DNA of 64,000 nt from Escherichia phage DaisyDussoix. This document shows positions 1-64,000 of the stretch, piece by piece. The position numbers and the translations under genes were made by a program. Location of the stretch: the sequence record MZ501058. One strand, given 5' to 3'. How positions within the stretch are numbered: position 1 is the stretch's first letter; each line of letters starts with the position of its first letter. Below the pieces are notes generated by a model. The model saw only the letters and a program-made list of their open reading frames with translations, did no database searches and was not told the origin of the DNA.

Positions 1-133
1 ATTTTTGGGTGCAAGACATCGACCTCGTACCGCAACGATATGAGGGTCAGACGTTAAACGTCTCATAAGAGGGAGCATTTCTACTAGGGTTTGAGGATCA
101 ACTTCATCAATTACATCAAACTTGAAGGGCATT
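1..133 (-). CDS. hypothetical protein, 5' part only (runs off window edge)
   Basis: Reverse-strand ATG near 133 opens a frame continuing past position 1 (MPFKFDVIDEV...); not in ORF track because truncated. Confidence 0.2.
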
Positions 134-886
134 GAAGCTGGTTTACCTTCAGGATGCTTTGAGGAAAATCTTTTAGCAAAAAGATAGTCTTCTGCTTTAA
201 CTTCTCGCCAATTGCCTGTGGCTAAATCGCGATGAAATCCTGCATGACCTTGTAGGATTGAGAACACAACAATACTCCTGTATTGGAAATGAAATAAGTT
301 TTCTTTAGGACTATTCAGAAAGAATAGAACAACTGTTACTGTCAATTTCTCAACAATTAATCGCAAATACTGAAGGGGGGGTGGCAACTTCCCCTTTCAC
401 GCTACACTGCCGCTTCACTATACCGCACAAATCCTTGAGGATGGCCGCTAAGCCAGATTTGCTCACCTAATGCTTCATGTACTAGCTCATACTAGATGCA
501 GTATACCTTACGTCATCACTTCTCAGAGTTTTTCACTCTTCCCGTCTCACTTCACAACCACCTCACACTAGGTTGCTTCGAGGCCTTACCAGGGTTCCTA
601 CGGGGTGTAGATCGCTAAGTATTCTATTAACTATTTGTTTAAAAACTAACACGTAACAGTTAAAACAACCCTTAATGGGGCAGCCTAACTGTTCCGTATC
701 GCGGATTGTAAACAAGAAAAATTAGCAAAATCAGTTTTTACTAATGTCTCTCAATTCAATATAAATATTATAGCAAGATTTTGAGCATCGTGCAAGTAAA
801 TTTTTAAAGAGAATGCTATCATTGGTCTTGAGTACGGATAAAACCGAGCCAAAATGACTCGGTAATCAGGATTGAGCTAATGAAAA

Positions 887-1282
887 TCAATCATCATTTA
901 GGCCTGGGACATAGATTCCAATGCGATTTAATTGACCTTTAGCTTCTTCGAGAATATCTTCGGTGTACTCCCAAATATCATCTTCTACTTGCAAAAGATA
1001 AGGGGATTCACCAGTTTCGGGGTCACGTGTAATGGCTAAGCCACATGGATGGAATATAGAGAAGTTGAGGGCAACAATCAAGCCCATGCTGGACAATTCA
1101 TTCCAGTCAGCTTCCCAACCATCATCTTCATTTTCGTCCACAAAGACACCTACACTAGGGTCTGTTACAGAAGTAAACGGAAATGTTACACTAACCTTGT
1201 CAACCCCCAACCAACGTGCAAGGAGCCCCTCAGCACGCTCTACCAAACTAGGATCTATCTGACGCCAAAATACTTGTTCCAT
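887..1282 (-). CDS. hypothetical protein, tandem paralog B
   Basis: 131 aa ORF; shares W..D..W.EL..MGL..ALN...F.P......TGE.P....V...W.Y..E.....L.R.G...PGL pattern with the adjacent 142 aa ORF. Confidence 0.6.
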   Translation of the reverse strand: MEQVFWRQIDPSLVERAEGLLARWLGVDKVSVTFPFTSVTDPSVGVFVDENEDDGWEADWNELSSMGLIVALNFSIFHPCGLAITRDPETGESPYLLQVEDDIWEYTEDILEEAKGQLNRIGIYVPGLNDD

Positions 1283-1291
1283 TCTGCCTCC

Positions 1292-1720
1292 TTAAGCAGT
1301 TAAACCTGGGATCATATACCCGAAACGACGAAGTTTCTGAATCCCCTCATTTACTTCCTCGGGCGAATATGACCAGCCCTCACGTTCATTTACCTGGAAA
1401 GCAGGAGCTTCACCAGTGCGATAATTTACAATAAGACGGTGATTTGCAGGCATAAACAGCTTATGATTCAAGGCAAAAACCAGACCCATTTCATCGAGTT
1501 CTTTCCAGTCTACAATCTCTTCTACTCCCTCCCCTAAATCCACGCTAACTCCAATACACGGAGCTTCCTCTAGCGGGCCTTTAAAGGATAAGAAGATATC
1601 GTTATTCTCACACCAAATCTTGAGCAGATTGATGGTTTCATTATACATACCATTAGGGAGAGAGCGCCAGAAGTTGAGAAGCATAGGATTTACCTCTTTC
1701 ATGAAAATATTATTGAACAT
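1292..1720 (-). CDS. hypothetical protein, tandem paralog A
   Basis: 142 aa ORF, paralog of 887..1282; 9 nt gap to the next gene suggests an operon. Confidence 0.6.
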   Translation of the reverse strand: MFNNIFMKEVNPMLLNFWRSLPNGMYNETINLLKIWCENNDIFLSFKGPLEEAPCIGVSVDLGEGVEEIVDWKELDEMGLVFALNHKLFMPANHRLIVNYRTGEAPAFQVNEREGWSYSPEEVNEGIQKLRRFGYMIPGLTA

Positions 1721-1722
1721 GC

Positions 1723-2262
1723 TTATACCTTAAGTTTCTGAAGAGCCTTACACATTTCAAGATCTGGACTAAACTCCAGCATATAGCTGATAGCGTTTAA
1801 ATCTTGAAGGTTTATTCCAGTCCTGCCGTTTACAATAACAGTAGGAAATTGATACATCATAGCACCAGCATCATCTAGGACACACCAATGCTTGAGCTTA
1901 TATTTTTCGACAAAACGTAAAACAGAATTACCCCGAGATAAACCACCTCCAGTAAAATCTGTTGTACCAAGAAAACGATCGATCAAACCGAGTCCGGTCA
2001 TAATCTGAACGTTCTCCATTTCATTTCGTACAGAAAACCATGAAGATACCCCAACAATCATTATTGGGGATGGCTTAAGAAAGTTCTGAAAAGCCTGGAG
2101 TAATGGCTTGTAAACCCAATCACCACCAAAGAATAGCTTCTCACTATCTGGAGCATGATGGTGAGAGATGCTCGAATTGAGCACCCCATCAATATCCAGG
2201 AAAATCACAGGAGTATTACTTATTTCCACCAGTAGCATCCCACGTCCAGACTTTAACTTCAT
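1723..2262 (-). CDS. HAD-superfamily phosphatase/nucleotidase-like protein
   Basis: 179 aa; N-terminal FLDIDGVLN matches HAD motif I (DxDGx). Confidence 0.7.
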   Translation of the reverse strand: MKLKSGRGMLLVEISNTPVIFLDIDGVLNSSISHHHAPDSEKLFFGGDWVYKPLLQAFQNFLKPSPIMIVGVSSWFSVRNEMENVQIMTGLGLIDRFLGTTDFTGGGLSRGNSVLRFVEKYKLKHWCVLDDAGAMMYQFPTVIVNGRTGINLQDLNAISYMLEFSPDLEMCKALQKLKV

Positions 2263-2401
2263 CAGTAAAAGGAACTGGAACCTTCAATTCACCTTTACCC
2301 CACATAACAGATAGGAACAGAGAATAAATGGTAATCATACCGATTAGGTTGACAAACCATACTAGACCTTTCCAGATACCCTTAAAAATCTTCTTCACCA
2401 T
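2216..2401 (-). CDS. small membrane protein
   Basis: Internal start MVKKIFKGIWKGLVWFVNLIGMITIYSLF preceded by AGGAGGG RBS; one hydrophobic helix. Confidence 0.45.
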   Translation of the reverse strand: MVKKIFKGIWKGLVWFVNLIGMITIYSLFLSVMWGKGELKVPVPFTDEVKVWTWDATGGNK

Positions 2402-2561
2402 ATTCTCCCTCCTTAATAAGGAACTCTTTCCACTCTGCTGTATCCTCATAGATAACGCAGAAATCATCACTCTTCCATGAGAAGTCATCAGTAGCAAATT
2501 CGAAACGGTAGCACCAACTACCGTCTGGCCATACTAAAAGATCACACATGCTTTTCTGGGA
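2382..2561 (-). CDS. hypothetical small protein
   Basis: Start MSQKSMCDLL preceded by GGAGGG RBS; overlaps the Sir2-like gene end. Confidence 0.4.
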   Translation of the reverse strand, partial: SQKSMCDLLVWPDGSWCYRFEFATDDFSWKSDDFCVIYEDTAEWKEFLIKEGEYGEEDF

Positions 2562-3393
2562 CATAAATATTTCCCTCCATAAAAGCTTCAACTTGATCAA
2601 TAAAGTGTTTATTACCAAAAACTTCGGCAGCTCCAGCACGCCATACAGTAACACCACGTTTCTCATACTCAAGCTGTTCGTCATAACGAACTTGTGGGTT
2701 AACAACCATCATCTTAGTTCCACGACATACAGCAGGAAATAGCTCCCAGTTGAAGTCGATTACTTGGTTGCTACAACCTACTACAATAACCATATCATTG
2801 CTAGTAAGTGTATCAAACAGGTTAATCTGACCCATATACCACGGAGCCGTCTCACCAAAGAATGTTACGTTTGGTTTTACCCATTCGTAATCCTCAGGGG
2901 CAATAGCAGTATACCCAACATCTTCGATGATTTGGTTGCGACCCTGACGATAGATCACCTCTTTCAAGTACCCGTGAGCGTGAATGATTTCATCACGAGG
3001 GATACCAGCACGTTCCAGAAGGTCATCAACGTTAGTAGTGAAGTTCTTCACGCTATCCGCACCATAACGCTGGAACCATTCTGCAATTCGCAGATGGGCA
3101 ATGTTAGGCTCAACAGTCTGTAATTCCTGACGACGCATGTTGTAGAACTCATGAGTCTTGAGATACAGATCGTTACCATCTTTATCAATGCCAGGGAAAC
3201 GAGCACTGAAGTAGTTAGGATCATCTTCACCACAGAAGCGACGGAAGCCAGCTTCAAAGTTAGGCAAGCTACATACTTCCTCTAGATCGTACTCATCCCA
3301 CAAGGATTTCCCACTAGCAGTATCAGTACGGAAAGCACGAACACCACTATCTACACTCAAACCTGCACCACTAACAACGATTAGTCTACGCAT
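2542..3393 (-). CDS. Sir2-family NAD-dependent deacetylase/ADP-ribosyltransferase-like protein
   Basis: 283 aa; GAGLSVDSGVRAFR (Sir2 GAGIS..GIP.FR), TTNVDDLLERAG...HAHG (TQNID..HG), PNVTFFGE, GCSNQV motifs. Confidence 0.8.
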   Translation of the reverse strand: MRRLIVVSGAGLSVDSGVRAFRTDTASGKSLWDEYDLEEVCSLPNFEAGFRRFCGEDDPNYFSARFPGIDKDGNDLYLKTHEFYNMRRQELQTVEPNIAHLRIAEWFQRYGADSVKNFTTNVDDLLERAGIPRDEIIHAHGYLKEVIYRQGRNQIIEDVGYTAIAPEDYEWVKPNVTFFGETAPWYMGQINLFDTLTSNDMVIVVGCSNQVIDFNWELFPAVCRGTKMMVVNPQVRYDEQLEYEKRGVTVWRAGAAEVFGNKHFIDQVEAFMEGNIYVPEKHV

Positions 3394-3587
3394 TATACGA
3401 TTCCTTGCTTGAATCCTTCGATGATATTTTGGAGCAGAATTGCTTCTTCTGGGCGAACCTTCTCTTGCTTAATAAGCATATCCAAACCAGCAATACAGGT
3501 AGCTACTCCAGCATTATACCCAGCATTCCACTGCTCCATAAGCATATTTTCTAAATTACTTTTTAGATTCTGATTCAAGAAGTCCAT
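3393..3587 (-). CDS. hypothetical small protein
   Basis: ORF track 3393..3671 trimmed to internal Met (MDFLNQNL...). Confidence 0.35.
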   Translation of the reverse strand: MDFLNQNLKSNLENMLMEQWNAGYNAGVATCIAGLDMLIKQEKVRPEEAILLQNIIEGFKQGIV

Positions 3588-3759
3588 AAAGTTTTTCCTC
3601 CAATTCCATAATACGATTTTCGTAAGAAGCACGCAGCTTCTCGATGGACAAAGCACGAACTGTAACTTCATCTGAATTGATCGCTAGCTGAGCTAGATCT
3701 TCTGTTTCCATACGTCCGTTGTAAATTAAGCGATATTTAAGATGTTTTACGTTTTTCAT
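3556..3759 (-). CDS. hypothetical small protein
   Basis: 67 aa ORF in operon context. Confidence 0.4.
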   Translation of the reverse strand: MKNVKHLKYRLIYNGRMETEDLAQLAINSDEVTVRALSIEKLRASYENRIMELEEKLYGLLESESKK

Positions 3760-3768
3760 TCTTGTTCC

Positions 3769-4050
3769 TTAGTTCTGTACTGTAAATTCATTCTTATCAC
3801 AGTGAGCATAATAATACCCATACATACGATAAATTTTCACAGCCTTAGTAGACCCCTTCGATTCTTCATAATCAATCCAGAGCCACTTGTCTTTACCTAC
3901 ATAATGTACCCGAAACTTCTTAACTTTCTTATCATTCCATGTTGCAACAACACGACGATAATCAAATCCGCCCAACCAATCTAGAGCCTTACGTTCTTCA
4001 CTAGGCTCTCCAAGATGGGAAACATCTACTTTCGGAAGCAATTCGCTCAT
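3769..4050 (-). CDS. hypothetical protein
   Basis: 93 aa ORF directly downstream of nrdD; no radical-SAM CxxxCxxC motif, so not NrdG. Confidence 0.5.
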   Translation of the reverse strand: MSELLPKVDVSHLGEPSEERKALDWLGGFDYRRVVATWNDKKVKKFRVHYVGKDKWLWIDYEESKGSTKAVKIYRMYGYYYAHCDKNEFTVQN

Positions 4051-4148
4051 AGCTTTCTCCTCTCAAATTTATAAATCAATTATACATAAGTTTTAGCTCG
4101 AAAGCAAATAAAATAAAAGCCAGGTCGACTAGCAACCTGGCTGATTCA

Positions 4149-6023
4149 TTATTTAGCGCGAATGTCTTGATGTTTCACTCGACCCATAACCTCATGTTGT
4201 TTACCTGGGTTAAACGGACGAGCACCTGGATTTCCAAGATATCCACAAACTCGACGAGTTACCTCAAGAGTCTCAGGATCATGATTGCCACAAATTGGGC
4301 ATTTGAAACCATCCTCAGAAGCTATAGTTTCACCCAAGAACCCACATTCCCCACAAGAGTCTACTGGAGTATTAATACCGAAGTAATGAACTTTACTTGC
4401 AGCATAGTTAATAACCCATTCCAGTGCATCAGGGAATCGTTTCATATCCGGTAATTCCACATAGGAAATGCACCCACCAGAAGCAATAGGAGTAAAGTTA
4501 GACTCATAATCAAACTTCACATTTGGAGCAACCTTACGTTCTACATCAAGGTGATGGGAATTAGTGTAATATCCTTTAGCCAGAATATCTTCATGCTCTG
4601 GGAAATACTCACGGTCTAGGCGACAGAAGCGATCACATAGAGATTCAGATGGTGTAGCATACAGACTATACCCTAATTGAGTCTCTTCCTTCTTCTGATC
4701 AGCACGATCACGCATGTATTGTAGCACACGTTGAACGAACTTGATACAAGACTCAGACATTGTATCTACATCTTTACCAAACATGAGCTGCAACATTTCG
4801 TGGCAACCAATATATCCTAGAGATACAGAAGCACGCTTGTAGAAATGATCAAATACATATTCATCTGGCCCCAGACGTAATCCAAAGGCTCCTGACATAT
4901 AGAGGATGGGCGCAGCTTTAGCTTGAATGTATTTTAAGCGATCAACCCTCCACTCCAATGCTTTTAACGCGGTATCCACACGCAGCTCAAGCAGATCGAA
5001 GAATAGATCAATATTTCCTTCCGCTTCGATAGCGATTCGAGGAAGGTTTACGGAAACAACGCCTAAGTTGTTACGACCAGAAGTTTCACCATCTTCCGCA
5101 GCAGCCAGGAACGAACGACAGCCCATAGAGACTTTGTAGTCCCCCGTAACTTCTACAACCTTATCATAACTGATGTAGTCAGGATACATACGTTCAGCAG
5201 TACATTTCATAGCTAACTTCTTGATATCATAGTTAACATCACCAGGTTTCATGTTTACGCCCTCACGCAAAACAAATACCAGTTTAGGGAAGATAGCTGT
5301 ACGTTTATTGATACCCAAACCATCCATACGTACTTCTAGTATTGCTTTCTGTACAAGACGTGCTTCCCAAGAAGTTCCTAGACCAAAACCAAAGGTAATA
5401 AACGGACTTTGACCATTAGAGTTGAACATCGTATTGATTTCATACTCCAGGCCCTGACAGGCATCGTAAACTTCTTTCTCAGTCATTTCCGTAGCCATTA
5501 CAGATGCTTTAGCTTCATCCTTAGTCCAACGCTTTGCAAACGCATGATTCTTATCATAAGACTTACGAACATAAGGAGCCAATACTTCATCTAATCGGTC
5601 TACAGAAGTACCCCCATATTGATGTGAACTAACCTGAGTGATAATCTGAGCTGTGATAGCAGCCGCAGTAGTAATAGAGTTTGGTGTACTGATTTCAGCA
5701 TTACCAACCTTCATACCATTCTTCAACATATCTTCCAAAGCAACCAGGCAACAGTTAGTCATACCTAACGCAGCGTAATCAGCATCATGGAAGTGAATAT
5801 CACCAATCATGTGAGCATTTCGAATCTGGATGGGCATTTCTTCCAGAATCAGATATTTACTCAATTCCCCTGCAAGCATATCCCTTTGTGTAGGGAAACG
5901 TTCTGAGGGCTTATTGGCATTATTAAACAGCAGCTCTTCATCTGCTGAACCTTCGATAATTTCTTTGCAGTTTCGAATCAAGGACTGCATTCCTTTATAC
6001 TTTAGTTCTTCATTGCGATTCAT
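4149..6023 (-). CDS. nrdD: anaerobic ribonucleoside-triphosphate reductase (class III RNR)
   Basis: 624 aa; C-terminal Zn-ribbon CGECG...CPICG and glycyl-radical motif RVCGYLG. Confidence 0.95.
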   Translation of the reverse strand: MNRNEELKYKGMQSLIRNCKEIIEGSADEELLFNNANKPSERFPTQRDMLAGELSKYLILEEMPIQIRNAHMIGDIHFHDADYAALGMTNCCLVALEDMLKNGMKVGNAEISTPNSITTAAAITAQIITQVSSHQYGGTSVDRLDEVLAPYVRKSYDKNHAFAKRWTKDEAKASVMATEMTEKEVYDACQGLEYEINTMFNSNGQSPFITFGFGLGTSWEARLVQKAILEVRMDGLGINKRTAIFPKLVFVLREGVNMKPGDVNYDIKKLAMKCTAERMYPDYISYDKVVEVTGDYKVSMGCRSFLAAAEDGETSGRNNLGVVSVNLPRIAIEAEGNIDLFFDLLELRVDTALKALEWRVDRLKYIQAKAAPILYMSGAFGLRLGPDEYVFDHFYKRASVSLGYIGCHEMLQLMFGKDVDTMSESCIKFVQRVLQYMRDRADQKKEETQLGYSLYATPSESLCDRFCRLDREYFPEHEDILAKGYYTNSHHLDVERKVAPNVKFDYESNFTPIASGGCISYVELPDMKRFPDALEWVINYAASKVHYFGINTPVDSCGECGFLGETIASEDGFKCPICGNHDPETLEVTRRVCGYLGNPGARPFNPGKQHEVMGRVKHQDIRAK

Positions 6024-6132
6024 TATACCCTCCTTCTCTAACTAAGACTACTATTATAACTCATTCGAAGGCGGATGTCAACAATATTTTACTATAACAT
6101 TCTGTAAATTGATCTGAGTCAAAAAATTTTAT

Positions 6133-6161
6133 TTGCCAACCTCTATTAAAAATAGTATAAT
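6133..6161 (+). promoter_or_regulatory. sigma70-type promoter (upstream of phoH)
   Basis: TTGCCA -35 and TATAAT -10 with AG upstream. Confidence 0.5.
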
Positions 6162-6273
6162 CACGCGCCCGTGTACGCGATATAAAATGATTATCTAGTA
6201 CCATACATCTCCCAATAAAAGCAAGCAAATTTTTTATTTAAATGCAATATCATAGGCTTATTTAAAATTGTAG

Positions 6274-6302
6274 TTGCTTTCTCCCGTATATATTGGTATA
6301 AT
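6274..6302 (+). promoter_or_regulatory. T5-type early promoter (phoH)
   Basis: TTGCTT -35, GGTATAAT extended -10. Confidence 0.6.
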
Positions 6303-6366
6303 ATATTTGTAAGTTGATAAACAAGATCTTTTTGTTGATCCTCTGTTAGCGAAGTACACTATAGGA

Positions 6367-7128
6367 GTGTTATTTATGGGAAAAGCACGTCAAAAAAGAG
6401 AGAACCGCAATGGTTCAAGAAAGCGTGGCAACAAGTACGAGAGTAACGTAATTCAAGCAGATTTCTCTGGTGATTACGCCAATCCAGTTGCTAAATCCCT
6501 AGTTGGTAAAAACCGTGAGCAAAAATCATATATCAATATGATCAAGAACAACACAGTGACTGTGGGTATCGGTGAACCAGGTACTGGTAAAACCTTTATC
6601 CCGTCTGTTCTTGCAGCTCAGGAACTCGTAGACATTCACTCAGATATTGAGCAAGTGATCCTCGTACGTCCTAATGAACCTCTAGGTAAGTCTCTTGGTA
6701 TGCTTCCTGGTGATCTAGCGGAAAAGCTAGAGCCTTGGTTAGAGCCAATAGCTGATGGTATGAAATGGGCCATCGGCGACCATGCCTATAAGGGATATGT
6801 CGAACGTCAGAAAATTAAATTTTTGGCTGTAGAACATGCTCGTGGCAGAACTTTCAACAACTCCTATGTAATTGTCGATGAAGCTCAGAATATTTCCGTT
6901 GAGGCAATGATTTGTCTCCTAACTCGTGTAGGGCAAGACTGCCGTTTAATTATCTGCGGAGATATAGCTCAGAAAGACATTAAAGGTGACTCAGGTCTAG
7001 CACTCCTTATGGAAGTCTATGAGAAATATGAAAATGCCCCATTCTCAATGATCGAATTGATTGATAACGTTCGTTCTATTGAGTCTAAAGCATTCTATGA
7101 TATTTTTAAAGACATGGGGAAGGTGTAA
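6367..7128 (+). CDS. phoH: PhoH-like ATPase
   Basis: 253 aa; Walker A GEPGTGKTF and VDEAQN Walker B-like motif. Confidence 0.9.
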   Translation: MLFMGKARQKRENRNGSRKRGNKYESNVIQADFSGDYANPVAKSLVGKNREQKSYINMIKNNTVTVGIGEPGTGKTFIPSVLAAQELVDIHSDIEQVILVRPNEPLGKSLGMLPGDLAEKLEPWLEPIADGMKWAIGDHAYKGYVERQKIKFLAVEHARGRTFNNSYVIVDEAQNISVEAMICLLTRVGQDCRLIICGDIAQKDIKGDSGLALLMEVYEKYENAPFSMIELIDNVRSIESKAFYDIFKDMGKV

Positions 7129-7129
7129 T

Positions 7130-7351
7130 ATGGGAAACGTCGTTCATCTGAGCCGTAAAACTAAAATACATCGTACTTCACTGAGTGCTGCTAATATGAT
7201 TACACGTAAGGAAGGGGAAGAAAGTCCTAAGACAACCCTAGCGTGGAAAATTGTAACCTCAAATCCAAATAAACCATTCAATTATAACGAGCTGAGCACT
7301 TCCATAGATATTCTATTAAAAGAAGTAGCTAGAGCTAAAGTAATTGAATAA
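7130..7351 (+). CDS. hypothetical small protein
   Basis: Internal ATG of ORF 7061..7351 immediately after the phoH stop. Confidence 0.3.
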   Translation: MGNVVHLSRKTKIHRTSLSAANMITRKEGEESPKTTLAWKIVTSNPNKPFNYNELSTSIDILLKEVARAKVIE

Positions 7352-7426
7352 GCTAAAAAGCTAGACTGGTAATATACGAGGCCTGGGTATGAAAATACTC
7401 GGGCCTTTTCTATCAGAAAATTTTAT

Positions 7427-7454
7427 TTGCCTAATGACCGATAATAAAGTAGAA
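7427..7454 (+). promoter_or_regulatory. putative promoter upstream of nrdA
   Basis: TTGCCT -35 with TAGAAT -10 at about 17 bp. Confidence 0.35.
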
Positions 7455-7493
7455 TATTCCTTAAATCCTGATAACTATAAAAAGGAAAGCCAA

Positions 7494-9824
7494 ATGAGCC
7501 ATCGCATTGAAAAAGTAATTAAACGTGACGGTACTGTAGAAGACTTTGCTCCTGAAAAACTCAATGGTTGGGCAGAGTATGGTTGCAAAACAGTTGATGT
7601 AAGCTGGTCAGCCATTACTATGGCTGCTCAAAAAACTCTACCTAAAGGGGTTGTAGATTCCGACACTCTGATGGATGCATTAATTAAGGCTGCTGAAAGT
7701 CTTATCAAAGATAATCCAGCATACGATGTGCCAGCAAAGGAATTACGTCTTGCGCAAATGCGTAAACGCCTTTATGATTCTTTCGAACCACCTTCTCTAC
7801 GCTTCTTCCATGATCACATGGTTAGCGTAGGTGCATGGGAAGACATGAGTGCATGGATTACCGATGAGCAATTTGAAGCTCTGAATCAGGTTATCGACCA
7901 TGATCGTGACCGTCTTTTTACTAGTGGTGGGCTGAAGCAGTTCTTTGATAAGTATTCCCGTCGTAATATAGCCACTGGTGAAATTTACGAAACTCCGCAA
8001 TTCGCCTACATGGGTATGGCAATGGCGATGTTATCTCAACCTAACTGGACAATTCTAGATGCAATCGACCTCTACAACGCAATGTCGCTCCACAAAATCA
8101 ACGTTCCTACGCCGCCACTGGTTGGCCTGCGCTCTAGTGACCGTGGATTTGCTAGTTGCTGCCTCGTGGATTCCACTGACACGTTGGATTCAATCGACAC
8201 CGCCGAGCACATCGTCTTCAAAATGGTCGCAGCCAGAGCGGGAATCGGGTATCATCTTGAAAGCCGATCAATTGCTGATCCGGTGCGAAATGGGGCATTC
8301 CCGCATTCCGGAAAACTGCCATATTATCGACACATTGACCGCTCAGTAAAGGCCAATACTCAGCAAACTCGTGGTGGTTCTGCTACAGTGTCTTATCCAT
8401 ATTTCGATCCTGAAATCATTCAATTGATGCAGGTTAAGCAACAACGTGCTACAGATGAGAATAAAATCGATAAGATGGATTATTCTCTGAGCTTCAACAA
8501 TCTTTTGTTAAAACGTTATCTGAAAAACGAAGATATTACGCTAATGTCATACTTCTATGCTCCAGAAGTTCATGAGGCGTTTTATAGTGATGACGAGGCT
8601 AAATTTGAAGAAATCTATGTGGCAGCGGAGAAACGTGTGGCATCTCTTACAAAGATCGACCACGAAGGAAAGACAGTTCCAGCAGCTCCTAAGGTCTCTG
8701 CAAAAGAAATCCTAGATACTTGGCTACGTATCCGAATGGAAACAGGACGTATGTATGCTCATCACATCGGGGAATCTAATCGTCACGGTAACTTCCTTGA
8801 TCCGATCCGTATGACAAACCTTTGTGTTGAAATTACTCAGCCTACACGCCCGTTCCATCATATTACAGAGCTGTATAAGACAAAAGAGCAGCTTGATCAA
8901 ATGAAGCCGGAGGATATTGGTGAAGTATCCCTGTGTAACTTAGGTGGTGTTGTACTTGGACGCATGGAATCTCTGGCTGAGTGGGAAAAAACTTGCTACA
9001 TCCTTCTGAAATTCGTTGATACAATTATTGAAATTCAGGATTATCCGTTCCCAACTATGGAATATACGGCTAAGAAACGTCGTAACGTTGGTATTGGCCT
9101 GATGAATGCAGCAGGTGCAATGGCAGCAGAAGGTCTGGCTTACGAAGGTATTGAAGCCCGTAACTGGATTCACCGTGAGGCTGAAAAACTGTCTTACTTC
9201 CTGCATAAAGCCTCTGTACGCCTGGCTAAAGAACAGGGCGCATGTGAGTGGTTTGATCGTACTAAACCATCTAAAGGAATTCTAGTAATCGATACGTACA
9301 AGAAAACTGTTGATGAACTGGTATCCGTAGGTCTAGAAATGGATTGGGAGTCTCTGCGTGCAGATATTCTGAAATACGGCATGCGTAACTCTGTTCTGAC
9401 TGCTCAGATGCCAGGAGAAAGTTCTTCTGTTCTGTTAGGTGTTACTAACTCTATTGAACCGCCTCGTAAGATTGTATCTATCAAGGGTAGTGCAGTAAAT
9501 AAAGTAATTGCAATTGCTCCAGGTGCAACCGATTGGGAAACGTTAATGAGCTATAAATTGGCTTATGATGTAGATCGTATCGAGTGGATCAAATGGGTAG
9601 CAACTATGCAGAAATTCTTCAGTCAGTCTATCAGTACGAATATGTACTATGACTACACCAAGTTTGAGAATGAGATCATTCCTGGTCCAGTAGTAGTTCG
9701 TGATTTCATGACTGCTGTTAAGTATGGGTGGAAAACTTGGTATTACGCTAACTTCAATACTGCAAATGGTGGAGGTGCTGGAGAAGAAGCAGCCGGTTGT
9801 GCATCAGGCGGTTGTACTATTTAA
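7494..9824 (+). CDS. nrdA: ribonucleoside-diphosphate reductase alpha subunit (class Ia)
   Basis: Start MSHRIEKVIKRDG (ATP-cone) preceded by AAAGGAAAG RBS; ORF track extends upstream to 7389. Confidence 0.95.
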   Translation: MSHRIEKVIKRDGTVEDFAPEKLNGWAEYGCKTVDVSWSAITMAAQKTLPKGVVDSDTLMDALIKAAESLIKDNPAYDVPAKELRLAQMRKRLYDSFEPPSLRFFHDHMVSVGAWEDMSAWITDEQFEALNQVIDHDRDRLFTSGGLKQFFDKYSRRNIATGEIYETPQFAYMGMAMAMLSQPNWTILDAIDLYNAMSLHKINVPTPPLVGLRSSDRGFASCCLVDSTDTLDSIDTAEHIVFKMVAARAGIGYHLESRSIADPVRNGAFPHSGKLPYYRHIDRSVKANTQQTRGGSATVSYPYFDPEIIQLMQVKQQRATDENKIDKMDYSLSFNNLLLKRYLKNEDITLMSYFYAPEVHEAFYSDDEAKFEEIYVAAEKRVASLTKIDHEGKTVPAAPKVSAKEILDTWLRIRMETGRMYAHHIGESNRHGNFLDPIRMTNLCVEITQPTRPFHHITELYKTKEQLDQMKPEDIGEVSLCNLGGVVLGRMESLAEWEKTCYILLKFVDTIIEIQDYPFPTMEYTAKKRRNVGIGLMNAAGAMAAEGLAYEGIEARNWIHREAEKLSYFLHKASVRLAKEQGACEWFDRTKPSKGILVIDTYKKTVDELVSVGLEMDWESLRADILKYGMRNSVLTAQMPGESSSVLLGVTNSIEPPRKIVSIKGSAVNKVIAIAPGATDWETLMSYKLAYDVDRIEWIKWVATMQKFFSQSISTNMYYDYTKFENEIIPGPVVVRDFMTAVKYGWKTWYYANFNTANGGGAGEEAAGCASGGCTI

Positions 9825-9832
9825 TAAAAACA

Positions 9833-9857
9833 AGGAGATCTTCGGGTCTCCTTTTTC
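9833..9857 (+). terminator. rho-independent terminator after nrdA
   Basis: GGAGATC-TTCG-GGTCTCC hairpin followed by TTTTTCTTT. Confidence 0.6.
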
Positions 9858-9870
9858 TTTGAAATTTTAC

Positions 9871-9900
9871 TTGCTAATCGCTACCAGATTTGCTATAATA
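9871..9900 (+). promoter_or_regulatory. T5-type early promoter (nrdB)
   Basis: TTGCTA -35, GCTATAAT -10. Confidence 0.55.
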
Positions 9901-9930
9901 TTCCTGAAATAGTGAGAAAGAGGAAAATCA

Positions 9931-11076
9931 ATGACTACTTTACTAAACCTGAACTGGGATCATACTAATGCTGACCTTTTCCTGGGAGATTCTCTCGGTA
10001 TCGCAGATTATGTACGTGTAGCACATCCAGAACTAGAACGTCTGGCACTACTGCAACGCTCTCAATTTTGGACTGAAACTGAAATCAGTCTGGAAGCAGA
10101 TAAGAAACAATGGCCTAATCTCCCACGTGAAATTCAGGAAATTACACTCCTGAACTTAGCATGGCAAACCCAAACCGACTCCTTTATCAGTCGTGCCCCT
10201 GAAGCAGCTATTATGCCGCTTGTAAGTCGTCCAGAATTGGAAGGTATGCTCAAGCAGTGGAGCTACTTCGAAGATCTGCATAGTCGTGCTTATAGTAATA
10301 TTATTCGTAATGTGCTGACTGACCCAGCAGAATTTATTGATTCTGTAACCAAAAACCAAGAAGCATTTGCACGCATCGCTGATTCTGTTGAACTGTTCGA
10401 TGAACTGTACCAGTTAGGTCAGTATTTCATCGCAGTACGTGATCATCGTGGTGACAATACGTATCCAGAAACTGAGTTCCCTGAAGTTAAGCGTGAAACT
10501 CAGGCTAAACTATTAGACGCTTACTTTGCGATCTATGGCCTGGAAGCAATGCAGTTTTACGCATCCTTTGCATGTACCTTTGCATTAGCAGAGAACGATA
10601 TTCTGCAAGGTATTGCTAAAAATCTGCAATTAATCGCTAAAGATGAAGCTCTGCACACTCAGATGTCCAAAGCAATCATCCATATTATGTTTCAGCAATT
10701 TGACAAAGATCTGGTAGATGAAGCAGTGGCTAAAGCACCAGCACAGCTCCTGAAAACTCTGAAAACTGAAATTGAATGGGGTCATTTCATTTTCAAAGGT
10801 CGTAGTCTGATTGGCTTGAATGCAGAACTTCTAGAAGAATATCTGTATTTTGTGGGACGTAATGCATTTATGCACATCGGTGTAGAATGGCCTAGTCATT
10901 TACCAGTAATCACCAAAAACCCTATTCCGTGGATTATGAACTGGTTGGATACTACTTCTCTACAGCCTGCTCCACAAGAAATCCAGATTGGTGCAGCCTA
11001 CCGTGTAGGTCAGGTAACTGAGACCTCTACTGATACTCTGAAAGATCTGGGCAATGAATTTGGAGATTTCCTATGA
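9931..11076 (+). CDS. nrdB: ribonucleoside-diphosphate reductase beta subunit
   Basis: 381 aa, directly after nrdA; typical R2 length and position. Confidence 0.9.
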   Translation: MTTLLNLNWDHTNADLFLGDSLGIADYVRVAHPELERLALLQRSQFWTETEISLEADKKQWPNLPREIQEITLLNLAWQTQTDSFISRAPEAAIMPLVSRPELEGMLKQWSYFEDLHSRAYSNIIRNVLTDPAEFIDSVTKNQEAFARIADSVELFDELYQLGQYFIAVRDHRGDNTYPETEFPEVKRETQAKLLDAYFAIYGLEAMQFYASFACTFALAENDILQGIAKNLQLIAKDEALHTQMSKAIIHIMFQQFDKDLVDEAVAKAPAQLLKTLKTEIEWGHFIFKGRSLIGLNAELLEEYLYFVGRNAFMHIGVEWPSHLPVITKNPIPWIMNWLDTTSLQPAPQEIQIGAAYRVGQVTETSTDTLKDLGNEFGDFL

Positions 11077-11606
11077 TTACAGCAATATATGCAGTTGGGC
11101 CGAGTGGGGAGTTCGGCCTCCGAGGTAAGCTTCCCTGGGGTTCTTTTAAAGAAGAACTAGATGCTTTTTATTCACAATTAGATGTACTAAATCCCGATAA
11201 TATTATTATGGGGGCAGGTACTTATTTAGCTCTTCCATATGCCGTTAGGGAACGTATGATTGGAGCTTCTGACCTATTTATTCGTGCTGATCGTCCACTG
11301 CCAGACGATATTACACATGATATTTACACTCCCATATCAATGATAGGTGATACATTACCTACTTTTCTAAAAGATCAGCAAACAGTAGTTCTAGGTGGAG
11401 CTAATCTTCTTCTAGAAATGTACCAACATGGGCATATAGAGAGTGCTTTTGTATCTACAATCTTTAGCGAACAGAAGCTAGAGGCAGATATATATCTAGA
11501 TAGTATGATACTAGATTATAACTATGAATCCACTCGATTAGTCTATGCAGTTGGCGCAAACAGTGATAACAGCCTGCGATTTGTACAGGAATTGGTTACT
11601 TATTAA
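11073..11606 (+). CDS. frd: dihydrofolate reductase
   Basis: 177 aa; N-terminus MITAIYAVGPSGEFGLRGKLPW typical of DHFR; start overlaps the nrdB stop. Confidence 0.9.
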   Translation: MITAIYAVGPSGEFGLRGKLPWGSFKEELDAFYSQLDVLNPDNIIMGAGTYLALPYAVRERMIGASDLFIRADRPLPDDITHDIYTPISMIGDTLPTFLKDQQTVVLGGANLLLEMYQHGHIESAFVSTIFSEQKLEADIYLDSMILDYNYESTRLVYAVGANSDNSLRFVQELVTY

Positions 11607-12445
11607 TGCAACAATACTTAAAAATTTTGACAGATGTAATTTTACTAGGTGAACCCCGTAATGACCGTACAGGAACAGGCACAGTTTCAATTTTTGATTC
11701 CTATGCTAAGTTCGACCTACGTGAAGGATTCCCGGCTGTAACTACTAAACGCCTGGCCTGGAAATCAGTAGTAGGAGAACTTTTGTGGTTCTTGTCTGGT
11801 TCCACAAATCTTCATGATCTACGTGTATTCACATTTGGTCGTGACGAAGGACAGTGGACCATCTGGACTCCAAATTATGAAGACCAAGCTATAAGTATGG
11901 GGTATGATAAGGGTAATCTAGGACCAGTATATGGTAAACAGTGGCGTAACTTTGGTGGGCGAGATCAGATCCTAGAACTTATTGAAGGAATCAAGAATAA
12001 TCCTCATGGCCGCAGACATCTAGTTTCTGCGTGGAACGTAGCTGAACTTGATAAAATGGCATTACCACCCTGTCATTATGGTTTTCAGTGTTACGTAAGT
12101 AATGATGGATACCTAGATCTTAAATGGACACAACGCTCTGTGGATTGTTTCCTCGGTTTACCTTTCAATATTGCTAGTTATGCTTTATTAACGCATATAT
12201 TAGCAAAACTGACAGGATTAAAACCTCGTTATCTTATCTTTAGTGGTGGTGATACTCATATCTATAATGACCACATGGAACAGGTAGAAGAACAGGTAAA
12301 ACGCAAGCCACGCCCTCTGCCAACTCTAGTAATGCCAGAGTTTGTAGATCTTTACGATTTATTAGAAAATAATACAGCAGCTTGGTCGTTCCATTTAGAG
12401 GGGTACGATCCTCATCCAGCTCTTAAAGCTAAAATGTCCTCTTAA
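11606..12445 (+). CDS. thyA: thymidylate synthase
   Basis: 279 aa; RNDRTGTGT motif and PPCH catalytic-cysteine region. Confidence 0.95.
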   Translation: MQQYLKILTDVILLGEPRNDRTGTGTVSIFDSYAKFDLREGFPAVTTKRLAWKSVVGELLWFLSGSTNLHDLRVFTFGRDEGQWTIWTPNYEDQAISMGYDKGNLGPVYGKQWRNFGGRDQILELIEGIKNNPHGRRHLVSAWNVAELDKMALPPCHYGFQCYVSNDGYLDLKWTQRSVDCFLGLPFNIASYALLTHILAKLTGLKPRYLIFSGGDTHIYNDHMEQVEEQVKRKPRPLPTLVMPEFVDLYDLLENNTAAWSFHLEGYDPHPALKAKMSS

Positions 12446-12449
12446 CTTA

Positions 12450-12478
12450 AATAGCCCTTCGGGGCTATTATATTTAAA
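12450..12478 (+). terminator. rho-independent terminator after thyA
   Basis: AAATAGCCC-TTCG-GGGCTATT hairpin plus T-rich tail. Confidence 0.6.
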
Positions 12479-12484
12479 ATTTCA

Positions 12485-12515
12485 TTTGCTTATTTAGTGA
12501 AATTTTAAATATAAT
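12485..12515 (+). promoter_or_regulatory. T5-type early promoter
   Basis: TTCATTTGCT ... AATATAAT then ACTAAAT leader. Confidence 0.6.
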
Positions 12516-12546
12516 ATACTAAATCAACCAATATGGACAAACAAGA

Positions 12547-12933
12547 ATGAGCAAAGATATAGAATTAGAACACGCCCTGCATAATTATACCTCTTACTTG
12601 GAGGGTAATGAAGTAAAAGAATTAACTAAGGAACAAATCCTACTAATTCTAGATTCTCTAGTTTTAAAGTTTAAAAAACTAGAGGAATACTACTCCGTAG
12701 GTAATGGGGATGAAAGAGTAGAACTATCTCTAAGTCTTCTAGAAGACATGGGGTGGGATGAAGATGACCAAGTAGGGTACTTGGGGATTTCTGTAGAAAT
12801 CTTAGAAAACACAGAACATGAAGATATTTTAGAAGTGAAAAGTAGAACAGCTATTCGTTATGGTACTTATGGAAGTGGAATAACTGGATTAAAAGCGCTT
12901 CTTAGTATGGATCTAGGGTGGTTGGATGAGTAA
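12547..12933 (+). CDS. hypothetical acidic protein
   Basis: 128 aa ORF with RBS. Confidence 0.5.
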   Translation: MSKDIELEHALHNYTSYLEGNEVKELTKEQILLILDSLVLKFKKLEEYYSVGNGDERVELSLSLLEDMGWDEDDQVGYLGISVEILENTEHEDILEVKSRTAIRYGTYGSGITGLKALLSMDLGWLDE

Positions 12934-13471
12934 ACAACCGACACTAGAGAGATTAAAAGAACTTCTAAATTATGATCCTGATACCGGAATATTTACTAAT
13001 AAAATAAGTAGAGGTAAGGGAGGTAAAGCCGGAGCAGTTGCTGGTTATTTAAGAAAAGATGGTTATATAACTATAAAAATAGATAAAGTAGATTATCTAG
13101 CCCATAGACTGGCATTCCTGTATATGACAGGGAGTATTCCTGACTTAGTAGATCATATAAATCGTATACGGTCAGATAATAGATGGAAAAATTTAAGAGA
13201 ATCTACTAGTCAAATTAATAATAGAAACTGCACTGCCTCTAGCAAATCAGGGTACTTAGGGGTACATTGGAATAAGCAACTACAAAAGTGGCAAGTACAG
13301 ATAATAAACTGTGAGGGTAAGAATATTTATGGTGGAATATTCGAATATCTAGACTTAGAGAACGCCGTATTAAAAGCAAATATCTTGAGACACGAGTTAC
13401 ATGGTAAAGATGCTGTAGAAGAAATATTTTATAATAACTATTATCCCACATTAGAGGAACTTAATAGATGA
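12926..13471 (+). CDS. HNH homing endonuclease (AP2-domain type), family A
   Basis: 181 aa; HINRIRSDNRWKNL HNH motif and SGYLGVHWNK..KWQVQI AP2-like segment; paralogs at 39960 and 43998. Confidence 0.85.
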   Translation: MSKQPTLERLKELLNYDPDTGIFTNKISRGKGGKAGAVAGYLRKDGYITIKIDKVDYLAHRLAFLYMTGSIPDLVDHINRIRSDNRWKNLRESTSQINNRNCTASSKSGYLGVHWNKQLQKWQVQIINCEGKNIYGGIFEYLDLENAVLKANILRHELHGKDAVEEIFYNNYYPTLEELNR

Positions 13472-13944
13472 GTACATTTCATATATACACAGATGGTGCT
13501 TGTAAGTCTAATCCAGGTCCAGGTGCTTGGGGTTTTATTGTCTATGATGATAACAACGATCGTTTAGGTTCTAAATCTGGTTATAATCCTAAAACCACAA
13601 ATAACGAGATGGAACTCACAGCTATTGTAGAAGCTCTACGTTGGTCCGTTAAAAAAGATAATAGACCAATTGCTATCTATACTGACTCTGCTTATTGCAA
13701 AAATGGCATGGAAAGTTGGATGTTTTCTTGGCAAAGGAAAGGCTGGAAGAAAGCAGATGGTGAAGTTCCTCTTAATCTAGAACTTTGGCAGGAAGCATTT
13801 AAATTAACACAGCAGTATATCAACTTTCATAATACTAACCCTACCTTTATTAAGGTTAAAGGACATTCTGGTATTAGTGGTAATGAAGCTGTAGATGCAC
13901 TATGTAATACAGTTATTACTGAGCAAGAACTTGCTGAGATGTGA
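13468..13944 (+). CDS. rnh: ribonuclease H
   Basis: 158 aa; MSTFHIYTDGACKSNPGPGAWGF is an RNase HI signature. Confidence 0.9.
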   Translation: MSTFHIYTDGACKSNPGPGAWGFIVYDDNNDRLGSKSGYNPKTTNNEMELTAIVEALRWSVKKDNRPIAIYTDSAYCKNGMESWMFSWQRKGWKKADGEVPLNLELWQEAFKLTQQYINFHNTNPTFIKVKGHSGISGNEAVDALCNTVITEQELAEM

Positions 13945-13964
13945 TAAATAAATTAAAAATTTTC

Positions 13965-13993
13965 TTGCTTAAAGCCCCCTAATTTAGTATAAT
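13965..13993 (+). promoter_or_regulatory. T5-type early promoter
   Basis: TTGCTT -35, AGTATAAT -10. Confidence 0.65.
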
Positions 13994-14020
13994 ATTCGTA
14001 TTGAAAGTGAGGAGGGCTTT

Positions 14021-14299
14021 ATGCGAATTTACAACTCAAATTCATTAGGATTTAAACCTTTGAGAAAACTCGCACAACCTCCGCGTCAGATCAGAAAGGC
14101 AAATATTGGTGAGCCAGAAACTAGGCTTCCACCACCTCCGGAGCAACGTCTAGTTTACCTAGACGAAGAATTAGCCGAAAGGGAACGCAAAGCTCAAGAA
14201 GAAATTGAGCGCAAGAAACTGTGTACTGCTCCAGCGTATAATAAAGGAGCGTATCAATATGTCTCAGATGCCGAACAAGCTAAGATGGTTGGTAGATAA
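14021..14299 (+). CDS. hypothetical protein
   Basis: 92 aa ORF with GAGG RBS. Confidence 0.45.
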   Translation: MRIYNSNSLGFKPLRKLAQPPRQIRKANIGEPETRLPPPPEQRLVYLDEELAERERKAQEEIERKKLCTAPAYNKGAYQYVSDAEQAKMVGR

Positions 14300-14314
14300 T
14301 TTTTAAAAAATTCA

Positions 14315-14344
14315 TTTGCTAAACGCTTCAAATTCTCGTATAAT
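14315..14344 (+). promoter_or_regulatory. T5-type early promoter
   Basis: AAAATTCATTTGCT ... TCGTATAATATACTTCATAAATTGA. Confidence 0.7.
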
Positions 14345-14382
14345 ATACTTCATAAATTGATAAACAAAAAGGAAAACAAATA

Positions 14383-14898
14383 ATGGCTAAGCAGAAAAAC
14401 GCAAAAACTCAAGCAGCTCCGGCAGTTAAAACTTTCCCGCAGACCGAGGCTAATCGCAAAGCTCGTCTGGAACGCCACCTGCGTAAGCATCCTACCGATG
14501 CTCAGGCTGCGCAAGCACTGAATAATCCGGCTCCGATTCGTAAGAAGCCTAAAGCTAAAAATGCCACCCGTAAATCCTACAAAATGGTTATGTATGTAGA
14601 AAATTACGGCCACAAATCTGTCCCAGTTTCCATGAGCTTCAACGCTGGGGCTGAATTATTCTCTCGTAATGGTATGTCTATGAAAGACTATGAGAAGGCA
14701 GTTAACCAGAAGCGTAAACCAACAGCAGATGTATTGCGTGATACTCGTGGACAGTTTGGTTCTGTTAAGCCAAATATCTTTGGCGTAGAGTATAGTAAAG
14801 ATAATGTTCGTGCTCTGTGTTACGGTGTAGGCATTAAGTTCACGGGTGATTCTGCTCGTAAATCTGCTAAACCAGCTCGCAAGCGTAAAGCGAAGTAA
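14383..14898 (+). CDS. hypothetical basic protein
   Basis: 171 aa, Lys/Arg-rich termini; terminator hairpin follows. Confidence 0.55.
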   Translation: MAKQKNAKTQAAPAVKTFPQTEANRKARLERHLRKHPTDAQAAQALNNPAPIRKKPKAKNATRKSYKMVMYVENYGHKSVPVSMSFNAGAELFSRNGMSMKDYEKAVNQKRKPTADVLRDTRGQFGSVKPNIFGVEYSKDNVRALCYGVGIKFTGDSARKSAKPARKRKAK

Positions 14899-14906
14899 TA
14901 GATAAA

Positions 14907-14930
14907 TAGGGGCAGAAGCCCCTACAATCT
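14907..14930 (+). terminator. hairpin terminator candidate
   Basis: AGGGGC-AGAA-GCCCCT hairpin; weak T tract. Confidence 0.4.
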
Positions 14931-14961
14931 ACTAATTCTCTAACTAATCAAGGATATTTTT

Positions 14962-15177
14962 ATGTTCTCTAAGAAACCACGTTCCGTTACTGAAATCGTT
15001 GCTTCCTTTACCACTATCACTGATGAGCTTCAAGCTCGTATTGAGGCTGATCAAAAAATTGCTGCGGATATTCAGAAACAGCAGGAAGAACTCGCTTTAA
15101 AGTTGGCTGAAACCAACAAGAGCGAAAAATCTGCCCAAACTATTATGGAAAATATCCTTAAACTGCTGGGCAAGTGA
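14962..15177 (+). CDS. hypothetical small protein
   Basis: 71 aa ORF followed by GC hairpin terminator. Confidence 0.45.
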   Translation: MFSKKPRSVTEIVASFTTITDELQARIEADQKIAADIQKQQEELALKLAETNKSEKSAQTIMENILKLLGK

Positions 15178-15184
15178 TTTAAAT

Positions 15185-15210
15185 CAGGGGGCGAAAGCCC
15201 CTCTTATTTG
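15185..15210 (+). terminator. rho-independent terminator
   Basis: AGGGGGC-GAAA-GCCCCTCTTATTTG. Confidence 0.55.
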
Positions 15211-15218
15211 GAGAAACT

Positions 15219-15455
15219 ATGCGTAATTTTGTAGCAAAGAATGATTTTAACCGTGCTAGCACCCATAAGTCAGCTAGGGATTATACACGACTTTCTAGTC
15301 ATGAAGTAATGGATACCTGTTATGAAGAGCTGGAAGGTAGCTGGAATGACTGGCCCGACTTCTCTATGGAAGAGAACTGGGATGTCAGTGAGGATATGCT
15401 TCCTGGTTTTAAAGACCCCAAGAAGTGGGAGTCTATTAAAGAGACAGCTCTTTAA
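15219..15455 (+). CDS. hypothetical small acidic protein
   Basis: 78 aa ORF with GGAG RBS. Confidence 0.45.
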   Translation: MRNFVAKNDFNRASTHKSARDYTRLSSHEVMDTCYEELEGSWNDWPDFSMEENWDVSEDMLPGFKDPKKWESIKETAL

Positions 15456-15483
15456 TAGTTTTCTACACAATAAAGGATAAGTT

Positions 15484-16185
15484 ATGAAAGTAAAACCATT
15501 TGGTATGCTAGATATTGAATCTCTAGGAACTCCAGGAGATTGTGGTACTACTCATATCGCAATGCCTTCTTTCGCTTTTGTGGCTATGCATGGGATTGAT
15601 AAAGACCCTGACTTAGTATTTGCTACTTTGGATGTGCAGGATCAGCTTAATTCTGGTGCCAAAGTTACAGCATCTACTCTAGCATTCTGGATGGATCAAG
15701 CTAAAAATAGCCCGTCTGCTATCCACATTATGGAAGCCATGAAGGAACGTAATCCAAAACTGATTGCCTTCCAAAATGGTAAACATCATTGCACTAATAA
15801 ATTAGGCTCAAACTATGCTGCCTTCTCTATGTCTCAAAATATTATGGAGTTGGCTCTAGGTGAAAATGCTTTGTATTATGGCAATGGCCCAGAGTTTGAT
15901 ATGACTATCTACTCTGCAAACACGTTCCATGCTGGAACCAATGAAGAGGTAGTTCCGTGGAAATTCTGGAATTTGGGCAATGTTCGATCTCTTCGTAATC
16001 TCTGGATGCAAGCTGGATACAGTTATAAGGCTCTAGAGACCGAAGGTATTAGCTGGGCAATAGCTAAAATGGAGAAGATGGACACTATTCGTTATGGGAT
16101 CTATCCGGTTAAGCATGATCCTGCATTTGATGCCTTAGTTGAAAGCTATTGTGTTGCAGCTATGATCGAAAAAATGAAAATTTGA
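15484..16185 (+). CDS. DEDD-family 3'-5' exonuclease-like protein
   Basis: 233 aa; FGMLDIESLG (Exo I D-x-E) and KHDPAFDAL (Exo III H..A.DA-like). Confidence 0.65.
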   Translation: MKVKPFGMLDIESLGTPGDCGTTHIAMPSFAFVAMHGIDKDPDLVFATLDVQDQLNSGAKVTASTLAFWMDQAKNSPSAIHIMEAMKERNPKLIAFQNGKHHCTNKLGSNYAAFSMSQNIMELALGENALYYGNGPEFDMTIYSANTFHAGTNEEVVPWKFWNLGNVRSLRNLWMQAGYSYKALETEGISWAIAKMEKMDTIRYGIYPVKHDPAFDALVESYCVAAMIEKMKI

Positions 16186-16186
16186 T

Positions 16187-16215
16187 TTGCTTCCGGCCCC
16201 AAAATTCTGTATAAT
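16187..16215 (+). promoter_or_regulatory. T5-type early promoter
   Basis: TTGATTTGCTT ... TCTGTATAATATATTCATAAATTTGAGA. Confidence 0.7.
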
Positions 16216-16255
16216 ATATTCATAAATTTGAGAAAACAATAAAAGGAAAACATAT

Positions 16256-16438
16256 ATGCCAGTATCTAAAAATGTTCGTAAAAATGGTAAGAAAGCTACT
16301 CGTAATCTGGGTATCCGTCGTATGGCTGAACGTCAATCAGGTATCCAGAAAATCTTTGATCTGCTAAATCGTGCTAATCCTAAAATTGATAACAGTAATG
16401 ATACTGTTCTACGCACTCTGCTGGCAATTGGTCTGTAA
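16256..16438 (+). CDS. hypothetical small basic protein
   Basis: 60 aa ORF with AAAGGAAAA RBS. Confidence 0.45.
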   Translation: MPVSKNVRKNGKKATRNLGIRRMAERQSGIQKIFDLLNRANPKIDNSNDTVLRTLLAIGL

Positions 16439-16491
16439 TAGACCAACTTTAAACAAATTCAAATCTCAAACTTCATATAAGGAAGCAAATA

Positions 16492-17130
16492 ATGACTACT
16501 CGTATTTCTAAAACTCGCGCTCTGGCAACTATCAAATCTCTGGAAGCTAAAATCCGTAAAGCTACTGAACAGCAGCTTCTGATCGCTGTTGGTGAAGGTA
16601 AGGATAAAAACCAAGTTGTAGTTGGCGCTGCAATCGAAGTAGCTGATCTGTCTACTCGTATTAAGACTGATTTCCAGTCTCTGCTGGATATGATGTCCCA
16701 GCGTGATCGTATCAAAGCTGCTCTGATTAAAAGCAATGCGGAAACAATCGTTGAGATTGGCTCTCGTAAGATGACTGTTGCGGAAGCAATTGAAGCTAAG
16801 CGTTCTATGGAACTTAAAGCCCAACTACTGGCTAACATGCGTAAGCAGTTCCATGCCGCTACGGTTAAGTTTAATACGCAGAAAGCACAGTTTGATGCTA
16901 AATATGAGCGTTTGCAGGATAGCATGGCTACCCGCGATAAGAAAACTTCCGAAGATGAAGTTAAAATGCAGCTCAACCTGCTGGAACTCAAGAATACTCC
17001 ATTCTTGATTGATCCGCTGGAACTGGAAAAGCTGATTAAGCAGCATGACGAGGAATATCAGGACTTTGCAACAAATGTTGACTTTGTTCTGTCCGAGTCT
17101 AACGCTTCTACCTTCATTGAAGTAGAGTAA
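16492..17130 (+). CDS. hypothetical coiled-coil protein
   Basis: 212 aa ORF with AAGGAAG RBS. Confidence 0.55.
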   Translation: MTTRISKTRALATIKSLEAKIRKATEQQLLIAVGEGKDKNQVVVGAAIEVADLSTRIKTDFQSLLDMMSQRDRIKAALIKSNAETIVEIGSRKMTVAEAIEAKRSMELKAQLLANMRKQFHAATVKFNTQKAQFDAKYERLQDSMATRDKKTSEDEVKMQLNLLELKNTPFLIDPLELEKLIKQHDEEYQDFATNVDFVLSESNASTFIEVE

Positions 17131-17513
17131 TAATTTAAAAGCTAGTAAATCGGTAGACGAAAGCCCAAGCATCTTACCTCGCAGCAGCGGTTGAAATACG
17201 AGGTTAAATAAGACCGCTGACCATACTATAAAGTATAATCTATTGGAGATTATGTTTATTACATCAGACATTTAATCTGACACGTAAAAACAAAAGGTCG
17301 TTGGTAGTACCAACACAACTTCAAAGATCAACGCTCAAGTATGAAAGCTGAAAAGTTAAAAGCACTCAAACTTCTAACCTTCTAAAGCTAAAAGATGCAA
17401 AGTATTCGTTGATGATTCAAACCCTAGATCAAAGGTACATGGCTCATAAGATATGGCCTGTGGCGCCTCTAGGCTGTTTATCGGTTTACTAGTCTCTCAA
17501 TTTAAAAATGTAT

Positions 17514-17542
17514 TTGCTAATTAGTTTAGTTTTCTATATAAT
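17514..17542 (+). promoter_or_regulatory. T5-type early promoter
   Basis: TGTATTTGCT ... CTATATAATATATTTTTAAATTGATGAGA. Confidence 0.7.
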
Positions 17543-17572
17543 ATATTTTTAAATTGATGAGACGAGGCTATT

Positions 17573-17890
17573 ATGATTTTTCATATTCTTATTGATGATG
17601 TTCGTGTCCTGCATGGGATGGATATTATCATTCGAACCCCCGAAGCCGCTATTGAGTTTCTGAATACAACCGATACCACCGGACATTTCGTTTATATGGA
17701 TAACGATCTGGCTGTAGATGGTATGGAAGGTTATCAAATTCTTCGATTACTCCTAGAATTTGGTCAGAGACCCAAGAAAGTGGTACTAGTAACCTCGAAC
17801 CCAGTAGCTAAAGAGACCATGCGTAATGATCTCCTAGACGAAGGGTATCAAGAAAGCCCTAATCGTATTGAGTACGATTGGCCGGAGTAA
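17573..17890 (+). CDS. receiver (CheY-like) domain-like protein
   Basis: 105 aa; HILIDDV...FVYMDNDLAVDGMEGYQILRLL...VVLVTSNP resembles REC-domain acidic pocket and D/T/K positions; weak. Confidence 0.45.
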   Translation: MIFHILIDDVRVLHGMDIIIRTPEAAIEFLNTTDTTGHFVYMDNDLAVDGMEGYQILRLLLEFGQRPKKVVLVTSNPVAKETMRNDLLDEGYQESPNRIEYDWPE

Positions 17891-17895
17891 ATAAA

Positions 17896-18345
17896 ATGAA
17901 GGCAGCTTTGCTTTTAATAGCTGCCCTAACCTATAGCTTCAATAGTCATGCGACCTACGACTCAAAGCAGATTGATTGCATTGCAAAAAATATCTACTTC
18001 GAAGCACGAGGTGAGGGCACTAAAGGAATGATCGCAGTTGCACAGGTTACTAAAAACCGTGTTAACTCTGGTACTTTTCCTGATTCTTACTGTAAAGTAG
18101 TATATCAGTCTAACCAGTTCTCTTGGGTGGCCAAGAGACCAAAAGTTGATAAAACCGATGAGGCTTGGCAAGTTGCTAAGAATTTAGCTAGAGTGATATA
18201 CTACGTTGATTTACCACAAGATCCAACACATGGAGCGTTATACTTCCATAGTGGTAAAGATAAACCTTACTGGACAAAGAAGTTTAAGAAAACAACGAAG
18301 ATTCAAGGCCATACGTTCTACAAGCCTGTGGTTAAGAAAACTTAA
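17896..18345 (+). CDS. secreted cell-wall hydrolase (SleB/Hydrolase_2-like)
   Basis: Signal peptide MKAALLLIAALTYSFNSHA, then IDCIAKNIYFEARGEG...VAQVTKNRV...YCKVVYQ..QFSW motif. Confidence 0.8.
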   Translation: MKAALLLIAALTYSFNSHATYDSKQIDCIAKNIYFEARGEGTKGMIAVAQVTKNRVNSGTFPDSYCKVVYQSNQFSWVAKRPKVDKTDEAWQVAKNLARVIYYVDLPQDPTHGALYFHSGKDKPYWTKKFKKTTKIQGHTFYKPVVKKT

Positions 18346-18354
18346 AAATTCGAT

Positions 18355-18382
18355 TGCTTAAAGCCTTAAATTTCTGTATAAT
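18355..18382 (+). promoter_or_regulatory. T5-type early promoter
   Basis: TTCGATTGCTT ... TCTGTATAATACTTTCATAAATTAATGAGAGG. Confidence 0.7.
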
Positions 18383-18413
18383 ACTTTCATAAATTAATGA
18401 GAGGAAGCGAAAT

Positions 18414-18584
18414 ATGAAATCAGTTGTAATTATTGGTGTTAATACTCGTGGTATCCGTACTACGAAAACAGTTAAAACTACTAACGTTGCTGAAATTACT
18501 ACAAACCCTAAGAAGTTTGATTTCGCCAAAGTCTCAGCAGTTATGACAGAGCAATCTTTTAACCAAGCACTGGGGATGAAATAA
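18414..18584 (+). CDS. hypothetical small protein
   Basis: 56 aa ORF (MKSVVIIGVNTRG...) with GAGAGGAAG RBS; below the ORF-track cutoff. Confidence 0.35.
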   Translation: MKSVVIIGVNTRGIRTTKTVKTTNVAEITTNPKKFDFAKVSAVMTEQSFNQALGMK

Positions 18585-19033
18585 TGGAAGAGAATATTCT
18601 AGATGTTTTGCGTAGGGCTTTGCAGGAATCTAAGGTTGATGGTTCTGATAAAGAAGTAGCTAAAAGCTACCAGACCATAATCGGAGATCTTCAGCGTGTT
18701 GATAAAGACTTCATTACTTCTGAACAGTTTGTATCTTATCTAAAAGCTCAACTGAAAAGCATTAATCAGACGAAAGCTAAACTTCACGGTCAAGACATTG
18801 ATAATTATAGCTTGCAGTCTGCTCAGTATGAATATATACTGAACAAATGGTTACAACAGTATCTGCCGCCTCAGCTTTCTGATTCTGAGATTCGCAAATA
18901 CTTTGCAGAATTAGTTAAGTTGAACCCTGGGATTACGAAAGGTATGCTGATGAAAGCGATTAAGGAAGAATTCCCTGGTCGTTATGATGGTGGTATTGCT
19001 GCTCAAGTTGCTGGCGAATTCAATAAAAATTGA
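18584..19033 (+). CDS. hypothetical protein
   Basis: 149 aa ORF. Confidence 0.55.
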   Translation: MEENILDVLRRALQESKVDGSDKEVAKSYQTIIGDLQRVDKDFITSEQFVSYLKAQLKSINQTKAKLHGQDIDNYSLQSAQYEYILNKWLQQYLPPQLSDSEIRKYFAELVKLNPGITKGMLMKAIKEEFPGRYDGGIAAQVAGEFNKN

Positions 19034-19034
19034 T

Positions 19035-19063
19035 TTGCTAAACGCTTCAAAATTCTGTATAAT
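19035..19063 (+). promoter_or_regulatory. T5-type early promoter reading into ORF-free block 19081-19920
   Basis: TGATTTGCT ... TCTGTATAATAGATTCATAAATTAGAGA, close to recalled T5 P25/P26-type sequence. Confidence 0.7.
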
Positions 19064-19080
19064 AGATTCATAAATTAGAG

Positions 19081-19920
19081 AACAGCGAGCCGATTACGCT
19101 GAGTGAGTTTAGTGATTCCTAATAGGATAGCTATCCCACTGAATAGAGTCGGTGAGTTGGAGACTAGTAAGTACTCTTAGAGAGGCTACGAGCTAACGCT
19201 TATTGCTATTGATAGGGAACTGAAAATCTGCGGAAAACTCGGGAGCTGTCCCGAAATCTCGTAAACTCTTCTCTAGTTTATGTTAGTGGGGTGTCGAACT
19301 GACTTATGTGATAACACTGCCGTCCTAGTATAAACGGTAATATCAAACCGTAACTGGTGGAAGATGCAGGTTCGAATCCTGCGGTCGGAAAGAATCAGAT
19401 AACTCGGGCTTATACCGGATAAGCATTCGCTGCTGTAGTACATACTATGACGGTTCAGGAGGTACGCCGCCTGATCAGTATTAGGTTAGAATCGAAACAG
19501 CTAAACCACGAGGAAACCTGACGGCCTCAATCAAACTCGGAACTCGGGATCACTGCCTAGTGTGTGCCCCGTTTAACCTGAGACTAGGCATCCAGCTTCG
19601 CATCGAAAATCGGAGGTGCGATTCTAACAGACCGCGTGAATATGAGAGTGGGAAATGCTGACATGAGAGATGTCACTAATGGTGCCCAATAGTACAGGTA
19701 ATTCGCGATAATTCCTGTTGAGCGGCAGCAGTAGGCTGGGAGTCATGACCTAAGCCTAACCGAGTTCTTCACATACGGAGAACATAACCACAAAGTCACC
19801 CTGACTTAAACTGGAGGATATTATCTGACGGAAGGGCTGCAGAGCTTAATCTGAGGGGGCTGACCCTACCTACCGTCGGGTATCTTTAAGAGCTTTTATA
19901 AGAGTTCTTAAAAATACCTA
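19081..19920 (+). ncRNA. ORF-free transcribed block, candidate stable structured RNA(s) of unknown class
   Basis: 840 nt without ORF of 60 aa or more, directly downstream of a consensus T5-type promoter; many GC hairpins (GGATAGCTATCC, CGGGAGCTGTCCCG, GCCTAGT...ACTAGGC) and a tRNA-like T-arm at 19366-19382 that lacks a pairing acceptor strand. Confidence 0.3.
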
Positions 19921-19922
19921 AA

Positions 19923-19994
19923 CGGGGTGTAGTCTAAGGGATAGGCAGGAGTCTTCTAAATTCCTTTATGCAGGTTCGAATCCTGTCACCTCGG
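19923..19994 (+). tRNA. tRNA-Arg (anticodon UCU)
   Basis: Acceptor CGGGGTG/CACCTCG, loop CTTCTAA, T-arm GCAGG-TTCGAAT-CCTGT, encoded CCA. Confidence 0.8.
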
Positions 19995-20023
19995 CCAATT
20001 TTATTAACTGCTAGGAAAATAAA

Positions 20024-20224
20024 GTGAAAACACGATATATAGTAAAAGTAGTAGGTGAACATTCACAAGTAAATACCACCGATGTTACAGCGCTAGCATT
20101 TGAAGTAGTCTCCGGTATAGTCATATTTCATAACGGAGATATCAAAGCTCCTGAATTTGCTGTGGATGCTAGCCTGTTTATTTCTGCAACTAAAGTAACT
20201 GTAGTAGCTAACTCTTCTAAATAA
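20024..20224 (+). CDS. hypothetical small protein
   Basis: 66 aa ORF just after tRNA-Arg. Confidence 0.4.
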   Translation: MKTRYIVKVVGEHSQVNTTDVTALAFEVVSGIVIFHNGDIKAPEFAVDASLFISATKVTVVANSSK

Positions 20225-20235
20225 TAAGGAAATAT

Positions 20236-21180
20236 ATGTTTACTAAAAATATGAAAGAACTGACTTCTGAGCAAAAAGTAATTCGCACTATTAAACGTTG
20301 GGGTATTGGTGCTGTAGTTGGTTTAGCAGGTTTAATCCTAGCTTTTAATTCATATACTATTGTTTCTGATGGTACGGTTAAAACCCAAACATTTCTTGGT
20401 AAAGTAGATCCTAATCCAGTATTACCTGGTTTCCATCTTGTAAACCCATTTGCATCTTTCGATACTTTTAGTACAAAAGATATTGCTGTAAAATTAGATA
20501 AACTTCAGGTTCCTAGCCAGGATAAGTTTAAATCCACTGTTGACCTGACTGTTATGTTGCAGTTTGACGGTTCTAAGGCACCGATCAACCGTATTAATGC
20601 AGGTACTCAGGATCAGGCTCTAGATAAGTACGTAACTGAAAAATTACTGTCTACTATTCGTGAGTTTGGTAAGTCTGTACCTAAAGCACAAGATTTATTT
20701 GATGCTAAAATTCAGGCTCAATTGCAAACTGCAATTCAACAGGAAGTTGAAGAGTATGCACGCCCTTATGGTTACACAGTTAAGCAAGTGTTCCTTCAGG
20801 ATATTACGTTGCCACCGGTAATCATGGAACAGGTACAAAATACCAAAGTTCGTGAAGAACAGGTTAATGCTGCGAAAGCTGAGTTGGCTCGTGTTGAACA
20901 AGAAGCACAGCAGAAGGTTAAACAAGCAGAAGCAGATCGTGAAGCTCGTAACAACCAAGCTATTGCAAACGAACGTGATGCAGATGCTAAACTGTACGCA
21001 GCTAAGAAAGAAGCCGAAGCTAACGCCGCGCTGCAACGTACTATTACTCCTGAGATGATTCGCTGGAAACAACTAGAAGTTGAAATGATTCGTGCTCAGA
21101 AATATCAAGGTGGTGTACCGCAAACAGTGGTTGGCACTGGTTATGATGGCCAGATGATTATGGATATGCGTAACAAGTAA
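20236..21180 (+). CDS. SPFH/band-7 (prohibitin/HflK-like) membrane protein
   Basis: 314 aa; N-terminal TM segment, then SPFH-like core and long Ala/Gln/Glu-rich coiled-coil. Confidence 0.7.
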   Translation: MFTKNMKELTSEQKVIRTIKRWGIGAVVGLAGLILAFNSYTIVSDGTVKTQTFLGKVDPNPVLPGFHLVNPFASFDTFSTKDIAVKLDKLQVPSQDKFKSTVDLTVMLQFDGSKAPINRINAGTQDQALDKYVTEKLLSTIREFGKSVPKAQDLFDAKIQAQLQTAIQQEVEEYARPYGYTVKQVFLQDITLPPVIMEQVQNTKVREEQVNAAKAELARVEQEAQQKVKQAEADREARNNQAIANERDADAKLYAAKKEAEANAALQRTITPEMIRWKQLEVEMIRAQKYQGGVPQTVVGTGYDGQMIMDMRNK

Positions 21181-21204
21181 TATCCGCATGTAATCTCTGA
21201 AGTA

Positions 21205-21240
21205 AACCCTGTGTTCCCTGGAGAGCGCAGGGTTTTTCTG
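21205..21240 (+). terminator. rho-independent terminator after SPFH gene
   Basis: AACCCTG...CAGGGTTTTTCTG. Confidence 0.6.
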
Positions 21241-21275
21241 TATAACGTATTTATAAAATCAACTAGGAGATCAAA

Positions 21276-21795
21276 TATGAGTGTTGATGAGTTGACCCGG
21301 CACCTTCTATCTAGAGGGTTTGATACAGATAAATATCATTGCTGGTTAAGTCCGGAAGGATGGCTAACAGTCCCGTTGTATGATTTCTCTGGGATGTTGA
21401 GGGGCTATCAGACGTATAATCCTTCTGCTCCAAAAGGTCATGGTAAGTGTCCCTTTGAGGCTAAATATTTTACCTACTCTACTACCCAGTGTGTATGGGG
21501 ACTAGAAACTCTCAATGGAGATGAAAAAGTAGTATTGATTGCTGAATCTGTATTTAAGGCAGTTGCATTACATAATGCTGGTTATCCAGCCCTAGCAATG
21601 TTGGGTTCTACCCCAGGAAAAGCGTTATTAAAGCAACTGAAATTACTACCTTTTAAATTGGTAGCTGTCGGGGATAATGATCCTGCGGGTGAAAAATTTG
21701 CTAGAAAATTAAACGGCTTTGTTTCTCCTGTAGATGTGGATGAGATGTCTACCGAAAACTTGAAAAATTTTCTTGCTATGAAGCTAAATTTCTAA
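21276..21795 (+). CDS. Toprim-domain protein
   Basis: Internal ATG (MSVDELTRH) with AGGAGA RBS; VVLIAESVFKAVAL...VGDNDPAGEKFA resembles Toprim DxD region. Confidence 0.5.
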
Positions 21796-21801
21796 TATAA
21801 T
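21773..21801 (+). promoter_or_regulatory. T5-type early promoter driving the tRNA-Ser block
   Basis: TTCTTGCT ... CTAATATAATATATCTTATAAATTCGGAAG. Confidence 0.6.
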
Positions 21802-21816
21802 ATATCTTATAAATTC

Positions 21817-21902
21817 GGAAGAATAGCATAACGGTATTGCAGCAGATTGCTAATCTGTCGGTTTGAAATATAGCCTTGTGGGTTCGATTCCCACTTCTTC
21901 CG
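21817..21902 (+). tRNA. tRNA-Ser (anticodon GCU), type II
   Basis: Acceptor GGAAGAA/TTCTTCC, loop TTGCTAA, long variable arm, T-arm GTGGG-TTCGATT-CCCAC, CCA. Confidence 0.85.
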
Positions 21903-21911
21903 CCAAATTCT

Positions 21912-21986
21912 GGTTCTCAAGCTCATATGGTATGAGCACCCAGCTCATAACTGGAAGGTACGTAGGTTCGAATCCTCGGGGAGCCA
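21912..21986 (+). tRNA. tRNA-Met or Ile2 (anticodon CAU)
   Basis: Acceptor GGTTCTC/GGGAGCC with G-U pairs, D-stem GCTC/GAGC, loop CTCATAA, CCA; T-stem pairs imperfectly. Confidence 0.7.
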
Positions 21987-22009
21987 CCAACTTAATTAGG
22001 GGATTACAA

Positions 22010-22198
22010 GTGGAATTATACATAGTTTATGTTGTGTTTATTCAAGATAGAGAATACCCTGATGAATATAAAAAAGGATATAGGTTAGCCAGAGCTACCT
22101 CTGAAGCCCAAGCTATGGATAAAGTGGCAGATTATATGATTACGGTAGAAAACGTACACTATATCGACTACCTTGAGGCCTCAAAAGTAATTGACTAA
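22010..22198 (+). CDS. hypothetical small protein
   Basis: ORF 21863..22198 trimmed to a GTG start after the CAU tRNA, because its 5' part overlaps two tRNA genes. Confidence 0.3.
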   Translation: MELYIVYVVFIQDREYPDEYKKGYRLARATSEAQAMDKVADYMITVENVHYIDYLEASKVID

Positions 22199-22207
22199 GG
22201 AGACTAT

Positions 22208-22393
22208 ATGTCCAAGTTTCAAGAACTCAAGCAAGAGCTAGAAGAATGTGCCTGCCCTGAGTGTAGGGGAATTGGTGAAAGTTCTGATGCAGAAGCAGGA
22301 GATACTTTTTGCAATATCTGGGTTTGCCCAAATTGCAATGGTACAGGTATTAATCCTAACTGTGGTATTTCTCTAGATATTGAAAGAGGGTAA
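22208..22393 (+). CDS. Cys-rich zinc-ribbon-like small protein
   Basis: 61 aa with CxxC...CxxC pairs. Confidence 0.45.
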   Translation: MSKFQELKQELEECACPECRGIGESSDAEAGDTFCNIWVCPNCNGTGINPNCGISLDIERG

Positions 22394-22493
22394 TATCTGT
22401 GAAACTAAAAGATTATTATATTGGTTGGTTTGTGGGACTAGTAGTAGGATTTTCACTAGGCTATAATATGTATCAACTAATAAACTGATTACA

Positions 22494-22567
22494 CGGGGGT
22501 GTAATCGAATTGGCATAGGTACTGGACTTAAAATTCAGGTTTTGTGGGTTCGAATCCCACCACCCCT
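22494..22567 (+). tRNA. tRNA with anticodon UAA (Leu-like) and short variable arm
   Basis: Acceptor GGGGGTG/CACCCCT, anticodon stem CTGGA/TTCAG, loop CTTAAAA, T-arm GTGGG-TTCGAAT-CCCAC, CCA. Confidence 0.7.
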
Positions 22568-22586
22568 ACCAAATTAAGGAAATAAG

Positions 22587-22754
22587 ATGTATAGACCTCC
22601 ACCTCCGCCAACACGTCGTTCTAGAGAAGTTATCCTCATGGAATTGACTAAAAACTTCAAGGCAACTCTTGAAGATAGAGATTTAGGCACGGATGAAGAC
22701 ATTGATTTTATTTGTAGACTATTAAAGATGAAACTGGAGAAACAACATGGCTAA
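22587..22754 (+). CDS. hypothetical Pro-rich small protein
   Basis: About 55 aa (MYRPPPPPTRRS...) with AAGGAAA RBS right after a tRNA; below ORF-track cutoff. Confidence 0.3.
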   Translation: MYRPPPPPTRRSREVILMELTKNFKATLEDRDLGTDEDIDFICRLLKMKLEKQHG

Positions 22755-22953
22755 TCCTGAAATTACCGCACAACGTTTCATGCTTAAAGGCATGATTGCT
22801 GAAGCAGGTATGACTCAAGAGGTTGCAGACTTTCATAAGCAAATTCTTGATATTATAACCCTAGCTAAAGAGACTGGAGAAAAAGAGCACGCAGCAGCAA
22901 TTATGGCTATATCTCTTATTAGTCTAGACTTGGCTGAAGAATCTGGAGTTTAG
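22747..22953 (+). CDS. hypothetical small protein
   Basis: 68 aa ORF. Confidence 0.45.
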   Translation: MANPEITAQRFMLKGMIAEAGMTQEVADFHKQILDIITLAKETGEKEHAAAIMAISLISLDLAEESGV

Positions 22954-22983
22954 CTCCTCCAAATAGAATTTTTAAAAATGTAC

Positions 22984-23013
22984 TTGCCTTTTGCTTTAAA
23001 TTTCTGATATAAT
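22984..23013 (+). promoter_or_regulatory. T5-type early promoter
   Basis: TACTTGCC ... TCTGATATAATAGTTATATAAATTGATGAAGGAG. Confidence 0.65.
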
Positions 23014-23043
23014 AGTTATATAAATTGATGAAGGAGTTAACTA

Positions 23044-23319
23044 ATGCAAAATCGTGTTATAGCAACTGGTATTGAAAGTGCAATCTGTAAATCCTGGGAA
23101 GGCTGGGAAGGTGAGATTGAATGGCTTTATTTCTACGATGTAGAACTTCTGCCGGAAGTTAAAGCTAAATGTGTTGAAGCTGGAATGGCTCCAGATGCAA
23201 AAGCTGATATTGATATTTCAATGTCTGAACTTAAAGGCCGTGTAATTACTGTTAGTGATGAGGGTGAAGAAGTTTTCGAACTTCCATTCTCCTTAACTGT
23301 CACTCCTAAGTTCGACTAA
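23044..23319 (+). CDS. hypothetical acidic protein
   Basis: 91 aa ORF with AAGGAG RBS. Confidence 0.5.
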   Translation: MQNRVIATGIESAICKSWEGWEGEIEWLYFYDVELLPEVKAKCVEAGMAPDAKADIDISMSELKGRVITVSDEGEEVFELPFSLTVTPKFD

Positions 23320-23354
23320 CTAATACAGCACTGAGCAAGTTCTTTAAAATTTGA

Positions 23355-23384
23355 CTTGCTCAGTGCCTTAAAACTTGGTATAAT
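23355..23384 (+). promoter_or_regulatory. T5-type early promoter driving the Tyr-Glu-Trp-Phe tRNA block
   Basis: TTGACTTGCT ... TTGGTATAATAGTTATCTAATTTGGAA. Confidence 0.65.
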
Positions 23385-23447
23385 AGTTATCTAATTTGGA
23401 AACATATTTAAAAGTGTTTAAACTAGTATTTTAGTACTTTTAAATAT

Positions 23448-23524
23448 GTTGGATTAGTATCGTAGAGGTAGCGAAGCAGACTGTAAATCTGCCGACTCGG
23501 GTGGTTCGACTCCATCATCCAACA
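23448..23524 (+). tRNA. tRNA-Tyr (anticodon GUA)
   Basis: Acceptor GTTGGAT/ATCCAAC, stem GCAGA/TCTGC, loop CTGTAAA, T-loop TTCGACT, CCA. Confidence 0.8.
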
Positions 23525-23534
23525 CCAAATTTAA

Positions 23535-23608
23535 GTCCTGTTAGACAAACTGGTAAAGTCACTACCCTTTCAAGGTAGGATTTGCGGGTTCGATCCCCGC
23601 ACAGGACG
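23535..23608 (+). tRNA. tRNA-Glu (anticodon UUC)
   Basis: Acceptor GTCCTGT/ACAGGAC, stem CTACC/GGTAG, loop CTTTCAA, T-arm GCGGG-TTCGATC-CCCGC, CCA. Confidence 0.85.
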
Positions 23609-23620
23609 CCAATTTCTGCA

Positions 23621-23693
23621 TTCCTAGAGTGTTACTGGACAGCATGTCGGTCTCCAAAACCGTACGGTCTAGGTTCGAGTCCTAGTAGGTTTG
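23621..23693 (+). tRNA. tRNA-Trp (anticodon CCA), acceptor stem with 5'-end mismatches
   Basis: D-stem TGTT/AGCA, loop CTCCAAA, T-arm CTAGG-TTCGAGT-CCTAG, CCA; positions 1-2 appear unpaired in my reading. Confidence 0.55.
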
Positions 23694-23702
23694 CCAAAAT
23701 TT

Positions 23703-23774
23703 GCACCTTTAGCTGAGATGGATTAGCGCTTGCCTGAAGAGCTTGAGAGGTTCGTTCGATACGAACAGGGTGCA
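23703..23774 (+). tRNA. tRNA, probably Phe (GAA); anticodon arm ambiguous
   Basis: Acceptor GCACCTT/AGGGTGC, T-arm GTTCG-TTCGATA-CGAAC, CCA; loop CTGAAGA gives GAA with weak stem, alternative register gives CUG. Confidence 0.6.
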
Positions 23775-23779
23775 CCAAA

Positions 23780-24067
23780 TTGAAGGAGCTGCTGATGCAT
23801 CCTGAAAACTTCTTTATTTACTGCGCGGATAAGTCGCTGAAACGTAGAATTAACAAAGTCTATCATTATCGTGCTAGTCAACAGCCTTATGTATACGCTT
23901 TTGACGGTAATCACATTCCATTAGAACAATTATCCTGTGATTACATGATATTGAAGAACTTTGACGAGACAAAGATCTCAAGCGTTCACAATCGACAGAA
24001 TCCATTAACGTGGAAACATAAGAAGAAAAAGAAAGGTATCAAATTCTTAAAAAATGTAGTTGCTTAG
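23780..24067 (+). CDS. hypothetical protein
   Basis: 95 aa ORF with AAGGAG RBS after the tRNA block. Confidence 0.45.
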   Translation: MKELLMHPENFFIYCADKSLKRRINKVYHYRASQQPYVYAFDGNHIPLEQLSCDYMILKNFDETKISSVHNRQNPLTWKHKKKKKGIKFLKNVVA

Positions 24068-24088
24068 TTTCCAAAAGTTCTGTATAAT
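24060..24088 (+). promoter_or_regulatory. T5-type early promoter
   Basis: GTAGTTGCTT ... TCTGTATAATAATTACATAAATTGAACTGGAG. Confidence 0.65.
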
Positions 24089-24136
24089 AATTACATAAAT
24101 TGAACTGGAGAAGCAACATGACAGAACAAGATAAAC

Positions 24137-24209
24137 CGACCGTTGGCTGAATGGCTTAGGCGAAGGATTGCAAATCCTTTTTATGTGAGTTCAAATCTCA
24201 TGCGGTCGT
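24137..24209 (+). tRNA. tRNA-Cys (anticodon GCA)
   Basis: Acceptor CGACCGT/GCGGTCG, stem AAGGA/TCCTT, loop TTGCAAA, T-loop TTCAAAT, CCA. Confidence 0.8.
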
Positions 24210-24233
24210 CCAAATTACTAAAGGAAAGAAGTA

Positions 24234-24752
24234 GTGCATACAAAAGTTTTTGATAGTTTGGTAAAGAAAGGCGTTGTTACTAATGAGCCCTTCTGTATAA
24301 CCGCAGAACTAATCCAAAGATTTATGGAAGAATATATAAATCTTTCAGGAACCAATGGTAACACCAAAAAGAATACAAATACTATGTATTCGAGAAAACT
24401 TGCTGCACTTTCCTTTATAAAGTTTAAGCAGGAAAATAAACTTCCTATTTCTGAAGGTTTTGTATACTGTATTAGTAATCCTGCATGGAAAAATCAGTAT
24501 AAAATAGGTATGAGTCAAAATCCGAAGGAGAGATTAGCTCAATATCAGACTTATTCCCCTTATAGGGATTATAAGTTAGAGCATTGGTCTTTTTGGTTTG
24601 ACAAACGAAAAGGTGAAAAACTAATTCACCAGTATTTCAAAGATTTAAAAGAACATGAGTGGTTTAGTATAAATTCTAGGGATCTTAGTAAATATCTAGG
24701 ACGTATTAACTCTAGTTCTGACTTATATGGTTCCTTAGCTCTAATTGGTTAG
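24234..24752 (+). CDS. T5orf172-domain (GIY-YIG-related) protein, putative homing endonuclease
   Basis: 172 aa; GFVYCISNPAWKNQYKIGMSQNPKERLAQYQTYSP matches the T5orf172/MUG113 core; 3' end overlaps tRNA-Asn. Confidence 0.75.
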   Translation: MHTKVFDSLVKKGVVTNEPFCITAELIQRFMEEYINLSGTNGNTKKNTNTMYSRKLAALSFIKFKQENKLPISEGFVYCISNPAWKNQYKIGMSQNPKERLAQYQTYSPYRDYKLEHWSFWFDKRKGEKLIHQYFKDLKEHEWFSINSRDLSKYLGRINSSSDLYGSLALIG

Positions 24753-24803
24753 AGCGGCATCTTGTTAAGTTGAGGGTTGCTGGTTCGAATCCAGCAGGAA
24801 CCG
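24729..24803 (+). tRNA. tRNA-Asn (anticodon GUU), weak anticodon stem
   Basis: Acceptor GGTTCCT/AGGAACC, D-stem GCTC/GAGC, loop TTGTTAA, T-arm GCTGG-TTCGAAT-CCAGC, CCA; overlaps 3' end of T5orf172 ORF. Confidence 0.7.
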
Positions 24804-24908
24804 CCAAATTCTGTGTAGAGTTAAGTAAACCGGTAGCCAACCAGCTATCATTGCTGACATCGAATTCAGCCACAGATACCATTTTCATTAATAACTGAGG
24901 AAACAAGC

Positions 24909-25094
24909 ATGTCCAAGAATGTGATTGCGCAGCTAGAAGTTCATCGTGATAGCACTATCAACAACATTGAAGTTGAAAAGAAATACATCGAAGAACTTAA
25001 ACATGATATACTAGTAAGTCTCAACCGTCTTAATGTACGAAAAGAGTTTCTTAAAGAACTTAATGCAGCTATTGAAAAACTCAAAGCTGAGTAA
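24909..25094 (+). CDS. hypothetical small protein
   Basis: 61 aa ORF. Confidence 0.4.
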   Translation: MSKNVIAQLEVHRDSTINNIEVEKKYIEELKHDILVSLNRLNVRKEFLKELNAAIEKLKAE

Positions 25095-25103
25095 ATAAAT
25101 TAT

Positions 25104-25177
25104 GCGACCGGGGCTGGCTTGGTAATGGTACTCCCCTGTCACGGGAGGGAATGTGGGTTCAAATCCCATCGGTCGCG
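25104..25177 (+). tRNA. tRNA-Asp (anticodon GUC)
   Basis: Acceptor GCGACCG/CGGTCGC, stem CTCCC/GGGAG, loop CTGTCAC, T-loop TTCAAAT, CCA. Confidence 0.85.
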
Positions 25178-25205
25178 CCAAATTAATTTAGTATGAGAAT
25201 ATACT

Positions 25206-25553
25206 ATGCGTAATGCAAAAGAAGAGCTGTTACTTGCCTTAAAAAATACTAATTCTGAAGTTAAATGTATTAAAATAGAATTCGGGTATTATGGGGATAA
25301 AAAAGTTTGGGTATTGCCTTTAGGTTACACAGAAGAAGATATTGAGGATTTTCTTAATAACCTAGACTTTAAATATGACTCTGGATATGGTGGACAATTA
25401 CTTTATGGTAATGTATGGTTTGCCGATGGAACTTGGTTAGAACGTGGTGAATATGATGGTTCTGAATGGTGGGAATATAAGGCTACACCAGCAATCCCAG
25501 AAGAATGCCGAACAATTAATGGTGAAGTAGATAATACTTTACGGTTAAACTAA
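25206..25553 (+). CDS. hypothetical protein
   Basis: 115 aa ORF. Confidence 0.5.
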   Translation: MRNAKEELLLALKNTNSEVKCIKIEFGYYGDKKVWVLPLGYTEEDIEDFLNNLDFKYDSGYGGQLLYGNVWFADGTWLERGEYDGSEWWEYKATPAIPEECRTINGEVDNTLRLN

Positions 25554-25561
25554 TAAAATTT

Positions 25562-25672
25562 CAGTGCAGAACACGGAGCTAGCAATTAGGAAGTGCTGAC
25601 TCATGATAAGCTGCCTATGTACTTGCAAAGCGGTCGTGTCCAAGACTCGGACTCTTGCACTGAAAACAATCA
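25562..25672 (+). ncRNA. structured RNA candidate closed by 8-bp terminal stem
   Basis: 5' TCAGTGCA pairs with 3' TGCACTGA enclosing about 95 nt; no ORF; no canonical T-loop. Confidence 0.3.
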
Positions 25673-25674
25673 AA

Positions 25675-25788
25675 CATTCTAGCGTGGTTGATGGGGAAAC
25701 CAGCTTGGCTAGGGCAGAAGCTCGTTCGATTCGAGTGAAAGAATGGTTCTCGTAAGTCCGCACAAGTGATAATAGGTTCGAGTCCTGT
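25675..25788 (+). ncRNA. tRNA-like structured RNA candidate (two T-arm-like hairpins, 7-bp closing stem)
   Basis: 5' ATTCTAG pairs with 3' CTAGAAT; internal CTCG-TTCGATT-CGAG and ATAGG-TTCGAGT-CCTGT hairpins; too long for a tRNA. Confidence 0.3.
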
Positions 25789-25805
25789 CTAGAATGACAC
25801 TATAA

Positions 25806-25930
25806 AGTTTACTTATTATGTAGGTTCCGATAGATCGGAGGGTCTATTCTGGCATTTAAGAGAGGTCTCGCAAACGTCTTTGTCAGCCGTGGGGTTGGTA
25901 GCCTCCAGGTGGCCTACACAATAAGTAAAT
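25806..25930 (+). ncRNA. structured RNA candidate closed by about 16-bp terminal stem
   Basis: 5' TTACTTATTATGTAGG pairs with 3' CCTACACAATAAGTAA with one mismatch; no ORF. Confidence 0.3.
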
Positions 25931-25945
25931 TTATTAAAAATTCAT

Positions 25946-25974
25946 TTGCTATTCTGCTTTATTATCTGTATAAT
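25946..25974 (+). promoter_or_regulatory. T5-type early promoter (HNH gene 26007)
   Basis: AAAATTCATTTGCT ... TCTGTATAATATATTTTATAAAGTGAAGAG. Confidence 0.7.
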
Positions 25975-26006
25975 ATATTTTATAAAGTGAAGAGAAGGAA
26001 AGCTAA

Positions 26007-26582
26007 ATGGAAGGATTTAAGCCAATACCCGAGTATCCAGAATACTTAGTATCTGAGAAGGGAGAAATATACTCTACTATCAGTAATAAATATCTAAAAC
26101 CTACTATAAACGGAAAAGGCTATTACCACTTTGCAGTACGTGAAGATACTAATAAGTATAAATGGCTCCAGCTGCACAGAGTCATATGCAGAGTTTATGG
26201 CAATCTCCCCTCTTTAGATAGTGAAATGGAAGTAGATCATAATGATCGTAATAAGCTTAATATACTCCCTAGTAATTTAGTTGCCAGAGAGAAGAAAGAT
26301 CATTATGATAAAACTACACTGGAGAGAGGAAAAACTATAGGGGGCACTAGATGTATAGTCTGTAATAAGAGGATACACTCTGGTCGAGAATACTGTATAA
26401 ATTGCAGCCCAGTTAAACAGACTAAATCTCCAGAGATTACCGCAGAACAGATAGAATATTGGGTATCAAAGTATTCCTGGACTAGAGCTGCAAAAGAGTT
26501 AAATTTATCTGATAATGGTCTACGAAAACGGTATACTAAATTAACAGGTAAATCCCCAAAAGAAATTAAAAAATCAGGGTAA
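26007..26582 (+). CDS. HNH homing endonuclease, family B
   Basis: 191 aa; N-terminal PEYPEYLVSEKGEIYS module, EVDHNDRNKLN HNH motif, CxxC...CxxC Zn site; paralogs at 27903 and 29338. Confidence 0.85.
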   Translation: MEGFKPIPEYPEYLVSEKGEIYSTISNKYLKPTINGKGYYHFAVREDTNKYKWLQLHRVICRVYGNLPSLDSEMEVDHNDRNKLNILPSNLVAREKKDHYDKTTLERGKTIGGTRCIVCNKRIHSGREYCINCSPVKQTKSPEITAEQIEYWVSKYSWTRAAKELNLSDNGLRKRYTKLTGKSPKEIKKSG

Positions 26583-26649
26583 GGGCGATAAGGTACGCCA
26601 CCTCGTTTGGGGTGAGGAAATCTTTAGAGTTCGAGTCCTGCCGCACTGA
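26575..26649 (+). tRNA. tRNA-Pro (anticodon UGG)-like; acceptor and T-stem imperfect
   Basis: D-arm GGCG-ATAAGGTA-CGCC, stem CCTCG/TGAGG, loop TTTGGGG, CCA present; acceptor has two mismatches; overlaps HNH ORF end. Confidence 0.45.
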
Positions 26650-26658
26650 CCAAACAAC

Positions 26659-26733
26659 TGCGGGTTAGATCTCTGGTAGAGATCGCTAGTCTCATAAGCT
26701 AGAAAGAGGTAGGTTCGATTCCTGCACCCGCTT
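26659..26733 (+). tRNA. tRNA-Met (anticodon CAU) with 1-72 mismatch
   Basis: Acceptor TGCGGGT/ACCCGCT, D-stem GATC/GATC, stem CTAGT/GCTAG, loop CTCATAA, T-arm GTAGG-TTCGATT-CCTGC, CCA. Confidence 0.7.
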
Positions 26734-26756
26734 CCACTTTAATAGAGGATTTCGAA

Positions 26757-26924
26757 ATGAAAGTATTTCGATTAGTAGTAAGTGACAAACGTTTAGGTAA
26801 TAATACATCAAAATCCTTACTCGCTCATTACGGTAAAAATTGGGATGAAGTAATGGCAGAGTTTAGTACTAATCACCCTTACTTGAAAGTTCACTCTATT
26901 AAAGAAGTGTACAATGGTTACTAA
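26757..26924 (+). CDS. hypothetical small protein
   Basis: About 55 aa ORF (MKVFRLVVSDKRLG...) between tRNA genes; below ORF-track cutoff. Confidence 0.3.
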   Translation: MKVFRLVVSDKRLGNNTSKSLLAHYGKNWDEVMAEFSTNHPYLKVHSIKEVYNGY

Positions 26925-26925
26925 T

Positions 26926-27001
26926 AGATCGCTAGCTCAATAGGTTTAGTAGCATCCGACTTTTAATCGGAAGGTTCTGGGTTCGAGTCCCAGGCGATCT
27001 A
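26926..27001 (+). tRNA. tRNA-Lys (anticodon UUU)
   Basis: Acceptor AGATCGC/GCGATCT, stem TCCGA/TCGGA, loop CTTTTAA, T-arm CTGGG-TTCGAGT-CCCAG, CCA. Confidence 0.85.
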
Positions 27002-27008
27002 CCAAATT

Positions 27009-27079
27009 GCTCGGTTAGTTTAATGGGAGAACCCCGTCTTTACACGGCGGTTGAGATAGTTCAATTCTATCACCGAGTA
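27009..27079 (+). tRNA. tRNA-Val (anticodon UAC)
   Basis: Acceptor GCTCGGT/ACCGAGT, stem CCGTC/GGCGG, loop TTTACAC, T-arm GATAG-TTCAATT-CTATC, CCA. Confidence 0.8.
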
Positions 27080-27101
27080 CCAATTAACTCAAAATAAGGA
27101 A

Positions 27102-27461
27102 TTGCAAATGCAATTATCAAGCAAGATTCAAGGTTATTTCGGTCATGTAACAATGGAGTTCGCTATCTCTAAAGGTTGGGACTTCGAACAAGATTTAGCT
27201 GAGTTCTACAAAGATATTGATCTGAACGTACCATACATGGGACTTTCTACTGGTCAGGAGATCACAGAAGCCGATGTATTCAAGGCAAGTCAAGGTGAGG
27301 TAACACCTAGTTTTGCCGAGTTCTGGTTAGGCATTACGTTAAAAGAAGATGCACCAGATAGTGGTGTACTAATGTCTAGTATGCACTCTGGAAGTTCCGA
27401 TTACCTTTTCATTAGCGATGTTAAGGAAATACAAGAAGTCTGCAAAAATGTACTTGCTTGA
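27102..27461 (+). CDS. hypothetical protein
   Basis: 119 aa ORF with AAGGA RBS. Confidence 0.5.
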   Translation: MQMQLSSKIQGYFGHVTMEFAISKGWDFEQDLAEFYKDIDLNVPYMGLSTGQEITEADVFKASQGEVTPSFAEFWLGITLKEDAPDSGVLMSSMHSGSSDYLFISDVKEIQEVCKNVLA

Positions 27462-27482
27462 TGCTTAATTTCTTGTTATAAT
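27454..27482 (+). promoter_or_regulatory. T5-type early promoter reading into structured RNA 27530-27702
   Basis: TGTACTTGCT ... TCTTGTTATAATATTTATATAAATTGATGGGG. Confidence 0.65.
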
Positions 27483-27529
27483 ATTTATATAAATTGATGG
27501 GGAGAAATCCTCATCATAGTTCACTAAGG

Positions 27530-27702
27530 TATTAGCTCGACCTAGGACTGGCTGCCAAAAAGCACGATCCCTACAATTCGGGAGAAGTTCTAGATTAGTC
27601 CACTAGATTCAGCGGCAACTGAATAGTGTATCGGGTTTGCGAGATGACGCAGTTCCTTCCGCTCGAAGCGAAGGTGCTGTAGTTACGCCGAGCTAATAGC
27701 CT
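27530..27702 (+). ncRNA. structured RNA candidate closed by 9-bp stem
   Basis: 5' ATTAGCTCG pairs with 3' CGAGCTAAT; sits between a T5-type promoter and tRNA-Ala; no ORF, no T-loop. Confidence 0.3.
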
Positions 27703-27720
27703 TAGTAAACTAAATAATTT

Positions 27721-27792
27721 GGGCGAATAGTGTCAGCGGGAGCACACCAGACTTGCAATCTGGTAGGGAGGGTTCGAGTCCCTCTTTGTCCA
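27721..27792 (+). tRNA. tRNA-Ala (anticodon UGC)
   Basis: Acceptor GGGCGAA/TTTGTCC with G3-U70, stem CCAGA/TCTGG, loop CTTGCAA, T-arm GAGGG-TTCGAGT-CCCTC, CCA. Confidence 0.8.
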
Positions 27793-27800
27793 CCAAATTC

Positions 27801-27882
27801 GGGGCTATGCTGGAACTGGTAGACAATACGGCCTTAGATTCCGTAGCTTAAATGCGTGGGAGTTCGAGTCTCCCTAGCCCCA
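27801..27882 (+). tRNA. tRNA-Leu (anticodon UAG), type II
   Basis: Acceptor GGGGCTA/TAGCCCC, stem TACGG/CCGTA, loop containing TAG, long variable arm, T-arm GGGAG-TTCGAGT-CTCCC, CCA. Confidence 0.75.
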
Positions 27883-27902
27883 CCAACTCATAGGATTTAT
27901 GT

Positions 27903-28487
27903 ATGCAGTTTGTACCAATAAAAGATGCACCAGGGTATTTAGTAAATGAGGCGGGGGATGTGTTCTCTACATTTACTAATAAAGTTTTATCAAGATATAT
28001 AGTTGATGGATACCCTGCTGTAAAATTACAGATAAATGGTAAACAAACCTCTGTACTTATACACCGAATTATTTCTCATGTATTTGGGGACTTATATAAT
28101 CTATTTGACCCTGAACTAGAGGTAGATCATAAGGATAGAGATAGACTGAATCTATCTAAAGATAATCTTCAAGTCCTATCAAAAATAGAACATCAGAGGA
28201 AAACTAATAAAGATAATGGGTGGTCTGACAGTAGAGTACCTTGCCCCCTATGTGGGAGTCTAATGCTTCAGAGATCTGTAACATGTACAAATTGTAAGCC
28301 AAAACCTACAGGAAGGTTGATAAAACCAGAATTGTCTTTAGACGACATAACTGAAAAGGTTTTATTAATGGGGTGGGTTAAGGCAGCTAAAGAGTTAGAA
28401 GTATCAGAGTCCACTTTGCGCAGGAGGTATACTAAACTAACTGGATTAAGCCCAAAAGTATTAACAGAACAATGGAAAAGCAAGTAG
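27903..28487 (+). CDS. HNH homing endonuclease, family B
   Basis: 194 aa; EVDHKDRDRLN HNH motif, same architecture as 26007 and 29338. Confidence 0.85.
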   Translation: MQFVPIKDAPGYLVNEAGDVFSTFTNKVLSRYIVDGYPAVKLQINGKQTSVLIHRIISHVFGDLYNLFDPELEVDHKDRDRLNLSKDNLQVLSKIEHQRKTNKDNGWSDSRVPCPLCGSLMLQRSVTCTNCKPKPTGRLIKPELSLDDITEKVLLMGWVKAAKELEVSESTLRRRYTKLTGLSPKVLTEQWKSK

Positions 28488-28562
28488 ACTGGCGACTAAA
28501 CCCGATTGGAAAGTGGCTGACTTGTGAAAGCAGGCTTGAGAGTTCGAATCTCTCTTCTTCCG
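28474..28562 (+). tRNA. tRNA-like gene, long type; 3' half canonical, 5' half not confidently folded
   Basis: T-arm GAGAG-TTCGAAT-CTCTC, acceptor 3' strand TTCTTCC-G-CCA identical to tRNA-Ser(GCU) end; 5' strand GGAAAAG has one mismatch; overlaps HNH ORF stop. Confidence 0.4.
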
Positions 28563-28572
28563 CCAAACAATA

Positions 28573-28660
28573 GAAGATAGGACGTAGTGGTACGTAACCG
28601 GTCTTGAAAACCGGCCCGCTGTAGTGATACGGTGTAAGGGTTCGATCCCCTTACCTACCT
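28573..28660 (+). tRNA. tRNA-Ser (anticodon UGA)-like, type II; acceptor pairing not found
   Basis: D-arm ACGT-AGTGGT-ACGT, stem CCGGT/ACCGG, loop CTTGAAA, long variable arm, T-arm AAGGG-TTCGATC-CCCTT, CCA; 5' acceptor strand does not pair in my reading. Confidence 0.4.
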
Positions 28661-29029
28661 CCAAATCTTGAAGTATGCCGAAATCGGTAGACGGGGCTGC
28701 CTAAAAGGTTTATAGGGAACATCCACTCCCTACAACATACCTCATAAAGCGGCTGAGATAAATGGTCTATCTCGTGAAGGTTCAAGTCCTTCTGCTTCTT
28801 GATACATCTATGGCTCAAAGTGTAACGGTGCTATTTGATGCTCTTGGTAAGACTTCCCCGACATGCGTTCGGGAGTAAGCTGCTAAGACTAGAGTAGAAG
28901 AGTTTCTGAGAGCCGCCACAATTGAAAATTCGTACTCGTCTTGAGCTGCGCGCAATAGGAGATAACTTGATTAGTATTCTAGAACATGCTAATTGAGGAA
29001 GGTTTCGCTAACCCTGCGAGTTTTCAATT

Positions 29030-29103
29030 GTGGCTATATCATAATTGGTTAATGATCCTGATTGTGAATCAGGCCTATGTGGATTCGAATTCCACTAGCC
29101 ACC
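29030..29103 (+). tRNA. tRNA-His (anticodon GUG)
   Basis: Acceptor GTGGCTA/TAGCCAC, stem CCTGA/TCAGG, loop TTGTGAA, T-arm GTGGA-TTCGAAT-TCCAC, CCA. Confidence 0.85.
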
Positions 29104-29136
29104 CCAAATTAACTTAACTTAAATAGGAAATAAAAT

Positions 29137-29331
29137 ATGGCTGATTTCTGCAAACAATGCTCCATTGATATGTGGGGCAGAGATACTGGTGATCTTTCTG
29201 GTTTGATTACAGAAGCTGAGGTCAAAGAAGGTTATGGTGCAGTTGTGATTTGCGAAGGATGCGGAGTTATTCGAGTAGATCATGAAGGCAAACGTTTAGA
29301 AGAATCTGAGCCAACAACAATTTTTCCGTAG
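29137..29331 (+). CDS. Cys-rich small protein
   Basis: 64 aa with CKQC...CEGC pairs. Confidence 0.4.
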   Translation: MADFCKQCSIDMWGRDTGDLSGLITEAEVKEGYGAVVICEGCGVIRVDHEGKRLEESEPTTIFP

Positions 29332-29337
29332 AATAAG

Positions 29338-29919
29338 ATGAAATTAGAGAATTTCAAAGTAATTCCTGAGTATCCAGAATACTTAATCTCTCCATACGGA
29401 GAGGTTTACTCTACCAAGAGTAATAAATTACTTACACATCATTTAGGCAGTGCGGGATACCTGTTTGTAACGTTCTATGAACAGGGTAAAAATGTTTCTG
29501 TTGTACTGCATAGATTATTGGCTAGAGTATTTAAAGATTTACCTTCGCTAGAATCTGAACTAGAGGTGGATCACAAAGATAGGAATAAATTGAACTTTGC
29601 CCTGGATAATCTAGTTGTCATGACCAAGGAAGATCACAGAGTAAAAACTACACTTGAAAGAGGACATATAATAGGTGGTAACAAGTGCCCTTATTGTAGT
29701 AAACAAATAAATTCTTCAGCTAAAACTTGTTTTGATTGTAAACCTAAGAGTAACCCTGCTATTACAGCAGAGCAAATAGAATATTGGGTAATAAATTATT
29801 CGTGGGTTAAAGCATCAAAAGAGCTGGGACTATCTGATAATGGTCTACGTAAACGTTATAAATCCTTAACAGGTAAAGATCCAAAAAGTATTAAGAAGAA
29901 GGTTAGCCAAGTCGGTTAA
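29338..29919 (+). CDS. HNH homing endonuclease, family B
   Basis: 193 aa; EVDHKDRNKLN HNH motif; 3' end overlaps the following tRNA. Confidence 0.85.
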   Translation: MKLENFKVIPEYPEYLISPYGEVYSTKSNKLLTHHLGSAGYLFVTFYEQGKNVSVVLHRLLARVFKDLPSLESELEVDHKDRNKLNFALDNLVVMTKEDHRVKTTLERGHIIGGNKCPYCSKQINSSAKTCFDCKPKSNPAITAEQIEYWVINYSWVKASKELGLSDNGLRKRYKSLTGKDPKSIKKKVSQVG

Positions 29920-29968
29920 GGCTGGGGTCTCTGAAATCCTGATCAGTGGTTCAAATCCACTACTTTCT
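29897..29968 (+). tRNA. tRNA-Gln (anticodon CUG)
   Basis: Acceptor AGAAGGT/ACTTTCT, loop CTCTGAA, T-arm AGTGG-TTCAAAT-CCACT, CCA; overlaps last 22 nt of HNH ORF. Confidence 0.65.
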
Positions 29969-29978
29969 GCCAAACAAT

Positions 29979-30053
29979 TGGGGATTAGCTTAGCTTGGCC
30001 TAAAGCTTCGGCCTTTGAAGTCGAGATCATTGGTTCAAATCCAATATCCCCTG
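29979..30053 (+). tRNA. tRNA-Gln (anticodon UUG)
   Basis: Acceptor (T)GGGGAT/ATCCCCT, stem TCGGC/GTCGA, loop CTTTGAA, T-arm ATTGG-TTCAAAT-CCAAT, CCA. Confidence 0.65.
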
Positions 30054-30067
30054 CCAGCCAAATTAAT

Positions 30068-30139
30068 GCGTGATTAGTTCAGTGGCTAGAATAACTGGCT
30101 TCCAACCAGTAGACACGAGTTCGACTCTCGTATCCCGCA
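30068..30139 (+). tRNA. tRNA-Gly (anticodon UCC)
   Basis: Acceptor GCGTGAT/ATCCCGC (one mismatch), stem ACTGG/CCAGT, loop CTTCCAA, T-arm ACGAG-TTCGACT-CTCGT, CCA. Confidence 0.75.
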
Positions 30140-30156
30140 CCAAATAAGGAAACACT

Positions 30157-30408
30157 ATGCACGTTTTTGAGTTTCGTAATAAAAGTACCGATAAGCGAGT
30201 TATCATTATTGGAGAAACATATCGAGCATATGAACAAACTGACGGCTCTGTTATCTTGAATGATGAGAAAGGAGGTTTTAGCTTTTATCCAGAAGAACCT
30301 TATGAAGAGTTTCGAAAACAATTTAACCTAGACTGGAGAAAGCATTTAAACACTGTTGCTTCATCTGTAATATTGCCAACTACCAGTACTGTACTCTCTA
30401 ATGGCTGA
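30157..30408 (+). CDS. hypothetical protein
   Basis: 83 aa ORF with AAGGAAA RBS. Confidence 0.45.
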   Translation: MHVFEFRNKSTDKRVIIIGETYRAYEQTDGSVILNDEKGGFSFYPEEPYEEFRKQFNLDWRKHLNTVASSVILPTTSTVLSNG

Positions 30409-30575
30409 CAACCTAAAAGTAAAGATTGATAAACAAAAGAAACGTGTAGAAGTAGAGATTGGTGAAGAACGTGTTGCCTTTACTTTTGAATTTCTACAGC
30501 AAATGGCAATGACAGTTATGACTGATAAGTCCCCTGTTATTGAAAAAGAAATCCCGTTGAAATAACGGGATCATA

Positions 30576-30647
30576 GCTCCTAAAGCATTGCTGGCGATGC
30601 AGTTGCCTTGTAAGCATCTGAACCGGGTTCGATTCCTGGTGGGAGCA
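30576..30647 (+). tRNA. tRNA-Thr (anticodon UGU)
   Basis: Acceptor GCTCCTA/TGGGAGC, D-stem GCAT/ATGC, loop CTTGTAA, T-arm CCGGG-TTCGATT-CCTGG, CCA. Confidence 0.8.
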
Positions 30648-30665
30648 CCAAATTTAAAAATTCAT

Positions 30666-30694
30666 TTGCTTTCTCTCTTATTTATTGTTATAAT
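30666..30694 (+). promoter_or_regulatory. T5-type early promoter
   Basis: AAAATTCATTTGCT ... ATTGTTATAATAATTATATAAATTAATGAGAGGG. Confidence 0.7.
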
Positions 30695-30724
30695 AATTAT
30701 ATAAATTAATGAGAGGGAAACCAA

Positions 30725-31015
30725 ATGAAACGTTATCTTTCTGTAGTATTCCAAACTGGCGGCCAAAGATACACCTATGAATTTCCACCCTCTTGGAAAA
30801 TCAAAGAGGGTGATCAAGTAGTAGTGTTAACACCGCGTGAAGGATATAAAGTAGTAACGGTTAAACAAGTATTTCTAAAAGATCATGAACCAGCTAAAGG
30901 CATCTGCTATAAGATGATTCATGGTGTGGTTCGTCAAGTACCACGAACTGAGGTAGAAGTAGATAAGACTGGAGAAACTAAATTCCATTATACTTCTTAC
31001 TTAGACAGTGTGTGA
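30725..31015 (+). CDS. hypothetical protein
   Basis: 96 aa ORF with GAGAGGG RBS downstream of a T5-type promoter. Confidence 0.5.
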   Translation: MKRYLSVVFQTGGQRYTYEFPPSWKIKEGDQVVVLTPREGYKVVTVKQVFLKDHEPAKGICYKMIHGVVRQVPRTEVEVDKTGETKFHYTSYLDSV

Positions 31016-31030
31016 TGTAAATATTTTAAT

Positions 31031-31104
31031 GCTTCGGTAGCTTAGCGATCTAAAGCACTCGGCTGATAACCGAGAGATCGGGGGTTTAAATCCCTCCCGG
31101 AGTA
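31031..31104 (+). tRNA. tRNA-Ile (anticodon GAU)
   Basis: Acceptor GCTTCGG/CCGGAGT, stem CTCGG/CCGAG, loop CTGATAA, unusual T-loop TTTAAAT, CCA. Confidence 0.75.
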
Positions 31105-31203
31105 CCAAATTTAGGAATTAAGACTATGCGTCCAGGAAAGTTTAAAAAAGCTAATTGGACTAAAGAGTATAAAGAATACTTACTTAGTCTAGTAAAACAT
31201 AAT

Positions 31204-31276
31204 AGTTAGTTGGCAGAGTGGTTATGCACCTCCTTCATACGGAGTGACTACAGTGGTTCAAATCCACTACTAACTA
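31204..31276 (+). tRNA. tRNA-Met or Ile2 (anticodon CAU), third CAU tRNA
   Basis: Acceptor AGTTAGT/ACTAACT, loop TTCATAC, T-arm AGTGG-TTCAAAT-CCACT, CCA. Confidence 0.7.
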
Positions 31277-31316
31277 CCATTAAAAGAGCTAGAGATAGCT
31301 AAATTTAGGAGCAGCT

Positions 31317-31511
31317 ATGTTAACAATTAAAATAATGTCAGCCAAGAATGGGGAGCAGATTCATACAGGAAAAAGTGTAAGCTTTAATCCTAGAAATAAA
31401 AGATTGGCTATAGTTGGAGTAGACCAAGCCATCTTTTTAAAAGAAGATGAAGTAGCATATGTCATGAACCAAACTGGTAAGACAGTTTCCGTATACTATG
31501 GAAAAGTATAA
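31317..31511 (+). CDS. hypothetical small protein
   Basis: 64 aa ORF with AGGAG RBS. Confidence 0.4.
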   Translation: MLTIKIMSAKNGEQIHTGKSVSFNPRNKRLAIVGVDQAIFLKEDEVAYVMNQTGKTVSVYYGKV

Positions 31512-31553
31512 AGAATAAAGAGCTGAGCCAAATTCTAATATCGTGGAGATCTA

Positions 31554-31922
31554 ATGAAAGCATATCAAAATCTTAAATCCGGCGTAATCAACCTCGTTCA
31601 TGAAAATCAGATTATTCAGCTATACTCCGACAACGGTGAACTTAAACAGAAAGTTCTAGTTGAAGATCTAGAAGGTATCACACCACAATTCGATCCTGAA
31701 GCCTTCCGTGAAGTTAAGGTGGAAGTCGCCCCTCAAATCGAAGGTGGTCAGCACCTAAATGTCAATGTGTTAAGCCGTGATCAGCTTTTGGATGCGCAGA
31801 AACATCTTGAAAAATATCCTCAGTTGACCATCCGTGTCTCTGGCTACGCTGTTCGATTTAATGCACTGACTCGTGAACAACAGAACGACGTTATTAGTCG
31901 TACATTTACTCAGGCGATGTAA
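31554..31922 (+). CDS. hypothetical protein
   Basis: 122 aa ORF. Confidence 0.5.
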
Positions 31923-32003
31923 TGGGGTTTGGATACGATTTCTCCCAGCTACGCAAGGTAGTCGAGCAAACTCCATTTATCTCCCAAGTTTTAGGAGAAA
32001 TGT

Positions 32004-32318
32004 GTGGATCGAGCATTAAGACGTCATCACCGGCAACGTGTGAAGAACAACCGCAAGAAGTATTGGACAGTCTTCCCACATGAAGAAAGCCCTAAGCGGT
32101 TAGGTATTATCACTACTACTCCTTGCATCTGTTCTTGTTGGATGTGTGGGAACCCTCGCAAATATTATAAGAATAGTAAAGCAGGTATGAAAACCTCGGA
32201 GATCAGGAAAATGGAAGCAATGATTATGGGCATTTCAAATGATGAATTTGATGGCTTTGTAGGATTCGGAGAAGGAATCAGCTCAGGCTGTTTCGAAGAT
32301 GAACGCCCCTATCTGTAA
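32004..32318 (+). CDS. hypothetical Cys-containing basic protein
   Basis: 104 aa ORF followed by hairpin terminator. Confidence 0.45.
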   Translation: MDRALRRHHRQRVKNNRKKYWTVFPHEESPKRLGIITTTPCICSCWMCGNPRKYYKNSKAGMKTSEIRKMEAMIMGISNDEFDGFVGFGEGISSGCFEDERPYL

Positions 32319-32327
32319 TTAATAACA

Positions 32328-32363
32328 AACCCCAGCTATTGAATAAGTAGTCTGGGGTTTTTC
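32328..32363 (+). terminator. rho-independent terminator
   Basis: AAACCCCAG...CTGGGGTTTTTCTG. Confidence 0.65.
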
Positions 32364-32439
32364 TGTATAAAGGTACATAATATATGTATAACAAAATTCA
32401 TCCACATTAGGTTAATTTAAAAGACTTAATGGAGGTAAT

Positions 32440-32787
32440 ATGAGCCGTACTTATCGTAAACAATCTGGTGATCAGTGGTGGAAGTCTAAAGCTAATTACA
32501 CCCAGGGATATACTTTCCTCAAAGCAAGTGGCTACTACATTCGTGTTACTTATGCTAAATCCTGGGATGAGGTAGAACAGGAAATGGAAGAAGCAACCAT
32601 TCGTAATGAGAAAAAGGATGGTTATAACTGGAATTCCATTAGTAAGAATGTTAAGTGGCACTCTAATAAAATGGTTCGTCAAGGGAATCGTCAAGAACTT
32701 CACCGCGTGATGAAAGATCCAGAAAATTACGACTATAATCGTGATCATGACATGCGTAAGCGTGGGTTATGGTGGTGCTATGACTAA
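32440..32787 (+). CDS. hypothetical protein
   Basis: 115 aa ORF with GGAGG RBS. Confidence 0.5.
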   Translation: MSRTYRKQSGDQWWKSKANYTQGYTFLKASGYYIRVTYAKSWDEVEQEMEEATIRNEKKDGYNWNSISKNVKWHSNKMVRQGNRQELHRVMKDPENYDYNRDHDMRKRGLWWCYD

Positions 32788-32805
32788 ATTCTGAAATAAT
32801 TCATT

Positions 32806-32833
32806 TGCTAAACCTCTCTTTTCTTGCTATAAT
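32806..32833 (+). promoter_or_regulatory. T5-type early promoter
   Basis: AATTCATTTGCT ... CTTGCTATAATATGTTTATAAATTGATGAGAGAGG. Confidence 0.7.
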
Positions 32834-32863
32834 ATGTTTATAAATTGATGAGAGAGGTTTGAA

Positions 32864-33145
32864 ATGAAAACTCGTCTAGACTGTGCTGTTCATGTTCTTG
32901 AGCATGATGTTGCTGGAACCTGTATGTCTTACCACGAAGCAGGTCGTTTGATTAAAGAACGTGTGGCAGATGTGTGTGGATTGAAGATTACTGCTGAGGA
33001 AGCTGATGATCTTTTAGGTCAAGCACTGGAGAAAACCGAAATGTTCCTCTGCGATTCTTGTTCTTGGTGGTGTGAAGCTCACGAACGTTCTTTCAATGAT
33101 TATGATGTATGTCGTGATTGTAGTGGGGAGGATGAAGATGAATAA
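32864..33145 (+). CDS. Cys-rich hypothetical protein
   Basis: 93 aa ORF with several Cys pairs. Confidence 0.5.
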   Translation: MKTRLDCAVHVLEHDVAGTCMSYHEAGRLIKERVADVCGLKITAEEADDLLGQALEKTEMFLCDSCSWWCEAHERSFNDYDVCRDCSGEDEDE

Positions 33146-33437
33146 GTTTATTATTGCACTGATGATCTCCGCAGTTAGTTTCGGTTCTCTGGCATCTACC
33201 AAAGTTTCTATGAAAAATGGTAATGTTAAAGTCCAACAGAACGGTATTATTACCGAGTATGGTAAAGTTCGTGATGTTAAAGAACGTAATGGTAAAGTAG
33301 AAATCTATACTAATAAAAACTTCTCTACTCCAGCCGTTACTATTGGCAAACGTGGTGAAATAACCACTCAACGTACTAATAGTTCCAGCTCTTTTACTTG
33401 TCGTTATGATTGCGACTTTGAAGGTGAAGATGAATAA
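33138..33437 (+). CDS. secreted small protein
   Basis: MNKFIIALMISAVSFGSLAS signal peptide, internal start of ORF 33072..33437. Confidence 0.5.
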   Translation: MNKFIIALMISAVSFGSLASTKVSMKNGNVKVQQNGIITEYGKVRDVKERNGKVEIYTNKNFSTPAVTIGKRGEITTQRTNSSSSFTCRYDCDFEGEDE

Positions 33438-33825
33438 TTTAGACCCTAGAATTAAATTTGCAATTACGGAAATCCAAGATCAAATTGATGAGGACTTCAC
33501 TGTTTGGTCAAGGTCTGGTAATGGAGAATATTGCCAGCTTTATAGCATGAAAATGGGTATCTCAATTGAGCTTAATATCAACTCTGAAGGCAGAGTAGAA
33601 GCCCAACCCATGTTTAGCGTTCCAGGCTTCTCTGGATTTGTTGCAGGTATAAAATTGTGTCTACCAAATAACCATCTTCATCGAGTTATTTGTCAGCTAG
33701 AGACTATTAAGCATTTCTTGCCAGAAGATAACATTAATGACTACTACCACGAAGTTGTAGCAGCTCATATGATGAAAGAATCTAAACGTCGGAGAGAAGA
33801 ACGTGAAAAGACTAAACATCAATAG
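33430..33825 (+). CDS. hypothetical protein
   Basis: Internal Met (MNNLDPRIKF) of ORF 33406..33825, overlapping previous stop. Confidence 0.5.
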   Translation: MNNLDPRIKFAITEIQDQIDEDFTVWSRSGNGEYCQLYSMKMGISIELNINSEGRVEAQPMFSVPGFSGFVAGIKLCLPNNHLHRVICQLETIKHFLPEDNINDYYHEVVAAHMMKESKRRREEREKTKHQ

Positions 33826-34099
33826 CACAGTGCAGATTCCAGCAACTAAGGATGTTTTAACATTCCTACGAAGTGAAAACGCTCAGTTTTGGCATGATCA
33901 TGTTGTAAAGAACGGTAGTATTCCAGATGTAGTTGCCTTTGCCAAAAAACGTATTGAAGAATATAAAGATCCAGAGATTAAAGATGGGATGATCACTATG
34001 CAATTGTGGGTAGCCATGAATACGTTTGGACCTACTATGAGTCTAGGAGTTACTCCACTGTTTACTAATATTCTAATTAAGGAAAAGGATCTGAAATGA
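33803..34099 (+). CDS. hypothetical protein
   Basis: 98 aa ORF. Confidence 0.45.
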   Translation: MKRLNINSTVQIPATKDVLTFLRSENAQFWHDHVVKNGSIPDVVAFAKKRIEEYKDPEIKDGMITMQLWVAMNTFGPTMSLGVTPLFTNILIKEKDLK

Positions 34100-34380
34100 T
34101 TATCTCTCCATTTGCTCTTTGGTTCGTCATTGGATCTATAGTAGCTATTTACAGCTTGGTTGATGATCTGTATATTTCTAAGAATAAAGATGTAATATTA
34201 TACGTTATACATAAAACTCGACCGTTAGATCTGCCTCCTCTTGATGATAAAACATTACTCAGATGTGCTAGATCTATGATATTTGTTGTGGATATTCTTC
34301 TAGGCCCAACATCTGTGTTTTTCTTTTATAGAAAGACTCGTAATATGAAAAAATTTAAAGCTGAAATGCAGAATACCTAA
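34096..34380 (+). CDS. small membrane protein
   Basis: 94 aa, hydrophobic N-terminus. Confidence 0.5.
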   Translation: MIISPFALWFVIGSIVAIYSLVDDLYISKNKDVILYVIHKTRPLDLPPLDDKTLLRCARSMIFVVDILLGPTSVFFFYRKTRNMKKFKAEMQNT

Positions 34381-34490
34381 AGAACTCGCGTAGGACCGAG
34401 TTGCGTCACCTGCAACTGTTACGGATAAGGGAGTCGTGCCCCTTAGTGCGGTAAGTGGTGAGGTGGCTGCTAGCCATAACTGGAGATAAT

Positions 34491-34835
34491 ATGACTATAT
34501 TACTAATTCTTGTTACAACTTGGTTTTTAATCGGTGCTGTATATGCGATAGCTATTATTAGACATTTGGATGAACATTCTGCTGAATGGTTTGTTAAGTA
34601 TCTACGTATTGATGATCAAGAACAGAAGTTTAAAGATGAAAAGCAGAAAAAAGCAGTAAATAATATGACAGCCAAAGAATGCTTGTTCTACATGCGTATT
34701 GTAGGGTTCTTTGGACTATTAGTTGCTGGCCCAATTGGTTCTACCATTGCTCCATATAAAGAAACAGTTGCTGACATCAAATTGTGGAGAAATGCAGGGG
34801 TACTACGCAAAGCTAGAGAAACTAATATTACATAA
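34491..34835 (+). CDS. small membrane protein
   Basis: Internal Met MTILLILVTTWFLIGAVYAIAII with RBS; two predicted TM helices. Confidence 0.5.
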   Translation: MTILLILVTTWFLIGAVYAIAIIRHLDEHSAEWFVKYLRIDDQEQKFKDEKQKKAVNNMTAKECLFYMRIVGFFGLLVAGPIGSTIAPYKETVADIKLWRNAGVLRKARETNIT

Positions 34836-34878
34836 GATTGATACTAAATCAACTTACTAGCAAAAGCAAATAATGACA

Positions 34879-34916
34879 AAGCCCAGCCTGCACTTTTGCG
34901 ACTGGGCTATTTTTAT
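34879..34916 (+). terminator. rho-independent terminator
   Basis: AAGCCCAGCC...GACTGGGCTATTTTTAT. Confidence 0.6.
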
Positions 34917-34928
34917 AATAAAATTTTA

Positions 34929-34958
34929 GTTGCTTAGATGCCCAAACTTTTGTATAAT
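34929..34958 (+). promoter_or_regulatory. T5-type early promoter
   Basis: TTTAGTTGCTT ... TTTGTATAATATGTTTATAGATTGAGGCAAGAGG. Confidence 0.7.
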
Positions 34959-34989
34959 ATGTTTATAGATTGAGGCAAGAGGATTAAAT

Positions 34990-35688
34990 ATGAGGATTAT
35001 TTCTAAGTTCGCCGATGTGTATGATTTGCAGAACAGTTTGTTCGACCCAGATCGTGTTTGGGAGCGTAAAACTGAAGAGTTGCTGGTTAAAGTAACCGAT
35101 GATGCAGAAAAGAACATTGTGCATACTCGCCAGGTATTTCGTGATGGCTCGCTATCTTTTCGTGGTGATTTCGAATATTTTGTAAACCCACTATTTGTTG
35201 CAGGTGAAGTTTACTGGTTACACGAGCTGTACTGCTGGCATCCAGAGTTTAGCTTCAAAACGTTCGACCTCGACACTATGTTCGATAAAATGGAAGAGAT
35301 GGGATTGCATGCTCGCTCTTATTTAATGGATAAGAGTCGTGGAGATGTTCGTGAAACAATGCGTGATTTGCTAGTTGAAGCAAAACCTAAAGCAGAACGT
35401 ATCTTATCCGAACTGCGTGTACCGATTGCATATGTGAAAGGTATTAAAAAGAACGATAACGATGATGTTCGTAACTTCGTGATTCAGACTAACATTCGTT
35501 TCCATCAATCAGGTATTCCGTGGCAGGAAATTGAAAGTAACTTATACCGTTTACACCAAGTTCTCGAACAGTATATCTTTGGGGTACTAGGAACTGGTGA
35601 GCCTGATATGATTAAAGTATCAGATAAAGACAGGTTAGCAGCGCATGGATTTGATACAAAAACTTCTTTCAGGAATATGGCACGGTAA
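34990..35688 (+). CDS. hypothetical protein
   Basis: 232 aa ORF downstream of a T5-type promoter. Confidence 0.55.
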   Translation: MRIISKFADVYDLQNSLFDPDRVWERKTEELLVKVTDDAEKNIVHTRQVFRDGSLSFRGDFEYFVNPLFVAGEVYWLHELYCWHPEFSFKTFDLDTMFDKMEEMGLHARSYLMDKSRGDVRETMRDLLVEAKPKAERILSELRVPIAYVKGIKKNDNDDVRNFVIQTNIRFHQSGIPWQEIESNLYRLHQVLEQYIFGVLGTGEPDMIKVSDKDRLAAHGFDTKTSFRNMAR

Positions 35689-36094
35689 GTGGTATATCCT
35701 GGGAGCAGGTCTAGCGATAGGCATCGGGTTTGGTGCTTATCACTTAGTAGATAAAGTGGAGACTCTAGCAGGTGATCTTGCAGTAGCTACTAAAAAGATC
35801 TCTTCTCTAGAGACTTCGCTTAATAAGGTGAAAGCTGAAAGTGAACTTCGTGAGACTAGAATGAATCAGTATTTCACGATGAATAATATTTCTCAAGCAG
35901 ATCTAGACAAAAAGATTAAGCAGTTAGATAAAGCACTTAGTCGCCAAGATATTATAGCTGCAAAGCCTGGATTGGTAACATTAATTGCTAAAAAGCAGAG
36001 TAAAGAGTTCGAGGAAAGATTAGCGTGTTTAACTGGAAACTTGGAATACTGCTCGCAGCCGCAATCACAATCACAGGCTGTGCAGAAGAAATAA
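35645..36094 (+). CDS. i-spanin-like membrane-anchored coiled-coil protein
   Basis: N-terminal TM helix (WYILGAGLAIGIGFGAY), then coiled-coil periplasmic region; the next gene overlaps its 3' end, as in Rz/Rz1 pairs. Confidence 0.5.
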   Translation: MDLIQKLLSGIWHGKWYILGAGLAIGIGFGAYHLVDKVETLAGDLAVATKKISSLETSLNKVKAESELRETRMNQYFTMNNISQADLDKKIKQLDKALSRQDIIAAKPGLVTLIAKKQSKEFEERLACLTGNLEYCSQPQSQSQAVQKK

Positions 36095-36378
36095 AACCAG
36101 AGCCATCTCATGAGTTAAAGCAAGCTCACGTAGACTGGCCTAAAGGACTTCAACCTTGTAGCTTTGACTTTAAGTTTGAAAAGAAATTAGCTACAAATGG
36201 AGAAGATGGCGTAGTAGTTGTTGTACCATATAAAGATTGGAATATGTTGGCAAAATGCCGTGAGGCAGAATACTCATATATTTCACGACTGACAAGTATG
36301 GTTTGCTTCTATCGTCAAGATTTACAAGAAAAACGTTGTTTAGTATATTATCCACCAATTAACAATAGGAAAGATTAA
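36025..36378 (+). CDS. o-spanin-like outer-membrane lipoprotein
   Basis: Signal peptide with lipobox LLAAAITITGC; 117 aa; start lies inside the preceding gene. Confidence 0.55.
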   Translation: MFNWKLGILLAAAITITGCAEEIKPEPSHELKQAHVDWPKGLQPCSFDFKFEKKLATNGEDGVVVVVPYKDWNMLAKCREAEYSYISRLTSMVCFYRQDLQEKRCLVYYPPINNRKD

Positions 36379-37130
36379 TGTCAGTATTAGTCGGTTTACA
36401 TGGTGAAGCTGGTTCGGGAAAAGATACCGTTGCAAAATTAATTATCGATTGGTGTAATGACACGTATCCAACGTATTTATATCGTCGTTATAGTTTTGCT
36501 AAGCCCGTTTATGAACTTGCATCCGTAATCCTCGGTGTAACTCCAGAGTTTCTAGGAGAGCGCAGGGGAAAAGAGATTGACCAATGGTTTACGGTCACAC
36601 AATCTCAGTTGGAGCGAGCCAGGGATGTATGGTTTAAGTACGGTATCGATAAGTTCGAAGACTTCTCGTACGTTTGGCCTATTTTTGAGGAAAAATATCT
36701 TAATCCTCAACAACTTATATCAGAGAATAAAGAAGACGGTCTTTATAGCTTATTTATTTCTCCGAGAAAAATGTTACAGCTCATAGGAACAGAGCTAGGA
36801 AGGCAGCTGGTGCATGAACGCATTTGGCTCATAATTCTGGAGCAATCCATCGCTAAAGACGACCCAGATGTCGCCGTAATAACAGATGTTAGATTCCCCA
36901 ATGAAGGAGAGCTACTCAGAGAAACAAACCATTTAGATATGGATTCTTTGATAGTAAATGTAGTACCAGCTGAGCAGAAGTTCACTATTAAATCAGATCA
37001 TCCATCTGAAAGTGGTATTCCTGCAAAATATATTACTCACGAATTAGTTAATAAATTCGATGGTATCAATAACCTTAAACTAGAAGTTTATAACTTCTGT
37101 GACTTAGAGCTAGAACCACTAGTTGGATAA
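36378..37130 (+). CDS. dnk: deoxynucleoside monophosphate kinase-like P-loop protein
   Basis: 250 aa; Walker A GEAGSGKDT at N-terminus; size as recalled for T5 dNMP kinase. Confidence 0.7.
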   Translation: MSVLVGLHGEAGSGKDTVAKLIIDWCNDTYPTYLYRRYSFAKPVYELASVILGVTPEFLGERRGKEIDQWFTVTQSQLERARDVWFKYGIDKFEDFSYVWPIFEEKYLNPQQLISENKEDGLYSLFISPRKMLQLIGTELGRQLVHERIWLIILEQSIAKDDPDVAVITDVRFPNEGELLRETNHLDMDSLIVNVVPAEQKFTIKSDHPSESGIPAKYITHELVNKFDGINNLKLEVYNFCDLELEPLVG

Positions 37131-37142
37131 TCAAGGATCGCT

Positions 37143-37742
37143 ATGACTAATAAAAAAGAAGAAAAGACTAACCTGTTTCACTCCATTCGCCAATCTAATG
37201 AGTATACCTTTTTCTTTGATGAAGAATTAGGCCCGCCGGATGAATACCGTGATTTATCAATGGTACTTATGCAAGCAAATGAGGACGACGAAATTAATCT
37301 GATGATTAATGGCCCTGGTGGTTATGTTGATACTGCTGCACAGTTATCTAACTTAATTGCTAATTGCCGTGGAACAGTTATAGGACATCTGGTTGGTCCT
37401 AGTGCTTCTGCTTACTGCACAATTTTTCTATCCTGTCATGGATGGGTAGTATATCCACATGCTACGCTAATAGGCCACACGTTCTCTGGTGGGTTCTGTG
37501 AGAAAGGTCAGGAAATCAAGAAAGCCTATGAATCTTACAACAAGTTTGTAGAAGATATGATGCTAGATGTCTACTATCCATTTTTCTCAATAGATGAAAT
37601 CGACGAGATGGTAAAAGACAACAAAAATATCTATCTAGATAGCAAGGAAATCCATAAGCGTATTGAAATCTTGGCGAAATATCGATCTGAGCAATATAAT
37701 AAAGCCCAGTTACCTCAATCCGAGGAGCACAACGAAGAGTAA
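37143..37742 (+). CDS. ClpP-like serine protease
   Basis: 199 aa; LMINGPGGYVDTAAQL...GPSASAYCTIF...H pattern resembles ClpP/S14 fold. Confidence 0.55.
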   Translation: MTNKKEEKTNLFHSIRQSNEYTFFFDEELGPPDEYRDLSMVLMQANEDDEINLMINGPGGYVDTAAQLSNLIANCRGTVIGHLVGPSASAYCTIFLSCHGWVVYPHATLIGHTFSGGFCEKGQEIKKAYESYNKFVEDMMLDVYYPFFSIDEIDEMVKDNKNIYLDSKEIHKRIEILAKYRSEQYNKAQLPQSEEHNEE

Positions 37743-37749
37743 GTAATTT

Positions 37750-37790
37750 TAAGCCAGGGTTTAACGACCCTGGCTTTTCTTTTATCTAAA
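37750..37790 (+). terminator. rho-independent terminator after ClpP-like gene
   Basis: AAGCCAGGGT-TTAACGA-CCCTGGCTTTTCTTTT. Confidence 0.65.
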
Positions 37791-37797
37791 ATTCTTC

Positions 37798-37875
37798 TTG
37801 ACAACGACAAAATTTTGTGCTCCAAAGAAAATCTTTAAAAACACATTGTAATTTTCCTCCAAAATTAGTATAATG
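37798..37875 (+). promoter_or_regulatory. promoter region upstream of holin (tandem -35/-10 candidates)
   Basis: TTGACA at 37798 and TAGTATAAT at about 37868 preceding GAGGAGG RBS. Confidence 0.45.
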
Positions 37876-37898
37876 GTACTGGTTAGAGGAGGTTACAA

Positions 37899-38555
37899 TT
37901 GGAAAAGTTCTTACAATTATTAACGGTACTGCTCCAAGAAGCGAAAGATCCAGCATCGCTTCTTAAACGTCTGCTAACTATCTTAGTTGCTGTCATTATT
38001 TTCTTATTTGTTAGTAATACTAGCGAGGTGATGTCATTCTTAAAGACTTTCTCCACGTCTGCGGTTCTACAGGATGTTCAAACTCAAAGGATAGATAACT
38101 TTCCTAATGTAGCTAGAGAAAAGAGCATGGTACTCTTTTCTCAAACGGGTGCGGATGCTGTTTTTGTAGTCAAGTATAAACCCGATGCCATTAATGATTA
38201 TTCTAACATTATTGCATGGGAAAGCAATGCGCAATTAGATAGGGCTGACTTGGCCGATAAAGCAGTAAATAAAACGTCTGAGCTATACAGACGTCACTTA
38301 GAGGGCTTTAACTACGCATCGGATTTAAGTGTAAGAGTAAATAAATATACGGGGTTAAATATACCTGCGTTTAAGAACGTTACTTTTAATTACATATACA
38401 CTTGTCCATATTTCAATCTAAACAATATCTATGCTGGATATATTGGTATTGCTTGGAAAGATAATCCTGTAGATGCAGCCGATTCTGAGAAATTTAAGGA
38501 ATATTTAACAAAGCTCTGTTCCCCACAACAGAGATCTTTAGGTAGATCAATATGA
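37899..38555 (+). CDS. holin-like membrane protein
   Basis: 218 aa with N-terminal TM segment, directly upstream of endolysin; apparent TTG start after GAGGAGG RBS. Confidence 0.65.
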   Translation: MEKFLQLLTVLLQEAKDPASLLKRLLTILVAVIIFLFVSNTSEVMSFLKTFSTSAVLQDVQTQRIDNFPNVAREKSMVLFSQTGADAVFVVKYKPDAINDYSNIIAWESNAQLDRADLADKAVNKTSELYRRHLEGFNYASDLSVRVNKYTGLNIPAFKNVTFNYIYTCPYFNLNNIYAGYIGIAWKDNPVDAADSEKFKEYLTKLCSPQQRSLGRSI

Positions 38556-38965
38556 GTTTTAAATTTGGTAAAAATAGCGAAAAACAATTAGCTACCGTTA
38601 AGCCAGAGCTACAAAAAGTAGCTCGTAGGGCTTTAGAATTATCTCCATATGATTTCACGATCGTACAGGGTATTCGTACAGTAGCACAAAGTGCCCAGAA
38701 TATTGCTAATGGTACTTCATTTTTAAAAGATCCTAGTAAAAGCAAGCATATTACTGGGGATGCTCTTGATTTTGCTCCATACATTAATGGCAAGATTGAT
38801 TGGAATGACTTAGAAGCATTTTGGGCAGTTAAAAAGGCTTTTGAACAAGCGGGTAAAGAACTAGGCATTAAACTTCGTTTTGGTGCTGATTGGAATGCTT
38901 CGGGAGACTATCACGATGAAATAAAACGTGGTACCTATGATGGCGGTCATGTCGAACTAGTTTAA
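38552..38965 (+). CDS. lys: endolysin, L-alanyl-D-glutamate peptidase (M15-like)
   Basis: 137 aa; H..GDALD...DGGH Zn-binding pattern; size matches T5 endolysin. Confidence 0.85.
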   Translation: MSFKFGKNSEKQLATVKPELQKVARRALELSPYDFTIVQGIRTVAQSAQNIANGTSFLKDPSKSKHITGDALDFAPYINGKIDWNDLEAFWAVKKAFEQAGKELGIKLRFGADWNASGDYHDEIKRGTYDGGHVELV

Positions 38966-38974
38966 TTAATAACT

Positions 38975-39000
38975 GAGGCGGGAATATTCCCGCCTTTTTA
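38975..39000 (+). terminator. rho-independent terminator after endolysin
   Basis: AGGCGGGAATATTCCCGCCTTTTTA. Confidence 0.7.
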
Positions 39001-39042
39001 GGCAAAGGGGGCTTTAATAATTTTTGAAGATAGGAGAAAGCC

Positions 39043-39459
39043 ATGTTTGCAGAACTATTCACTATGATGCTGCTAGGTATCTGGAAAATAAGTCTAGTAG
39101 TATTCGTTTTAATGATAGTCTTTACTATCATTGCATTAACTACCCGAAATAGCTTATTAATAAAGGTTATTCACGGACTAGAGTATATAATTATGGGTTC
39201 ATTCGGCGTTTGTAAATGCAATTGCCCTAGAGATACGAAATATTGTTGGTTATGGATGGAACTAGAGAATCCTATATCCATAGCTTTGGCTGTTTCATTC
39301 GGTATGATTCTTATGGCCCTTACTCTAGCATTAATACCTTTGATGTTAGCTGGGGGAGTTACAGCGTATTTCACCCTTTTCTCCCCGATACTTATGTACT
39401 CAATTTACCCAATAACTATGTATCTAGTTAGGAAAAAATTTATACATGCAGTAGATTAA
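39043..39459 (+). CDS. polytopic membrane protein
   Basis: 138 aa with 3-4 hydrophobic segments. Confidence 0.5.
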   Translation: MFAELFTMMLLGIWKISLVVFVLMIVFTIIALTTRNSLLIKVIHGLEYIIMGSFGVCKCNCPRDTKYCWLWMELENPISIALAVSFGMILMALTLALIPLMLAGGVTAYFTLFSPILMYSIYPITMYLVRKKFIHAVD

Positions 39460-39472
39460 GATAAAAAAGTAG

Positions 39473-39501
39473 TTGACTTTTAGCCCTAGTTATTATATAA
39501 T
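39473..39501 (+). promoter_or_regulatory. T5-type early promoter
   Basis: AGTTGACTTT ... ATTATATAATATATACATAAATTAGTTAAGAGAGG. Confidence 0.65.
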
Positions 39502-39534
39502 ATATACATAAATTAGTTAAGAGAGGTATATATT

Positions 39535-39963
39535 ATGTCTGATCGTTTCTATACTCAAATGGCGGAACATTTTCGTATACCACATTACGAGCTAAACATT
39601 GCACTCCGTGATCATGACTCTCCTGAGTACAAAAAGCTCGAAAAGAAAGCGGAAAAATCTATTGATACAAAGGTAGGTGCATCTATGTCTAAGGGCAAAA
39701 AGTTAACTCGTCTTGATCTTAATAAAATTTTAACTGAACTTTTGGGTACTGATATTGAAGGTGCTAAATTACCGCTTCTTGTACTAGAGACTATGATTAA
39801 AAAGGTCAAAAATAAAGAGTATAAGAAGGTAGAAGTCCCAGAAGGCAGATTAAAGGCTCCCTATCAGGAAGCATTAACCGAGTGTTTGGGTGTAAATCTT
39901 GATCTGAGCACCGCAACCGTTAAGTGCATGAAAAACTTCTTAGAAGCTATTAATAAACTATGA
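39535..39963 (+). CDS. hypothetical basic protein
   Basis: 142 aa ORF with GAGAGG RBS. Confidence 0.5.
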   Translation: MSDRFYTQMAEHFRIPHYELNIALRDHDSPEYKKLEKKAEKSIDTKVGASMSKGKKLTRLDLNKILTELLGTDIEGAKLPLLVLETMIKKVKNKEYKKVEVPEGRLKAPYQEALTECLGVNLDLSTATVKCMKNFLEAINKL

Positions 39964-40487
39964 TTACACAGGATACTCTTAAACAGATGTTCAATTACGA
40001 CCCTGAAACGGGAATCTTTACATGGAAAGTAAGTAGAGGACCGAAAAAGAAGGGTGATATAGCAGGAACACTCACTAAAGATGGGTACATTAGGATAACC
40101 ATTAATAAACGCCCTTATTATGCGCAGCAATTAGCATGCCTATACATGACTGGAGAATGGCCAGAGCATGAGATGGACCATGAAAATCGCATAACCTATG
40201 ATAATAGGTGGTGTAATATTCGTAATGCTACTAAACAGGAAAATCTAAGAAATAGGAAAGCATGGAGTAAATCCGGCTATTTAGGAGTTTCATGGAATCG
40301 AGGTAAGTGGCAAGTCTACGTCGTGAACTCAAATGGAGAAAGTATATCCGGCGGGCGTTTTGAACATAAAGATTTAGAATTGGCAGTTAAATCAGCCAAT
40401 ACTTTAAGAGCAAAATTGCACGGGGAACGTGCTATTTTTGAAGAATTTACAGGATATATACCTAATATTGGAGAGTTAAATAAATGA
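39960..40487 (+). CDS. HNH homing endonuclease (AP2-domain type), family A
   Basis: 175 aa; HENRITYDNRWCNIRNATKQENLRNR and SGYLGVSWNRGKWQV motifs. Confidence 0.85.
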   Translation: MITQDTLKQMFNYDPETGIFTWKVSRGPKKKGDIAGTLTKDGYIRITINKRPYYAQQLACLYMTGEWPEHEMDHENRITYDNRWCNIRNATKQENLRNRKAWSKSGYLGVSWNRGKWQVYVVNSNGESISGGRFEHKDLELAVKSANTLRAKLHGERAIFEEFTGYIPNIGELNK

Positions 40488-40774
40488 GTAAATTAGTTTT
40501 TTTATTGAAAGGTTCTACTTGCAATCCTTGCAAAATGTTTGAGCCAGTATTTGATAAAGTAGTCAATGAATATAATTTGGAAGTCCATAAAGAGACTGAT
40601 AATACAGAATTAATGCAGAAATTTGGTGTGCGCCAAGTACCTGTAGTAGTTCTGGCGGATCGCTTACCTAATGGTCGAGTAGAAGCTAATCATATTTTGA
40701 TTGGACGTCAGCTTCGTAAAGAAACTATGCACGAAGCTATTAAAAATTTCCTGGACGATAATCCAGAGGATTAA
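40484..40774 (+). CDS. thioredoxin/glutaredoxin-like protein
   Basis: 96 aa; CNPC redox motif near N-terminus. Confidence 0.6.
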   Translation: MSKLVFLLKGSTCNPCKMFEPVFDKVVNEYNLEVHKETDNTELMQKFGVRQVPVVVLADRLPNGRVEANHILIGRQLRKETMHEAIKNFLDDNPED

Positions 40775-40778
40775 TAAA

Positions 40779-40812
40779 CCAAGCCTGATCTTAGCGGATC
40801 AGGCTTTTATTT
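40779..40812 (+). terminator. rho-independent terminator
   Basis: AAGCCTGATC-TTAGC-GGATCAGGCTTTTATTTT. Confidence 0.7.
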
Positions 40813-40815
40813 TAC

Positions 40816-40844
40816 TTGCTTTTTGCTAAAAATTTTGGTATAAT
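40816..40844 (+). promoter_or_regulatory. T5-type early promoter
   Basis: TTACTTGCTT ... TTGGTATAATATTTATATAGATTGATAGGAGG. Confidence 0.65.
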
Positions 40845-40871
40845 ATTTATATAGATTGATAGGAGGATTAA

Positions 40872-41117
40872 ATGTTAGCAGAGCAAGCAAAACATTTAGC
40901 TAGAGTTAATAGAGCCGCATCCCTTAAGAGCCGAAAGAAAACGTATAGATGGGTTAAGCGGAGGATAGTATCTTCTGTCGAGATTGGAGGTTCTTTTGTA
41001 CAGCTTAATCGTGACGAAATTAGTTATGAAGCTATAAAAGCTCTCAATAAAGAGGGTTATACTCTCCAACTATCTAATGATTATGGCACAACTATTTTAA
41101 CTGTTATTTGGGAATAA
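40872..41117 (+). CDS. hypothetical small protein
   Basis: 81 aa ORF with AGGAGG RBS. Confidence 0.45.
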   Translation: MLAEQAKHLARVNRAASLKSRKKTYRWVKRRIVSSVEIGGSFVQLNRDEISYEAIKALNKEGYTLQLSNDYGTTILTVIWE

Positions 41118-41119
41118 TT

Positions 41120-41983
41120 ATGAAAAAAGAATTTAATGTACATAAAACTCTAGTAGTGCCGGATGATGCCAACTTGTTTTTCGTTGGTGATATTCATGGA
41201 TGCAATGATTTGCTAGAAGATGCGTTGATGTTAGCTGGGTATAATAGCAAAAAAGATTGCCTAGTATGTGTTGGTGACTTAATTGACCGGGGCACACAAA
41301 ACTTACAAGTTTTAGCCAAATTCCTGTATAACCCACGTTTTATCAGTGTCCGTGGCAATCATGATCAATTTATGATTGTGGGAGATTGGGCTAATTGGAT
41401 GTATAATGGTGGTATGTGGGCCATGAATGAACTAGATGCAGACACCATTAAAAATATTGCCGAAGATATGGCTGAAAAAATGCCAGTATTCCTAACTGTT
41501 AGACATCGTGGTAAGAAGTTTGGTGTTGTTCATGGTGGTGTACCTTTTACATACAAAGAATGTGGTAATGAAGTAGAAACCCCAGTATGGGATAATCTTA
41601 TTGCACAAGTAGAAGCAGCTAAGGAAGACCCACATGATCATCCTGGATACCATGTTGAGCCATATTTATGGGATCGAGATGTAATCCAAGAAATAGGCTT
41701 CTACTTGTCCAAAAATGGCGAGGAACACCCGTATTTCCAGCGTTATGCAGGATTTAAGGAAAAATACATGGTAGAAGTGCCAGAAGTTAAAGGGGTAGAT
41801 TTCGTGTTTCACGGACATACTGGGGTTCCTTACCCAATACTCCATAAAAACCGTGTTTATCTTGATACTGGCGGTGTTTTCAACGGGCAGTTGACGGTTG
41901 CGCAAGTTAACGATGAAACAGGTAAAATCACCACATTTACCACAGACAAAAATAATAGCTGCGGTGTACAGAGGACTCTATAA
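41120..41983 (+). CDS. Ser/Thr protein phosphatase (PPP/lambda-phosphatase family)
   Basis: GDIHGC, GDLIDRG, RGNHD motifs; start set at MKKEFNV. Confidence 0.85.
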   Translation: MKKEFNVHKTLVVPDDANLFFVGDIHGCNDLLEDALMLAGYNSKKDCLVCVGDLIDRGTQNLQVLAKFLYNPRFISVRGNHDQFMIVGDWANWMYNGGMWAMNELDADTIKNIAEDMAEKMPVFLTVRHRGKKFGVVHGGVPFTYKECGNEVETPVWDNLIAQVEAAKEDPHDHPGYHVEPYLWDRDVIQEIGFYLSKNGEEHPYFQRYAGFKEKYMVEVPEVKGVDFVFHGHTGVPYPILHKNRVYLDTGGVFNGQLTVAQVNDETGKITTFTTDKNNSCGVQRTL

Positions 41984-42351
41984 TGGAACGTGAAGAACGT
42001 TATGTAGTTATAAAGCTGTCTGATATTGAGAAAGCCCTAGAATTAGGGCATATCACTCAAAGCAACTTTACCACTTTGGAACATATCCTATCTAAACTAC
42101 GGTATAGTCGAGCACAACGTGGTAAGGAGGATCTCAAAACCGTCGTAGTAGAGCATGATTGGCCAGAGTACGAAGAAGTCTGGAAGATGCTAGAGAATCG
42201 TGTTGAATTTGAACAAGCACGACAGGAAGAGATTGACAAAGGCTACCAAGAAGCGAAAGAGCACTATGAGGTTTATGATGAAATATTCAAACTTCGTGGT
42301 ATTAGTAGTTATTGTCAGGGTTGGAATAAATATGCGGAGGAAGTTCTGTAA
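41983..42351 (+). CDS. hypothetical protein
   Basis: 122 aa ORF. Confidence 0.5.
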   Translation: MEREERYVVIKLSDIEKALELGHITQSNFTTLEHILSKLRYSRAQRGKEDLKTVVVEHDWPEYEEVWKMLENRVEFEQARQEEIDKGYQEAKEHYEVYDEIFKLRGISSYCQGWNKYAEEVL

Positions 42352-42458
42352 TGAGAAGGACACGCCAAGAAATTGATGCCGAAGTTCTTCATGGCATTGC
42401 AGTTTGTGTTAGGCTAGCTTTGTTGATGGCCTTACCGTTTATTTTATAAGGATTAAAC

Positions 42459-43049
42459 ATGAAAGTTAAATTCTGGTCAGACTTGCACCTAGACCACCCT
42501 GGAGCGTTACGTTTCCGTCCGTGGTTTAAGAACATGAAAGAGCACGATGAGTATATTCTAGATACTTTGTCCAAGCATATTGGTAAACGAACAAAACTTA
42601 TTTTGCTAGGAGATATTGCAGTAGGTCGTGAAGGTCTAGCTAAATTAAAGTCGGTTATCCACAATGTTCCTAATCAACTGATTATGGGTAATCATGATGC
42701 AGAACGTCAGGGACTGAGTATTAGGGACTTGGCGGAAGTTTATGACGATATTCAGGCTCTAGGTAAACAGACTGGAGGCGGCAAAAAGTTTTGGCTATCT
42801 CACTGTCCTTTGCACCCTAATGAACTTCGTGGCAAACTAAATATTCATGGACACGTACATACTACTTCTCTACGTGATCCACGTTATATCAATGTTTCAT
42901 TTGAAATGAGTAAAACTCCAATTTCATTAGAGGATATTGTGTCTGGTAAGTTTACTAGTTACGATAGAGTAGTTAACTGTACTACCGGCGAGGTATTACA
43001 AATAGGGGAAGACGTAGCTGCTGTATTGCGTGGTGATATAAATGTATAA
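42459..43049 (+). CDS. calcineurin-like metallophosphoesterase
   Basis: 196 aa; SDLHLDH, LGDIAVG, GNHD, GHVHT motifs. Confidence 0.75.
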   Translation: MKVKFWSDLHLDHPGALRFRPWFKNMKEHDEYILDTLSKHIGKRTKLILLGDIAVGREGLAKLKSVIHNVPNQLIMGNHDAERQGLSIRDLAEVYDDIQALGKQTGGGKKFWLSHCPLHPNELRGKLNIHGHVHTTSLRDPRYINVSFEMSKTPISLEDIVSGKFTSYDRVVNCTTGEVLQIGEDVAAVLRGDINV

Positions 43050-43157
43050 GTATATAGCTGAGGCTATTATTAAACGAATCATACAAGCGATAGCAATACT
43101 TATAATCATTTGTATTGCTATTGGCACAGGACTAGGCATTTTAATTAAAAGTTTTAT

Positions 43158-43186
43158 TTGCTAAAATGCTTAAGTTTCTGTATAAT
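43158..43186 (+). promoter_or_regulatory. T5-type early promoter
   Basis: TTTATTTGCT ... TCTGTATAATTACTTTATAAATTGATGAGAAGG. Confidence 0.7.
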
Positions 43187-43216
43187 TACTTTATAAATTG
43201 ATGAGAAGGAATCAAA

Positions 43217-43648
43217 ATGAACAAAGTTGATAAAGCTCTAGTTTTCGCAGCAGCAGATAAGTTTGAACAAGTTAAGGCAACTTTCCGAACCTTGTTCCAG
43301 TCTTACGTTCAGGATAAGTCTAATCCTATCTCTGAACGTTTGATGGTCTGGGAATGTCATGCTTGCAATGCCCTATTAATTGCGGATTATCGTAGCGATA
43401 TAGATAAAGATCTGTGCGAAATTCTTATCGCTGAGGAGGCAGAACGTTATCAGTTAATCTCTTTCCAAGATTTGGCGGAGCATATCATTCCTGATGATCT
43501 TTGGGATAAATACTACGGTGATCCTGAAGATGAGGGAATGACTCCAGAAGCCTGTATTGAGCTGATCTGCAAAGATCATCCTGAAATTGCAGAGAAATTT
43601 GAAAAAGTTTTTGCTTCTGAGTTCTCCGGCGTTGTTAACGATTGGTAA
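43217..43648 (+). CDS. hypothetical protein
   Basis: 143 aa ORF. Confidence 0.5.
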   Translation: MNKVDKALVFAAADKFEQVKATFRTLFQSYVQDKSNPISERLMVWECHACNALLIADYRSDIDKDLCEILIAEEAERYQLISFQDLAEHIIPDDLWDKYYGDPEDEGMTPEACIELICKDHPEIAEKFEKVFASEFSGVVNDW

Positions 43649-43664
43649 GTAATTAAAAATTCAG

Positions 43665-43693
43665 TTGCTTTAAGCCTTAAAATTCTGTATAAT
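43665..43693 (+). promoter_or_regulatory. T5-type early promoter
   Basis: TTCAGTTGCTT ... TCTGTATAATAAGTTCATAAATTAATGAGAGAGG. Confidence 0.7.
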
Positions 43694-43725
43694 AAGTTCA
43701 TAAATTAATGAGAGAGGAAATTCTA

Positions 43726-44001
43726 ATGGAAAACATGACTAAAGACTTCGATGCCTCTAACCTTACCAAGACTGAAATGGCCAATGTATTAGCAATTCTC
43801 CTCGACATGCAAGGATTTGAGGGGCAACTGATGAAAATGTCCATCCCAGCAATGAAAAAGATGTACGATTCTCTTAATAAGAACGCTATGGCCTTTAACT
43901 TAGCGAAACAAGAGGCACGATTTGCTAAGGAGCATCAAGCAGTGGCAGAACGCCGAGCAGCTAGCTTTGAGCGCGAAGTCAAGCAATTAAAGAAAAAATG
44001 A
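43726..44001 (+). CDS. hypothetical protein
   Basis: Internal Met (MENMTKDF) after GAGAGG RBS in ORF 43708..44001. Confidence 0.45.
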   Translation: MENMTKDFDASNLTKTEMANVLAILLDMQGFEGQLMKMSIPAMKKMYDSLNKNAMAFNLAKQEARFAKEHQAVAERRAASFEREVKQLKKK

Positions 44002-44534
44002 TAACACAAGAAAGATTAAAAGAATTATTTGAATACCGCCCGGAAACGGGCGAGTTTATAAGGAAAGTCAGTAGGGGGCGAGGTAAAGCAGGTAGTATTG
44101 CGGGCAGTCCTGATAAGGATGGTTATATATTTATTGGAATAAATAGAAAAAGATATGCAGCCCATAGATTAGCCTTTTTGTACATGGAGGGGTATATTCC
44201 GAATCTAGTACACCACTTAAACAATATAAGAAAAGATAATAGATGGTGTAATTTAAAAGATTGTACGTCCCAAGAGAATAATCGTAGCAAAATCGCTCAA
44301 TCTAATTCAGGGTACTTAGGAGTTACCTGGAAAAAAGATCGACAACAATGGAGAGTCCAGGTCAGAAGCGCCGAAAGTATTACAGTACACGGAGGCTACT
44401 TTAGGTATTTAGATTTAGAGTTAGCAGTTCAAAGAGCTAATGAACTACGTTTAGAACTACATGGGTCTAACGCTGTTATAGAAACTTTTGATCATACAAA
44501 ACCCTTACCTACTTTAGAGGAATTAAATAAATGA
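43998..44534 (+). CDS. HNH homing endonuclease (AP2-domain type), family A
   Basis: 178 aa; HHLNNIRKDNRWCNL and SGYLGVTWKKDRQQWRVQV motifs. Confidence 0.85.
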   Translation: MITQERLKELFEYRPETGEFIRKVSRGRGKAGSIAGSPDKDGYIFIGINRKRYAAHRLAFLYMEGYIPNLVHHLNNIRKDNRWCNLKDCTSQENNRSKIAQSNSGYLGVTWKKDRQQWRVQVRSAESITVHGGYFRYLDLELAVQRANELRLELHGSNAVIETFDHTKPLPTLEELNK

Positions 44535-44812
44535 TTACAGAAATTCTTATTGGATTACTAATTCTTACTACGCTAGCAGCGATTGGTGGGGTTATTGGTA
44601 TTGTAAGCATGCGAAAAAATATAGAGAGTATGCTTACTACTAATAGTGGACTTCACTGCCGCTTAATAGAACAAGAACAAGATATTGAACTAGCACAGAG
44701 ACGCTCAGATATTCTAAAAGAAAAACTAAACAATATTGAAGCAATTGCTGGGAATACAAAACTACCTAATAAAGTAATGCGTGCTCAGATAATTACGGAG
44801 ATTAAAAAATGA
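44531..44812 (+). CDS. membrane-anchored small protein
   Basis: 93 aa, N-terminal TM helix. Confidence 0.45.
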   Translation: MITEILIGLLILTTLAAIGGVIGIVSMRKNIESMLTTNSGLHCRLIEQEQDIELAQRRSDILKEKLNNIEAIAGNTKLPNKVMRAQIITEIKK

Positions 44813-45054
44813 TGATGTTTATTCTAGCGTTTTATCTAATTGTGGTTGGTGTACTGGTTACTAAGTACCACACATGGACACCAAAGAATGTAGCTAAGGT
44901 AGCTTTATTTGTTATTCCAGTTCCACTTATTATCTTTTCTATGTTACTGGTGATGTTAATCGGTAAAATAACAAAAACCGATATTAAACGTATTGCTGAT
45001 GAATTGCAACAGTCTTGTGATATGGTAGAGGATATTCTTAAAGATGAAGCTTAA
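44809..45054 (+). CDS. small membrane protein
   Basis: 81 aa, two hydrophobic helices. Confidence 0.45.
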   Translation: MMMFILAFYLIVVGVLVTKYHTWTPKNVAKVALFVIPVPLIIFSMLLVMLIGKITKTDIKRIADELQQSCDMVEDILKDEA

Positions 45055-45370
45055 TTTTAATGAATTAAATACCTTACATGAGATATTACAGTTTGTGAAT
45101 AATAATATTAGTATTCCAGATGATACACTAGAAGTTCTCATGTTAATCGAGAAAAAGGTAGGAATTGAGATTGAGGACTCTTGGAAACCACTTTCTGTAT
45201 TAACACCACTTAATATGAAAGTGATAGTTAAAAATATTGATACTGGTGAAGAGTGTGAAATGATTCGTAAAGAACTAGCTGATAGCTATTCACCAAAGTC
45301 TGTAGTAATGTACCATGATGATACTGCTAAGACTCTACAGACAGCTAATTACGTATGGCGTCTCCCATGA
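45044..45370 (+). CDS. hypothetical protein
   Basis: 108 aa ORF. Confidence 0.5.
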   Translation: MKLNFNELNTLHEILQFVNNNISIPDDTLEVLMLIEKKVGIEIEDSWKPLSVLTPLNMKVIVKNIDTGEECEMIRKELADSYSPKSVVMYHDDTAKTLQTANYVWRLP

Positions 45371-45469
45371 TTGATTTAGTACCAATTACTGCGGGGCTAA
45401 TAGCACTATTAGTGCTTGCAGTTTTTATTATTGTGGAGCAGGCCAAAGTAATAAGGAGACTTAAAAACA

Positions 45470-45670
45470 ATGGTAAAACGTCTTGTTTATCAGGCACCAA
45501 AGATTGTAACTGAGTATTTTGTATTACTGCCCCAGATTGTATTTCTAACAGCACTATTTAATATACTTTTTCGACATCTAGGAATAACGGAAAATATCTT
45601 CTACACTTCTGAACTACTTCCTTTTATGTACGAAGGCATCATCGTGGCAATTAACGGAGTTCGTAAATGA
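45470..45670 (+). CDS. small membrane protein
   Basis: 66 aa hydrophobic ORF. Confidence 0.4.
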   Translation: MVKRLVYQAPKIVTEYFVLLPQIVFLTALFNILFRHLGITENIFYTSELLPFMYEGIIVAINGVRK

Positions 45671-46128
45671 CAGCACTACAACAACTACAGAATTACTGGT
45701 TTGATAACCAATTTAACGATCTCTTTATCCAGTTATTTGTCGAAACGAACGGACGCTTCAACTACCGATTCTTTAATAAGTTTCACGAAACAAAATTCTC
45801 TCATACAGAAATTAATGCAGCAATTCAAGATCTAACGGGTTCTAAAGTAATTCAGTATCGTGAAGTAGACTTTACACCGGATTGTTTTGGGTTTGAGTTG
45901 TTTAAGAAAGCGTATAAATTTGGTAAGTTTGAAGATGCTCGTCAATGGGTTCACGATTTCTGGTATAATACCGATATTGTCCCTAGTCGTGTGCTGATTC
46001 TTAACTGGATTGCTAAACAACATCCACCTAAAGCTCAATCGTCCTTCTTACCGACTGACACAGGAAACCTCTACCATGACAGAAAAGAAAAATCCATTAT
46101 TGGAGCAGATGAAGGAGTGGGAGAGTAA
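45667..46128 (+). CDS. hypothetical protein
   Basis: 153 aa ORF. Confidence 0.5.
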   Translation: MTALQQLQNYWFDNQFNDLFIQLFVETNGRFNYRFFNKFHETKFSHTEINAAIQDLTGSKVIQYREVDFTPDCFGFELFKKAYKFGKFEDARQWVHDFWYNTDIVPSRVLILNWIAKQHPPKAQSSFLPTDTGNLYHDRKEKSIIGADEGVGE

Positions 46129-46447
46129 TATTGAAACTGGTCTAATAGACGGTGAAGATATTGTTAACTCCATGCTAGAAGTAACAGTAGATAATATTAA
46201 TCCTATTTTGGCTGGAGAAACCTCAGATCTTATAGGACTCTATAGCACATTTGATTCTTTGGCTAAATTAGCTTTAGACGATGAAGAGATAACCAAAGAA
46301 GATCTCGCTACAGCTATGAATATGGCTATTAATGCTTACATCAGTAAACGTACTGATGAACTTGGTAAACAGATCAATAAGCGTGATGCTACGCTAGGTC
46401 TTATGGAAACGGCCACTATGTTAAGAAGTGGTAAACAACTTCATTAA
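46073..46447 (+). CDS. hypothetical acidic protein
   Basis: Internal Met (MTEKKNPLL) of ORF 46010..46447; terminator follows. Confidence 0.4.
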   Translation, partial: TMTEKKNPLLEQMKEWESNIETGLIDGEDIVNSMLEVTVDNINPILAGETSDLIGLYSTFDSLAKLALDDEEITKEDLATAMNMAINAYISKRTDELGKQINKRDATLGLMETATMLRSGKQLH

Positions 46448-46454
46448 TTTTAGG

Positions 46455-46490
46455 GGGCCAGGACTTAATTGTTCTGGCCTTTTATGTTTT
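46455..46490 (+). terminator. rho-independent terminator
   Basis: GGCCAGGAC...TCTGGCCTTTTATGTTTT. Confidence 0.6.
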
Positions 46491-46503
46491 CAAGGAACTT
46501 CAA

Positions 46504-46707
46504 ATGCAAGTATATGTCCTTACTAGAGATATAAATGAGTATAACCAGGATGGTGAATATTTTGTAAAGATATTCGCTGAAAAGCCAAGTAAACAACAAC
46601 TATTAGATGCCGGAGTACCAGAAGACCAGGCTAAGTGTATACTACAAGATAAAGAGTTTACTGGTGATGCTTACGAATGTTTCTACCTTAGCTGTGAGAA
46701 TATCTAA
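46504..46707 (+). CDS. hypothetical small protein
   Basis: 67 aa ORF. Confidence 0.4.
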   Translation: MQVYVLTRDINEYNQDGEYFVKIFAEKPSKQQLLDAGVPEDQAKCILQDKEFTGDAYECFYLSCENI

Positions 46708-46708
46708 T

Positions 46709-47155
46709 ATGAGAGAAAAAGTAAATGAATTATTAATCGAGGAAGCTAACAACTTCCCAATAAATAGGTTTATCAAATCTGATGGATCTATTAATAGAAC
46801 TAAGATTAAGCAGCTACATCCCGACTTTCAGCAAGAAGCACTAAATCTTATATTTATCAAGAAAGCTATTGCAGCTCATGGAGCTTTCTTTGGGTATGAG
46901 CGTGTAAATTATAAAACAATGCAACAGCAAGTCGAGATCTATTGTCCAGATCATGAAGGGTATTATTGGCAAACTGCTAGATCTCATTTAGAAGGGCATG
47001 GTTGTCGACTGTGTGCACACAAGGTTGTGCAGCGTGTCACGGATTATGGAACTTATACCGTACCAGCATGTTATCATAAATTTGTAATTGACGATAATCA
47101 TATAGTTTGGTATAATAAGTTTTCAAAGTTAAGAATGGAGATAAATAGTGAGTAG
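46709..47155 (+). CDS. hypothetical protein with putative Zn-ribbon domain, paralog of the N-terminus of 49176..49904
   Basis: Start MREKVNELLIEEANN; shares NRFIKSDGSINRTKIKQLHPDFQQEALNLIFI...GYERVNYKT...ARSHL.GHGC..CA with the 49176 ORF. Confidence 0.55.
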   Translation: MREKVNELLIEEANNFPINRFIKSDGSINRTKIKQLHPDFQQEALNLIFIKKAIAAHGAFFGYERVNYKTMQQQVEIYCPDHEGYYWQTARSHLEGHGCRLCAHKVVQRVTDYGTYTVPACYHKFVIDDNHIVWYNKFSKLRMEINSE

Positions 47156-47438
47156 CTATATTATATGGTCAAATCCATTAGCAGCACTTAGTAACAAACT
47201 ATTTAAAACAACGTGGGGCTATAATGAAATAGACTTAAGTAGTCGCCCCATACCAAATACATGCTCACTAGTCCCAGATCTGTATAAAGTAGTAATAAAT
47301 AACATAGAATATTTGGTTGACGAATTTGACAGAAGGTATATACTAGAGTGCATTTATGATAACAACACATCAATGAATGAACTGATAGATCATGCCCAAA
47401 TGTGTGATAAAAGCTGGATGTTAATATGGAGATCATAG
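47148..47438 (+). CDS. hypothetical protein
   Basis: 96 aa ORF. Confidence 0.45.
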   Translation: MSSYIIWSNPLAALSNKLFKTTWGYNEIDLSSRPIPNTCSLVPDLYKVVINNIEYLVDEFDRRYILECIYDNNTSMNELIDHAQMCDKSWMLIWRS

Positions 47439-47659
47439 TAATTATTTTAGCAGTTATGTTATTTATTGTAACATTTGTATCATTTGCTATTATGCGCAGA
47501 GCTAAAGAACTAGCGGAAGATATAACAAAATTACGCGGTGAGTTAGCTGCTCTTAAATTACAGCGTGAGGCTTTAAAGTTGTTTGTGGTTCAGGGTAGTG
47601 TAGAGCATACAGCAGAAGACTTCATCATATATCTCAAACGTTACATGGGAGTTAAATAA
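47426..47659 (+). CDS. small membrane protein
   Basis: 77 aa, N-terminal TM helix. Confidence 0.45.
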   Translation: MEIIVIILAVMLFIVTFVSFAIMRRAKELAEDITKLRGELAALKLQREALKLFVVQGSVEHTAEDFIIYLKRYMGVK

Positions 47660-47844
47660 TGGAAACTCTTTTTCTTTTAATGCTCGTAGGTTCCTTGCTA
47701 GTTATATTAGCACTTCTACTGATCTGCAATATTCTTAATAATAAGAATCTAGAGCTAAAGTGTGAGAACCAAATCCTTAATCGTGAACTTAAACAATATA
47801 ACCTAGCAGCCCATAAACTGTTAGACAAACTGGAGAATAAATAA
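47659..47844 (+). CDS. small membrane protein
   Basis: 61 aa, N-terminal TM helix. Confidence 0.4.
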   Translation: METLFLLMLVGSLLVILALLLICNILNNKNLELKCENQILNRELKQYNLAAHKLLDKLENK

Positions 47845-48458
47845 TGTTTACACAACAACCTATTCAAGTAGTACCAGACCATGAACTGAACACATGGGAT
47901 TATAGCTTTAAAGATTTAACGGCTACTGTACAATTCAAATCTATGAAGCTAACATTTGCACACACTGACCTTAGAGCATGTAAAGATCTTGAAAGTAAGC
48001 TCGAAGATGCTCGTAAGATTTTTGGCACGGCCCGCATCCCGGCTGATAACCTGATTAATGCACTAATCGATGCAGGGTACAAACTCGTGAAGACCGAGGT
48101 GAACCGCCCCAGTACTCCAGTGACTATTAGAGATCCGTGGCAATCAGGGCCAATCGCAATGCTGAATAACTCCGATAAAAGATTAATGTCAGATTTGCAC
48201 AATGTTCCATGTGGTGGTGTGGTAAGTAGTACGCAGTCATACAAGTTTGGTGAAGACTACGGCCCTTCTGTACAGCTGAAACATACTCAAGAAGCTTTTG
48301 AATCTGATATGCGAAGCGTAGCACCTGCGGATGCTGGAGTTTCTAGGAGTTCTGTTTGTACTATTCATTTTAATAATCCTAGTAAACATGGAAGCTTAGA
48401 AGATGCTATTATGGAGGCATTGGGAGCTGCTATTAATGAAGATAAGAGGGGTAATTAA
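47844..48458 (+). CDS. hypothetical protein
   Basis: 204 aa ORF. Confidence 0.55.
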   Translation: MFTQQPIQVVPDHELNTWDYSFKDLTATVQFKSMKLTFAHTDLRACKDLESKLEDARKIFGTARIPADNLINALIDAGYKLVKTEVNRPSTPVTIRDPWQSGPIAMLNNSDKRLMSDLHNVPCGGVVSSTQSYKFGEDYGPSVQLKHTQEAFESDMRSVAPADAGVSRSSVCTIHFNNPSKHGSLEDAIMEALGAAINEDKRGN

Positions 48459-49183
48459 TGAGTATAAAAAAGAATTTAGCAGAGATTATTAAGTTAGCTA
48501 GAGCTTGTAATGGAAAATGTGTTTCTCAGCTTAATGAACTAGAAGCACATGCAGTAGCATTTTGTGCAGAGTTTTATCCTGCATACCTTAATGCTAGTGG
48601 GCAACCTAAATATAATAAGGATGCCGAAGAAGTTACGTTAGCTCCTTCATATATTAGCTTGCGTCGTTTAATTCAAACCGTTGATCCTACTATTAAAGGA
48701 TTCTCAGCAGATTCATTCCACGTCTTTGCAGATAAAGAACTCCCGTATTTTAAAGAAGGAAATGCAAAGTCATGTCTAGAATGTTATCCAAATATTCTGA
48801 TGATTCCTCAAAAGCAATGTAAATACGATCATCTTCCTAGACTTACAAAGAAAGTAGAACCACCTTATTCTTCTCTGTCTGAATTAAAGCTAGGAATTGT
48901 ATCTACGCTTGCGCAGGTTCATCTAAGTATAGTTGACGACTCAACAACATCTAACCCTATTCTAGATGCTGCACATTATGAAATCTTACGTGATCCTGAG
49001 CAGGCTAGAAAAGTTGCGAAGTCTGTTAAGTTTGACATCTCAACAATTCTTGACACTAAACAAGAAACTAGACCTAGAGGAAGTGTAGATTATTCTGCGC
49101 TAAATTCCGAGTCATCTTACTTAGCAACATTCCTTTTCATGGCGTCAAAAGGGGTTATTCTAAAGGTTAATAAAGATGGATGA
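48458..49183 (+). CDS. hypothetical protein
   Basis: 241 aa ORF. Confidence 0.55.
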   Translation: MSIKKNLAEIIKLARACNGKCVSQLNELEAHAVAFCAEFYPAYLNASGQPKYNKDAEEVTLAPSYISLRRLIQTVDPTIKGFSADSFHVFADKELPYFKEGNAKSCLECYPNILMIPQKQCKYDHLPRLTKKVEPPYSSLSELKLGIVSTLAQVHLSIVDDSTTSNPILDAAHYEILRDPEQARKVAKSVKFDISTILDTKQETRPRGSVDYSALNSESSYLATFLFMASKGVILKVNKDG

Positions 49184-49904
49184 TTTACGTGCTGAAATTA
49201 ATAAAAAGTTACGAGAGGAAGCCCGGAGGTTTCCTCTTAAAAACTTTTTGAAGTCAAATGGCTCTACTAATATAACGAAGATTAGGCAACTTCACCCTGA
49301 CTTCCAACAAGAGGCCTTAAACCTTATCTTTATTAGGAAAGCTTTAAAAGTCCAGAAAGAAGAGTATGGGTATGAAAGAGTTAATTATAAGACAGCCAAT
49401 CAGTTAGTAGAGATATGGTGCTATAAACATAAAGGATACTTTATGCAAACTGCTAGATCTCACCTAGATGGGCACGGTTGTTTACAATGTGCTAGGGAAA
49501 GCAACCTAAATACACCTATCGAGAAACCGGAGGTAGAAGAAGATGTTCAGTCCCCCACATATCTCTATATCTTCTCTAATAAAGATCAGTCTAGGAAGAA
49601 ATTAAAGACAAAGATTGGGTTTTCTAGAGAGCCACATCAAAGGTTTAAGAATCTAGAGTATGATAAATTGCGTGTGCCGGGTTTTGAAGATATGGAAGTA
49701 TTTGGTATCTACCAGTATAAGAAAGGATCGAAAGAACTCGCTTACAAAATAGAACACCAAGCACATAAATTTTTCGAGAATAAATTTGCTAACCATTATA
49801 AATTCGATGGAGCAAAAGAGATATTCAACATTAAAGCTGTAGAGGCAGAAGAATATCTATTAAGTCAAGGTTGCATAAAAATTTACCCAACTCCAAACTC
49901 ATGA
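49176..49904 (+). CDS. T5orf172/GIY-YIG-like domain protein with N-terminal Zn-ribbon-like domain, putative homing endonuclease
   Basis: 242 aa; C-terminal YLYIFSNKDQSRKKLKTKIGFSREPHQRFKNL resembles T5orf172 core; N-terminus paralogous to 46709. Confidence 0.6.
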   Translation: MDDLRAEINKKLREEARRFPLKNFLKSNGSTNITKIRQLHPDFQQEALNLIFIRKALKVQKEEYGYERVNYKTANQLVEIWCYKHKGYFMQTARSHLDGHGCLQCARESNLNTPIEKPEVEEDVQSPTYLYIFSNKDQSRKKLKTKIGFSREPHQRFKNLEYDKLRVPGFEDMEVFGIYQYKKGSKELAYKIEHQAHKFFENKFANHYKFDGAKEIFNIKAVEAEEYLLSQGCIKIYPTPNS

Positions 49905-49931
49905 CAAAAATTTAAAAGTAACGAAATCTGC

Positions 49932-49961
49932 TTGACATTCGTGAGAATAATGTGTTATAAT
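49932..49961 (+). promoter_or_regulatory. consensus sigma70 promoter reading into the ORF-free repeat block
   Basis: CTTGACA, 17-18 bp spacer, TGTTATAAT; no ORF of 60 aa or more downstream for about 1.6 kb. Confidence 0.55.
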
Positions 49962-50290
49962 AATCTCATAGATTAAAAACATCAACTTGTTTTTACCTCT
50001 AGGCCGTAGATTTACATCATTCCTCGTAGGAAAACACTTGATGACGGTTCTGTTCGCAGGTTCTCGTCAATTGTTCTTCCACACCGAGACTTAGGAGGAT
50101 GTATCAAATCGCACGCGCCTAGAGGGGCTAACTCTCATGAAATGGGGGTATATTAACTTTTAAATAACTGATAAATATTTAAAGGCAATATCTGTGTTCA
50201 AGATGATACACCTGTTGCCGCTCATCTGCTAGGATGGCACAACACTTTCTTCTAGACTCCTAAGTTTCTAGGAAAACTCTGGTTAACTCA

Positions 50291-50363
50291 GGCGGTTTTC
50301 ATGTTCCTAGAAACTCTAGCAATAGGCGGTTAATATAGGGCGGTTATAGGGAGGGCGGTTATT
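50291..50363. repeat. direct repeats of GGCGGTTA (4 copies) interleaved with TCTAGAA motifs
   Basis: AGGCGGTTTT, AGGCGGTTAAT, GGGCGGTTATAG, GGGCGGTTATTT within 75 bp. Confidence 0.6.
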
Positions 50364-50404
50364 TCTAGAAGACATTTTTTGAAAACACATTTCTGGATTT
50401 TACT

Positions 50405-51010
50405 GTCGGATTTGCACATTGTGTTTCTAGAAATTTATGGTCGGATTTGCACAAACGCCTAAGTTTTTAGGAACTCTTACTCTCCTGAAAATAGCAGCAT
50501 TATTTCGGGCCGAAGGCCCGTGATTGCCTGAGTTTTTAGAGCCACAGAAATTTTCACTTGTCAAGCTATTTTGCCCCATTTTGCTAATAAAATTTTACTT
50601 TATCTCCACTAATCTCAAATTAACCCAAATCTTCTCAACTCTTCCCCAAAAACGCAGCAAATCAGGTGCTCCGCACCAAACATGCGCCTCTCTCACAGTT
50701 CCCCCAAGTTTCTCTCGCTCTCTCAACTTCTCCCCAAACCCACACAATCACACACCCTCCAATCGAAGTCACAAAAATCTTGTCGGATTCGCACATCTTA
50801 ATCCTAGAAAAACCGTGTCGGATTTGCACATACCCCACAGGATTCGAACGCAGTTCGAGATTGCTGGAGTTTTTGGGAAAATTCATTGTCGGATTTGCAC
50901 ACTATAAAAATTTTTCGGGTCGGATTTGCACACTACCAAAAATTGTCGGATTCGCACATACATGCCCGCACGTAACACCCGTGGAGCAATGTCGGATTTG
51001 CACAAAAGCG
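50405..51010. repeat. iteron-like array: 8 copies of GTCGGATT(T/C)GCACA
   Basis: Copies near 50406, 50440, 50783, 50815, 50887, 50918, 50943, 50990, all same orientation, irregular spacing; the ORF-track calls here are probably spurious. Confidence 0.7.
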
Positions 51011-51215
51011 CAGGGCAATTGCCCTGCTTGCCTGAATGCGAATGATAATGAGAATCATTCGCATTTAAAAAGCGGAACGAGAATGATAATAATTCGCATT
51101 TAAGAATGGAAGTGAGAATTATTCAGGAAGTGAAACGATTCTCATTTAAAAAGTGGAATGATTATTAGTTAGATAGTGAAATGCGAATGATAATGATTCG
51201 CATTTAAGAATGGAA
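51011..51215. repeat. array of AATGCGAATGATAAT...ATTCGCATTTAA hairpin-forming repeats
   Basis: Palindrome CAGGGCAATTGCCCTG, then three AATGCGAATGA/TCATTCGCATT inverted-repeat units each followed by TTAAGAATGGAAGTGAG-like sequence. Confidence 0.6.
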
Positions 51216-51237
51216 GTGAGTAACACTATTATTTAAG

Positions 51238-51319
51238 TTATCCACAGACTTATTAACAGCACGATTTGACTTGACAAAATCCTAGCCATTTTGAGGCGTT
51301 ATTAACAGACTTATCCACA
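51238..51319. promoter_or_regulatory. DnaA boxes (2 consensus TTATCCACA sites)
   Basis: TTATCCACA at 51238-51246 and 51311-51319. Confidence 0.6.
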
Positions 51320-51328
51320 GGTTATCCT

Positions 51329-51348
51329 ACTGTATAAATATACAGTAT
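51329..51348. promoter_or_regulatory. LexA (SOS) box, near-consensus
   Basis: TACTGTATAAATATACAGTA versus consensus TACTGTATATATATACAGTA, 19 of 20 match. Confidence 0.6.
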
Positions 51349-51540
51349 TCCTACGCAGTGAATAATTCTAATATACAGCTAAAACGCTCTCAAACGCATT
51401 CTAACGCGTTTAATTTTGGTGGGGATACTAAAACAAGGGCAAAATTGGAGGAGGCTTGAAAATTAGTTAGCTCGCTAATGATCACACAAGGCGATACGTA
51501 ACACCCTAATCATTAGCAGGCTAACCATCGCGGGCGCGGT

Positions 51541-51563
51541 CAAATGAGAATCATTCTCATTTG
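51541..51563. repeat. perfect palindrome CAAATGAGAATCATTCTCATTTG
   Basis: 10-bp arms; related to the GAGAATCATTC units upstream. Confidence 0.55.
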
Positions 51564-51604
51564 AAAATTGGGGGGCACTTCCTGATAGTTGCGCCCCGTG
51601 ATTA

Positions 51605-51799
51605 TTAGTCTGGTAGTCGGTGCGTGATTTTCTCCTCCTCCCCGTAGGAATCTACCAAATGTTGATAATAACCATCGTGATCATAAATCACTTTATCATA
51701 CTCGCCACGCTCGACCGCTTGTCGGTTTTCCGGCGTATCGGGCACGTAAAAAACATCAACCATTGTACTGATTTTGGTTACAACAATTTTATTGCTCAT
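51605..51799 (-). CDS. hypothetical protein (pre-early-like module)
   Basis: 64 aa, last gene of the minus-strand operon. Confidence 0.5.
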   Translation of the reverse strand: MSNKIVVTKISTMVDVFYVPDTPENRQAVERGEYDKVIYDHDGYYQHLVDSYGEEEKITHRLPD

Positions 51800-51824
51800 A
51801 ATAACGCCCCGTTACTATATAATC

Positions 51825-52169
51825 TCATTGCGCCACCTTTCGAAATGCTGTTTCAATACTATCAGCGGTGGATTGAATATATGCGCCTTTCATTATCAGG
51901 CGCTCGGTACATACCTTGCGGAAAATATTAATAAAATCATCTTCATTTTCTGCAATTAATGCTTCACCCATAACCTGAACGTCACAAGATGCAAAGGTCA
52001 AAAATTGAAACGCTAGTTCACGGGCAACGACCGCATTGATTTTATAATGCGCCTTGCCCTCATAAATATTAATAACGCCCTTATAGGCTGGGGAAAGCTG
52101 ATTTAAATAGTTTGCTAACAATGCCGGGCGGCAATTAGCAACAAAACGATTGCCCTCATAAATAACCAT
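51825..52169 (-). CDS. hypothetical protein
   Basis: ORF 51825..52208 trimmed to Met (MVIYEGNRF) whose ATG follows the upstream stop by 1 nt. Confidence 0.5.
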   Translation of the reverse strand: MVIYEGNRFVANCRPALLANYLNQLSPAYKGVINIYEGKAHYKINAVVARELAFQFLTFASCDVQVMGEALIAENEDDFINIFRKVCTERLIMKGAYIQSTADSIETAFRKVAQ

Positions 52170-52170
52170 T

Positions 52171-52383
52171 TTATAATACCCCACGAAACGCAGCGTAAAA
52201 GGTGGCAAAGTGTTTAACTGTTTCAGCGATCATGTTGCCGCGCTTGTCAAATTTCTTTTCTGTAACACGAAAGGCATTCTTATTACGTGCTACATATTCG
52301 ATTTTACAATCTTCCCGCTCGAACGTGTTAACGTCCACCAGCTTAAAGCCTTTCGAACGTGCGAGAGAAACATTACGAATCAT
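52171..52383 (-). CDS. hypothetical protein
   Basis: 70 aa ORF. Confidence 0.5.
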   Translation of the reverse strand: MIRNVSLARSKGFKLVDVNTFEREDCKIEYVARNKNAFRVTEKKFDKRGNMIAETVKHFATFYAAFRGVL

Positions 52384-52385
52384 TT

Positions 52386-52535
52386 TTATTCTCCTTTACT
52401 AGTCATGCAGCCCAGCAGATAAGAAAATACAGCGATACCCGCGCCGATAATAACGGCGTGAACACCGAAAGCTATTGCAAACAACGATAAAATAGCGCCC
52501 AAGATACCCGCCAGAATAGCTCGAAAAATAATCAT
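52386..52535 (-). CDS. small hydrophobic membrane protein
   Basis: About 49 aa (MIIFRAILAGILGAILSLFAIAFGVHAVIIGAGIAVFSYLL...) with GGAGAATAA RBS; below ORF-track cutoff. Confidence 0.35.
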   Translation of the reverse strand: MIIFRAILAGILGAILSLFAIAFGVHAVIIGAGIAVFSYLLGCMTSKGE

Positions 52536-52581
52536 TTTTATTCTCCTAGTCAGTGGGGGATATAATATCCCCCGTTATTAA

Positions 52582-52812
52582 TTACATTAAAACAATTTTT
52601 GCAGCTTGTTTTTTAGTGCAATGTTCAGCTTTCAGGGTATCCAGCAAAAAGCCCGCCGTTTGCTGATCGATTTTATCGGCGTTGTATAGTTCCTGAATGG
52701 TATTATAAGTTTTAGCAATGCCGAACTCCTGCACCATTTCATAGATGACAGCACGATTAGATACCCAGCCTTGAGCGGTGAACAGATGAGTAGCAGAAGA
52801 GTAAGCAACCAT
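52582..52812 (-). CDS. hypothetical protein
   Basis: 76 aa ORF. Confidence 0.5.
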   Translation of the reverse strand: MVAYSSATHLFTAQGWVSNRAVIYEMVQEFGIAKTYNTIQELYNADKIDQQTAGFLLDTLKAEHCTKKQAAKIVLM

Positions 52813-52916
52813 TTTAAGCCTCCAAATTTTTGGGAAATTTTCAACCCACCGTTTTGGTGTAAAAGCATTATAACAAAAAAGGCCACCATAAAAGGCGACC
52901 TTTACAAAACTTTACA

Positions 52917-53411
52917 TTAAACTACTTGTAAGGACTCAACATTGAAACATCGTTTCAATTCGTCATGCAAAACGGCATATTCCTCCCATCGGGTATTATC
53001 AGGAATATAAACAAGCTGTTTTAATCGGTTTGCATATATTACCGCTTTGTTATCGACTATCTCGACGCCGCCATATTTAATAATTAATTTCATGACGGAA
53101 TTAATAGGATCGCCGCCGTTTACATATGTGCCGGATTTACTTAGCTGATAATGATAAAGGCTTGCGTATACGTTTTCATTTTCATACCATTCGCCAGTTT
53201 CTTCGTCTTCATAGCCATCGCTACCAAAACGAGAAGCATTATCAACAGCCATTTCATGAGCAAAAGCGTCCAGATCCGTACCAGCAGGAACAAAATATTC
53301 CTCGGTATTCCCTTCCCCGCAATAGCCAGTATGACAATCGACTAAAATGATCATATCATGTTTAGCCGTGCTCACTTCCCCTAGCGAGAAGCCGTATTTT
53401 TCCTCAGCCAT
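52917..53411 (-). CDS. hypothetical acidic protein
   Basis: 164 aa ORF with GGAGG RBS. Confidence 0.55.
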   Translation of the reverse strand: MAEEKYGFSLGEVSTAKHDMIILVDCHTGYCGEGNTEEYFVPAGTDLDAFAHEMAVDNASRFGSDGYEDEETGEWYENENVYASLYHYQLSKSGTYVNGGDPINSVMKLIIKYGGVEIVDNKAVIYANRLKQLVYIPDNTRWEEYAVLHDELKRCFNVESLQVV

Positions 53412-53425
53412 TAGTTAGCCTCCTA

Positions 53426-53743
53426 TTAATTAGCGGGAAAATAAAACTGATTGCCTGTTTCATATTGGTCATTGTCTAAGAATACAACCTCATCCGTGAT
53501 TACTTCCGATTCTGATACTCCTATTAATAACTCACCTTTAAAAACGCAAAGTTTTCCATGACCTAAATCACGAAAGGCATGAAATCCGTTTGCGCTTTCT
53601 GCATGTTGCCATACGTGGGGCCATCCTGCTTTTTTCCATGAATCGGCGGTGTCTACTACTTCCGAAGAATAGTTAATGTGAGGATAGTCATCGCGCTGGA
53701 TTCTACCTTGCAATTGTTCTAGCATTTTTTGGTTAAGCTGCAT
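53426..53743 (-). CDS. hypothetical protein
   Basis: Start MQLNQKMLEQ preceded by AGGAGG RBS. Confidence 0.5.
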   Translation of the reverse strand: MQLNQKMLEQLQGRIQRDDYPHINYSSEVVDTADSWKKAGWPHVWQHAESANGFHAFRDLGHGKLCVFKGELLIGVSESEVITDEVVFLDNDQYETGNQFYFPAN

Positions 53744-53807
53744 AATTAGCCTCCTATTAATTAACAAGGGAATAGTAAAGTGGGGAAATAATCCCCACTA
53801 AATATTA

Positions 53808-54818
53808 TTACTCGATTTCGGTGCTAGTGGTAAAAGTAGAAATATCAATACCTTTCACCATTTCATCAATCATTTCAGCGATGTTGAAACTTTGTACCAT
53901 TTCCAACATTGCCGCCTCCATAGCCGCCCCTGCTACCGCTTTCGCCTTTTGGTTAGTCGGTGCGTACTGGTCAACCGCTACACTCAGCAGGTTAGCGATC
54001 ACTACACGACCAATAGGAGTATCGATATAACCTTTGATCATAAACGGTGCTTTTTTAGCCGCTACTTTCGTAATTTGAGTCAGTGCAATTTTACCCGCTT
54101 CCAGTTTTGCAGCATTTACAACAGCGGATTTATTAGCGGCAACGATGTTAGCAATCTTGGTCATGGTGTTTTTTCCTTTGTTTTCAGTAGTTTGAGTGTT
54201 AACGCTTTGAGTGTTAGAATTTACAGCATGGTTTTCTACGCTGTCAATAATCTGATCTTCATCTTTCCAGAAAGAAAAACCAGCGCTTTCTATATCCCCA
54301 TCATAAATATATGGGTATAGCTCCCGTGGTAACAAAAAATTACCATCGCCATCAAAAGCCATTATACCAGTATATTGAGATCCGTCGTTATCCGGCTTAT
54401 GCCATCCAGCGGGTAAATACTTCCAGATAACATCTAAAAATCCCTCAATGCTAGAAAGTCTATTTATCAGATCAAGCCCAATAAGCTCGAAACCATTTAT
54501 ATTAAATGATTGACGGCCTGAATTGCTATGATACGCAACAATATTATTACCCTGCGCAATAATAAAATCGGTATCCGGCCCCGCTCCCCTGCCTGTAAAG
54601 ATATGGCAATCCCGATTATATAAAACTAGCGTTGCCCCTTGTTTATATAACGGCAAAAAACCATCCATATCATAAGCGTCATAATCATCAAAAAAGTTTT
54701 GATGAATAGTTTCAGCCTTGTTAATAAAATGTTTAATGCTGGTTGACTTGCTACCGTCCAGCAGGTTGCGCAATGCGCCTTTTAAAACGGTGGCATTATC
54801 AGGTTTATACAGCCTCAT
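53808..54818 (-). CDS. hypothetical protein, first gene of minus-strand operon
   Basis: 336 aa; start MRLYKPD preceded by GAGGAGG RBS; no motif recognised. Confidence 0.6.
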   Translation of the reverse strand: MRLYKPDNATVLKGALRNLLDGSKSTSIKHFINKAETIHQNFFDDYDAYDMDGFLPLYKQGATLVLYNRDCHIFTGRGAGPDTDFIIAQGNNIVAYHSNSGRQSFNINGFELIGLDLINRLSSIEGFLDVIWKYLPAGWHKPDNDGSQYTGIMAFDGDGNFLLPRELYPYIYDGDIESAGFSFWKDEDQIIDSVENHAVNSNTQSVNTQTTENKGKNTMTKIANIVAANKSAVVNAAKLEAGKIALTQITKVAAKKAPFMIKGYIDTPIGRVVIANLLSVAVDQYAPTNQKAKAVAGAAMEAAMLEMVQSFNIAEMIDEMVKGIDISTFTTSTEIE

Positions 54819-55084
54819 TTGTTCGGCCTCCTCGTTAATCGGTGAGTGAATGATAAAGGTAATTTTCTAGCATAGGCAAATATTATTTTACCTTTTTATT
54901 TTCCTTGCCTAGCGCCTATTTTTATGCTAATCGCGCAGCGGTGTAATAAAGAGCAAAACACGGCGAAGCCACCAGGCCGCAGCATTGAGGCTTTACTTTA
55001 CTATTACCTTGCAGCGTTTAGCTCGTTAGAATGCGATTTAGGCCGCTTAAAATTGATTGCAGTTGTTAACACTACCTTTTTACC

Positions 55085-55100
55085 CTGTATATTTATACAG
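55085..55100. promoter_or_regulatory. LexA (SOS) box upstream of the minus-strand operon
   Basis: CTGTATATTTATACAG core, CTGT-N8-ACAG, about 270 bp upstream of the 54818 start. Confidence 0.55.
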
Positions 55101-55110
55101 TGGAATAACC

Positions 55111-55192
55111 TGTGGATAAGTCTGTGTAAAAGTCCTTATATCGCCGCCTATCGTGTCAAGTTATTTTGTGCTGTGGATAACGTTGTGGATAA
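55111..55192. promoter_or_regulatory. DnaA box cluster (3 sites, inverted orientation)
   Basis: TGTGGATAA at 55111-55119, 55172-55180, 55184-55192. Confidence 0.6.
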
Positions 55193-55443
55193 CTTAAATG
55201 ATAGTGGTTCTCACTTAGCTAGATGATTTCTTATAGTTATTATTTCTCATTAATTTATATGTATATTATATATCATGAAATAGTTATTTAGCTAATGAGA
55301 TTTTTCGTGATTAATAGTCTGCTAATAGTTTACTCTGTTACAGTCCACCAGCATGATTATCATCCTAGCAATTATTATCCTGCTATCTTTCCGATACATA
55401 CTAGCAAACAAAAGTCAATTAATTTATTTCATAAAATAAGTAG

Positions 55444-55510
55444 TTATCCACTGGAAAATAAAAGTCAAGTGGATAACTAGGAAAATTTCATTTTTGCTTT
55501 TGGGGATAAG
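55444..55510. promoter_or_regulatory. additional DnaA-box-like sites in divergent intergenic region
   Basis: TTATCCAC at 55444, GTGGATAA at 55470, GGGGATAAG at 55502. Confidence 0.4.
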
Positions 55511-55923
55511 TTATCAACAAGGCTAGAATGCGCCTAAAACGCCCTAGAACGCGATGAAGTTTTTAGCCATCCCATCATAAGGGAACACGCCGTTTATCGC
55601 CATCAGGAGGATTCTAGATTTTGTCAAGTATGGCAAAGCAAATATAAATGAAAAAATTACTTGCCTATTTGCTATGTTTTGTGGTATTCGCGCGCCCGTT
55701 TCTTTTAATTTTAGGCCGTCGCCGCACGGTGTCCGGTGAGTTTTACCTTTACATTTCTTTACAAAAATAAGGTTGCGCCATTTTCGGGAATCCCCTATTA
55801 TTTATCACGTAGGGCGGCAATGACGAACTACACGGCGGGAAGTTTACCGCCACGCTCTTTAAAAATTGGGTACATCTTAAAGCCTATCGGCGGTAAACTT
55901 ATACATTATAAGGAATCGACGAT

Positions 55924-56127
55924 ATGAAACAAACGCTTTTGATCACTGGCAAGCCTATTAAGGCACTAGATAGCAAAACAAAAAATTTGTTGACAGTAGC
56001 TCAAAGATCAGTAAAATATAGATTCACGCAGTACAAGAAAGGTCGCCAGCAAGGTCTGGAAATGATCTGGCGAAACATTATGATTGACTTGAAAGAAAAT
56101 CATAAAAAACTGCAAAAAACAGTTTGA
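55924..56127 (+). CDS. hypothetical small basic protein
   Basis: 67 aa ORF. Confidence 0.4.
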   Translation: MKQTLLITGKPIKALDSKTKNLLTVAQRSVKYRFTQYKKGRQQGLEMIWRNIMIDLKENHKKLQKTV

Positions 56128-56354
56128 CAACCTAGCCGATAGGCTTTAAGATGTACTCAGTTCGATAAGAGCGATAACTTGATAAAATTTGACGGTCGGC
56201 ACTTACCATAATGTGTCCCGCCCCCTAACTGGGATATAGCGGCCTACGTGGAGTTCTTTAAATTGATTATAGCGGTGAGCGGATTGTTGCTTATTACCTG
56301 CTACTTTCTAGCAGGTAATGCGGAACAATCCCCAAATAACTAGGAGTTTATATT

Positions 56355-56606
56355 ATGAAAAACGTTATTACCGCGCCTAAAATTGGTCAATCCGTTTTTA
56401 TTCCTTTCGTTACTAAAACGGATGAACTAACCGGAAAAGCCGAACGTATTAAAGGTGCGGCGCTTATGCCGTTTGATACAATCGACGCGGTATACGCTGA
56501 AAATGAACGTAGTAACAACGGCAAAACCGTTTTTAGCGTTCGCGTTAAATCCGGCGACGTTGTAAAGGTTGTTCAACGTAACGAAAAATGGGAAGCTGTA
56601 TTGTAA
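56355..56606 (+). CDS. hypothetical protein
   Basis: 83 aa ORF with AGGAG RBS, followed by perfect palindrome. Confidence 0.5.
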   Translation: MKNVITAPKIGQSVFIPFVTKTDELTGKAERIKGAALMPFDTIDAVYAENERSNNGKTVFSVRVKSGDVVKVVQRNEKWEAVL

Positions 56607-56620
56607 TGTAGTGTTAACTT

Positions 56621-56650
56621 TATATCCCCCTTATTTCAGGGGGATATAAC
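56621..56650. terminator. perfect 10-bp-stem palindrome (terminator or operator) in pre-early region
   Basis: TATATCCCCC-TTATTTCA-GGGGGATATA; no U-tract. Confidence 0.45.
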
Positions 56651-56663
56651 GATTAACATTAGG

Positions 56664-56682
56664 TTAATCTAATCCCTTAAAT
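56664..56682 (+). promoter_or_regulatory. conserved pre-early leader motif TTAATCTAATCCCTTAAAT
   Basis: Same 19-mer about 20 nt upstream of the 56704, 57490 and 59985 start codons. Confidence 0.5.
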
Positions 56683-56703
56683 TAAACTAATAGGAGTTTT
56701 ATC

Positions 56704-57111
56704 ATGACTAACGCTAAAACCGCAAAATTCGGATGGAATGAAGAAAACACTCAGAAAGCTGTTTCCATGTATCAGCAGTTAATTAATGAAAACGGTTTAG
56801 ATTTCGCAAATAGCGACGGCCTGAAAGAGATTGCAAAAGCAGTAGGCGCGGCTTCCCCTGTATCCGTTCGCTCAAAATTGACCAGTGCAAAAGCCTATCA
56901 AAAAAGCGATAAGCCGCGTAAAGTTGGCGGCGGTAGCTCTGTGCGTAAAGCTCACTATGTGCGAGTAATTGCAAAACACGCTATCGATTCCGGCATTATC
57001 AAAGACGCCGATGATCTGGCAAGTCTGGAAAGTGCAAAACTTGAAACGCTGGACGCAGTAGCGCAATTGTTAGGCGTTGCCGATGAAGTAAAACAGGCCG
57101 CAGGGGAATAA
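56704..57111 (+). CDS. pre-early protein, A2-like by size and position
   Basis: 135 aa ORF preceded by the conserved leader motif; placed next to the A1-like gene; A2 identity is from memory of size only. Confidence 0.45.
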   Translation: MTNAKTAKFGWNEENTQKAVSMYQQLINENGLDFANSDGLKEIAKAVGAASPVSVRSKLTSAKAYQKSDKPRKVGGGSSVRKAHYVRVIAKHAIDSGIIKDADDLASLESAKLETLDAVAQLLGVADEVKQAAGE

Positions 57112-57158
57112 TAGTTATATCTTGCCCCCTTCTAGTGAGGGGGCAATAATATAACTGT
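57112..57158. terminator. long palindrome (terminator or operator)
   Basis: TAGTTATATCTTGCCCCCT-TCTAGTGA-GGGGGCAATAATATAACT. Confidence 0.45.
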
Positions 57159-57201
57159 TTAGCGATAGTTATTTTCTTCCCTTAAATCAGGAGTTTTAAA
57201 A

Positions 57202-57399
57202 ATGATTTTCTTCCCTACTGAATCATTAATTCTAGGCTTGTTTATTATGGCGGCCTCGTTATTGTTCGCTTATTTTCAAAATGATTTAGATTCATATTAT
57301 TTTAAACGTAAATCTAAACTAGCAAAACGTTTAGGTCTGCTTTGTTTTATCGCTGCCGTTGCTTGTGGTGTTAGTTCTAGCCTAGTGCCTTTAAATTAA
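57202..57399 (+). CDS. small membrane protein
   Basis: 65 aa with hydrophobic segments. Confidence 0.4.
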   Translation: MIFFPTESLILGLFIMAASLLFAYFQNDLDSYYFKRKSKLAKRLGLLCFIAAVACGVSSSLVPLN

Positions 57400-57406
57400 T
57401 GTTGCA

Positions 57407-57440
57407 AATTATAACGCCTATTATTTGAGGCGTTATATTT
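57407..57440. terminator. palindrome (terminator or operator)
   Basis: AATTATAACGCCT-ATTATTTG-AGGCGTTATATTT. Confidence 0.45.
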
Positions 57441-57456
57441 GGCAATATTGCCATTA

Positions 57457-57475
57457 TTAATCTAATCCCTTTAAT
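57457..57475 (+). promoter_or_regulatory. conserved pre-early leader motif
   Basis: TTAATCTAATCCCTTTAATGGAG upstream of A1-like gene. Confidence 0.5.
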
Positions 57476-57489
57476 GGAGTTTTATTACT

Positions 57490-59160
57490 ATGATTATTTC
57501 CGCAGAAAAACAAACCGTTATCCTGAAAATGGCCGCTGACTTTAATTTCTATGGTAAACGTCTGCGCGCTACTAAACTGGAGGTCTGCGACGATATATCA
57601 AAAGCAGTCTACGATACAACGAAACATTCCACCGCCATTTGTGATTGGCTGGAAGCAAACAAACCAGCGAAACCAAAAGCGGCAAAAGTAGCAAAAGCCA
57701 TTAAAAATGATGAGCGCCCAGAAGCGGCTGGGATTGTTTCTAGTACCGTGGAACAGTGGGAAGTAAAACAGGGTAAACGTTTTATTATTACGTCGATTCA
57801 GAATAATACTTTCCCGCATAAAAACTTTTTGGCCTCACTGGAGCAATTTGCTAAATATATCGGCGCTGATTTGCTGGTTAGCAAGTATATTTATAATAAA
57901 AACGGATTCCAAAATGGGGAAGGTGCGGACGGTATCAAATATGACCCCGCTTTTGATAAATATATTTGCAGCAAAAACGTGTTTTTGAATAATCGCCGTT
58001 TTGCTTTCATGGCTGAAATTAACGTTTTGCCAACCGCAGATTATCCGCTTTCTGGATTCGCTGAAACTGCAACCGCGCTTAATCTTGAAGGTCTGGCAAT
58101 TGGTCACGCTAAAATCACCGCCGAAAGCGTTCCAGCTTTAAAAGGTGAAGTAGTGCGCCGTATGTATTCAACCGGAACGGCAACGCTCAAAAACTACATT
58201 CAGCAGAAGGCAGGACAAAAAGCCGAAGCATTGCATAATTTCGGTGCGCTTGTTGTCGAGTTCGACGAGGACGGTGAGTTTTTTGTTCGCCAGCTTGAAA
58301 CAATGGACGAAAGCGGGGTGTTTTATGATCTGAATGTTTGCGCTACTCCCGCCGGATGCTATGAAACAACGGGGCACGTTTTAGGTTTACAATATGGCGA
58401 CATTCACGCCGAAAAATTAGATGAAGAGTGCGCCGCCGCATCTTGGGGGCATGGTGATACTTATGGGCTTGTGGATATTCTTAAACCAAAATATCAGTTT
58501 GTGCATGACGTGCATGATTTTACGTCCCGCAATCATCATAACCGCGCATCCGGTGTATTCCTAGCAAAACAGTATGCCGCCGGACGTGATAAAGTTCTGG
58601 ATGATCTTATCGATACGGGGCGAGTGCTGGAATCAATGGAACGTGATTTTAGTCAAACGATCATTGTTGAATCGAATCACGATTTGGCGCTATCCCGTTG
58701 GCTTGATGATCGTAATGCTAACATTAAAGACGATCCCGCGAACGCCGAACTATATCATCGCCTGAATGCTGCAATTTACGCGGCAATCGGTGAACATGAC
58801 GAAACGTTTAACGTGCTAGATTATGCGTTGCGCAAGGTTGCAGGTTGTGAATTTAACGCCATTTTTCTAACGACTGACCAATCTTTCAAGATTGCAGGGA
58901 TTGAATGCGGCGTACACGGTCACAATGGCATTAACGGCAGCCGTGGCAATCCTAAACAATTTAAGAAATTGGGCAAGTTAAACACGGGGCATACGCATAC
59001 CGCCAGCATTTACGGCGGCGTATACACCGCTGGCGTAGCTGGTAGTCTGGATATGGGTTACAACGTTGGCGCGTCAAGCTGGACGCAGACGCATTTAATT
59101 ACCTATGCAAATGGTCAAAGAACATTGATTGACTTTAAGAACGGTAAATTCTTTGCATAA
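57490..59160 (+). CDS. A1: pre-early protein A1-like metallophosphoesterase-domain protein
   Basis: 556 aa; C-terminal half has YGDIHAE, ESNHD, GVHGHNG, GHTHT calcineurin-like phosphoesterase motifs; length matches my recollection of T5 A1. Confidence 0.7.
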   Translation: MIISAEKQTVILKMAADFNFYGKRLRATKLEVCDDISKAVYDTTKHSTAICDWLEANKPAKPKAAKVAKAIKNDERPEAAGIVSSTVEQWEVKQGKRFIITSIQNNTFPHKNFLASLEQFAKYIGADLLVSKYIYNKNGFQNGEGADGIKYDPAFDKYICSKNVFLNNRRFAFMAEINVLPTADYPLSGFAETATALNLEGLAIGHAKITAESVPALKGEVVRRMYSTGTATLKNYIQQKAGQKAEALHNFGALVVEFDEDGEFFVRQLETMDESGVFYDLNVCATPAGCYETTGHVLGLQYGDIHAEKLDEECAAASWGHGDTYGLVDILKPKYQFVHDVHDFTSRNHHNRASGVFLAKQYAAGRDKVLDDLIDTGRVLESMERDFSQTIIVESNHDLALSRWLDDRNANIKDDPANAELYHRLNAAIYAAIGEHDETFNVLDYALRKVAGCEFNAIFLTTDQSFKIAGIECGVHGHNGINGSRGNPKQFKKLGKLNTGHTHTASIYGGVYTAGVAGSLDMGYNVGASSWTQTHLITYANGQRTLIDFKNGKFFA

Positions 59161-59175
59161 TTAAATTATTCCCCT

Positions 59176-59199
59176 AGCGGCTTGAAATATAGCCGCTAT
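59176..59199. terminator. palindrome after A1-like gene
   Basis: TAGCGGCT-TGAAATAT-AGCCGCTA. Confidence 0.45.
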
Positions 59200-59215
59200 T
59201 TCAGGAGTCACAAAA

Positions 59216-59473
59216 ATGAAAGTTACATTACCCAAAACACTGGACGAAAAAGTATTCATTTCACCGGATGAAATGGAATCTGATAAAGTTTACAGCTTCG
59301 GGCCTATCCTAGCCGCCAAAACTAATACTGATGGCATTATTTCCGTCGATTCCCGTGATAATGATGTTGTTCCTTTTGATGACGATAGCGCTTTTTATGA
59401 GTGGCTAAGCGATAATAATTTACCCGTAAACGGTGAATTAACGCCGTACCAGATGCAGATTATTATCAAATAA
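59216..59473 (+). CDS. hypothetical acidic protein
   Basis: 85 aa ORF. Confidence 0.5.
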   Translation: MKVTLPKTLDEKVFISPDEMESDKVYSFGPILAAKTNTDGIISVDSRDNDVVPFDDDSAFYEWLSDNNLPVNGELTPYQMQIIIK

Positions 59474-59511
59474 ATTAAATCCATTATTAAACTAATTGGA
59501 GTTTTATAAAC

Positions 59512-59904
59512 ATGAAAAAGCAAAATATTCCATTCGATCGCGCTCAGTCTTCCATTGTTCTGGTTTATTCTAATGGTGAACGTTATCACGTCGAGGCAGG
59601 CCACGTTATTGATGAATTATTAGATTTCAATGATGCGATGCAGGTTACAACATTTGCATATATGCAGGGCAAACTAACCAGCCATATTAAAGCAAAAGGC
59701 GTTTATGTTGACACGATGAAACAAGAAACAATCATTATTGACGCGGTAAAATCTGGTCTAGCCTTTGCAGTTGTCGCGCCTTGCCCCGCTTGCCTTGATG
59801 ATCAGCTAACGAGTGCGAAAGTATATACTTGTGCGGGTATTCGTTCCAGCGTATCCGGTGAGGATGTTAGTTTTATCGCTGATGCGTTGGCTTATGGTCT
59901 TTAA
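59512..59904 (+). CDS. hypothetical protein
   Basis: 130 aa ORF preceded by conserved leader. Confidence 0.5.
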   Translation: MKKQNIPFDRAQSSIVLVYSNGERYHVEAGHVIDELLDFNDAMQVTTFAYMQGKLTSHIKAKGVYVDTMKQETIIIDAVKSGLAFAVVAPCPACLDDQLTSAKVYTCAGIRSSVSGEDVSFIADALAYGL

Positions 59905-59914
59905 TAGTTGATTT

Positions 59915-59946
59915 ATTATTACCCGCTTATAAATAGCGGGTAATGC
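59915..59946. terminator. palindrome (terminator or operator)
   Basis: TTATTACCCGCT-TATAAAT-AGCGGGTAATG. Confidence 0.45.
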
Positions 59947-59950
59947 TGAA

Positions 59951-59969
59951 TTAATCTAATCCCTTAAAT
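59951..59969 (+). promoter_or_regulatory. conserved pre-early leader motif
   Basis: TTAATCTAATCCCTTAAATGGAG upstream of dmp-like gene. Confidence 0.5.
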
Positions 59970-59984
59970 GGAGAACGCAACAAA

Positions 59985-60719
59985 ATGAATAAAGCTATTA
60001 TGAATATTTCCCGCAGCTTCCCGCATATTTCCCGCGTCATGATTTGGGATTTAGACGGCACTATCATTAATTCTTTCCATCGTGTAGCGCCTTGCTTTGA
60101 TAATGAGGGTAATTTAGATTTAAATAAGTATAAAAATGAAGCCTGCAAACATCATTTAATAATGCAAGATACTTTATTACCATTAGTTGAATACATGCGC
60201 CAGTGCATGAATGACTCAAATACTTTAAACATTATTTGCACCGCTCGACTAATGAGCAAATCAGATTATTACTTCCTGCGCAAACAAGGCTTGCGTGGTC
60301 GTGATAAAAGCAATATCCGCGTGTTTTCCCGCGACACACTGCATAAATATTTTAAAGCTGATAAGGTTAGCGAAATATACCACAGCAAGGACGCAGTGTA
60401 TAAATCTTATTATTTTGAGTTATTTAAACAGTTATATCCGAACGCTGATTTTACAATGATTGATGATCATAAAGGCGTGCTATCAGCGGCAGCGTCATAC
60501 GGATTTAAAACACTGGACGCACAAGCCGTTAACGATATTCTATCAATCGGCGTGGCATTAATAGGTGAAACCTTTATTGATGAATCCCTCGACGATGATA
60601 ATGATTATCAATTCCTAGCTGATCGTTTGAAATTATGTTGGGAAGGTATGACCGAGGAAGAACGCGCAGAATATAGTTGCAGCCCGCAACAATACATGGA
60701 GAAATTAAAAGTTGCATAA
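59985..60719 (+). CDS. dmp: HAD-family 5'-deoxyribonucleotidase-like protein
   Basis: 244 aa; IWDLDGTIINS HAD motif I; dmp assignment from position in the A1 cluster. Confidence 0.7.
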   Translation: MNKAIMNISRSFPHISRVMIWDLDGTIINSFHRVAPCFDNEGNLDLNKYKNEACKHHLIMQDTLLPLVEYMRQCMNDSNTLNIICTARLMSKSDYYFLRKQGLRGRDKSNIRVFSRDTLHKYFKADKVSEIYHSKDAVYKSYYFELFKQLYPNADFTMIDDHKGVLSAAASYGFKTLDAQAVNDILSIGVALIGETFIDESLDDDNDYQFLADRLKLCWEGMTEEERAEYSCSPQQYMEKLKVA

Positions 60720-60736
60720 TAATTAAAGTTGAAATA

Positions 60737-60773
60737 GTTTCACCCTGCAATTAAAATGGTTGCAGGGTGAAAC
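60737..60773. terminator. palindrome after dmp-like gene, likely bidirectional terminator
   Basis: GTTTCACCCTGCAA-TTAAAATGG-TTGCAGGGTGAAAC, between convergent gene sets. Confidence 0.55.
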
Positions 60774-60883
60774 AGTTACCCTGATAATAGTAACGGGGGT
60801 GGCGGTTAGCAGACTAAGTATTCTCCCCCAACCCACTGGACACACCTCCATGTGTAATCTTATGAAATTTGGCAAAAGTCAAA

Positions 60884-61129
60884 TTAGCGCATAGAAGGGT
60901 CATCAAACCTGTGTTCTGGTCTGAACTCACGGAATCTCTTCCGCGATGCCCGAGATCCATCCGACCACTCCCGCTCAAACTCCGCACGTTTCTCGTCAAA
61001 CTTCCGCTCCCTTTCCGCAATCTCCCGCGACACTCCCGCAATATATTCCCGATGCTTGTTAATTGCCGCAGTCGCTCCGAAAACTCCCGCGAGTATCCCG
61101 ATAATAAAAGCAATTACAATACTAAACAT
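60884..61129 (-). CDS. small membrane protein
   Basis: 81 aa with N-terminal TM helix. Confidence 0.45.
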   Translation of the reverse strand: MFSIVIAFIIGILAGVFGATAAINKHREYIAGVSREIAERERKFDEKRAEFEREWSDGSRASRKRFREFRPEHRFDDPSMR

Positions 61130-61316
61130 CTAATTCCCTCTCAATTTGCAGAATACGGGTGCTATCACAACGTTGCAGTAGTACTAGCTTTTCTAGAGTA
61201 ACTTGTTGTTGTTTTACCTGAGCTTCTAGAGTTTTTAGGCGAACATACGCGTTATAAGAAACAATGAAAGTTGCCCAGACCAGTATTACTATTAGTGTAG
61301 CTACTACTTCCATCAT
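61122..61316 (-). CDS. small membrane protein
   Basis: 64 aa with N-terminal TM helix. Confidence 0.45.
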   Translation of the reverse strand: MMEVVATLIVILVWATFIVSYNAYVRLKTLEAQVKQQQVTLEKLVLLQRCDSTRILQIERELDV

Positions 61317-61318
61317 TT

Positions 61319-61426
61319 ACGTTTCTCCAGTAATAAGGTTTCAATTCTATCTAAGTGATTATCCAAAATACATTGCCCAATAATCACAATTCCTAGTAGT
61401 GCAATAATTACCCATTCCATTATTTA
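61319..61426 (-). CDS. tiny membrane protein, paralog of 61420..61575
   Basis: About 35 aa (MEWVIIALLGIVIIG...RIETLLLEKRK); shares MEWVII and RIETLLEE ends with neighbour. Confidence 0.3.
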
Positions 61427-61575
61427 CGCTCCTCTAATAAAGTTTCAATTCTAGATAATCTATTACTCAACTGCATTAATTTAATTTCTGTTTGGGTTAC
61501 AGAGGTATCTATTACACGTAAGCCTACAAAGAGAAGTATCAATAAGACGAATATGCCAATAATTACCCATTCCAT
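61420..61575 (-). CDS. tiny membrane protein
   Basis: Internal Met MEWVIIGIFVLLILLFVGL of ORF 61420..61605. Confidence 0.4.
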   Translation of the reverse strand: MEWVIIGIFVLLILLFVGLRVIDTSVTQTEIKLMQLSNRLSRIETLLEERK

Positions 61576-61701
61576 TAAATCCACCCCGCCATAGCTGCTA
61601 ACCAAAAACCTACGAAGATTAGGAATAATACAAAACCAAATCCGTAAATATTAATCCACGCTTCGTACACTTCTCCACGTCTGTTCTTTCTTTTATTTGA
61701 C
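61573..61701 (-). CDS. tiny membrane protein
   Basis: About 42 aa (MSNKRKNRRGEVYEAWINIYGFGFVLFLIFVGFWL...); below ORF-track cutoff. Confidence 0.3.
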
Positions 61702-61880
61702 ATATCTTTCTTGCTCCTATGAGTATGGTATTTTAAAATATTTTATAATTTGTATATAACCAACCATGCTTGTGACTTCCTAGAAGGACTTCTCATTTTC
61801 TTACATAGTGGTTTCTGCCAATATACCATCCAAAAAATAAAAAATTTAGTTTACTTAGATGTCTTTTTGCTTTATACTAA

Positions 61881-62147
61881 TTACAGGTAGTTAGATTGCT
61901 CTAGTTTAAATTTACAATCACCATATTTAAGGTCAAACTGACTGAGATCCCACCATCCAAACTTAGTACGGAGCTGTACTACTGGGAAGCGATCTCCCTT
62001 AATACGAACTTTTTGAACCTTGAGGCCGTAATGTTCTTCTCCCGCACCACCAAAAGATTTTACAAATCCAGTACAAAATGGTTTGGGAGCAGGTGCACAA
62101 CCAGATAACATAACTGCGGCAACTAGTGCAATCACAAACTTTTTCAT
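61881..62147 (-). CDS. llp: Llp-like lipoprotein (candidate receptor-blocking superinfection-exclusion protein)
   Basis: 88 aa; signal peptide with lipobox LSGC; divergent from the adjacent RBP-like gene, as recalled for T5 llp/oad. Confidence 0.6.
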   Translation of the reverse strand: MKKFVIALVAAVMLSGCAPAPKPFCTGFVKSFGGAGEEHYGLKVQKVRIKGDRFPVVQLRTKFGWWDLSQFDLKYGDCKFKLEQSNYL

Positions 62148-62232
62148 ATTTATCTCTCCATTTCTAATTTATGAATCTATTATAGCAAAATAGAGGGATG
62201 AAAGCAAATACATTTTTATAATAGGAGATTAT

Positions 62233-63990
62233 ATGGGTTTTTTCGCTGGAAAATATAGCGATGGTAAGACCGTACTATCTTTAAATACTGAATCTGGTGG
62301 TGACATTAATCGTCACTATAGTCCAAATGCCAATAGTATTTTTCATAGTGATATGCCATTTGTCCTAGTTGATGGTACTTATGAGGCTGGGTTAGGAAAT
62401 GCCGGAAATGGGTTTTTTGTATGTCAGATGCCCTCTGACATAATAAATATTAAATCTAACGATCCTGGTAGAGTTATATTAACTGCTATTGAGATTAATG
62501 GTACTCACAGAGCTTTTCTTAATGGTACTCAGAGTAAGGTGGGTCAAACTATAGTTGCCACTCAAGCAGATCCTTTTAGATCTTTTGCTAGTGTTTCCCA
62601 GACTAGTGGATTTGCATTTGGTAATAGCCTGGCATCTGGTACATATAACTATAATCCATCTATAGGGCATGAAGAATCTATTTCTAGGAATGGTACTGGT
62701 GGAACTACCCTACATAGTACGTATCATGGTATAGTTAGGCCAGGTGCAGGAGCTCCAGTAGGGGTTACTGTTGCAAAAGCTTTTGCACAGTTAGGATTCC
62801 CTACTAATAGTAGTACAGTACCTATAGATGGGAATAACCAAAATTACTGGGACCCAGGATGGATGTCTCCTTTAGGATCAGCACACAGAGGGCACGATTG
62901 GTTCTATGTTTGTAACTCTAACATACGTGGGTATGGTGGGGTAAGACAAGGTCTTCCTGGTAATGTAAATACTATGTATCATGATGGGGGTAATAGGTTT
63001 GTTTGTAGGGGTTCTACAACTAATTTAGCTAATCAATCTGGTGATTCTACAATACTACAAGATTGGTATAACATAACTCCTACTAAAGTTATTTGGTACG
63101 TTTTGAATTTAAGATACTCAAATGGTGGTATGAGTATCTCTGGTAATCCTTTTACTGGTTCAGATATTCTTATATCTCCTTCTAATTTCATAATTAAAGG
63201 GGTTAGTCTTCCCAATACTGGATACAAGTTTATTAACCAGAACGCTTTCGGTAACTTAGGTTATAGACCAGATATGGAATATATTGGAAATAATGCAGCA
63301 TATACTGGGGCCTTTGGGGATACCACCGCAAGGTGCGAACTTGTAGGTTCTAGTAACGGGAGTTTATGGTCTCCTGTGGACTATGGAGGGGCTAAGTCTC
63401 AAATTAGTATTTACAAATTCGGAGCTGGTAAGCAATGGTACGTAAACTCTAATGATAATACTATCGGTAATGGACACGGGGTTGTTTGGGGACCATCAGC
63501 AGTTCCATTACGACTTTTTGGTGGAAATGTAGGTAGTTCTTATATGGGAGATGATATTACCCCCAGCTACCCAGGAACAGGAGATAGATACGTTGGTTTA
63601 TCAACTATTGGGCTAGGTATACCGGGTGGCAATGCTACAGTAATTCTTACCACTGAAGTTATATCAGGTAATCTTAACTGTGCAGGTGTCCCTGCTAATA
63701 CATGGAATAACGGTGTGTTTCAGGTGCAAGGAAGAAGAGCATATAGTTATAGTAATGGTGACGCGATATTCCACCAGATTTTAACATTACCAGTAGGGTA
63801 TTTAGTACCTTTTCATACTACATCTGCTTTTAGATACACACCTAACAATGCCCTAAGTAGAAATAGTTTTATATATACTGCTAAAAATCTGGGGAATGGA
63901 AATGTAGAGTTAGGGGTAGTTATGCACGTAAGTTTAGGTAGTGCAGTTTTTCTACCTAGATTAAGAGTAACAGTTCAACGCCTTACCTAA
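62233..63990 (+). CDS. receptor-binding tail protein (pb5/Oad-like)
   Basis: 585 aa; N-terminus MGFFAGKYSDGKTVLSLNTESGGDINRHYSPNANSIFHSDMP resembles my recollection of T5 pb5; Gly/Asn/Thr-rich. Confidence 0.6.
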   Translation: MGFFAGKYSDGKTVLSLNTESGGDINRHYSPNANSIFHSDMPFVLVDGTYEAGLGNAGNGFFVCQMPSDIINIKSNDPGRVILTAIEINGTHRAFLNGTQSKVGQTIVATQADPFRSFASVSQTSGFAFGNSLASGTYNYNPSIGHEESISRNGTGGTTLHSTYHGIVRPGAGAPVGVTVAKAFAQLGFPTNSSTVPIDGNNQNYWDPGWMSPLGSAHRGHDWFYVCNSNIRGYGGVRQGLPGNVNTMYHDGGNRFVCRGSTTNLANQSGDSTILQDWYNITPTKVIWYVLNLRYSNGGMSISGNPFTGSDILISPSNFIIKGVSLPNTGYKFINQNAFGNLGYRPDMEYIGNNAAYTGAFGDTTARCELVGSSNGSLWSPVDYGGAKSQISIYKFGAGKQWYVNSNDNTIGNGHGVVWGPSAVPLRLFGGNVGSSYMGDDITPSYPGTGDRYVGLSTIGLGIPGGNATVILTTEVISGNLNCAGVPANTWNNGVFQVQGRRAYSYSNGDAIFHQILTLPVGYLVPFHTTSAFRYTPNNALSRNSFIYTAKNLGNGNVELGVVMHVSLGSAVFLPRLRVTVQRLT

Positions 63991-64000
63991 AGGAGGAAAT

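What the first reader, a model, noticed from the sequence alone, without database searches (positions are those of the whole stretch)
27530..27702. Promoter-proximal structured RNA candidate ahead of the Ala and Leu tRNAs
A 9-bp helix (ATTAGCTCG/CGAGCTAAT) closes about 170 nt of ORF-free sequence immediately downstream of a T5-type promoter and upstream of two tRNAs. It has no T-loop or anticodon arm. It may be a leader or processing element or an independent small RNA.
Basis: seen in the sequence. Interest (0 to 1): 0.5.

Follow-up and report, generated by a model that had tools for sequence, protein, structure and literature searches.

The report
Known phage T5 stable RNA "RNA2H"
The flagged stretch is the gene for RNA2H, a small non-coding RNA long annotated in phage T5 as "stable RNA with unknown functions"; comparing many T5-like phages shows that it folds into a conserved double-pseudoknot structure closed by a long stem, but what it does is still unknown.

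Summary
The helix is there: 10 bp (27530-27539/27689-27698), not 9. It continues outward, across one bulged G (27699), into a further 13 bp (27517-29/27700-12). The region has no ORF, lies downstream of a TTGCTT-17-TATAAT promoter and upstream of tRNA-Ala and tRNA-Leu, and has no tRNA features.

It is not new. It is 97% identical to the misc_RNA "rna2H / RNA2H, stable RNA with unknown functions" annotated in the phage T5 records and in Salmonella phage 5, downstream of their annotated promoter P13b. No Rfam family matches it, and I found no paper about it.

What I add is a structural model. Homologues occur in hundreds of Tequintavirus and Epseptimavirus records, and also in Klebsiella (Sugarlandvirus), Enterobacter, Providencia (Priunavirus) and Proteus (Novosibvirus) phages. 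All keep the same plan: a 13-bp outer stem, a bulged G, a 9-10-bp inner stem, two adjacent hairpins whose loops both pair with one 5' strand (two pseudoknots), and two variable peripheral hairpins. Compensatory changes support the outer and inner stems, both hairpins, both peripheral hairpins and the first pseudoknot.

Best reading: a stable RNA acting in trans, cut out of an early transcript at the long stem (inferred to be by RNase III). It is dispensable. Its function is unknown; a role in host interaction is a guess.

The parts
27454..27482 (+). Sigma-70-type early promoter, homologous to T5 promoter P13b: -35 TTGCTT (27454-27459), 17-nt spacer, -10 TATAAT (27477-27482). The inferred transcription start is near 27489.
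   Evidence: Read from the sequence. The homologous site is annotated as promoter P13b in T5 and Salmonella phage 5. It is conserved upstream of the RNA in most relatives, including Klebsiella phages. The start site is an inference.
27495..27516 (+). Leader hairpin (UGAUGGGGA-GAAA-UCCUCAUCA, 9 bp) between the promoter and the outer stem.
   Evidence: Precursor fold. A G.U pair becomes A-U in relatives. The hairpin is absent in Klebsiella phages, so it is probably not part of the core.
27517..27529 (+). P0, 5' strand of the outer stem (UAGUUCACUAAGG). It pairs with 27700-27712.
   Evidence: The stem is 13 bp in all seven representatives; 3 pairs show compensatory changes, and it is a perfect 13 bp in the Providencia and Proteus phages.
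27530..27539 (+). P1, 5' strand of the inner closing stem (UAUUAGCUCG).
   Evidence: Across 49 distinct sequences, 99.8% of cells are paired and 4 pairs covary.
27545..27549 (+). PK1, 5' strand (GGACU). It pairs with the P3 loop at 27597-27601 (AGUCC).
   Evidence: Haplotypes include GGACU:AGUCC, GAGCC:GGCUC, GAGUC:GACUC and GAACC:GGUUC. Four of the 5 pairs covary and 99.6% of cells are paired, against 24-44% when the partner is slid.
27553..27556 (+). PK2, 5' strand (UGCC). It pairs with the P4 loop at 27614-27617 (GGCA).
   Evidence: Variants are UGCC:GGCA, UACC:GGUA and CGCC:GGCG. One pair covaries and 93.9% of cells are paired. Support is weaker than for PK1.
27557..27561 (+). A-rich linker (AAAAA), 4-6 nt in the T5-like phages (longer, AACAAAA, in Providencia PR1) and conserved in all clades.
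27562..27565 (+). Px, 5' strand (GCAC). It pairs with 27626-27629 (GUGU) and closes the junction that holds P2, P3 and P4.
   Evidence: All cells are paired. Variants are ACAC:GUGU in Klebsiella phages, AGAC:GUCU in Providencia and AUGC:GCAU in Proteus. The helix is short, so this is tentative.
27566..27585 (+). P2, a variable peripheral hairpin (stem 27568-27571 / 27580-27583). In relatives it is replaced by at least four unrelated longer hairpins.
27589..27607 (+). P3 hairpin (UCUAG / CUAGA). Its 9-nt loop carries the 3' strand of PK1 (AGUCC, 27597-27601).
   Evidence: Double compensatory change in Salmonella phage SE20 (UCUGA/UCAGA). All 4 outer pairs covary across clades.
27608..27623 (+). 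P4 hairpin (UUCAG / CUGAA). Its loop CGGCAA carries the 3' strand of PK2 (GGCA, 27614-27617).
   Evidence: The stem is ACGC/GCGU in Klebsiella phages, AGGU/ACCU in the Enterobacter phage and GGAU/AUCC in Proteus.
27626..27645 (+). Px, 3' strand (GUGU, 27626-27629), followed by a conserved junction (AUCGGGUUUG...).
27646..27684 (+). P5, a long peripheral hairpin. It comes in two very different sequence versions that keep the same pairing.
   Evidence: 11 pairs, 7 of them changed on both sides, 99.7% of cells paired.
27689..27698 (+). P1, 3' strand (CGAGCUAAUA).
27699..27699 (+). Bulged G between P1 and P0, invariant in every homologue examined, including the Providencia and Proteus phages.
27700..27712 (+). 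P0, 3' strand (CCUUAGUAAACUA). The annotated 3' end of RNA2H (C27701) lies 2 bp into this strand.
27721..27885 (+). tRNA-Ala (UGC, 27721-27795) and tRNA-Leu (UAG, 27801-27885), inferred to be co-transcribed with RNA2H. RNase P cutting at the 5' end of tRNA-Ala would free the 3' side of the RNA2H precursor.
   Evidence: Co-transcription and the RNase P step are inferences.

Best explanation
This is the window's copy of the phage T5 gene rna2H, a roughly 172-nt stable non-coding RNA.

Shown here:
- It matches the annotated T5 RNA in sequence, coordinates and gene neighbourhood.
- It lies on the + strand, just downstream of the early promoter P13b.
- It folds into a closed structure. A 10-bp stem (P1) encloses a 25-nt 5' strand that pairs with the loops of two adjacent hairpins, P3 and P4, forming two pseudoknots (PK1 and PK2). 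A short helix (Px) and two variable peripheral hairpins (P2 and P5) complete it.
- The unit is set off from its transcript by a further 13-bp stem (P0), separated from P1 by one invariant bulged G.
- This plan is conserved, with compensatory changes, across several Demerecviridae lineages.

Inferred:
- The roughly 23-bp P0/P1 helix is a measured processing site, most likely for RNase III. The annotated ends (5' flush with P1; 3' end at the bulged G plus two nucleotides of P0) are what a cut staggered by 2 bp would leave.
- RNase P cutting at tRNA-Ala frees the 3' side.
- The excised RNA, capped by P1, is stable and acts in trans through its compact pseudoknotted core, binding a protein or a small molecule.

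Guessed: because the RNA is dispensable and lies in the tRNA-rich accessory region that others have described as an anti-defence island, a role in host takeover or counter-defence is the most plausible. Its function remains unknown.
For: Identity:
- The window segment 27530-27701 is 97.1% identical over 172 of 172 nt to T5 RNA2H.
- T5 records AY543070 and AY692264 and Salmonella phage 5 record AJ604531 annotate it as a stable RNA with unknown functions, between promoter P13b and tRNA-Ala.

Structure:
- The precursor fold has z = -6.2.
- On 28 T5-type sequences, 97.6% of cells are paired, 13 pairs are changed on both sides, no shuffle out of 500 reaches the observed percentage paired, double-change counts or covariation score, and controls with the partner slid give 28-44%.
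- On 49 distinct sequences, P1, P3, P4 and PK1 each have 4 covarying pairs and P0 has 3.
- Seven representatives from six host genera fit the same ordered set of helices, with P0 of 13 bp, a bulged G and P1 of 9-10 bp.

Strand: G.U wobbles on the + strand would be A.C mismatches on the - strand.

Distant homologues were found by profile HMM and by covariance model.

Autonomous module:
- Sequence similarity between phages begins and ends exactly at P0, while the upstream sequence and the downstream gene vary.
- Phage FFH1 has lost all but 46 nt of the RNA through a deletion between GCTCGA repeats, so the RNA is dispensable.

Context: the tRNA-rich region of T5 is a dispensable 'anti-defence island' according to the preprint doi 10.1101/2023.03.15.532788.
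Against: - I could not see any direct RNA data. That a discrete stable transcript exists rests on the wording of GenBank annotations, and I could not find the underlying experiments.
- RNase III cleavage is inferred only from the geometry of the helix.
- PK2 and Px are short, with little or no covariation, and in the Providencia and Proteus sequences the short helices were assigned by eye.
- Energy-based nested folding prefers a different helix (27541-27549 with 27586-27593), which competes with P3 and PK1. It could be a real alternative state.
- Nothing points to a specific function. The link to anti-defence is guilt by location only.
- In most phages the RNA sits directly after a promoter, which also fits a role in cis.
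Confidence: 0.7

Rival explanations
1. It acts in cis as a 5' element of the transcription unit: a leader that controls processing, stability or read-through of the downstream tRNAs and genes. Possible forms are a protective 5' structure, a maturation switch that depends on RNase III, or a promoter-proximal antitermination RNA like the put RNAs of phage HK022. In this reading it is not a free-standing RNA.
For: In T5-type, Enterobacter and Klebsiella phages it sits directly after a strong sigma-70 promoter. In Klebsiella phages the inferred start site coincides with the first base of P0. The 3' strand of P0 ends 2 to 13 nt before a ribosome-binding site or a tRNA. There is one copy per genome.
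Against: The downstream neighbour varies: three versions of tRNA-Ala, an HNH endonuclease, Cys-rich ORFs and others. Several Epseptimavirus genomes lack the adjacent promoter. A simple hairpin would be enough to protect a 5' end, yet the double pseudoknot is conserved across lineages. The annotators recorded it as a discrete stable RNA. FFH1 keeps the promoter and tRNAs without it.
Confidence: 0.17
2. It is a ligand-sensing or catalytic RNA, that is, a new riboswitch-like aptamer or a ribozyme. Its conserved pseudoknotted core would bind a metabolite or signalling nucleotide, or carry out cleavage or ligation.
For: The core is compact and conserved, with two pseudoknots, conserved junction nucleotides and freely swapped peripheral hairpins. 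That pattern is typical of aptamers and ribozymes.
Against: None of the 4227 Rfam families matches it, even at E-values up to 10. There is no terminator or sequestering stem downstream that could serve as an expression platform. No cleavage-site signature was identified. This reading overlaps with the best explanation rather than excluding it.
Confidence: 0.08
3. It is a tRNA-like mimic, processed by RNase P and ending in CCA, like the neighbouring T5 'tRNA-like' RNAs RNA1, RNA2 and RNA3. It would act as a decoy for enzymes that act on tRNA.
For: It lies in the tRNA cluster. P1 is followed by G-C-C, which resembles a discriminator base plus CC, and the annotation ends exactly there. Neighbouring annotated RNAs are tRNA-like.
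Against: ARAGORN and the Rfam tRNA model find nothing in it. The two C residues are base-paired in P0 in the precursor. In the Providencia and Proteus homologues the sequence after P1 is G-C-U, not G-C-C, while the P0 pairing and the bulged G are kept. It has no sequence similarity to RNA2 or RNA1.
Confidence: 0.04
4. It is a chance inverted repeat, or a signal at the DNA level, or a small protein gene on the opposite strand as some phage annotations call it. In this reading there is no structured RNA.
For: A 9-bp inverted repeat alone occurs in 15% of shuffles. A few records place 'hypothetical protein' CDS over the homologous stretch.
Against: Compensatory changes occur in nine helices and G.U wobbles are specific to the + strand. 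The precursor fold has z = -6.2. There is no ORF of 20 aa or more in the window. The element is conserved across Demerecviridae lineages with different sequences but the same pairing.
Confidence: 0.01

Closest known systems
Phage T5 RNA2H (misc_RNA rna2H in AY543070.1, AY692264.1 and NC_005859.1; 'RNA 2H' in Salmonella phage 5, AJ604531.1)
   Same: It is the same gene. It is 97% identical over 172 nt, with the same position between promoter P13b and tRNA-Ala/tRNA-Leu and the same ends.
   Different: In this window a 119-aa ORF lies between tRNA-Val and the promoter; T5 lacks it. The public annotation gives no structure and no function.
Stable RNAs of the T-even phage tRNA cluster (T4 species 1 and 2 RNAs, rnaC and rnaD). 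This comparison rests on my own knowledge and was not tested here.
   Same: They are small stable phage RNAs of unknown function, encoded among the phage tRNA genes, co-transcribed with them and matured by host RNA-processing enzymes. As I recall it, T4 species 1 RNA can be cut by RNase III in vitro.
   Different: No sequence relationship was tested or is expected. The host range and phage family differ. I know of no double-pseudoknot architecture reported for them.
RNase III processing stems (rRNA precursor stalks, T7 early mRNA R sites). This is established knowledge.
   Same: A helix of about two turns, interrupted by a bulge or internal loop, brackets an RNA that is to be released. The annotated ends of RNA2H fit a cut staggered by 2 bp. 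The lengths of 13 bp and 9-10 bp on either side of an invariant bulged G are conserved.
   Different: Cleavage has not been demonstrated. What the helix encloses is a pseudoknotted non-coding RNA, not an rRNA or a simple hairpin.
Large ornate phage-associated RNAs found next to tRNA genes (GOLLD, ROOL). This is from my own knowledge plus the Rfam scan.
   Same: They are highly structured non-coding RNAs of unknown function, carried by phages and located beside tRNA genes.
   Different: RNA2H is 150-190 nt, whereas those are roughly 600-800 nt. There was no Rfam match to them. No relationship is claimed.
HK022 put antitermination RNAs (from my own knowledge)
   Same: A structured RNA placed immediately downstream of an early promoter.
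   Different: The put RNAs are about 70 nt with two hairpins, and they act in cis on RNA polymerase. RNA2H is larger, pseudoknotted, bracketed by a processing-type stem and annotated as a discrete stable RNA. Antitermination was not tested.

Membership tests
T5 RNA2H stable RNA (as annotated in GenBank) | Sequence homology to T5 rna2H over its full length | tested here: met
   172 of 172 nt aligned at 97.1% identity, E = 2e-81. It is 100% identical to Salmonella phage LVR16A.
T5 RNA2H stable RNA (as annotated in GenBank) | Same gene neighbourhood: downstream of promoter P13b, upstream of tRNA-Ala(UGC) and tRNA-Leu(UAG) | tested here: met
T5 RNA2H stable RNA (as annotated in GenBank) | Exists as a discrete, stable transcript in infected cells | not testable with these tools
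   Only the annotation text says so ('stable RNA with unknown functions'). No primary paper was found in the library.
tRNA or tRNA-like RNA | Cloverleaf with a T-arm and T-loop and an anticodon arm | tested here: not met
   ARAGORN finds 23 tRNAs in the window and none at 27530-27700. The Rfam tRNA model does not hit the region even at E-values up to 10.
tRNA or tRNA-like RNA | 3' end of the form N-CCA after the terminal stem, conserved | tested here: not met
   The sequence is G-C-C-U in T5-type phages and G-C-U in Providencia and Proteus phages, and the C residues are paired in P0.
Any curated Rfam family (riboswitches, ribozymes, Y RNA/YrlA, 6S, tmRNA, GOLLD, ROOL, HEARO and others) | Covariance-model match | tested here: not met
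   No match inside the element at the gathering threshold or at E-values up to 10. None on five divergent homologues at E-values up to 1.
RNase III processing stem | Helix of about 20 bp or more (two turns) bracketing the released RNA | tested here: met
   P0 (13 bp) plus P1 (10 bp) across one bulged G. The lengths are conserved in seven representatives.
RNase III processing stem | Actual staggered cleavage that depends on RNase III | not testable with these tools
   The only support is that the annotated ends (27530 and 27701) are consistent with a 2-bp stagger. This is an inference.
Promoter-proximal antitermination RNA (HK022 put type) | Located just downstream of a promoter | tested here: met
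   The promoter is absent in some Epseptimavirus genomes.
Promoter-proximal antitermination RNA (HK022 put type) | Makes RNA polymerase resistant to terminators, acting in cis | not testable with these tools
   This needs transcription assays.

The most novel reading that the evidence does not exclude
RNA2H may be the founding member of a structured-RNA class that has not been described and is conserved across Demerecviridae. In this reading its double-pseudoknot core is a specific binding or catalytic module. For example, it could be a decoy or sponge for a host defence or RNA-processing factor, or an aptamer for a signalling molecule, released by a measured RNase III stem. That would make it an RNA-only accessory or anti-defence factor sitting in the phage's tRNA-rich anti-defence island.
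Probability: 0.25. Interest if true: 0.75.

Novelty: already known. Interest (0 to 1): 0.4.

Why it matters
T5 and its relatives carry several "stable RNAs with unknown functions" among their tRNA genes. These annotations date from about 2004, and as far as I recall the RNAs themselves were seen in the 1980s. None has a known role, a published structure that I could find, or an Rfam family. Most modern annotations of T5-like phages leave this stretch blank or place a spurious ORF on it.

- it names the pairs to mutate and rescue;
- it identifies natural knock-outs and domain swaps;
- it predicts a processing stem;
- it shows conservation from E. coli phages to Proteus phages.

Because the surrounding region is now known to hold counter-defence genes, a function found for RNA2H could reveal counter-defence or host control based on RNA alone. 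As a finding from a genome scan, however, it rediscovers an annotated gene.

Tried and rejected
- Rfam in three modes gave nothing on the element.
- Six literature searches found no paper on RNA2H or the T5 stable RNAs. A seventh attempt failed on term length. Two T5-like genome papers do not mention them.
- The idea that 'RNA2H' means a homologue of the tRNA-like RNA2 failed. There is no sequence similarity to RNA2 or to RNA1, RNAI, RNAIII or RNAIV, and no paralogue in the window.
- IMG/VR scans returned chance hits or known isolates only.
- A pattern scan of bacterial genomes found nothing.
- The metagenome scan added only close relatives and one more Enterobacter-phage-like copy.
A 169-position model worked.
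- No homologue was detected in 25 kb of Vibrio phage pVp-1 or in 40 kb of Pectobacterium phage POP18. For pVp-1 the fetched stretch may simply miss the right region.
- The covariance-model alignment A3 puts the loops out of register, so I did not use it for pseudoknot counts. Those were done with rule-based extraction in Python.
- The nested helix that energy folding prefers (27541-27549 with 27586-27593, and 27602-27606 with 27625-27629) was rejected as the conserved structure. SE20 compensates in P3 and not in that helix, and across clades it is the P3-loop pairing PK1 that keeps covarying; I did not test the rejected helix itself in those clades.
- I looked for a conserved partner protein downstream and found none.
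Full report
**1. What is at the coordinates**

The window is the tRNA-rich early region of a T5-like phage. ARAGORN finds 23 tRNA genes. The best DNA match is Escherichia phage vB_EcoS_I14 at 94.9%.

At the flagged site, ATTAGCTCG (27531-27539) and CGAGCTAAT (27689-27697) are complementary. The T27530-A27698 pair makes the helix 10 bp. No ORF of 20 aa or more lies in 27462-27709 on either strand.

Upstream is TTGCTT (27454-27459), then a 17-nt spacer, then TATAAT (27477-27482). The simple consensus scan missed it because only 3 of 6 bases of the -35 hexamer match. Downstream are tRNA-Ala(UGC) at 27721-27795 and tRNA-Leu(UAG) at 27801-27885. ARAGORN and Rfam find nothing tRNA-like inside the element.

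**2. Is it more than chance?**

The 9-bp helix by itself is not. A perfect inverted repeat of 9 bp, with arms 50-250 nt apart, turns up in 15% of shuffles of 27400-27800, and one of 10 bp in 4%.

But the pairing continues outward. 27517-27529 (UAGUUCACUAAGG) pairs with 27700-27712 (CCUUAGUAAACUA), with one C.A mismatch and with G27699 bulged out. That gives a helix of about 23 bp.

The RNA alone (27530-27698) folds with z = -3.0. The precursor 27484-27720 folds with z = -6.2, and none of 200 shuffles does as well.

**3. It is an annotated gene**

The complete-genome records of T5 (AY543070.1, AY692264.1, and NC_005859.1 as listed) carry a misc_RNA 'rna2H / RNA2H, stable RNA with unknown functions'. 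It is 172 nt long, downstream of a feature annotated 'promoter P13b', and upstream of tRNA-Ala and tRNA-Leu. The tRNA-region record of Salmonella phage 5 (AJ604531.1), which uses the same annotation vocabulary, has the same 'RNA 2H'.

The T5 RNA aligns to window 27530-27701 over all 172 nt at 97.1% identity.

The window also holds the other annotated T5 'stable' or 'tRNA-like' RNAs. RNA2H has no sequence similarity to any of them and no paralogue in the window.

I found no paper on RNA2H in the searchable library. I therefore cannot say whether its ends were determined by experiment. No Rfam family matches it, whether at gathering thresholds, at E-values up to 10, or on divergent homologues.

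**4. Distribution**

- BLAST finds the element in 425 phage records, mostly Salmonella and Escherichia Tequintavirus and Epseptimavirus.
- A profile HMM built from these found a much more divergent copy in Klebsiella phage Uniso31 of the genus Sugarlandvirus. BLAST with that copy matched 79 Klebsiella phage records as well as T5-like records, plus Enterobacter phage KKP_3711.
- A covariance model built from the T5-type alignment recovered all of these at 55-80 bits. It also hit an unannotated 387-nt gap in Providencia phage PR1 of the genus Priunavirus at 20.6 bits. The E-value was about 0.005 with filters on and 0.0006 with filters off.
- BLAST with the PR1 copy led to Proteus phages of the genus Novosibvirus.
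- Metagenome contigs added more copies.
- A pattern scan of 185,579 bacterial and archaeal genomes found none.
- I detected none in 25 kb of Vibrio phage pVp-1 or in Pectobacterium phage POP18.

**5. Structure from comparison**

*T5-type sequences.* On 28 distinct sequences, the structure I propose pairs 97.6% of cells and has 13 pairs changed on both sides. No shuffle out of 500 reaches the observed percentage paired, double-change counts or covariation score. Sliding the 3' partners by 1-3 columns drops pairing to 28-44%.

*All clades.* With the Klebsiella and Enterobacter clades and the metagenome copies added, there are 49 distinct sequences:

| Helix | Cells paired | Pairs that covary |
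|---|---|---|
| P0 | 92.6% | 3 |
| P1 | 99.8% | 4 |
| P3 | 100% | 4 of 4 |
| P4 | 100% | 4 of 4 |

P5 comes in two very different sequence versions that keep 11 pairs, 7 of them changed on both sides. P2 is replaced by at least four unrelated hairpins.

*Pseudoknots.* The 5' strand between P1 and P2 pairs with both hairpin loops.

- PK1 joins 27545-27549 to the P3 loop at 27597-27601. It occurs as GGACU:AGUCC (T5-type), GAGCC:GGCUC and GAGUC:GACUC (Klebsiella phages), GAACC:GGUUC (Enterobacter phage), GAACC:GGUUU (Providencia and Proteus) and GAACU:GGUUC (Proteus). Four of the 5 pairs covary, and 99.6% of cells are paired, against 24-44% when the partner is slid.
- PK2 joins 27553-27556 to the P4 loop at 27614-27617. 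It occurs as UGCC:GGCA, UACC:GGUA and CGCC:GGCG, and it loses its first pair in the Klebsiella phages. It has one covarying pair, so it is plausible but less secure.
- A 4-bp helix, Px (GCAC:GUGU), closes the P2-P3-P4 junction. It is always able to pair but short.

*The competing nested helix.* Energy-based nested folding instead pairs 27541-27549 with 27586-27593. That helix competes with P3 and PK1. Salmonella phage SE20 changes two P3 pairs with exact compensation (UCUAG/CUAGA becomes UCUGA/UCAGA) while damaging the competing helix. Across the other clades it is the P3-loop pairing PK1 that keeps covarying; I did not test the competing helix itself in those clades. I therefore take P3 plus PK1 as the conserved fold. 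I cannot exclude that the competing helix is a transient alternative.

*Strand.* G.U wobbles on the + strand would be A.C mismatches on the other strand. This places the RNA on the + strand.

**6. The closing stem is the most striking conserved feature**

All seven representatives, taken from phages of six host genera, have P0 of exactly 13 bp. It abuts P1 on the 5' side, and on the 3' side a single bulged G separates it from P1, which is 9-10 bp. In Providencia and Proteus phages both stems are perfect, and P1 has an entirely different sequence.

Sequence similarity between phages starts and stops at the ends of P0, and what lies outside varies:
- Upstream there is promoter P13b plus a leader hairpin, or a promoter with no leader (Klebsiella phages), or unrelated sequence.
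- Downstream there are three versions of tRNA-Ala, an HNH-type ORF, Cys-rich ORFs or other ORFs.

This behaves like a self-contained module. It does not behave like the regulator of one particular gene.

**7. How it most likely works**

*Shown:* the identity, the strand, the architecture, the conservation and the modular behaviour. Dispensability is also shown. Phage FFH1 has lost all but 46 nt through a deletion between two GCTCGA repeats, and it keeps the promoter, P0, P1 and the tRNAs.

*Inferred:* transcription starts near 27489 from P13b. In the Klebsiella phages the -10 box is placed so that the transcript would begin at the first base of P0, and tRNA-Ala begins 2 nt after P0 ends. The primary transcript trimmed by RNase P would then be exactly the P0-closed RNA.

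A helix of 23 bp with a conserved bulge and conserved arm lengths is what a measured double-strand-specific processing site looks like. The established examples are the RNase III sites in rRNA stalks and in T7 R sites. The annotated ends of RNA2H fit a cut staggered by 2 bp at the P0/P1 junction: U27530 is flush with P1, and C27701 is the bulged G plus two P0 nucleotides.

The alternative is a tRNA-style end, with RNase P cutting at P1 and 'GCC' standing for a discriminator base plus CC. This is weakened because the two C residues are paired in P0. Also, the Providencia and Proteus homologues have G-C-U at this position while keeping the P0 pairing and the bulge.

*Guessed:* the excised RNA, with its ends protected by P1, would present a compact pseudoknotted core as a binding surface for a protein or a small molecule. 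A preprint describes the tRNA-rich region of T5 as a dispensable 'anti-defence island' of about 8 kb that holds an anti-retron protein, a protective tRNA-Tyr and other inhibitors (doi 10.1101/2023.03.15.532788). That makes a host-interaction or counter-defence role the most plausible guess. It rests on location only.

My confidence by step:

| Claim | Confidence |
|---|---|
| Identity as RNA2H | about 0.97 |
| Overall fold, including PK1 | about 0.85 |
| Processing at the P0/P1 stem by RNase III | about 0.5 |
| Action in trans | about 0.6 |
| Any specific function | below 0.25 |

**8. Rivals**

- *A 5' element acting in cis* (a stabiliser, a processing switch, or a put-like antiterminator). 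This fits the position next to the promoter. It does not fit the varying downstream genes, the genomes that lack the adjacent promoter, or the elaborate conserved fold.
- *A riboswitch-like aptamer or a ribozyme.* The architecture is compatible. There is no known family match and no expression platform. This is a variant of the trans-acting reading more than a competitor.
- *A tRNA mimic.* It fails the tests for tRNA features.
- *Chance, a DNA signal, or a coding region on the opposite strand.* The covariation excludes these.

**9. Comparison with what is known, and novelty**

The thing itself is already known. It is T5 RNA2H, annotated since the mid-2000s, and this window's copy is an ordinary orthologue. 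It is 100% identical to the copy in Salmonella phage LVR16A.

As far as I can tell from Rfam and the searchable literature, the following are undescribed:
- the structural model (a double pseudoknot and a measured P0-G-P1 stem);
- the modular swapping of P2 and P5;
- the spread of the family to Sugarlandvirus, Priunavirus and Novosibvirus.

In kind, it resembles the stable RNAs of the T4 tRNA cluster and the ornate phage RNAs found beside tRNA genes (GOLLD, ROOL). I claim no homology with either.

**10. Verdict**

As a scan finding it rediscovers an annotated gene, so the novelty rating is 'already known'. I score interest at 0.4. The function of these T5 RNAs is an old open question, and the comparative structure derived here makes it directly testable.

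Noticed in passing
window 24809-24881, 25675-25799, 25818-25920, 28667-28808, 28812-28918, 28923-29028: The window also holds homologues of the other annotated T5 RNAs of unknown function. RNA3 is 100% identical to the Salmonella phage 5 copy. The identities to T5 are: RNA2 95%, RNAIV 96%, RNA1 85%, RNAI 92%, RNAIII 98%. None has an Rfam family other than weak tRNA-like hits. They could be analysed by covariation in the same way as RNA2H.
   Followed up: partly
window about 19647-19815 (upstream of tRNA-Arg 19923-19997): Salmonella phage 5 annotates a 785-nt 'RNAX, stable RNA with unknown functions' immediately upstream of tRNA-Arg. Only nt 499-669 of it match this window, at 89%. A large stable RNA beside a phage tRNA gene recalls GOLLD and ROOL, but nothing in Rfam matched at gathering thresholds.
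   Followed up: partly
window 21912-21986 and 19319-19390: Rfam's tRNA model reports two extra tRNA-like hits that ARAGORN did not call: 38.2 bits at 21912-21986, and 29.3 bits (just at threshold) at 19319-19390. The second lies inside the RNAX-equivalent region.
   Followed up: no
window 27102-27461: A 119-aa ORF lies between tRNA-Val and promoter P13b, and its stop codon sits just after the -35 box. T5 itself lacks this ORF (tRNA-Val abuts the promoter there), but many T5-like phages have it, annotated as a hypothetical protein.
   Followed up: no
L008 (Escherichia phage FFH1, NC_024139.1) 401-446: This is a natural knock-out. RNA2H is reduced to 46 nt by a deletion between two GCTCGA direct repeats, one at the end of the P1 5' strand and one inside P5. 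P0, P1, the promoter and the tRNAs remain.
   Followed up: yes
L003:622-939 (Salmonella phage STyj5-1) and L101 from about 375 (Enterobacter phage KKP_3711): In some phages RNA2H is followed directly by small Cys-rich ORFs that share a C-x-C-G-x-N-x-F-H ... Y-G-x-D-G motif, instead of by tRNA-Ala. In others an HNH-type ORF or unrelated ORFs follow. Their function is unknown.
   Followed up: partly
window 27903-28487: A 194-aa ORF lies right after tRNA-Leu, at the position where T5 has the HNH homing endonuclease gene hegC (H-N-H endonuclease TflI) and related phages annotate an HNH endonuclease. Homing endonucleases scattered through the tRNA region may drive the module swapping seen around RNA2H and inside it (versions of P2 and P5).
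   Followed up: no
L104:168-326 and L105:176-325 (Klebsiella phages), and several T5-like records listed: Automatic annotation in several public phage genomes places 'hypothetical protein' CDS, some of them on the opposite strand, across the RNA2H homologue. Given the covariation, these are probably mis-annotations.
   Followed up: partly

What the first reader, a model, noticed from the sequence alone, without database searches (positions are those of the whole stretch)
49932..51600. 1.7 kb ORF-free block of iteron-like repeats and palindromes downstream of a consensus promoter
The block has eight same-orientation copies of GTCGGATT(T/C)GCACA, four GGCGGTTA copies, repeated hairpin units and perfect palindromes, all transcribed from a consensus TTGACA/TATAAT promoter with no credible ORF. 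It sits at the boundary between the early genes and the pre-early-like region. That position fits what is described for the T5 injection-stop signal, but it could equally be a protein-titration array, an origin, or a noncoding RNA locus.
Basis: partly seen in the sequence, partly recalled or inferred. Interest (0 to 1): 0.7.

Follow-up and report, generated by a model that had tools for sequence, protein, structure and literature searches.

The report
T5-type injection-stop non-coding junction region
This 1.7 kb gene-free stretch matches, repeat for repeat, the well-documented non-coding region of phage T5 where DNA entry into the host pauses, so it is a known feature whose mechanism is still unsolved.

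Summary
There are eight exact same-strand GTCGGATTYGCACA copies (0.01 expected), palindromes, a 12/12 consensus promoter and no conserved ORF. GGCGGTTA occurs three times in the block, not four; the shorter GGCGGTT occurs four times.

The block is the reverse-complement homologue of phage T5's 1662-bp non-coding region (9194-10856). GenBank annotates that region element by element, and RefSeq labels part of it "injection stop signal (iss)". All eight 14-mers map one-to-one onto T5 direct repeats DRD1-8. A1, A2 and dmp lie in the same terminal repeat. Verdict: already known.

Beyond the literature I searched, I found the following:
- The genome's physical right end (the terminal-repeat boundary) lies inside the block at 50539, within its most invariant 160 bp.
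- Palindrome D is a near-consensus LexA box, with one mismatch.
- The AT-rich palindromic units resemble Fur operators.
- The promoter probably does not transcribe the whole block. It precedes a roughly 200-nt module: a short hairpin, a 130-nt hairpin with a mosaic interior, then a terminator-like hairpin.

Published work still describes how the pause works as experimentally unresolved. The mechanism I prefer is that host proteins form a brake at 51010-51350 and that a phage protein acts on the DRD array. That is inference.

The parts
49932..49961 (+). Consensus sigma-70 promoter (TTGACA, 18-nt spacer, TG-extended TATAAT). It lies in unique DNA 28 bp after the stop codon of the last early gene.
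   Evidence: 12/12 match. The same position holds TTGACA-N18-TATAAT or TATCAT in all 19 distinct sequences that contain both search anchors.
49968..50165 (+). Candidate RNA of about 200 nt, not annotated in the public records I inspected. It has a 5' hairpin (49974-49995), a long imperfect hairpin (49996-50125), and a 3' hairpin ACUCUCAU-GAA-AUGGGGGU (50131-50149) followed by a U/A-rich tail.
   Evidence: Folding gives z = -6.3. At least five unrelated hairpin interiors in relatives all keep the same architecture, with z from -3.6 to -5.5. The 3' hairpin has U.G pairs, and C-to-U changes keep pairing only on the + strand. There is no Rfam family. Expression has not been shown.
50197..50262 (+). 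Near-invariant segment TTCAAGATGATACACCTGTTGCCGCTCATCTGCTAGGATGGCACAACACTTTCTTCTAGA. It is a possible second hairpin with a CUUUCUUCU terminator, and it marks where alignability with T5 begins.
   Evidence: Conservation is 0.94-0.99 across 21 relatives. It was folded.
50263..50361 (+). Inverted repeat AGTTTCTAGGAA/TTCCTAGAAACT (50263-50315) and four same-strand GGCGGTT motifs (50291, 50325, 50339, 50354). T5 carries DRD9 here; the window has a 46-nt deletion instead.
50404..50453 (-). T5 direct repeats DRD8 (50404-50418) and DRD7 (50440-50453). They are 35 nt apart with TTCTAGAA between them, on the unique-DNA side of the terminal-repeat boundary.
   Evidence: One-to-one mapping to AY587007 features.
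50457..50600 (.). The most invariant part of the block. It contains the hairpin GGGCCGAAGGCCC (50507-50519) and the terminal-repeat boundary, which is the physical right end of the genome, at 50539 (unique side 50538). It is a likely end-formation or packaging signal.
   Evidence: T5 LTR end 10139 maps to 50539. Six public contig ends from five genomes stop at 50538-50541. Conservation is 0.91-1.0, and the longest invariant run is here.
50550..50780 (.). Strand-asymmetric tract, C-rich on the + strand with GC skew of -0.6 to -0.75. It includes T5 direct repeats DRA2/DRA3 (50614-50652).
50781..51004 (-). T5 direct repeats DRD6 to DRD1 (TGTGCRAATCCGACA in T5 orientation), all in one orientation. 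They start 4 bp from the nick site.
   Evidence: Relatives have 8-9 copies, always on one strand. A variant, GTCGG(A/T)TT(T/C)GCACA, occurs in Serratia phage Kamaji.
51008..51027 (-). Conserved sequence of T5's major single-strand interruption at 7.9% (CCCTGCGC, 51008-51015), overlapping palindrome J (51010-51027). Palindrome J is also a terminator-like hairpin on the - strand.
   Evidence: Annotated as a nick in AY587007 and NC_005859. Mapped. The motif is present in 20 of the 21 aligned relatives. Terminator scan. The nick itself cannot be tested from sequence.
51035..51210 (.). AT-rich palindromic units (T5 DRC1-4, DRE, palindromes E to I). They resemble Fur operators. The calculated T5 first-step-transfer shear point (9618) maps here, at about 51059.
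   Evidence: There are six sites with 5 or fewer mismatches to the Fur 19-mer against 0.19 expected. The E. coli fhuA operator region has 5 mismatches and shares ATCATTCTCGTT. Shear point from Davison 2020.
51215..51345 (-). IRC'-spacer-IRD' inverted-repeat module. It has two DnaA-box pairs 3 bp apart: TTATCCACA 51238-51246 with TTATTAACA 51250-51258, and TTATTAACA 51299-51307 with TTATCCACA 51311-51319. Its inverted partner lies at 55085-55216.
   Evidence: The arrangement matches the one described for 25 T5-like phages.
51328..51347 (.). Palindrome D, TACTGTATAAATATACAGTA. It has one mismatch to the LexA-box consensus.
   Evidence: The E. coli recA box has 4 mismatches to the same consensus. 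It is kept with 1-2 mismatches in 19/19 relatives covering it and in the distant My1 and IME260-like genomes.
51350..51604 (-). Distal end of the pre-early transcription unit. It holds terminator-like hairpins (51571-51598, 51378-51411), the inverted repeat 51466-51525 and a perfect 25-bp palindrome TCAAATGAGAATCATTCTCATTTGA (51540-51564).
   Evidence: T5 annotates terminators at the equivalent place.

Best explanation
The block is the conserved non-coding junction between the long terminal repeat and the unique early region of a T5-like phage (Demerecviridae, Markadamsvirinae). [quoted passage not shown] It is a composite of cis-acting DNA elements, not a gene.

Shown by homology: every T5 element is present in the same order. 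These are palindrome D, the IRD'-spacer-IRC' module with paired DnaA boxes, the DRC/DRE palindromic units, palindrome J with the 7.9% nick sequence, DRD1-8, DRA2/3 and the terminal-repeat boundary.

Inferred mechanism (my estimate about 0.3-0.35, not shown). The terminal repeat enters the cell first, left end leading. When the segment 51350 to 51010 arrives, pre-existing host DNA-binding proteins load on it and on its inverted partner at 55085-55216. These would be DnaA at the four boxes, plausibly LexA at palindrome D, and possibly Fur or another protein at the AT-rich palindromes. The resulting bulky or membrane-tethered complex halts transfer near 51010-51060. The same-orientation DRD array just beyond the stop would then be the site where a co-evolving phage protein acts to restart transfer. 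The best candidate is the pre-early DNA-binding protein A2, working with A1.

Two further functions share the block: the genome's physical right end at 50539, and a promoter-driven hairpin module at 49932-50165. The confidence value refers to the identity of the block as the iss-region homologue, not to the mechanism.
For: Identity of the block:
- megablast finds 533 T5-like records, 207 of them covering at least 80% of the query.
- The alignment with T5 is near-colinear from 51440 to 50190.
- All annotated T5 features map one-to-one.
- RefSeq labels the region iss and marks the nick.
- A1, A2 and dmp lie in the same repeat.
- The block is non-coding in relatives yet 0.9-1.0 conserved.

Mechanism leads:
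- The DnaA-box pairs match Davison's description exactly.
- DnaA-box clusters persist even in contigs whose A1 is only 45% identical, whereas DRD, LexA-like and Fur-like motifs do not. This fits a host factor for the DnaA boxes and a co-evolving phage factor for the DRDs.
- The LexA-like box has one mismatch and is conserved.
- Fur-like sites are about 30-fold enriched.
- The calculated shear point falls in the AT-rich palindromes, and DRD1 starts 4 bp beyond the nick.
Against: No experiment defines which element causes the pause. Papers from 2023 and 2026 still call the mechanism unknown.

Proteins binding in the cytoplasm would intuitively favour DNA entry rather than block it.

The Fur-like units are duplicates of one another, so the enrichment counts perhaps one or two independent events. 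In Kamaji no site reaches 4 or fewer mismatches.

The LexA-like box is absent from the most distant relatives. It could be the site of another dimeric protein.

If the pause is at the nick, about 490 bp of downstream DNA, which is most of the DRD array, would lie inside the 167-nm tail tube. Cytoplasmic A2 could not reach it.

The DRDs flank the genome end, which fits a packaging role equally well.
Confidence: 0.9

Rival explanations
1. Genome-end formation and packaging signal. T5 injects its left end first, so packaging should start at the right end. The terminase would then recognise and cut at the terminal-repeat boundary inside this block. The DRD arrays on both sides of the cut, and the invariant hairpin, would be terminase small-subunit or accessory binding sites, comparable to lambda cosB or the repeat arrays beside T7's terminal repeat. 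This can coexist with an injection-stop role for 51010-51350.
For: The physical end maps to 50539, in T5 and in contig ends of five other public genomes. The most invariant 160 bp of the block surrounds it. Six DRDs lie 240-465 bp inside the boundary and two lie 85-135 bp outside. A strongly skewed tract abuts the end.
Against: The contexts of the left end (60842) and right end (50539) share no detectable motif. No DRD lies near the left end. Distant relatives keep a T5-type small terminase (Pfam hits) but have no DRD. Some record ends are set by their submitters, partly by analogy with T5. The direction of packaging is inferred, not shown.
Confidence: 0.25
2. Replication origin of the iteron type. 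DnaA boxes, an AT-rich repeat region and eight same-orientation 14-mers would serve as iterons for a phage initiator.
For: The combination of DnaA boxes, 29-32% GC palindromic units and direct repeats resembles plasmid and phage origins. Davison notes the similarity to oriC.
Against: According to Davison's review of electron-microscopy mapping, T5 origins lie near the middle of the genome, and the replication genes are not yet in the cell during first-step transfer. No initiator-like gene is adjacent. The region is duplicated at the extreme right end of the virion DNA.
Confidence: 0.07
3. The whole block is one long non-coding RNA locus, transcribed from the 49932 promoter.
For: The promoter is a perfect consensus and is conserved. 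There is no conserved ORF downstream.
Against: Two terminator-like hairpins follow within 300 nt. Only the first roughly 200 nt shows RNA-type features. The repeats are conserved as DNA motifs with no RNA family match. The copy of the block at the right end of the virion DNA would lack the promoter altogether. The promoter lies in DNA that enters only in the second step.
Confidence: 0.05
4. Decoy or titration array. The LexA-, DnaA- and Fur-type sites soak up host regulators to reprogramme the host, rather than to stop DNA entry.
For: There is a near-consensus LexA box, four DnaA-type boxes and five or six Fur-like sites within 340 bp, with second copies in the partner repeat.
Against: There is one copy of the array per infecting genome at the relevant time. 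Host DNA is degraded and host expression is shut off within minutes of first-step transfer. Derepressing host regulons would therefore have little effect.
Confidence: 0.07

Closest known systems
Bacteriophage T5 injection stop signal region (Repeat Region 3 / 1662-bp non-coding region, AY587007 9194-10856; NC_005859 misc_feature 9140-10149)
   Same: It occupies the same position, at the inner end of the roughly 10-kb terminal repeat and overrunning into unique DNA. It holds the same ordered elements: palindrome D, IRD'-spacer-IRC' with DnaA-box pairs, DRC/DRE units, palindrome J, the nick sequence, DRD1-8 and DRA2/3. The neighbours are also the same, with pre-early genes on one side and early genes on the other. 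Identity to T5 is 77% over the whole block and much higher across the aligned core.
   Different: DRD9 and 46 nt around it are missing. T5 palindrome C is not conserved. The 250-300 bp next to the early genes (49905-50190) does not align with T5, where a different hairpin occupies the same place. Palindrome J is an 18-nt perfect palindrome here and 17 nt in T5.
Concatemer-junction and terminal-repeat flanks of T7/T3 (arrays of short repeats beside the terminal repeat, a hairpin-forming inverted repeat, and a promoter reading into the junction). This comparison rests on my own knowledge, not on a tool result.
   Same: In both cases a direct terminal repeat is flanked by arrays of short same-orientation repeats. 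A long inverted repeat lies just outside the repeat, and a strong promoter points at the repeat boundary.
   Different: The repeat is 10.3 kb here against 160-230 bp there. The polymerase is the host sigma-70 enzyme rather than a phage RNA polymerase. The promoter and hairpin lie on the opposite side of the repeat relative to the packaged genome. There is no sequence similarity, and no functional data exist for T5.
Bacterial oriC-type DnaA-box clusters and SOS/Fur operators of E. coli
   Same: The block has two consensus TTATCCACA boxes and two one-off-consensus boxes in pairs. It has a 20-mer with one mismatch to the LexA consensus. It has palindromes with 3-5 mismatches to the Fur 19-mer, the same range as the fhuA operator region.
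   Different: The sites are not upstream of regulated genes. Binding has not been tested. Published work has discussed only the DnaA boxes in this region. I found no paper in the searchable library that links LexA or Fur to it.

Membership tests
T5-type injection-stop (iss) non-coding region | Lies at the inner end of the long direct terminal repeat and spans the junction between repeat and unique DNA | tested here: met
   T5 LTR end 10139 maps to window 50539, and T5 position 1 maps to 60842. The repeat therefore spans 50539-60842 in reverse orientation. Public genome ends coincide with these positions.
T5-type injection-stop (iss) non-coding region | More than 1.2 kb without a conserved protein-coding gene, although the nucleotide sequence is highly conserved | tested here: met
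   The three longest ORFs are broken by stops or frameshifts in most of the 21 relatives. Conservation is 0.9-1.0 over most of 50197-51460. There are no Pfam hits.
T5-type injection-stop (iss) non-coding region | Ordered set of named repeats: palindrome D, IRD'-spacer-IRC' with DnaA-box pairs 3 bp apart, DRC/DRE units, palindrome J and a series of DRD repeats | tested here: met
   Every feature of AY587007 except palindrome C and DRD9 maps colinearly. The spacer between IRC' and IRD' is the same length as in T5: 51 nt by the GenBank coordinates.
T5-type injection-stop (iss) non-coding region | An inverted partner (IRC-spacer-IRD) elsewhere in the same terminal repeat | tested here: met
   Window 55085-55216 matches 51214-51345 in inverted orientation at 77% identity.
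T5-type injection-stop (iss) non-coding region | [quoted passage not shown] | tested here: met
   PHROGs hits: 57490-59160 is 'DNA transfer protein' (A1; E = 3e-244), and 56704-57111 is 'DNA binding protein' (A2; E = 5e-52). The window ORF 59985-60719 is dmp by colinearity with the annotated T5 dmp gene. Its own PHROG hit is labelled polynucleotide kinase. A1 homologues are named as such by their sources.
T5-type injection-stop (iss) non-coding region | DNA transfer actually pauses here, and the major 7.9% nick is present in virion DNA | not testable with these tools
   Only the nick sequence CCCTGCGC is conserved. Confirming the pause needs shear and sequencing of infected cells, plus nick mapping.
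LexA (SOS) operator | CTGT-N8-ACAG palindrome close to TACTGTATATATATACAGTA | tested here: met
   The site at 51328-51347 has one mismatch. The only other site in 64 kb with 4 or fewer mismatches is in the partner repeat at 55083. The recA box has 4 mismatches.
LexA (SOS) operator | LexA binds the site and this has a regulatory consequence | not testable with these tools
   This needs a gel-shift or footprint assay, and infection of lexA mutant hosts.
Fur operator | Match to the 19-bp GATAATGATAATCATTATC consensus or the 7-1-7 motif | tested here: inconclusive
   There are six sites with 3-5 mismatches (0.19 expected), within the range of the fhuA operator region at 5 mismatches. However, the units are paralogous, and Kamaji has none with 4 or fewer mismatches.
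Iteron-type replication origin | Iterons together with DnaA boxes, an AT-rich region and an adjacent initiator gene, and mapped initiation at the site | tested here: inconclusive
   The sequence ingredients are present. No initiator gene is adjacent. The literature places T5 origins mid-genome.
Small non-coding RNA gene (promoter, structured body, intrinsic terminator) | Conserved promoter, structure better than shuffled controls, terminator, membership of a known RNA family, and a detected transcript | tested here: inconclusive
   The promoter is present. The structure criterion is met, with z from -3.6 to -6.3 in five unrelated variants. The terminator-like hairpin has + strand U.G pairs but a weak U tract. 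No Rfam family matches. A transcript cannot be tested here.
Terminase recognition (pac/cos-like) site | Lies at the physical genome end and is flanked by repeated binding sites | tested here: inconclusive
   The end lies inside the block, and repeats flank it. The binding protein is unknown, and the left end shares no motif.

The most novel reading that the evidence does not exclude
The pause site would be a composite landing pad for host global regulators. It holds four DnaA boxes, a near-consensus LexA box and an array of Fur-operator-like palindromes, duplicated in inverted orientation 3.8 kb away. On this reading pre-existing host proteins, not phage proteins, form the brake on genome entry. 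Entry would then be coupled to the host's replication, SOS or iron status. The DRD array would be the phage-specific restart or packaging site. Separately, the unique-side edge may carry an unannotated, promoter-driven RNA of about 200 nt whose 130-nt hairpin interior has been swapped at least five times among relatives.
Probability: 0.15. Interest if true: 0.7.

Novelty: already known. Interest (0 to 1): 0.3.

Why it matters
Two-step DNA transfer in T5 was described more than 50 years ago. Papers as recent as 2023 and 2026 still say the cis-acting stop signal is not understood experimentally. This window adds no new kind of element.

What the mapping does provide is a short list of testable parts:
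- a 340-bp candidate brake (51010-51350) made of recognisable host-protein sites
- a co-evolving repeat array next to it
- the genome end embedded in the same block
- an overlooked promoter-hairpin module

Public T5-like genome records annotate many spurious 'hypothetical proteins' across this block. They also sometimes misplace the terminal-repeat boundary, in one case at about the nick site. Recognising the region would improve their annotation.

Tried and rejected
- **Rfam scans.** I scanned the block and four variant loci and found nothing above noise. The only hit was PhrS at 15.8 bits against a threshold of 37.
- **tRNA search.** There are no tRNAs in the block. All 23 tRNAs lie at 19.9-31.3 kb.
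- **Coding capacity.** The three longest ORFs are rejected as genes. Annotators of public records call small CDSs here in inconsistent frames and strands.
- **Shared motif at the two genome ends.** A local alignment of the left and right terminus contexts scores no better than shuffles.
- **Host antisense target for the long hairpin.** There is no blastn match in 5,426 E. coli genomes.
- **Strand asymmetry of the long hairpin as evidence for RNA.** This is inconclusive for the isolated hairpin: the + strand is more stable in three of five variants and slightly less stable in two.
- **A LexA-regulated promoter reading into palindrome D.** The -35 element of the 10/12 promoter-like site at 51393-51365 is not conserved in T5, so I dropped it.
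- **IHF consensus sites.** None occur in the block.
- **A perfect Fur 7-1-7 box at 60596-60610.** It lies inside the dmp coding sequence in an Asp/Asn-rich stretch, so I treat it as probably driven by codon choice.
- **Davison 2015 review.** It could not be read because it is not held in the library.
Full report
**1. The observation**

The interval 49905-51604 is a gap between + strand genes ending at 49904 and - strand genes starting at 51605.
- The 14-mer GTCGGATTYGCACA occurs eight times exactly, always on the + strand, between 50405 and 51004. A one-mismatch copy lies at 48188. Shuffles give 0.01 expected.
- GGCGGTTA occurs three times in the block and once at 60801. The 7-mer GGCGGTT occurs four times on one strand, against 0.08 expected.
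- Direct-repeat families and perfect or near-perfect palindromes are reproduced.
- The promoter at 49932-49961 is a 12/12 match with an extended -10 element.
- The three longest ORFs in the block are broken by stops or frameshifts in most of the 21 aligned relatives and stay open in only a few. Nucleotide identity is nevertheless 77-94%. None has a Pfam hit.

The sequence features are real and far beyond chance.

**2. What it is**

megablast finds 533 phage records, all T5-like by name, and 207 of them cover at least 80% of the block. The Spc35 record places the match at the inner end of its 'left TR; first-step-transfer DNA'.

Aligned with T5 (AY587007), the window is the reverse complement and nearly colinear from 51440 to 50190. 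Wang et al. annotated this T5 region feature by feature, and each feature maps onto the window:

| T5 feature | Window coordinates |
|---|---|
| palindrome D | 51328-51347 |
| IRD' | 51305-51345 |
| IRC' | 51215-51253 |
| DRC1-4 and palindromes E to I | 51040-51209 |
| palindrome J | 51010-51027 |
| 'major single-stranded nick 1, 7.9%' (CCCTGCGC) | 51008-51015 |
| DRD1-6 | 51004-50781 |
| DRA2/3 | 50652-50614 |
| LTR end (10139) | 50539 |
| DRD7-8 | 50453-50404 |

DRD9 is deleted in the window.

RefSeq T5 labels 9140-10149 'injection stop signal (iss)' and marks the nick. Davison (bioRxiv 10.1101/866236) describes the 1662-bp non-coding region 9194-10856 and its 'Repeat Region 3'. He reports the same order of elements in 25 T5-like phages, with DnaA boxes in pairs 3 bp apart. 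The window has exactly this arrangement: TTATCCACA/TTATTAACA at 51238-51258, and TTATTAACA/TTATCCACA at 51299-51319.

**3. Context**

- T5 position 1 maps to window 60842. Beyond it the window continues into the homologue of the DNA that precedes T5's right repeat.
- The window is therefore a collapsed, circularly permuted assembly with one repeat copy at 50539-60842.
- That repeat contains A1 (57490-59160), A2 (56704-57111) and dmp (59985-60719). A receptor-binding tail protein gene follows at 62233.
- The inverted partner of the IRC'-IRD' module lies at 55085-55216.
- The gene to the left of the block (49176-49904) carries a T5orf172-type nuclease-related domain.

**4. Conservation**

Across 21 related loci the core 50197-51460 is mostly 0.9-1.0 conserved. 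The segment 49980-50190 is only 0.4-0.6 conserved. Every relative that covers the core keeps 8-9 DRDs on one strand, the hairpin GGGCCGAAGGCCC, a LexA-like palindrome D and 4-8 Fur-like units. All but one also keep the nick motif.

The order LexA-like box, DnaA boxes, AT-rich palindromes, DRD array also holds in the distant My1 and IME260-like genomes. It holds in Serratia phage Kamaji as well (A1 61% identical), where the DRD is GTCGG(A/T)TT(T/C)GCACA.

Two contigs whose A1 is only 45% identical have 2.3-kb gene-free blocks in an equivalent place. Those blocks hold different repeat families and clusters of DnaA boxes, but no DRD, LexA-like or Fur-like motifs. This pattern suggests that the DnaA boxes serve a host factor and that the DRD-type arrays serve a co-evolving phage factor. 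That is inference.

**5. Points I did not find in the literature I could search**

(a) *The genome's physical right end lies inside the block.* T5's repeat ends at window 50539. Six public contig ends from five genomes stop at 50538-50541. The surrounding 160 bp is the most invariant part of the block and includes its longest invariant run. A 230-bp tract with GC skew of -0.6 to -0.75 abuts the end. The T5 left end enters the cell first, so packaging presumably starts at this right end. On that inference, part of the block is probably an end-formation signal.

(b) *Palindrome D is a near-consensus LexA box.* It has one mismatch to TACTGTATATATATACAGTA, whereas the E. coli recA box has four. 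The only other site in 64 kb with four or fewer mismatches is in the partner repeat.

(c) *The AT-rich palindromic units resemble Fur operators.* Six sites have 3-5 mismatches to the 19-mer, against 0.19 expected. The E. coli fhuA operator region has five mismatches and shares ATCATTCTCGTT with one unit. The units are paralogues, so this remains a lead and is not a finding.

Library searches linking T5-like phages or first-step transfer with LexA, SOS boxes or Fur boxes found nothing relevant.

**6. The promoter**

The promoter lies in unique DNA about 600 bp outside the repeat. It is conserved in position in every relative examined, including T5, which has TTGACA-N18-TATCAT. It is followed by:
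- a short hairpin (49974-49995)
- a 130-nt imperfect hairpin (49996-50125)
- a small hairpin ACUCUCAU-GAA-AUGGGGGU (50131-50149) with a U/A-rich tail
- an invariant segment (50197-50262) ending in CUUUCUUCU

The fold has z = -6.3. The interior of the long hairpin is replaced by unrelated sequence in at least five variants. All five still fold into the same architecture, with z from -3.6 to -5.5.

The small 3' hairpin has invariant U.G pairs, and its C-to-U changes preserve pairing only on the + strand. This favours an RNA-level structure for the 3' hairpin. The long hairpin alone shows no consistent strand bias. No Rfam family matches, and no E. coli sequence matches.

I read this as a discrete structured RNA of about 200-300 nt (probability about 0.45). 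The alternatives are a 3'-end or terminator module of the early operon, or a DNA-level hairpin. Either way it argues against the block being a single transcript. The discriminator of this promoter lacks the ATATT motif reported for T5 early promoters.

**7. How it probably works**

The literature is explicit that the mechanism has not been resolved experimentally. Davison proposes that membrane-associated DnaA binds the boxes and halts entry, and that A1/A2 then release the DNA.

My preferred version (about 0.3-0.35) is as follows. Pre-existing host proteins load on 51350-51010 and on the inverted partner, forming the brake. These would be DnaA, plausibly LexA, and possibly Fur or another protein. 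The DRD array immediately beyond is the restart site for the pre-early DNA-binding protein A2 together with A1.

There is a geometric caveat. The tail tube is 40 rings of 41.84 Å, or 167 nm, which holds about 490 bp of DNA. If the cytoplasmic boundary is at the nick, most of the DRD array would sit inside the virion conduit during the pause. This weakens the A2 idea. It leaves room for the packaging rival (0.25), in which the DRDs flanking the genome end are terminase sites. I consider an origin (0.07), a decoy array (0.07) and a single long RNA (0.05) less likely.

**8. Verdict**

It is a known and already annotated feature of T5-like phages. This particular sequence is 93% identical to published genomes, and its promoter-proximal 296 nt are 100% identical to phage KS_S14. 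Interest is modest. The value lies in the dissected map and the testable leads for an old open question.

Noticed in passing
window 49932-50262: A conserved consensus promoter is followed by a short hairpin, a 130-nt hairpin and a terminator-like hairpin. The interior of the long hairpin has been replaced by unrelated sequence in at least five lineages (window/EPS7 type, S126/PMBT31 type, L059 type, L003 type, T5 type), yet the fold is kept. It is not annotated in the T5 records and has no Rfam family.
   Followed up: yes
window 50539 and 60842: The window is a collapsed, circularly permuted assembly. One copy of the 10.3-kb terminal repeat spans 50539-60842 in reverse orientation. It is joined on one side to early genes and on the other to the DNA that precedes the right repeat in T5. 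The physical right genome end therefore lies inside the studied block.
   Followed up: yes
L124 (Salmonella phage Seafire NC_048110) locus position 2285: The 'terminal repeat predicted with PhageTerm' in this record ends at a position that extrapolates to about window 51008. That is the conserved nick site, not the T5-type repeat boundary at 50539. Nick-derived read starts may have misled the prediction.
   Followed up: partly
window 48188-48201: A ninth DRD copy (GTCAGATTTGCACA, one mismatch, same strand) lies inside the coding gene 47844-48458. T5 annotates an exact 'direct repeat D copy 10' at the equivalent place (12073-12086, inside ORF019). Spc35 and KPP2018 also have one.
   Followed up: partly
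window 60596-60610: A perfect Fur 7-1-7 motif, TGATAATGATTATCA, lies about 240 bp from the left genome end, inside the 3' part of the dmp gene. Similar near-perfect matches occur in other T5-like loci (L107, L043, L111). It is probably a by-product of an Asp/Asn-rich coding stretch.
   Followed up: partly
L136 14486-16763 and L137 14838-17158: Distant phage contigs (A1 45% identical) have 2.3-kb gene-free blocks near their A1/dmp genes. These hold different repeat families (CTGACCCTAAGCTG in both orientations; the palindrome TGAAAGAAGTCTTTCA four times) and clusters of DnaA boxes. The architecture is kept while the motifs have turned over.
   Followed up: partly
window 49176-49904: The last early gene before the block encodes a 242-aa protein with a T5orf172 / homing-endonuclease-like C-terminal domain. 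It sits directly next to the mosaic hairpin region, which may explain the cassette-like exchange there.
   Followed up: no
L124, L127, L128, L129 (public records): Several GenBank records annotate numerous short 'hypothetical protein' CDSs across this non-coding block, in mutually inconsistent frames and strands. An example is a 177-aa CDS equivalent to about window 50521-51051. These are very likely spurious.
   Followed up: yes
window 50550-50800: A 230-bp tract with extreme GC skew (-0.6 to -0.75, almost no G on the + strand) lies immediately inside the repeat boundary. Its role is unexplained.
   Followed up: no
window 19923-31279: There is a cluster of 23 tRNA genes, all on the + strand. 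This is typical of T5-like genomes.
   Followed up: no
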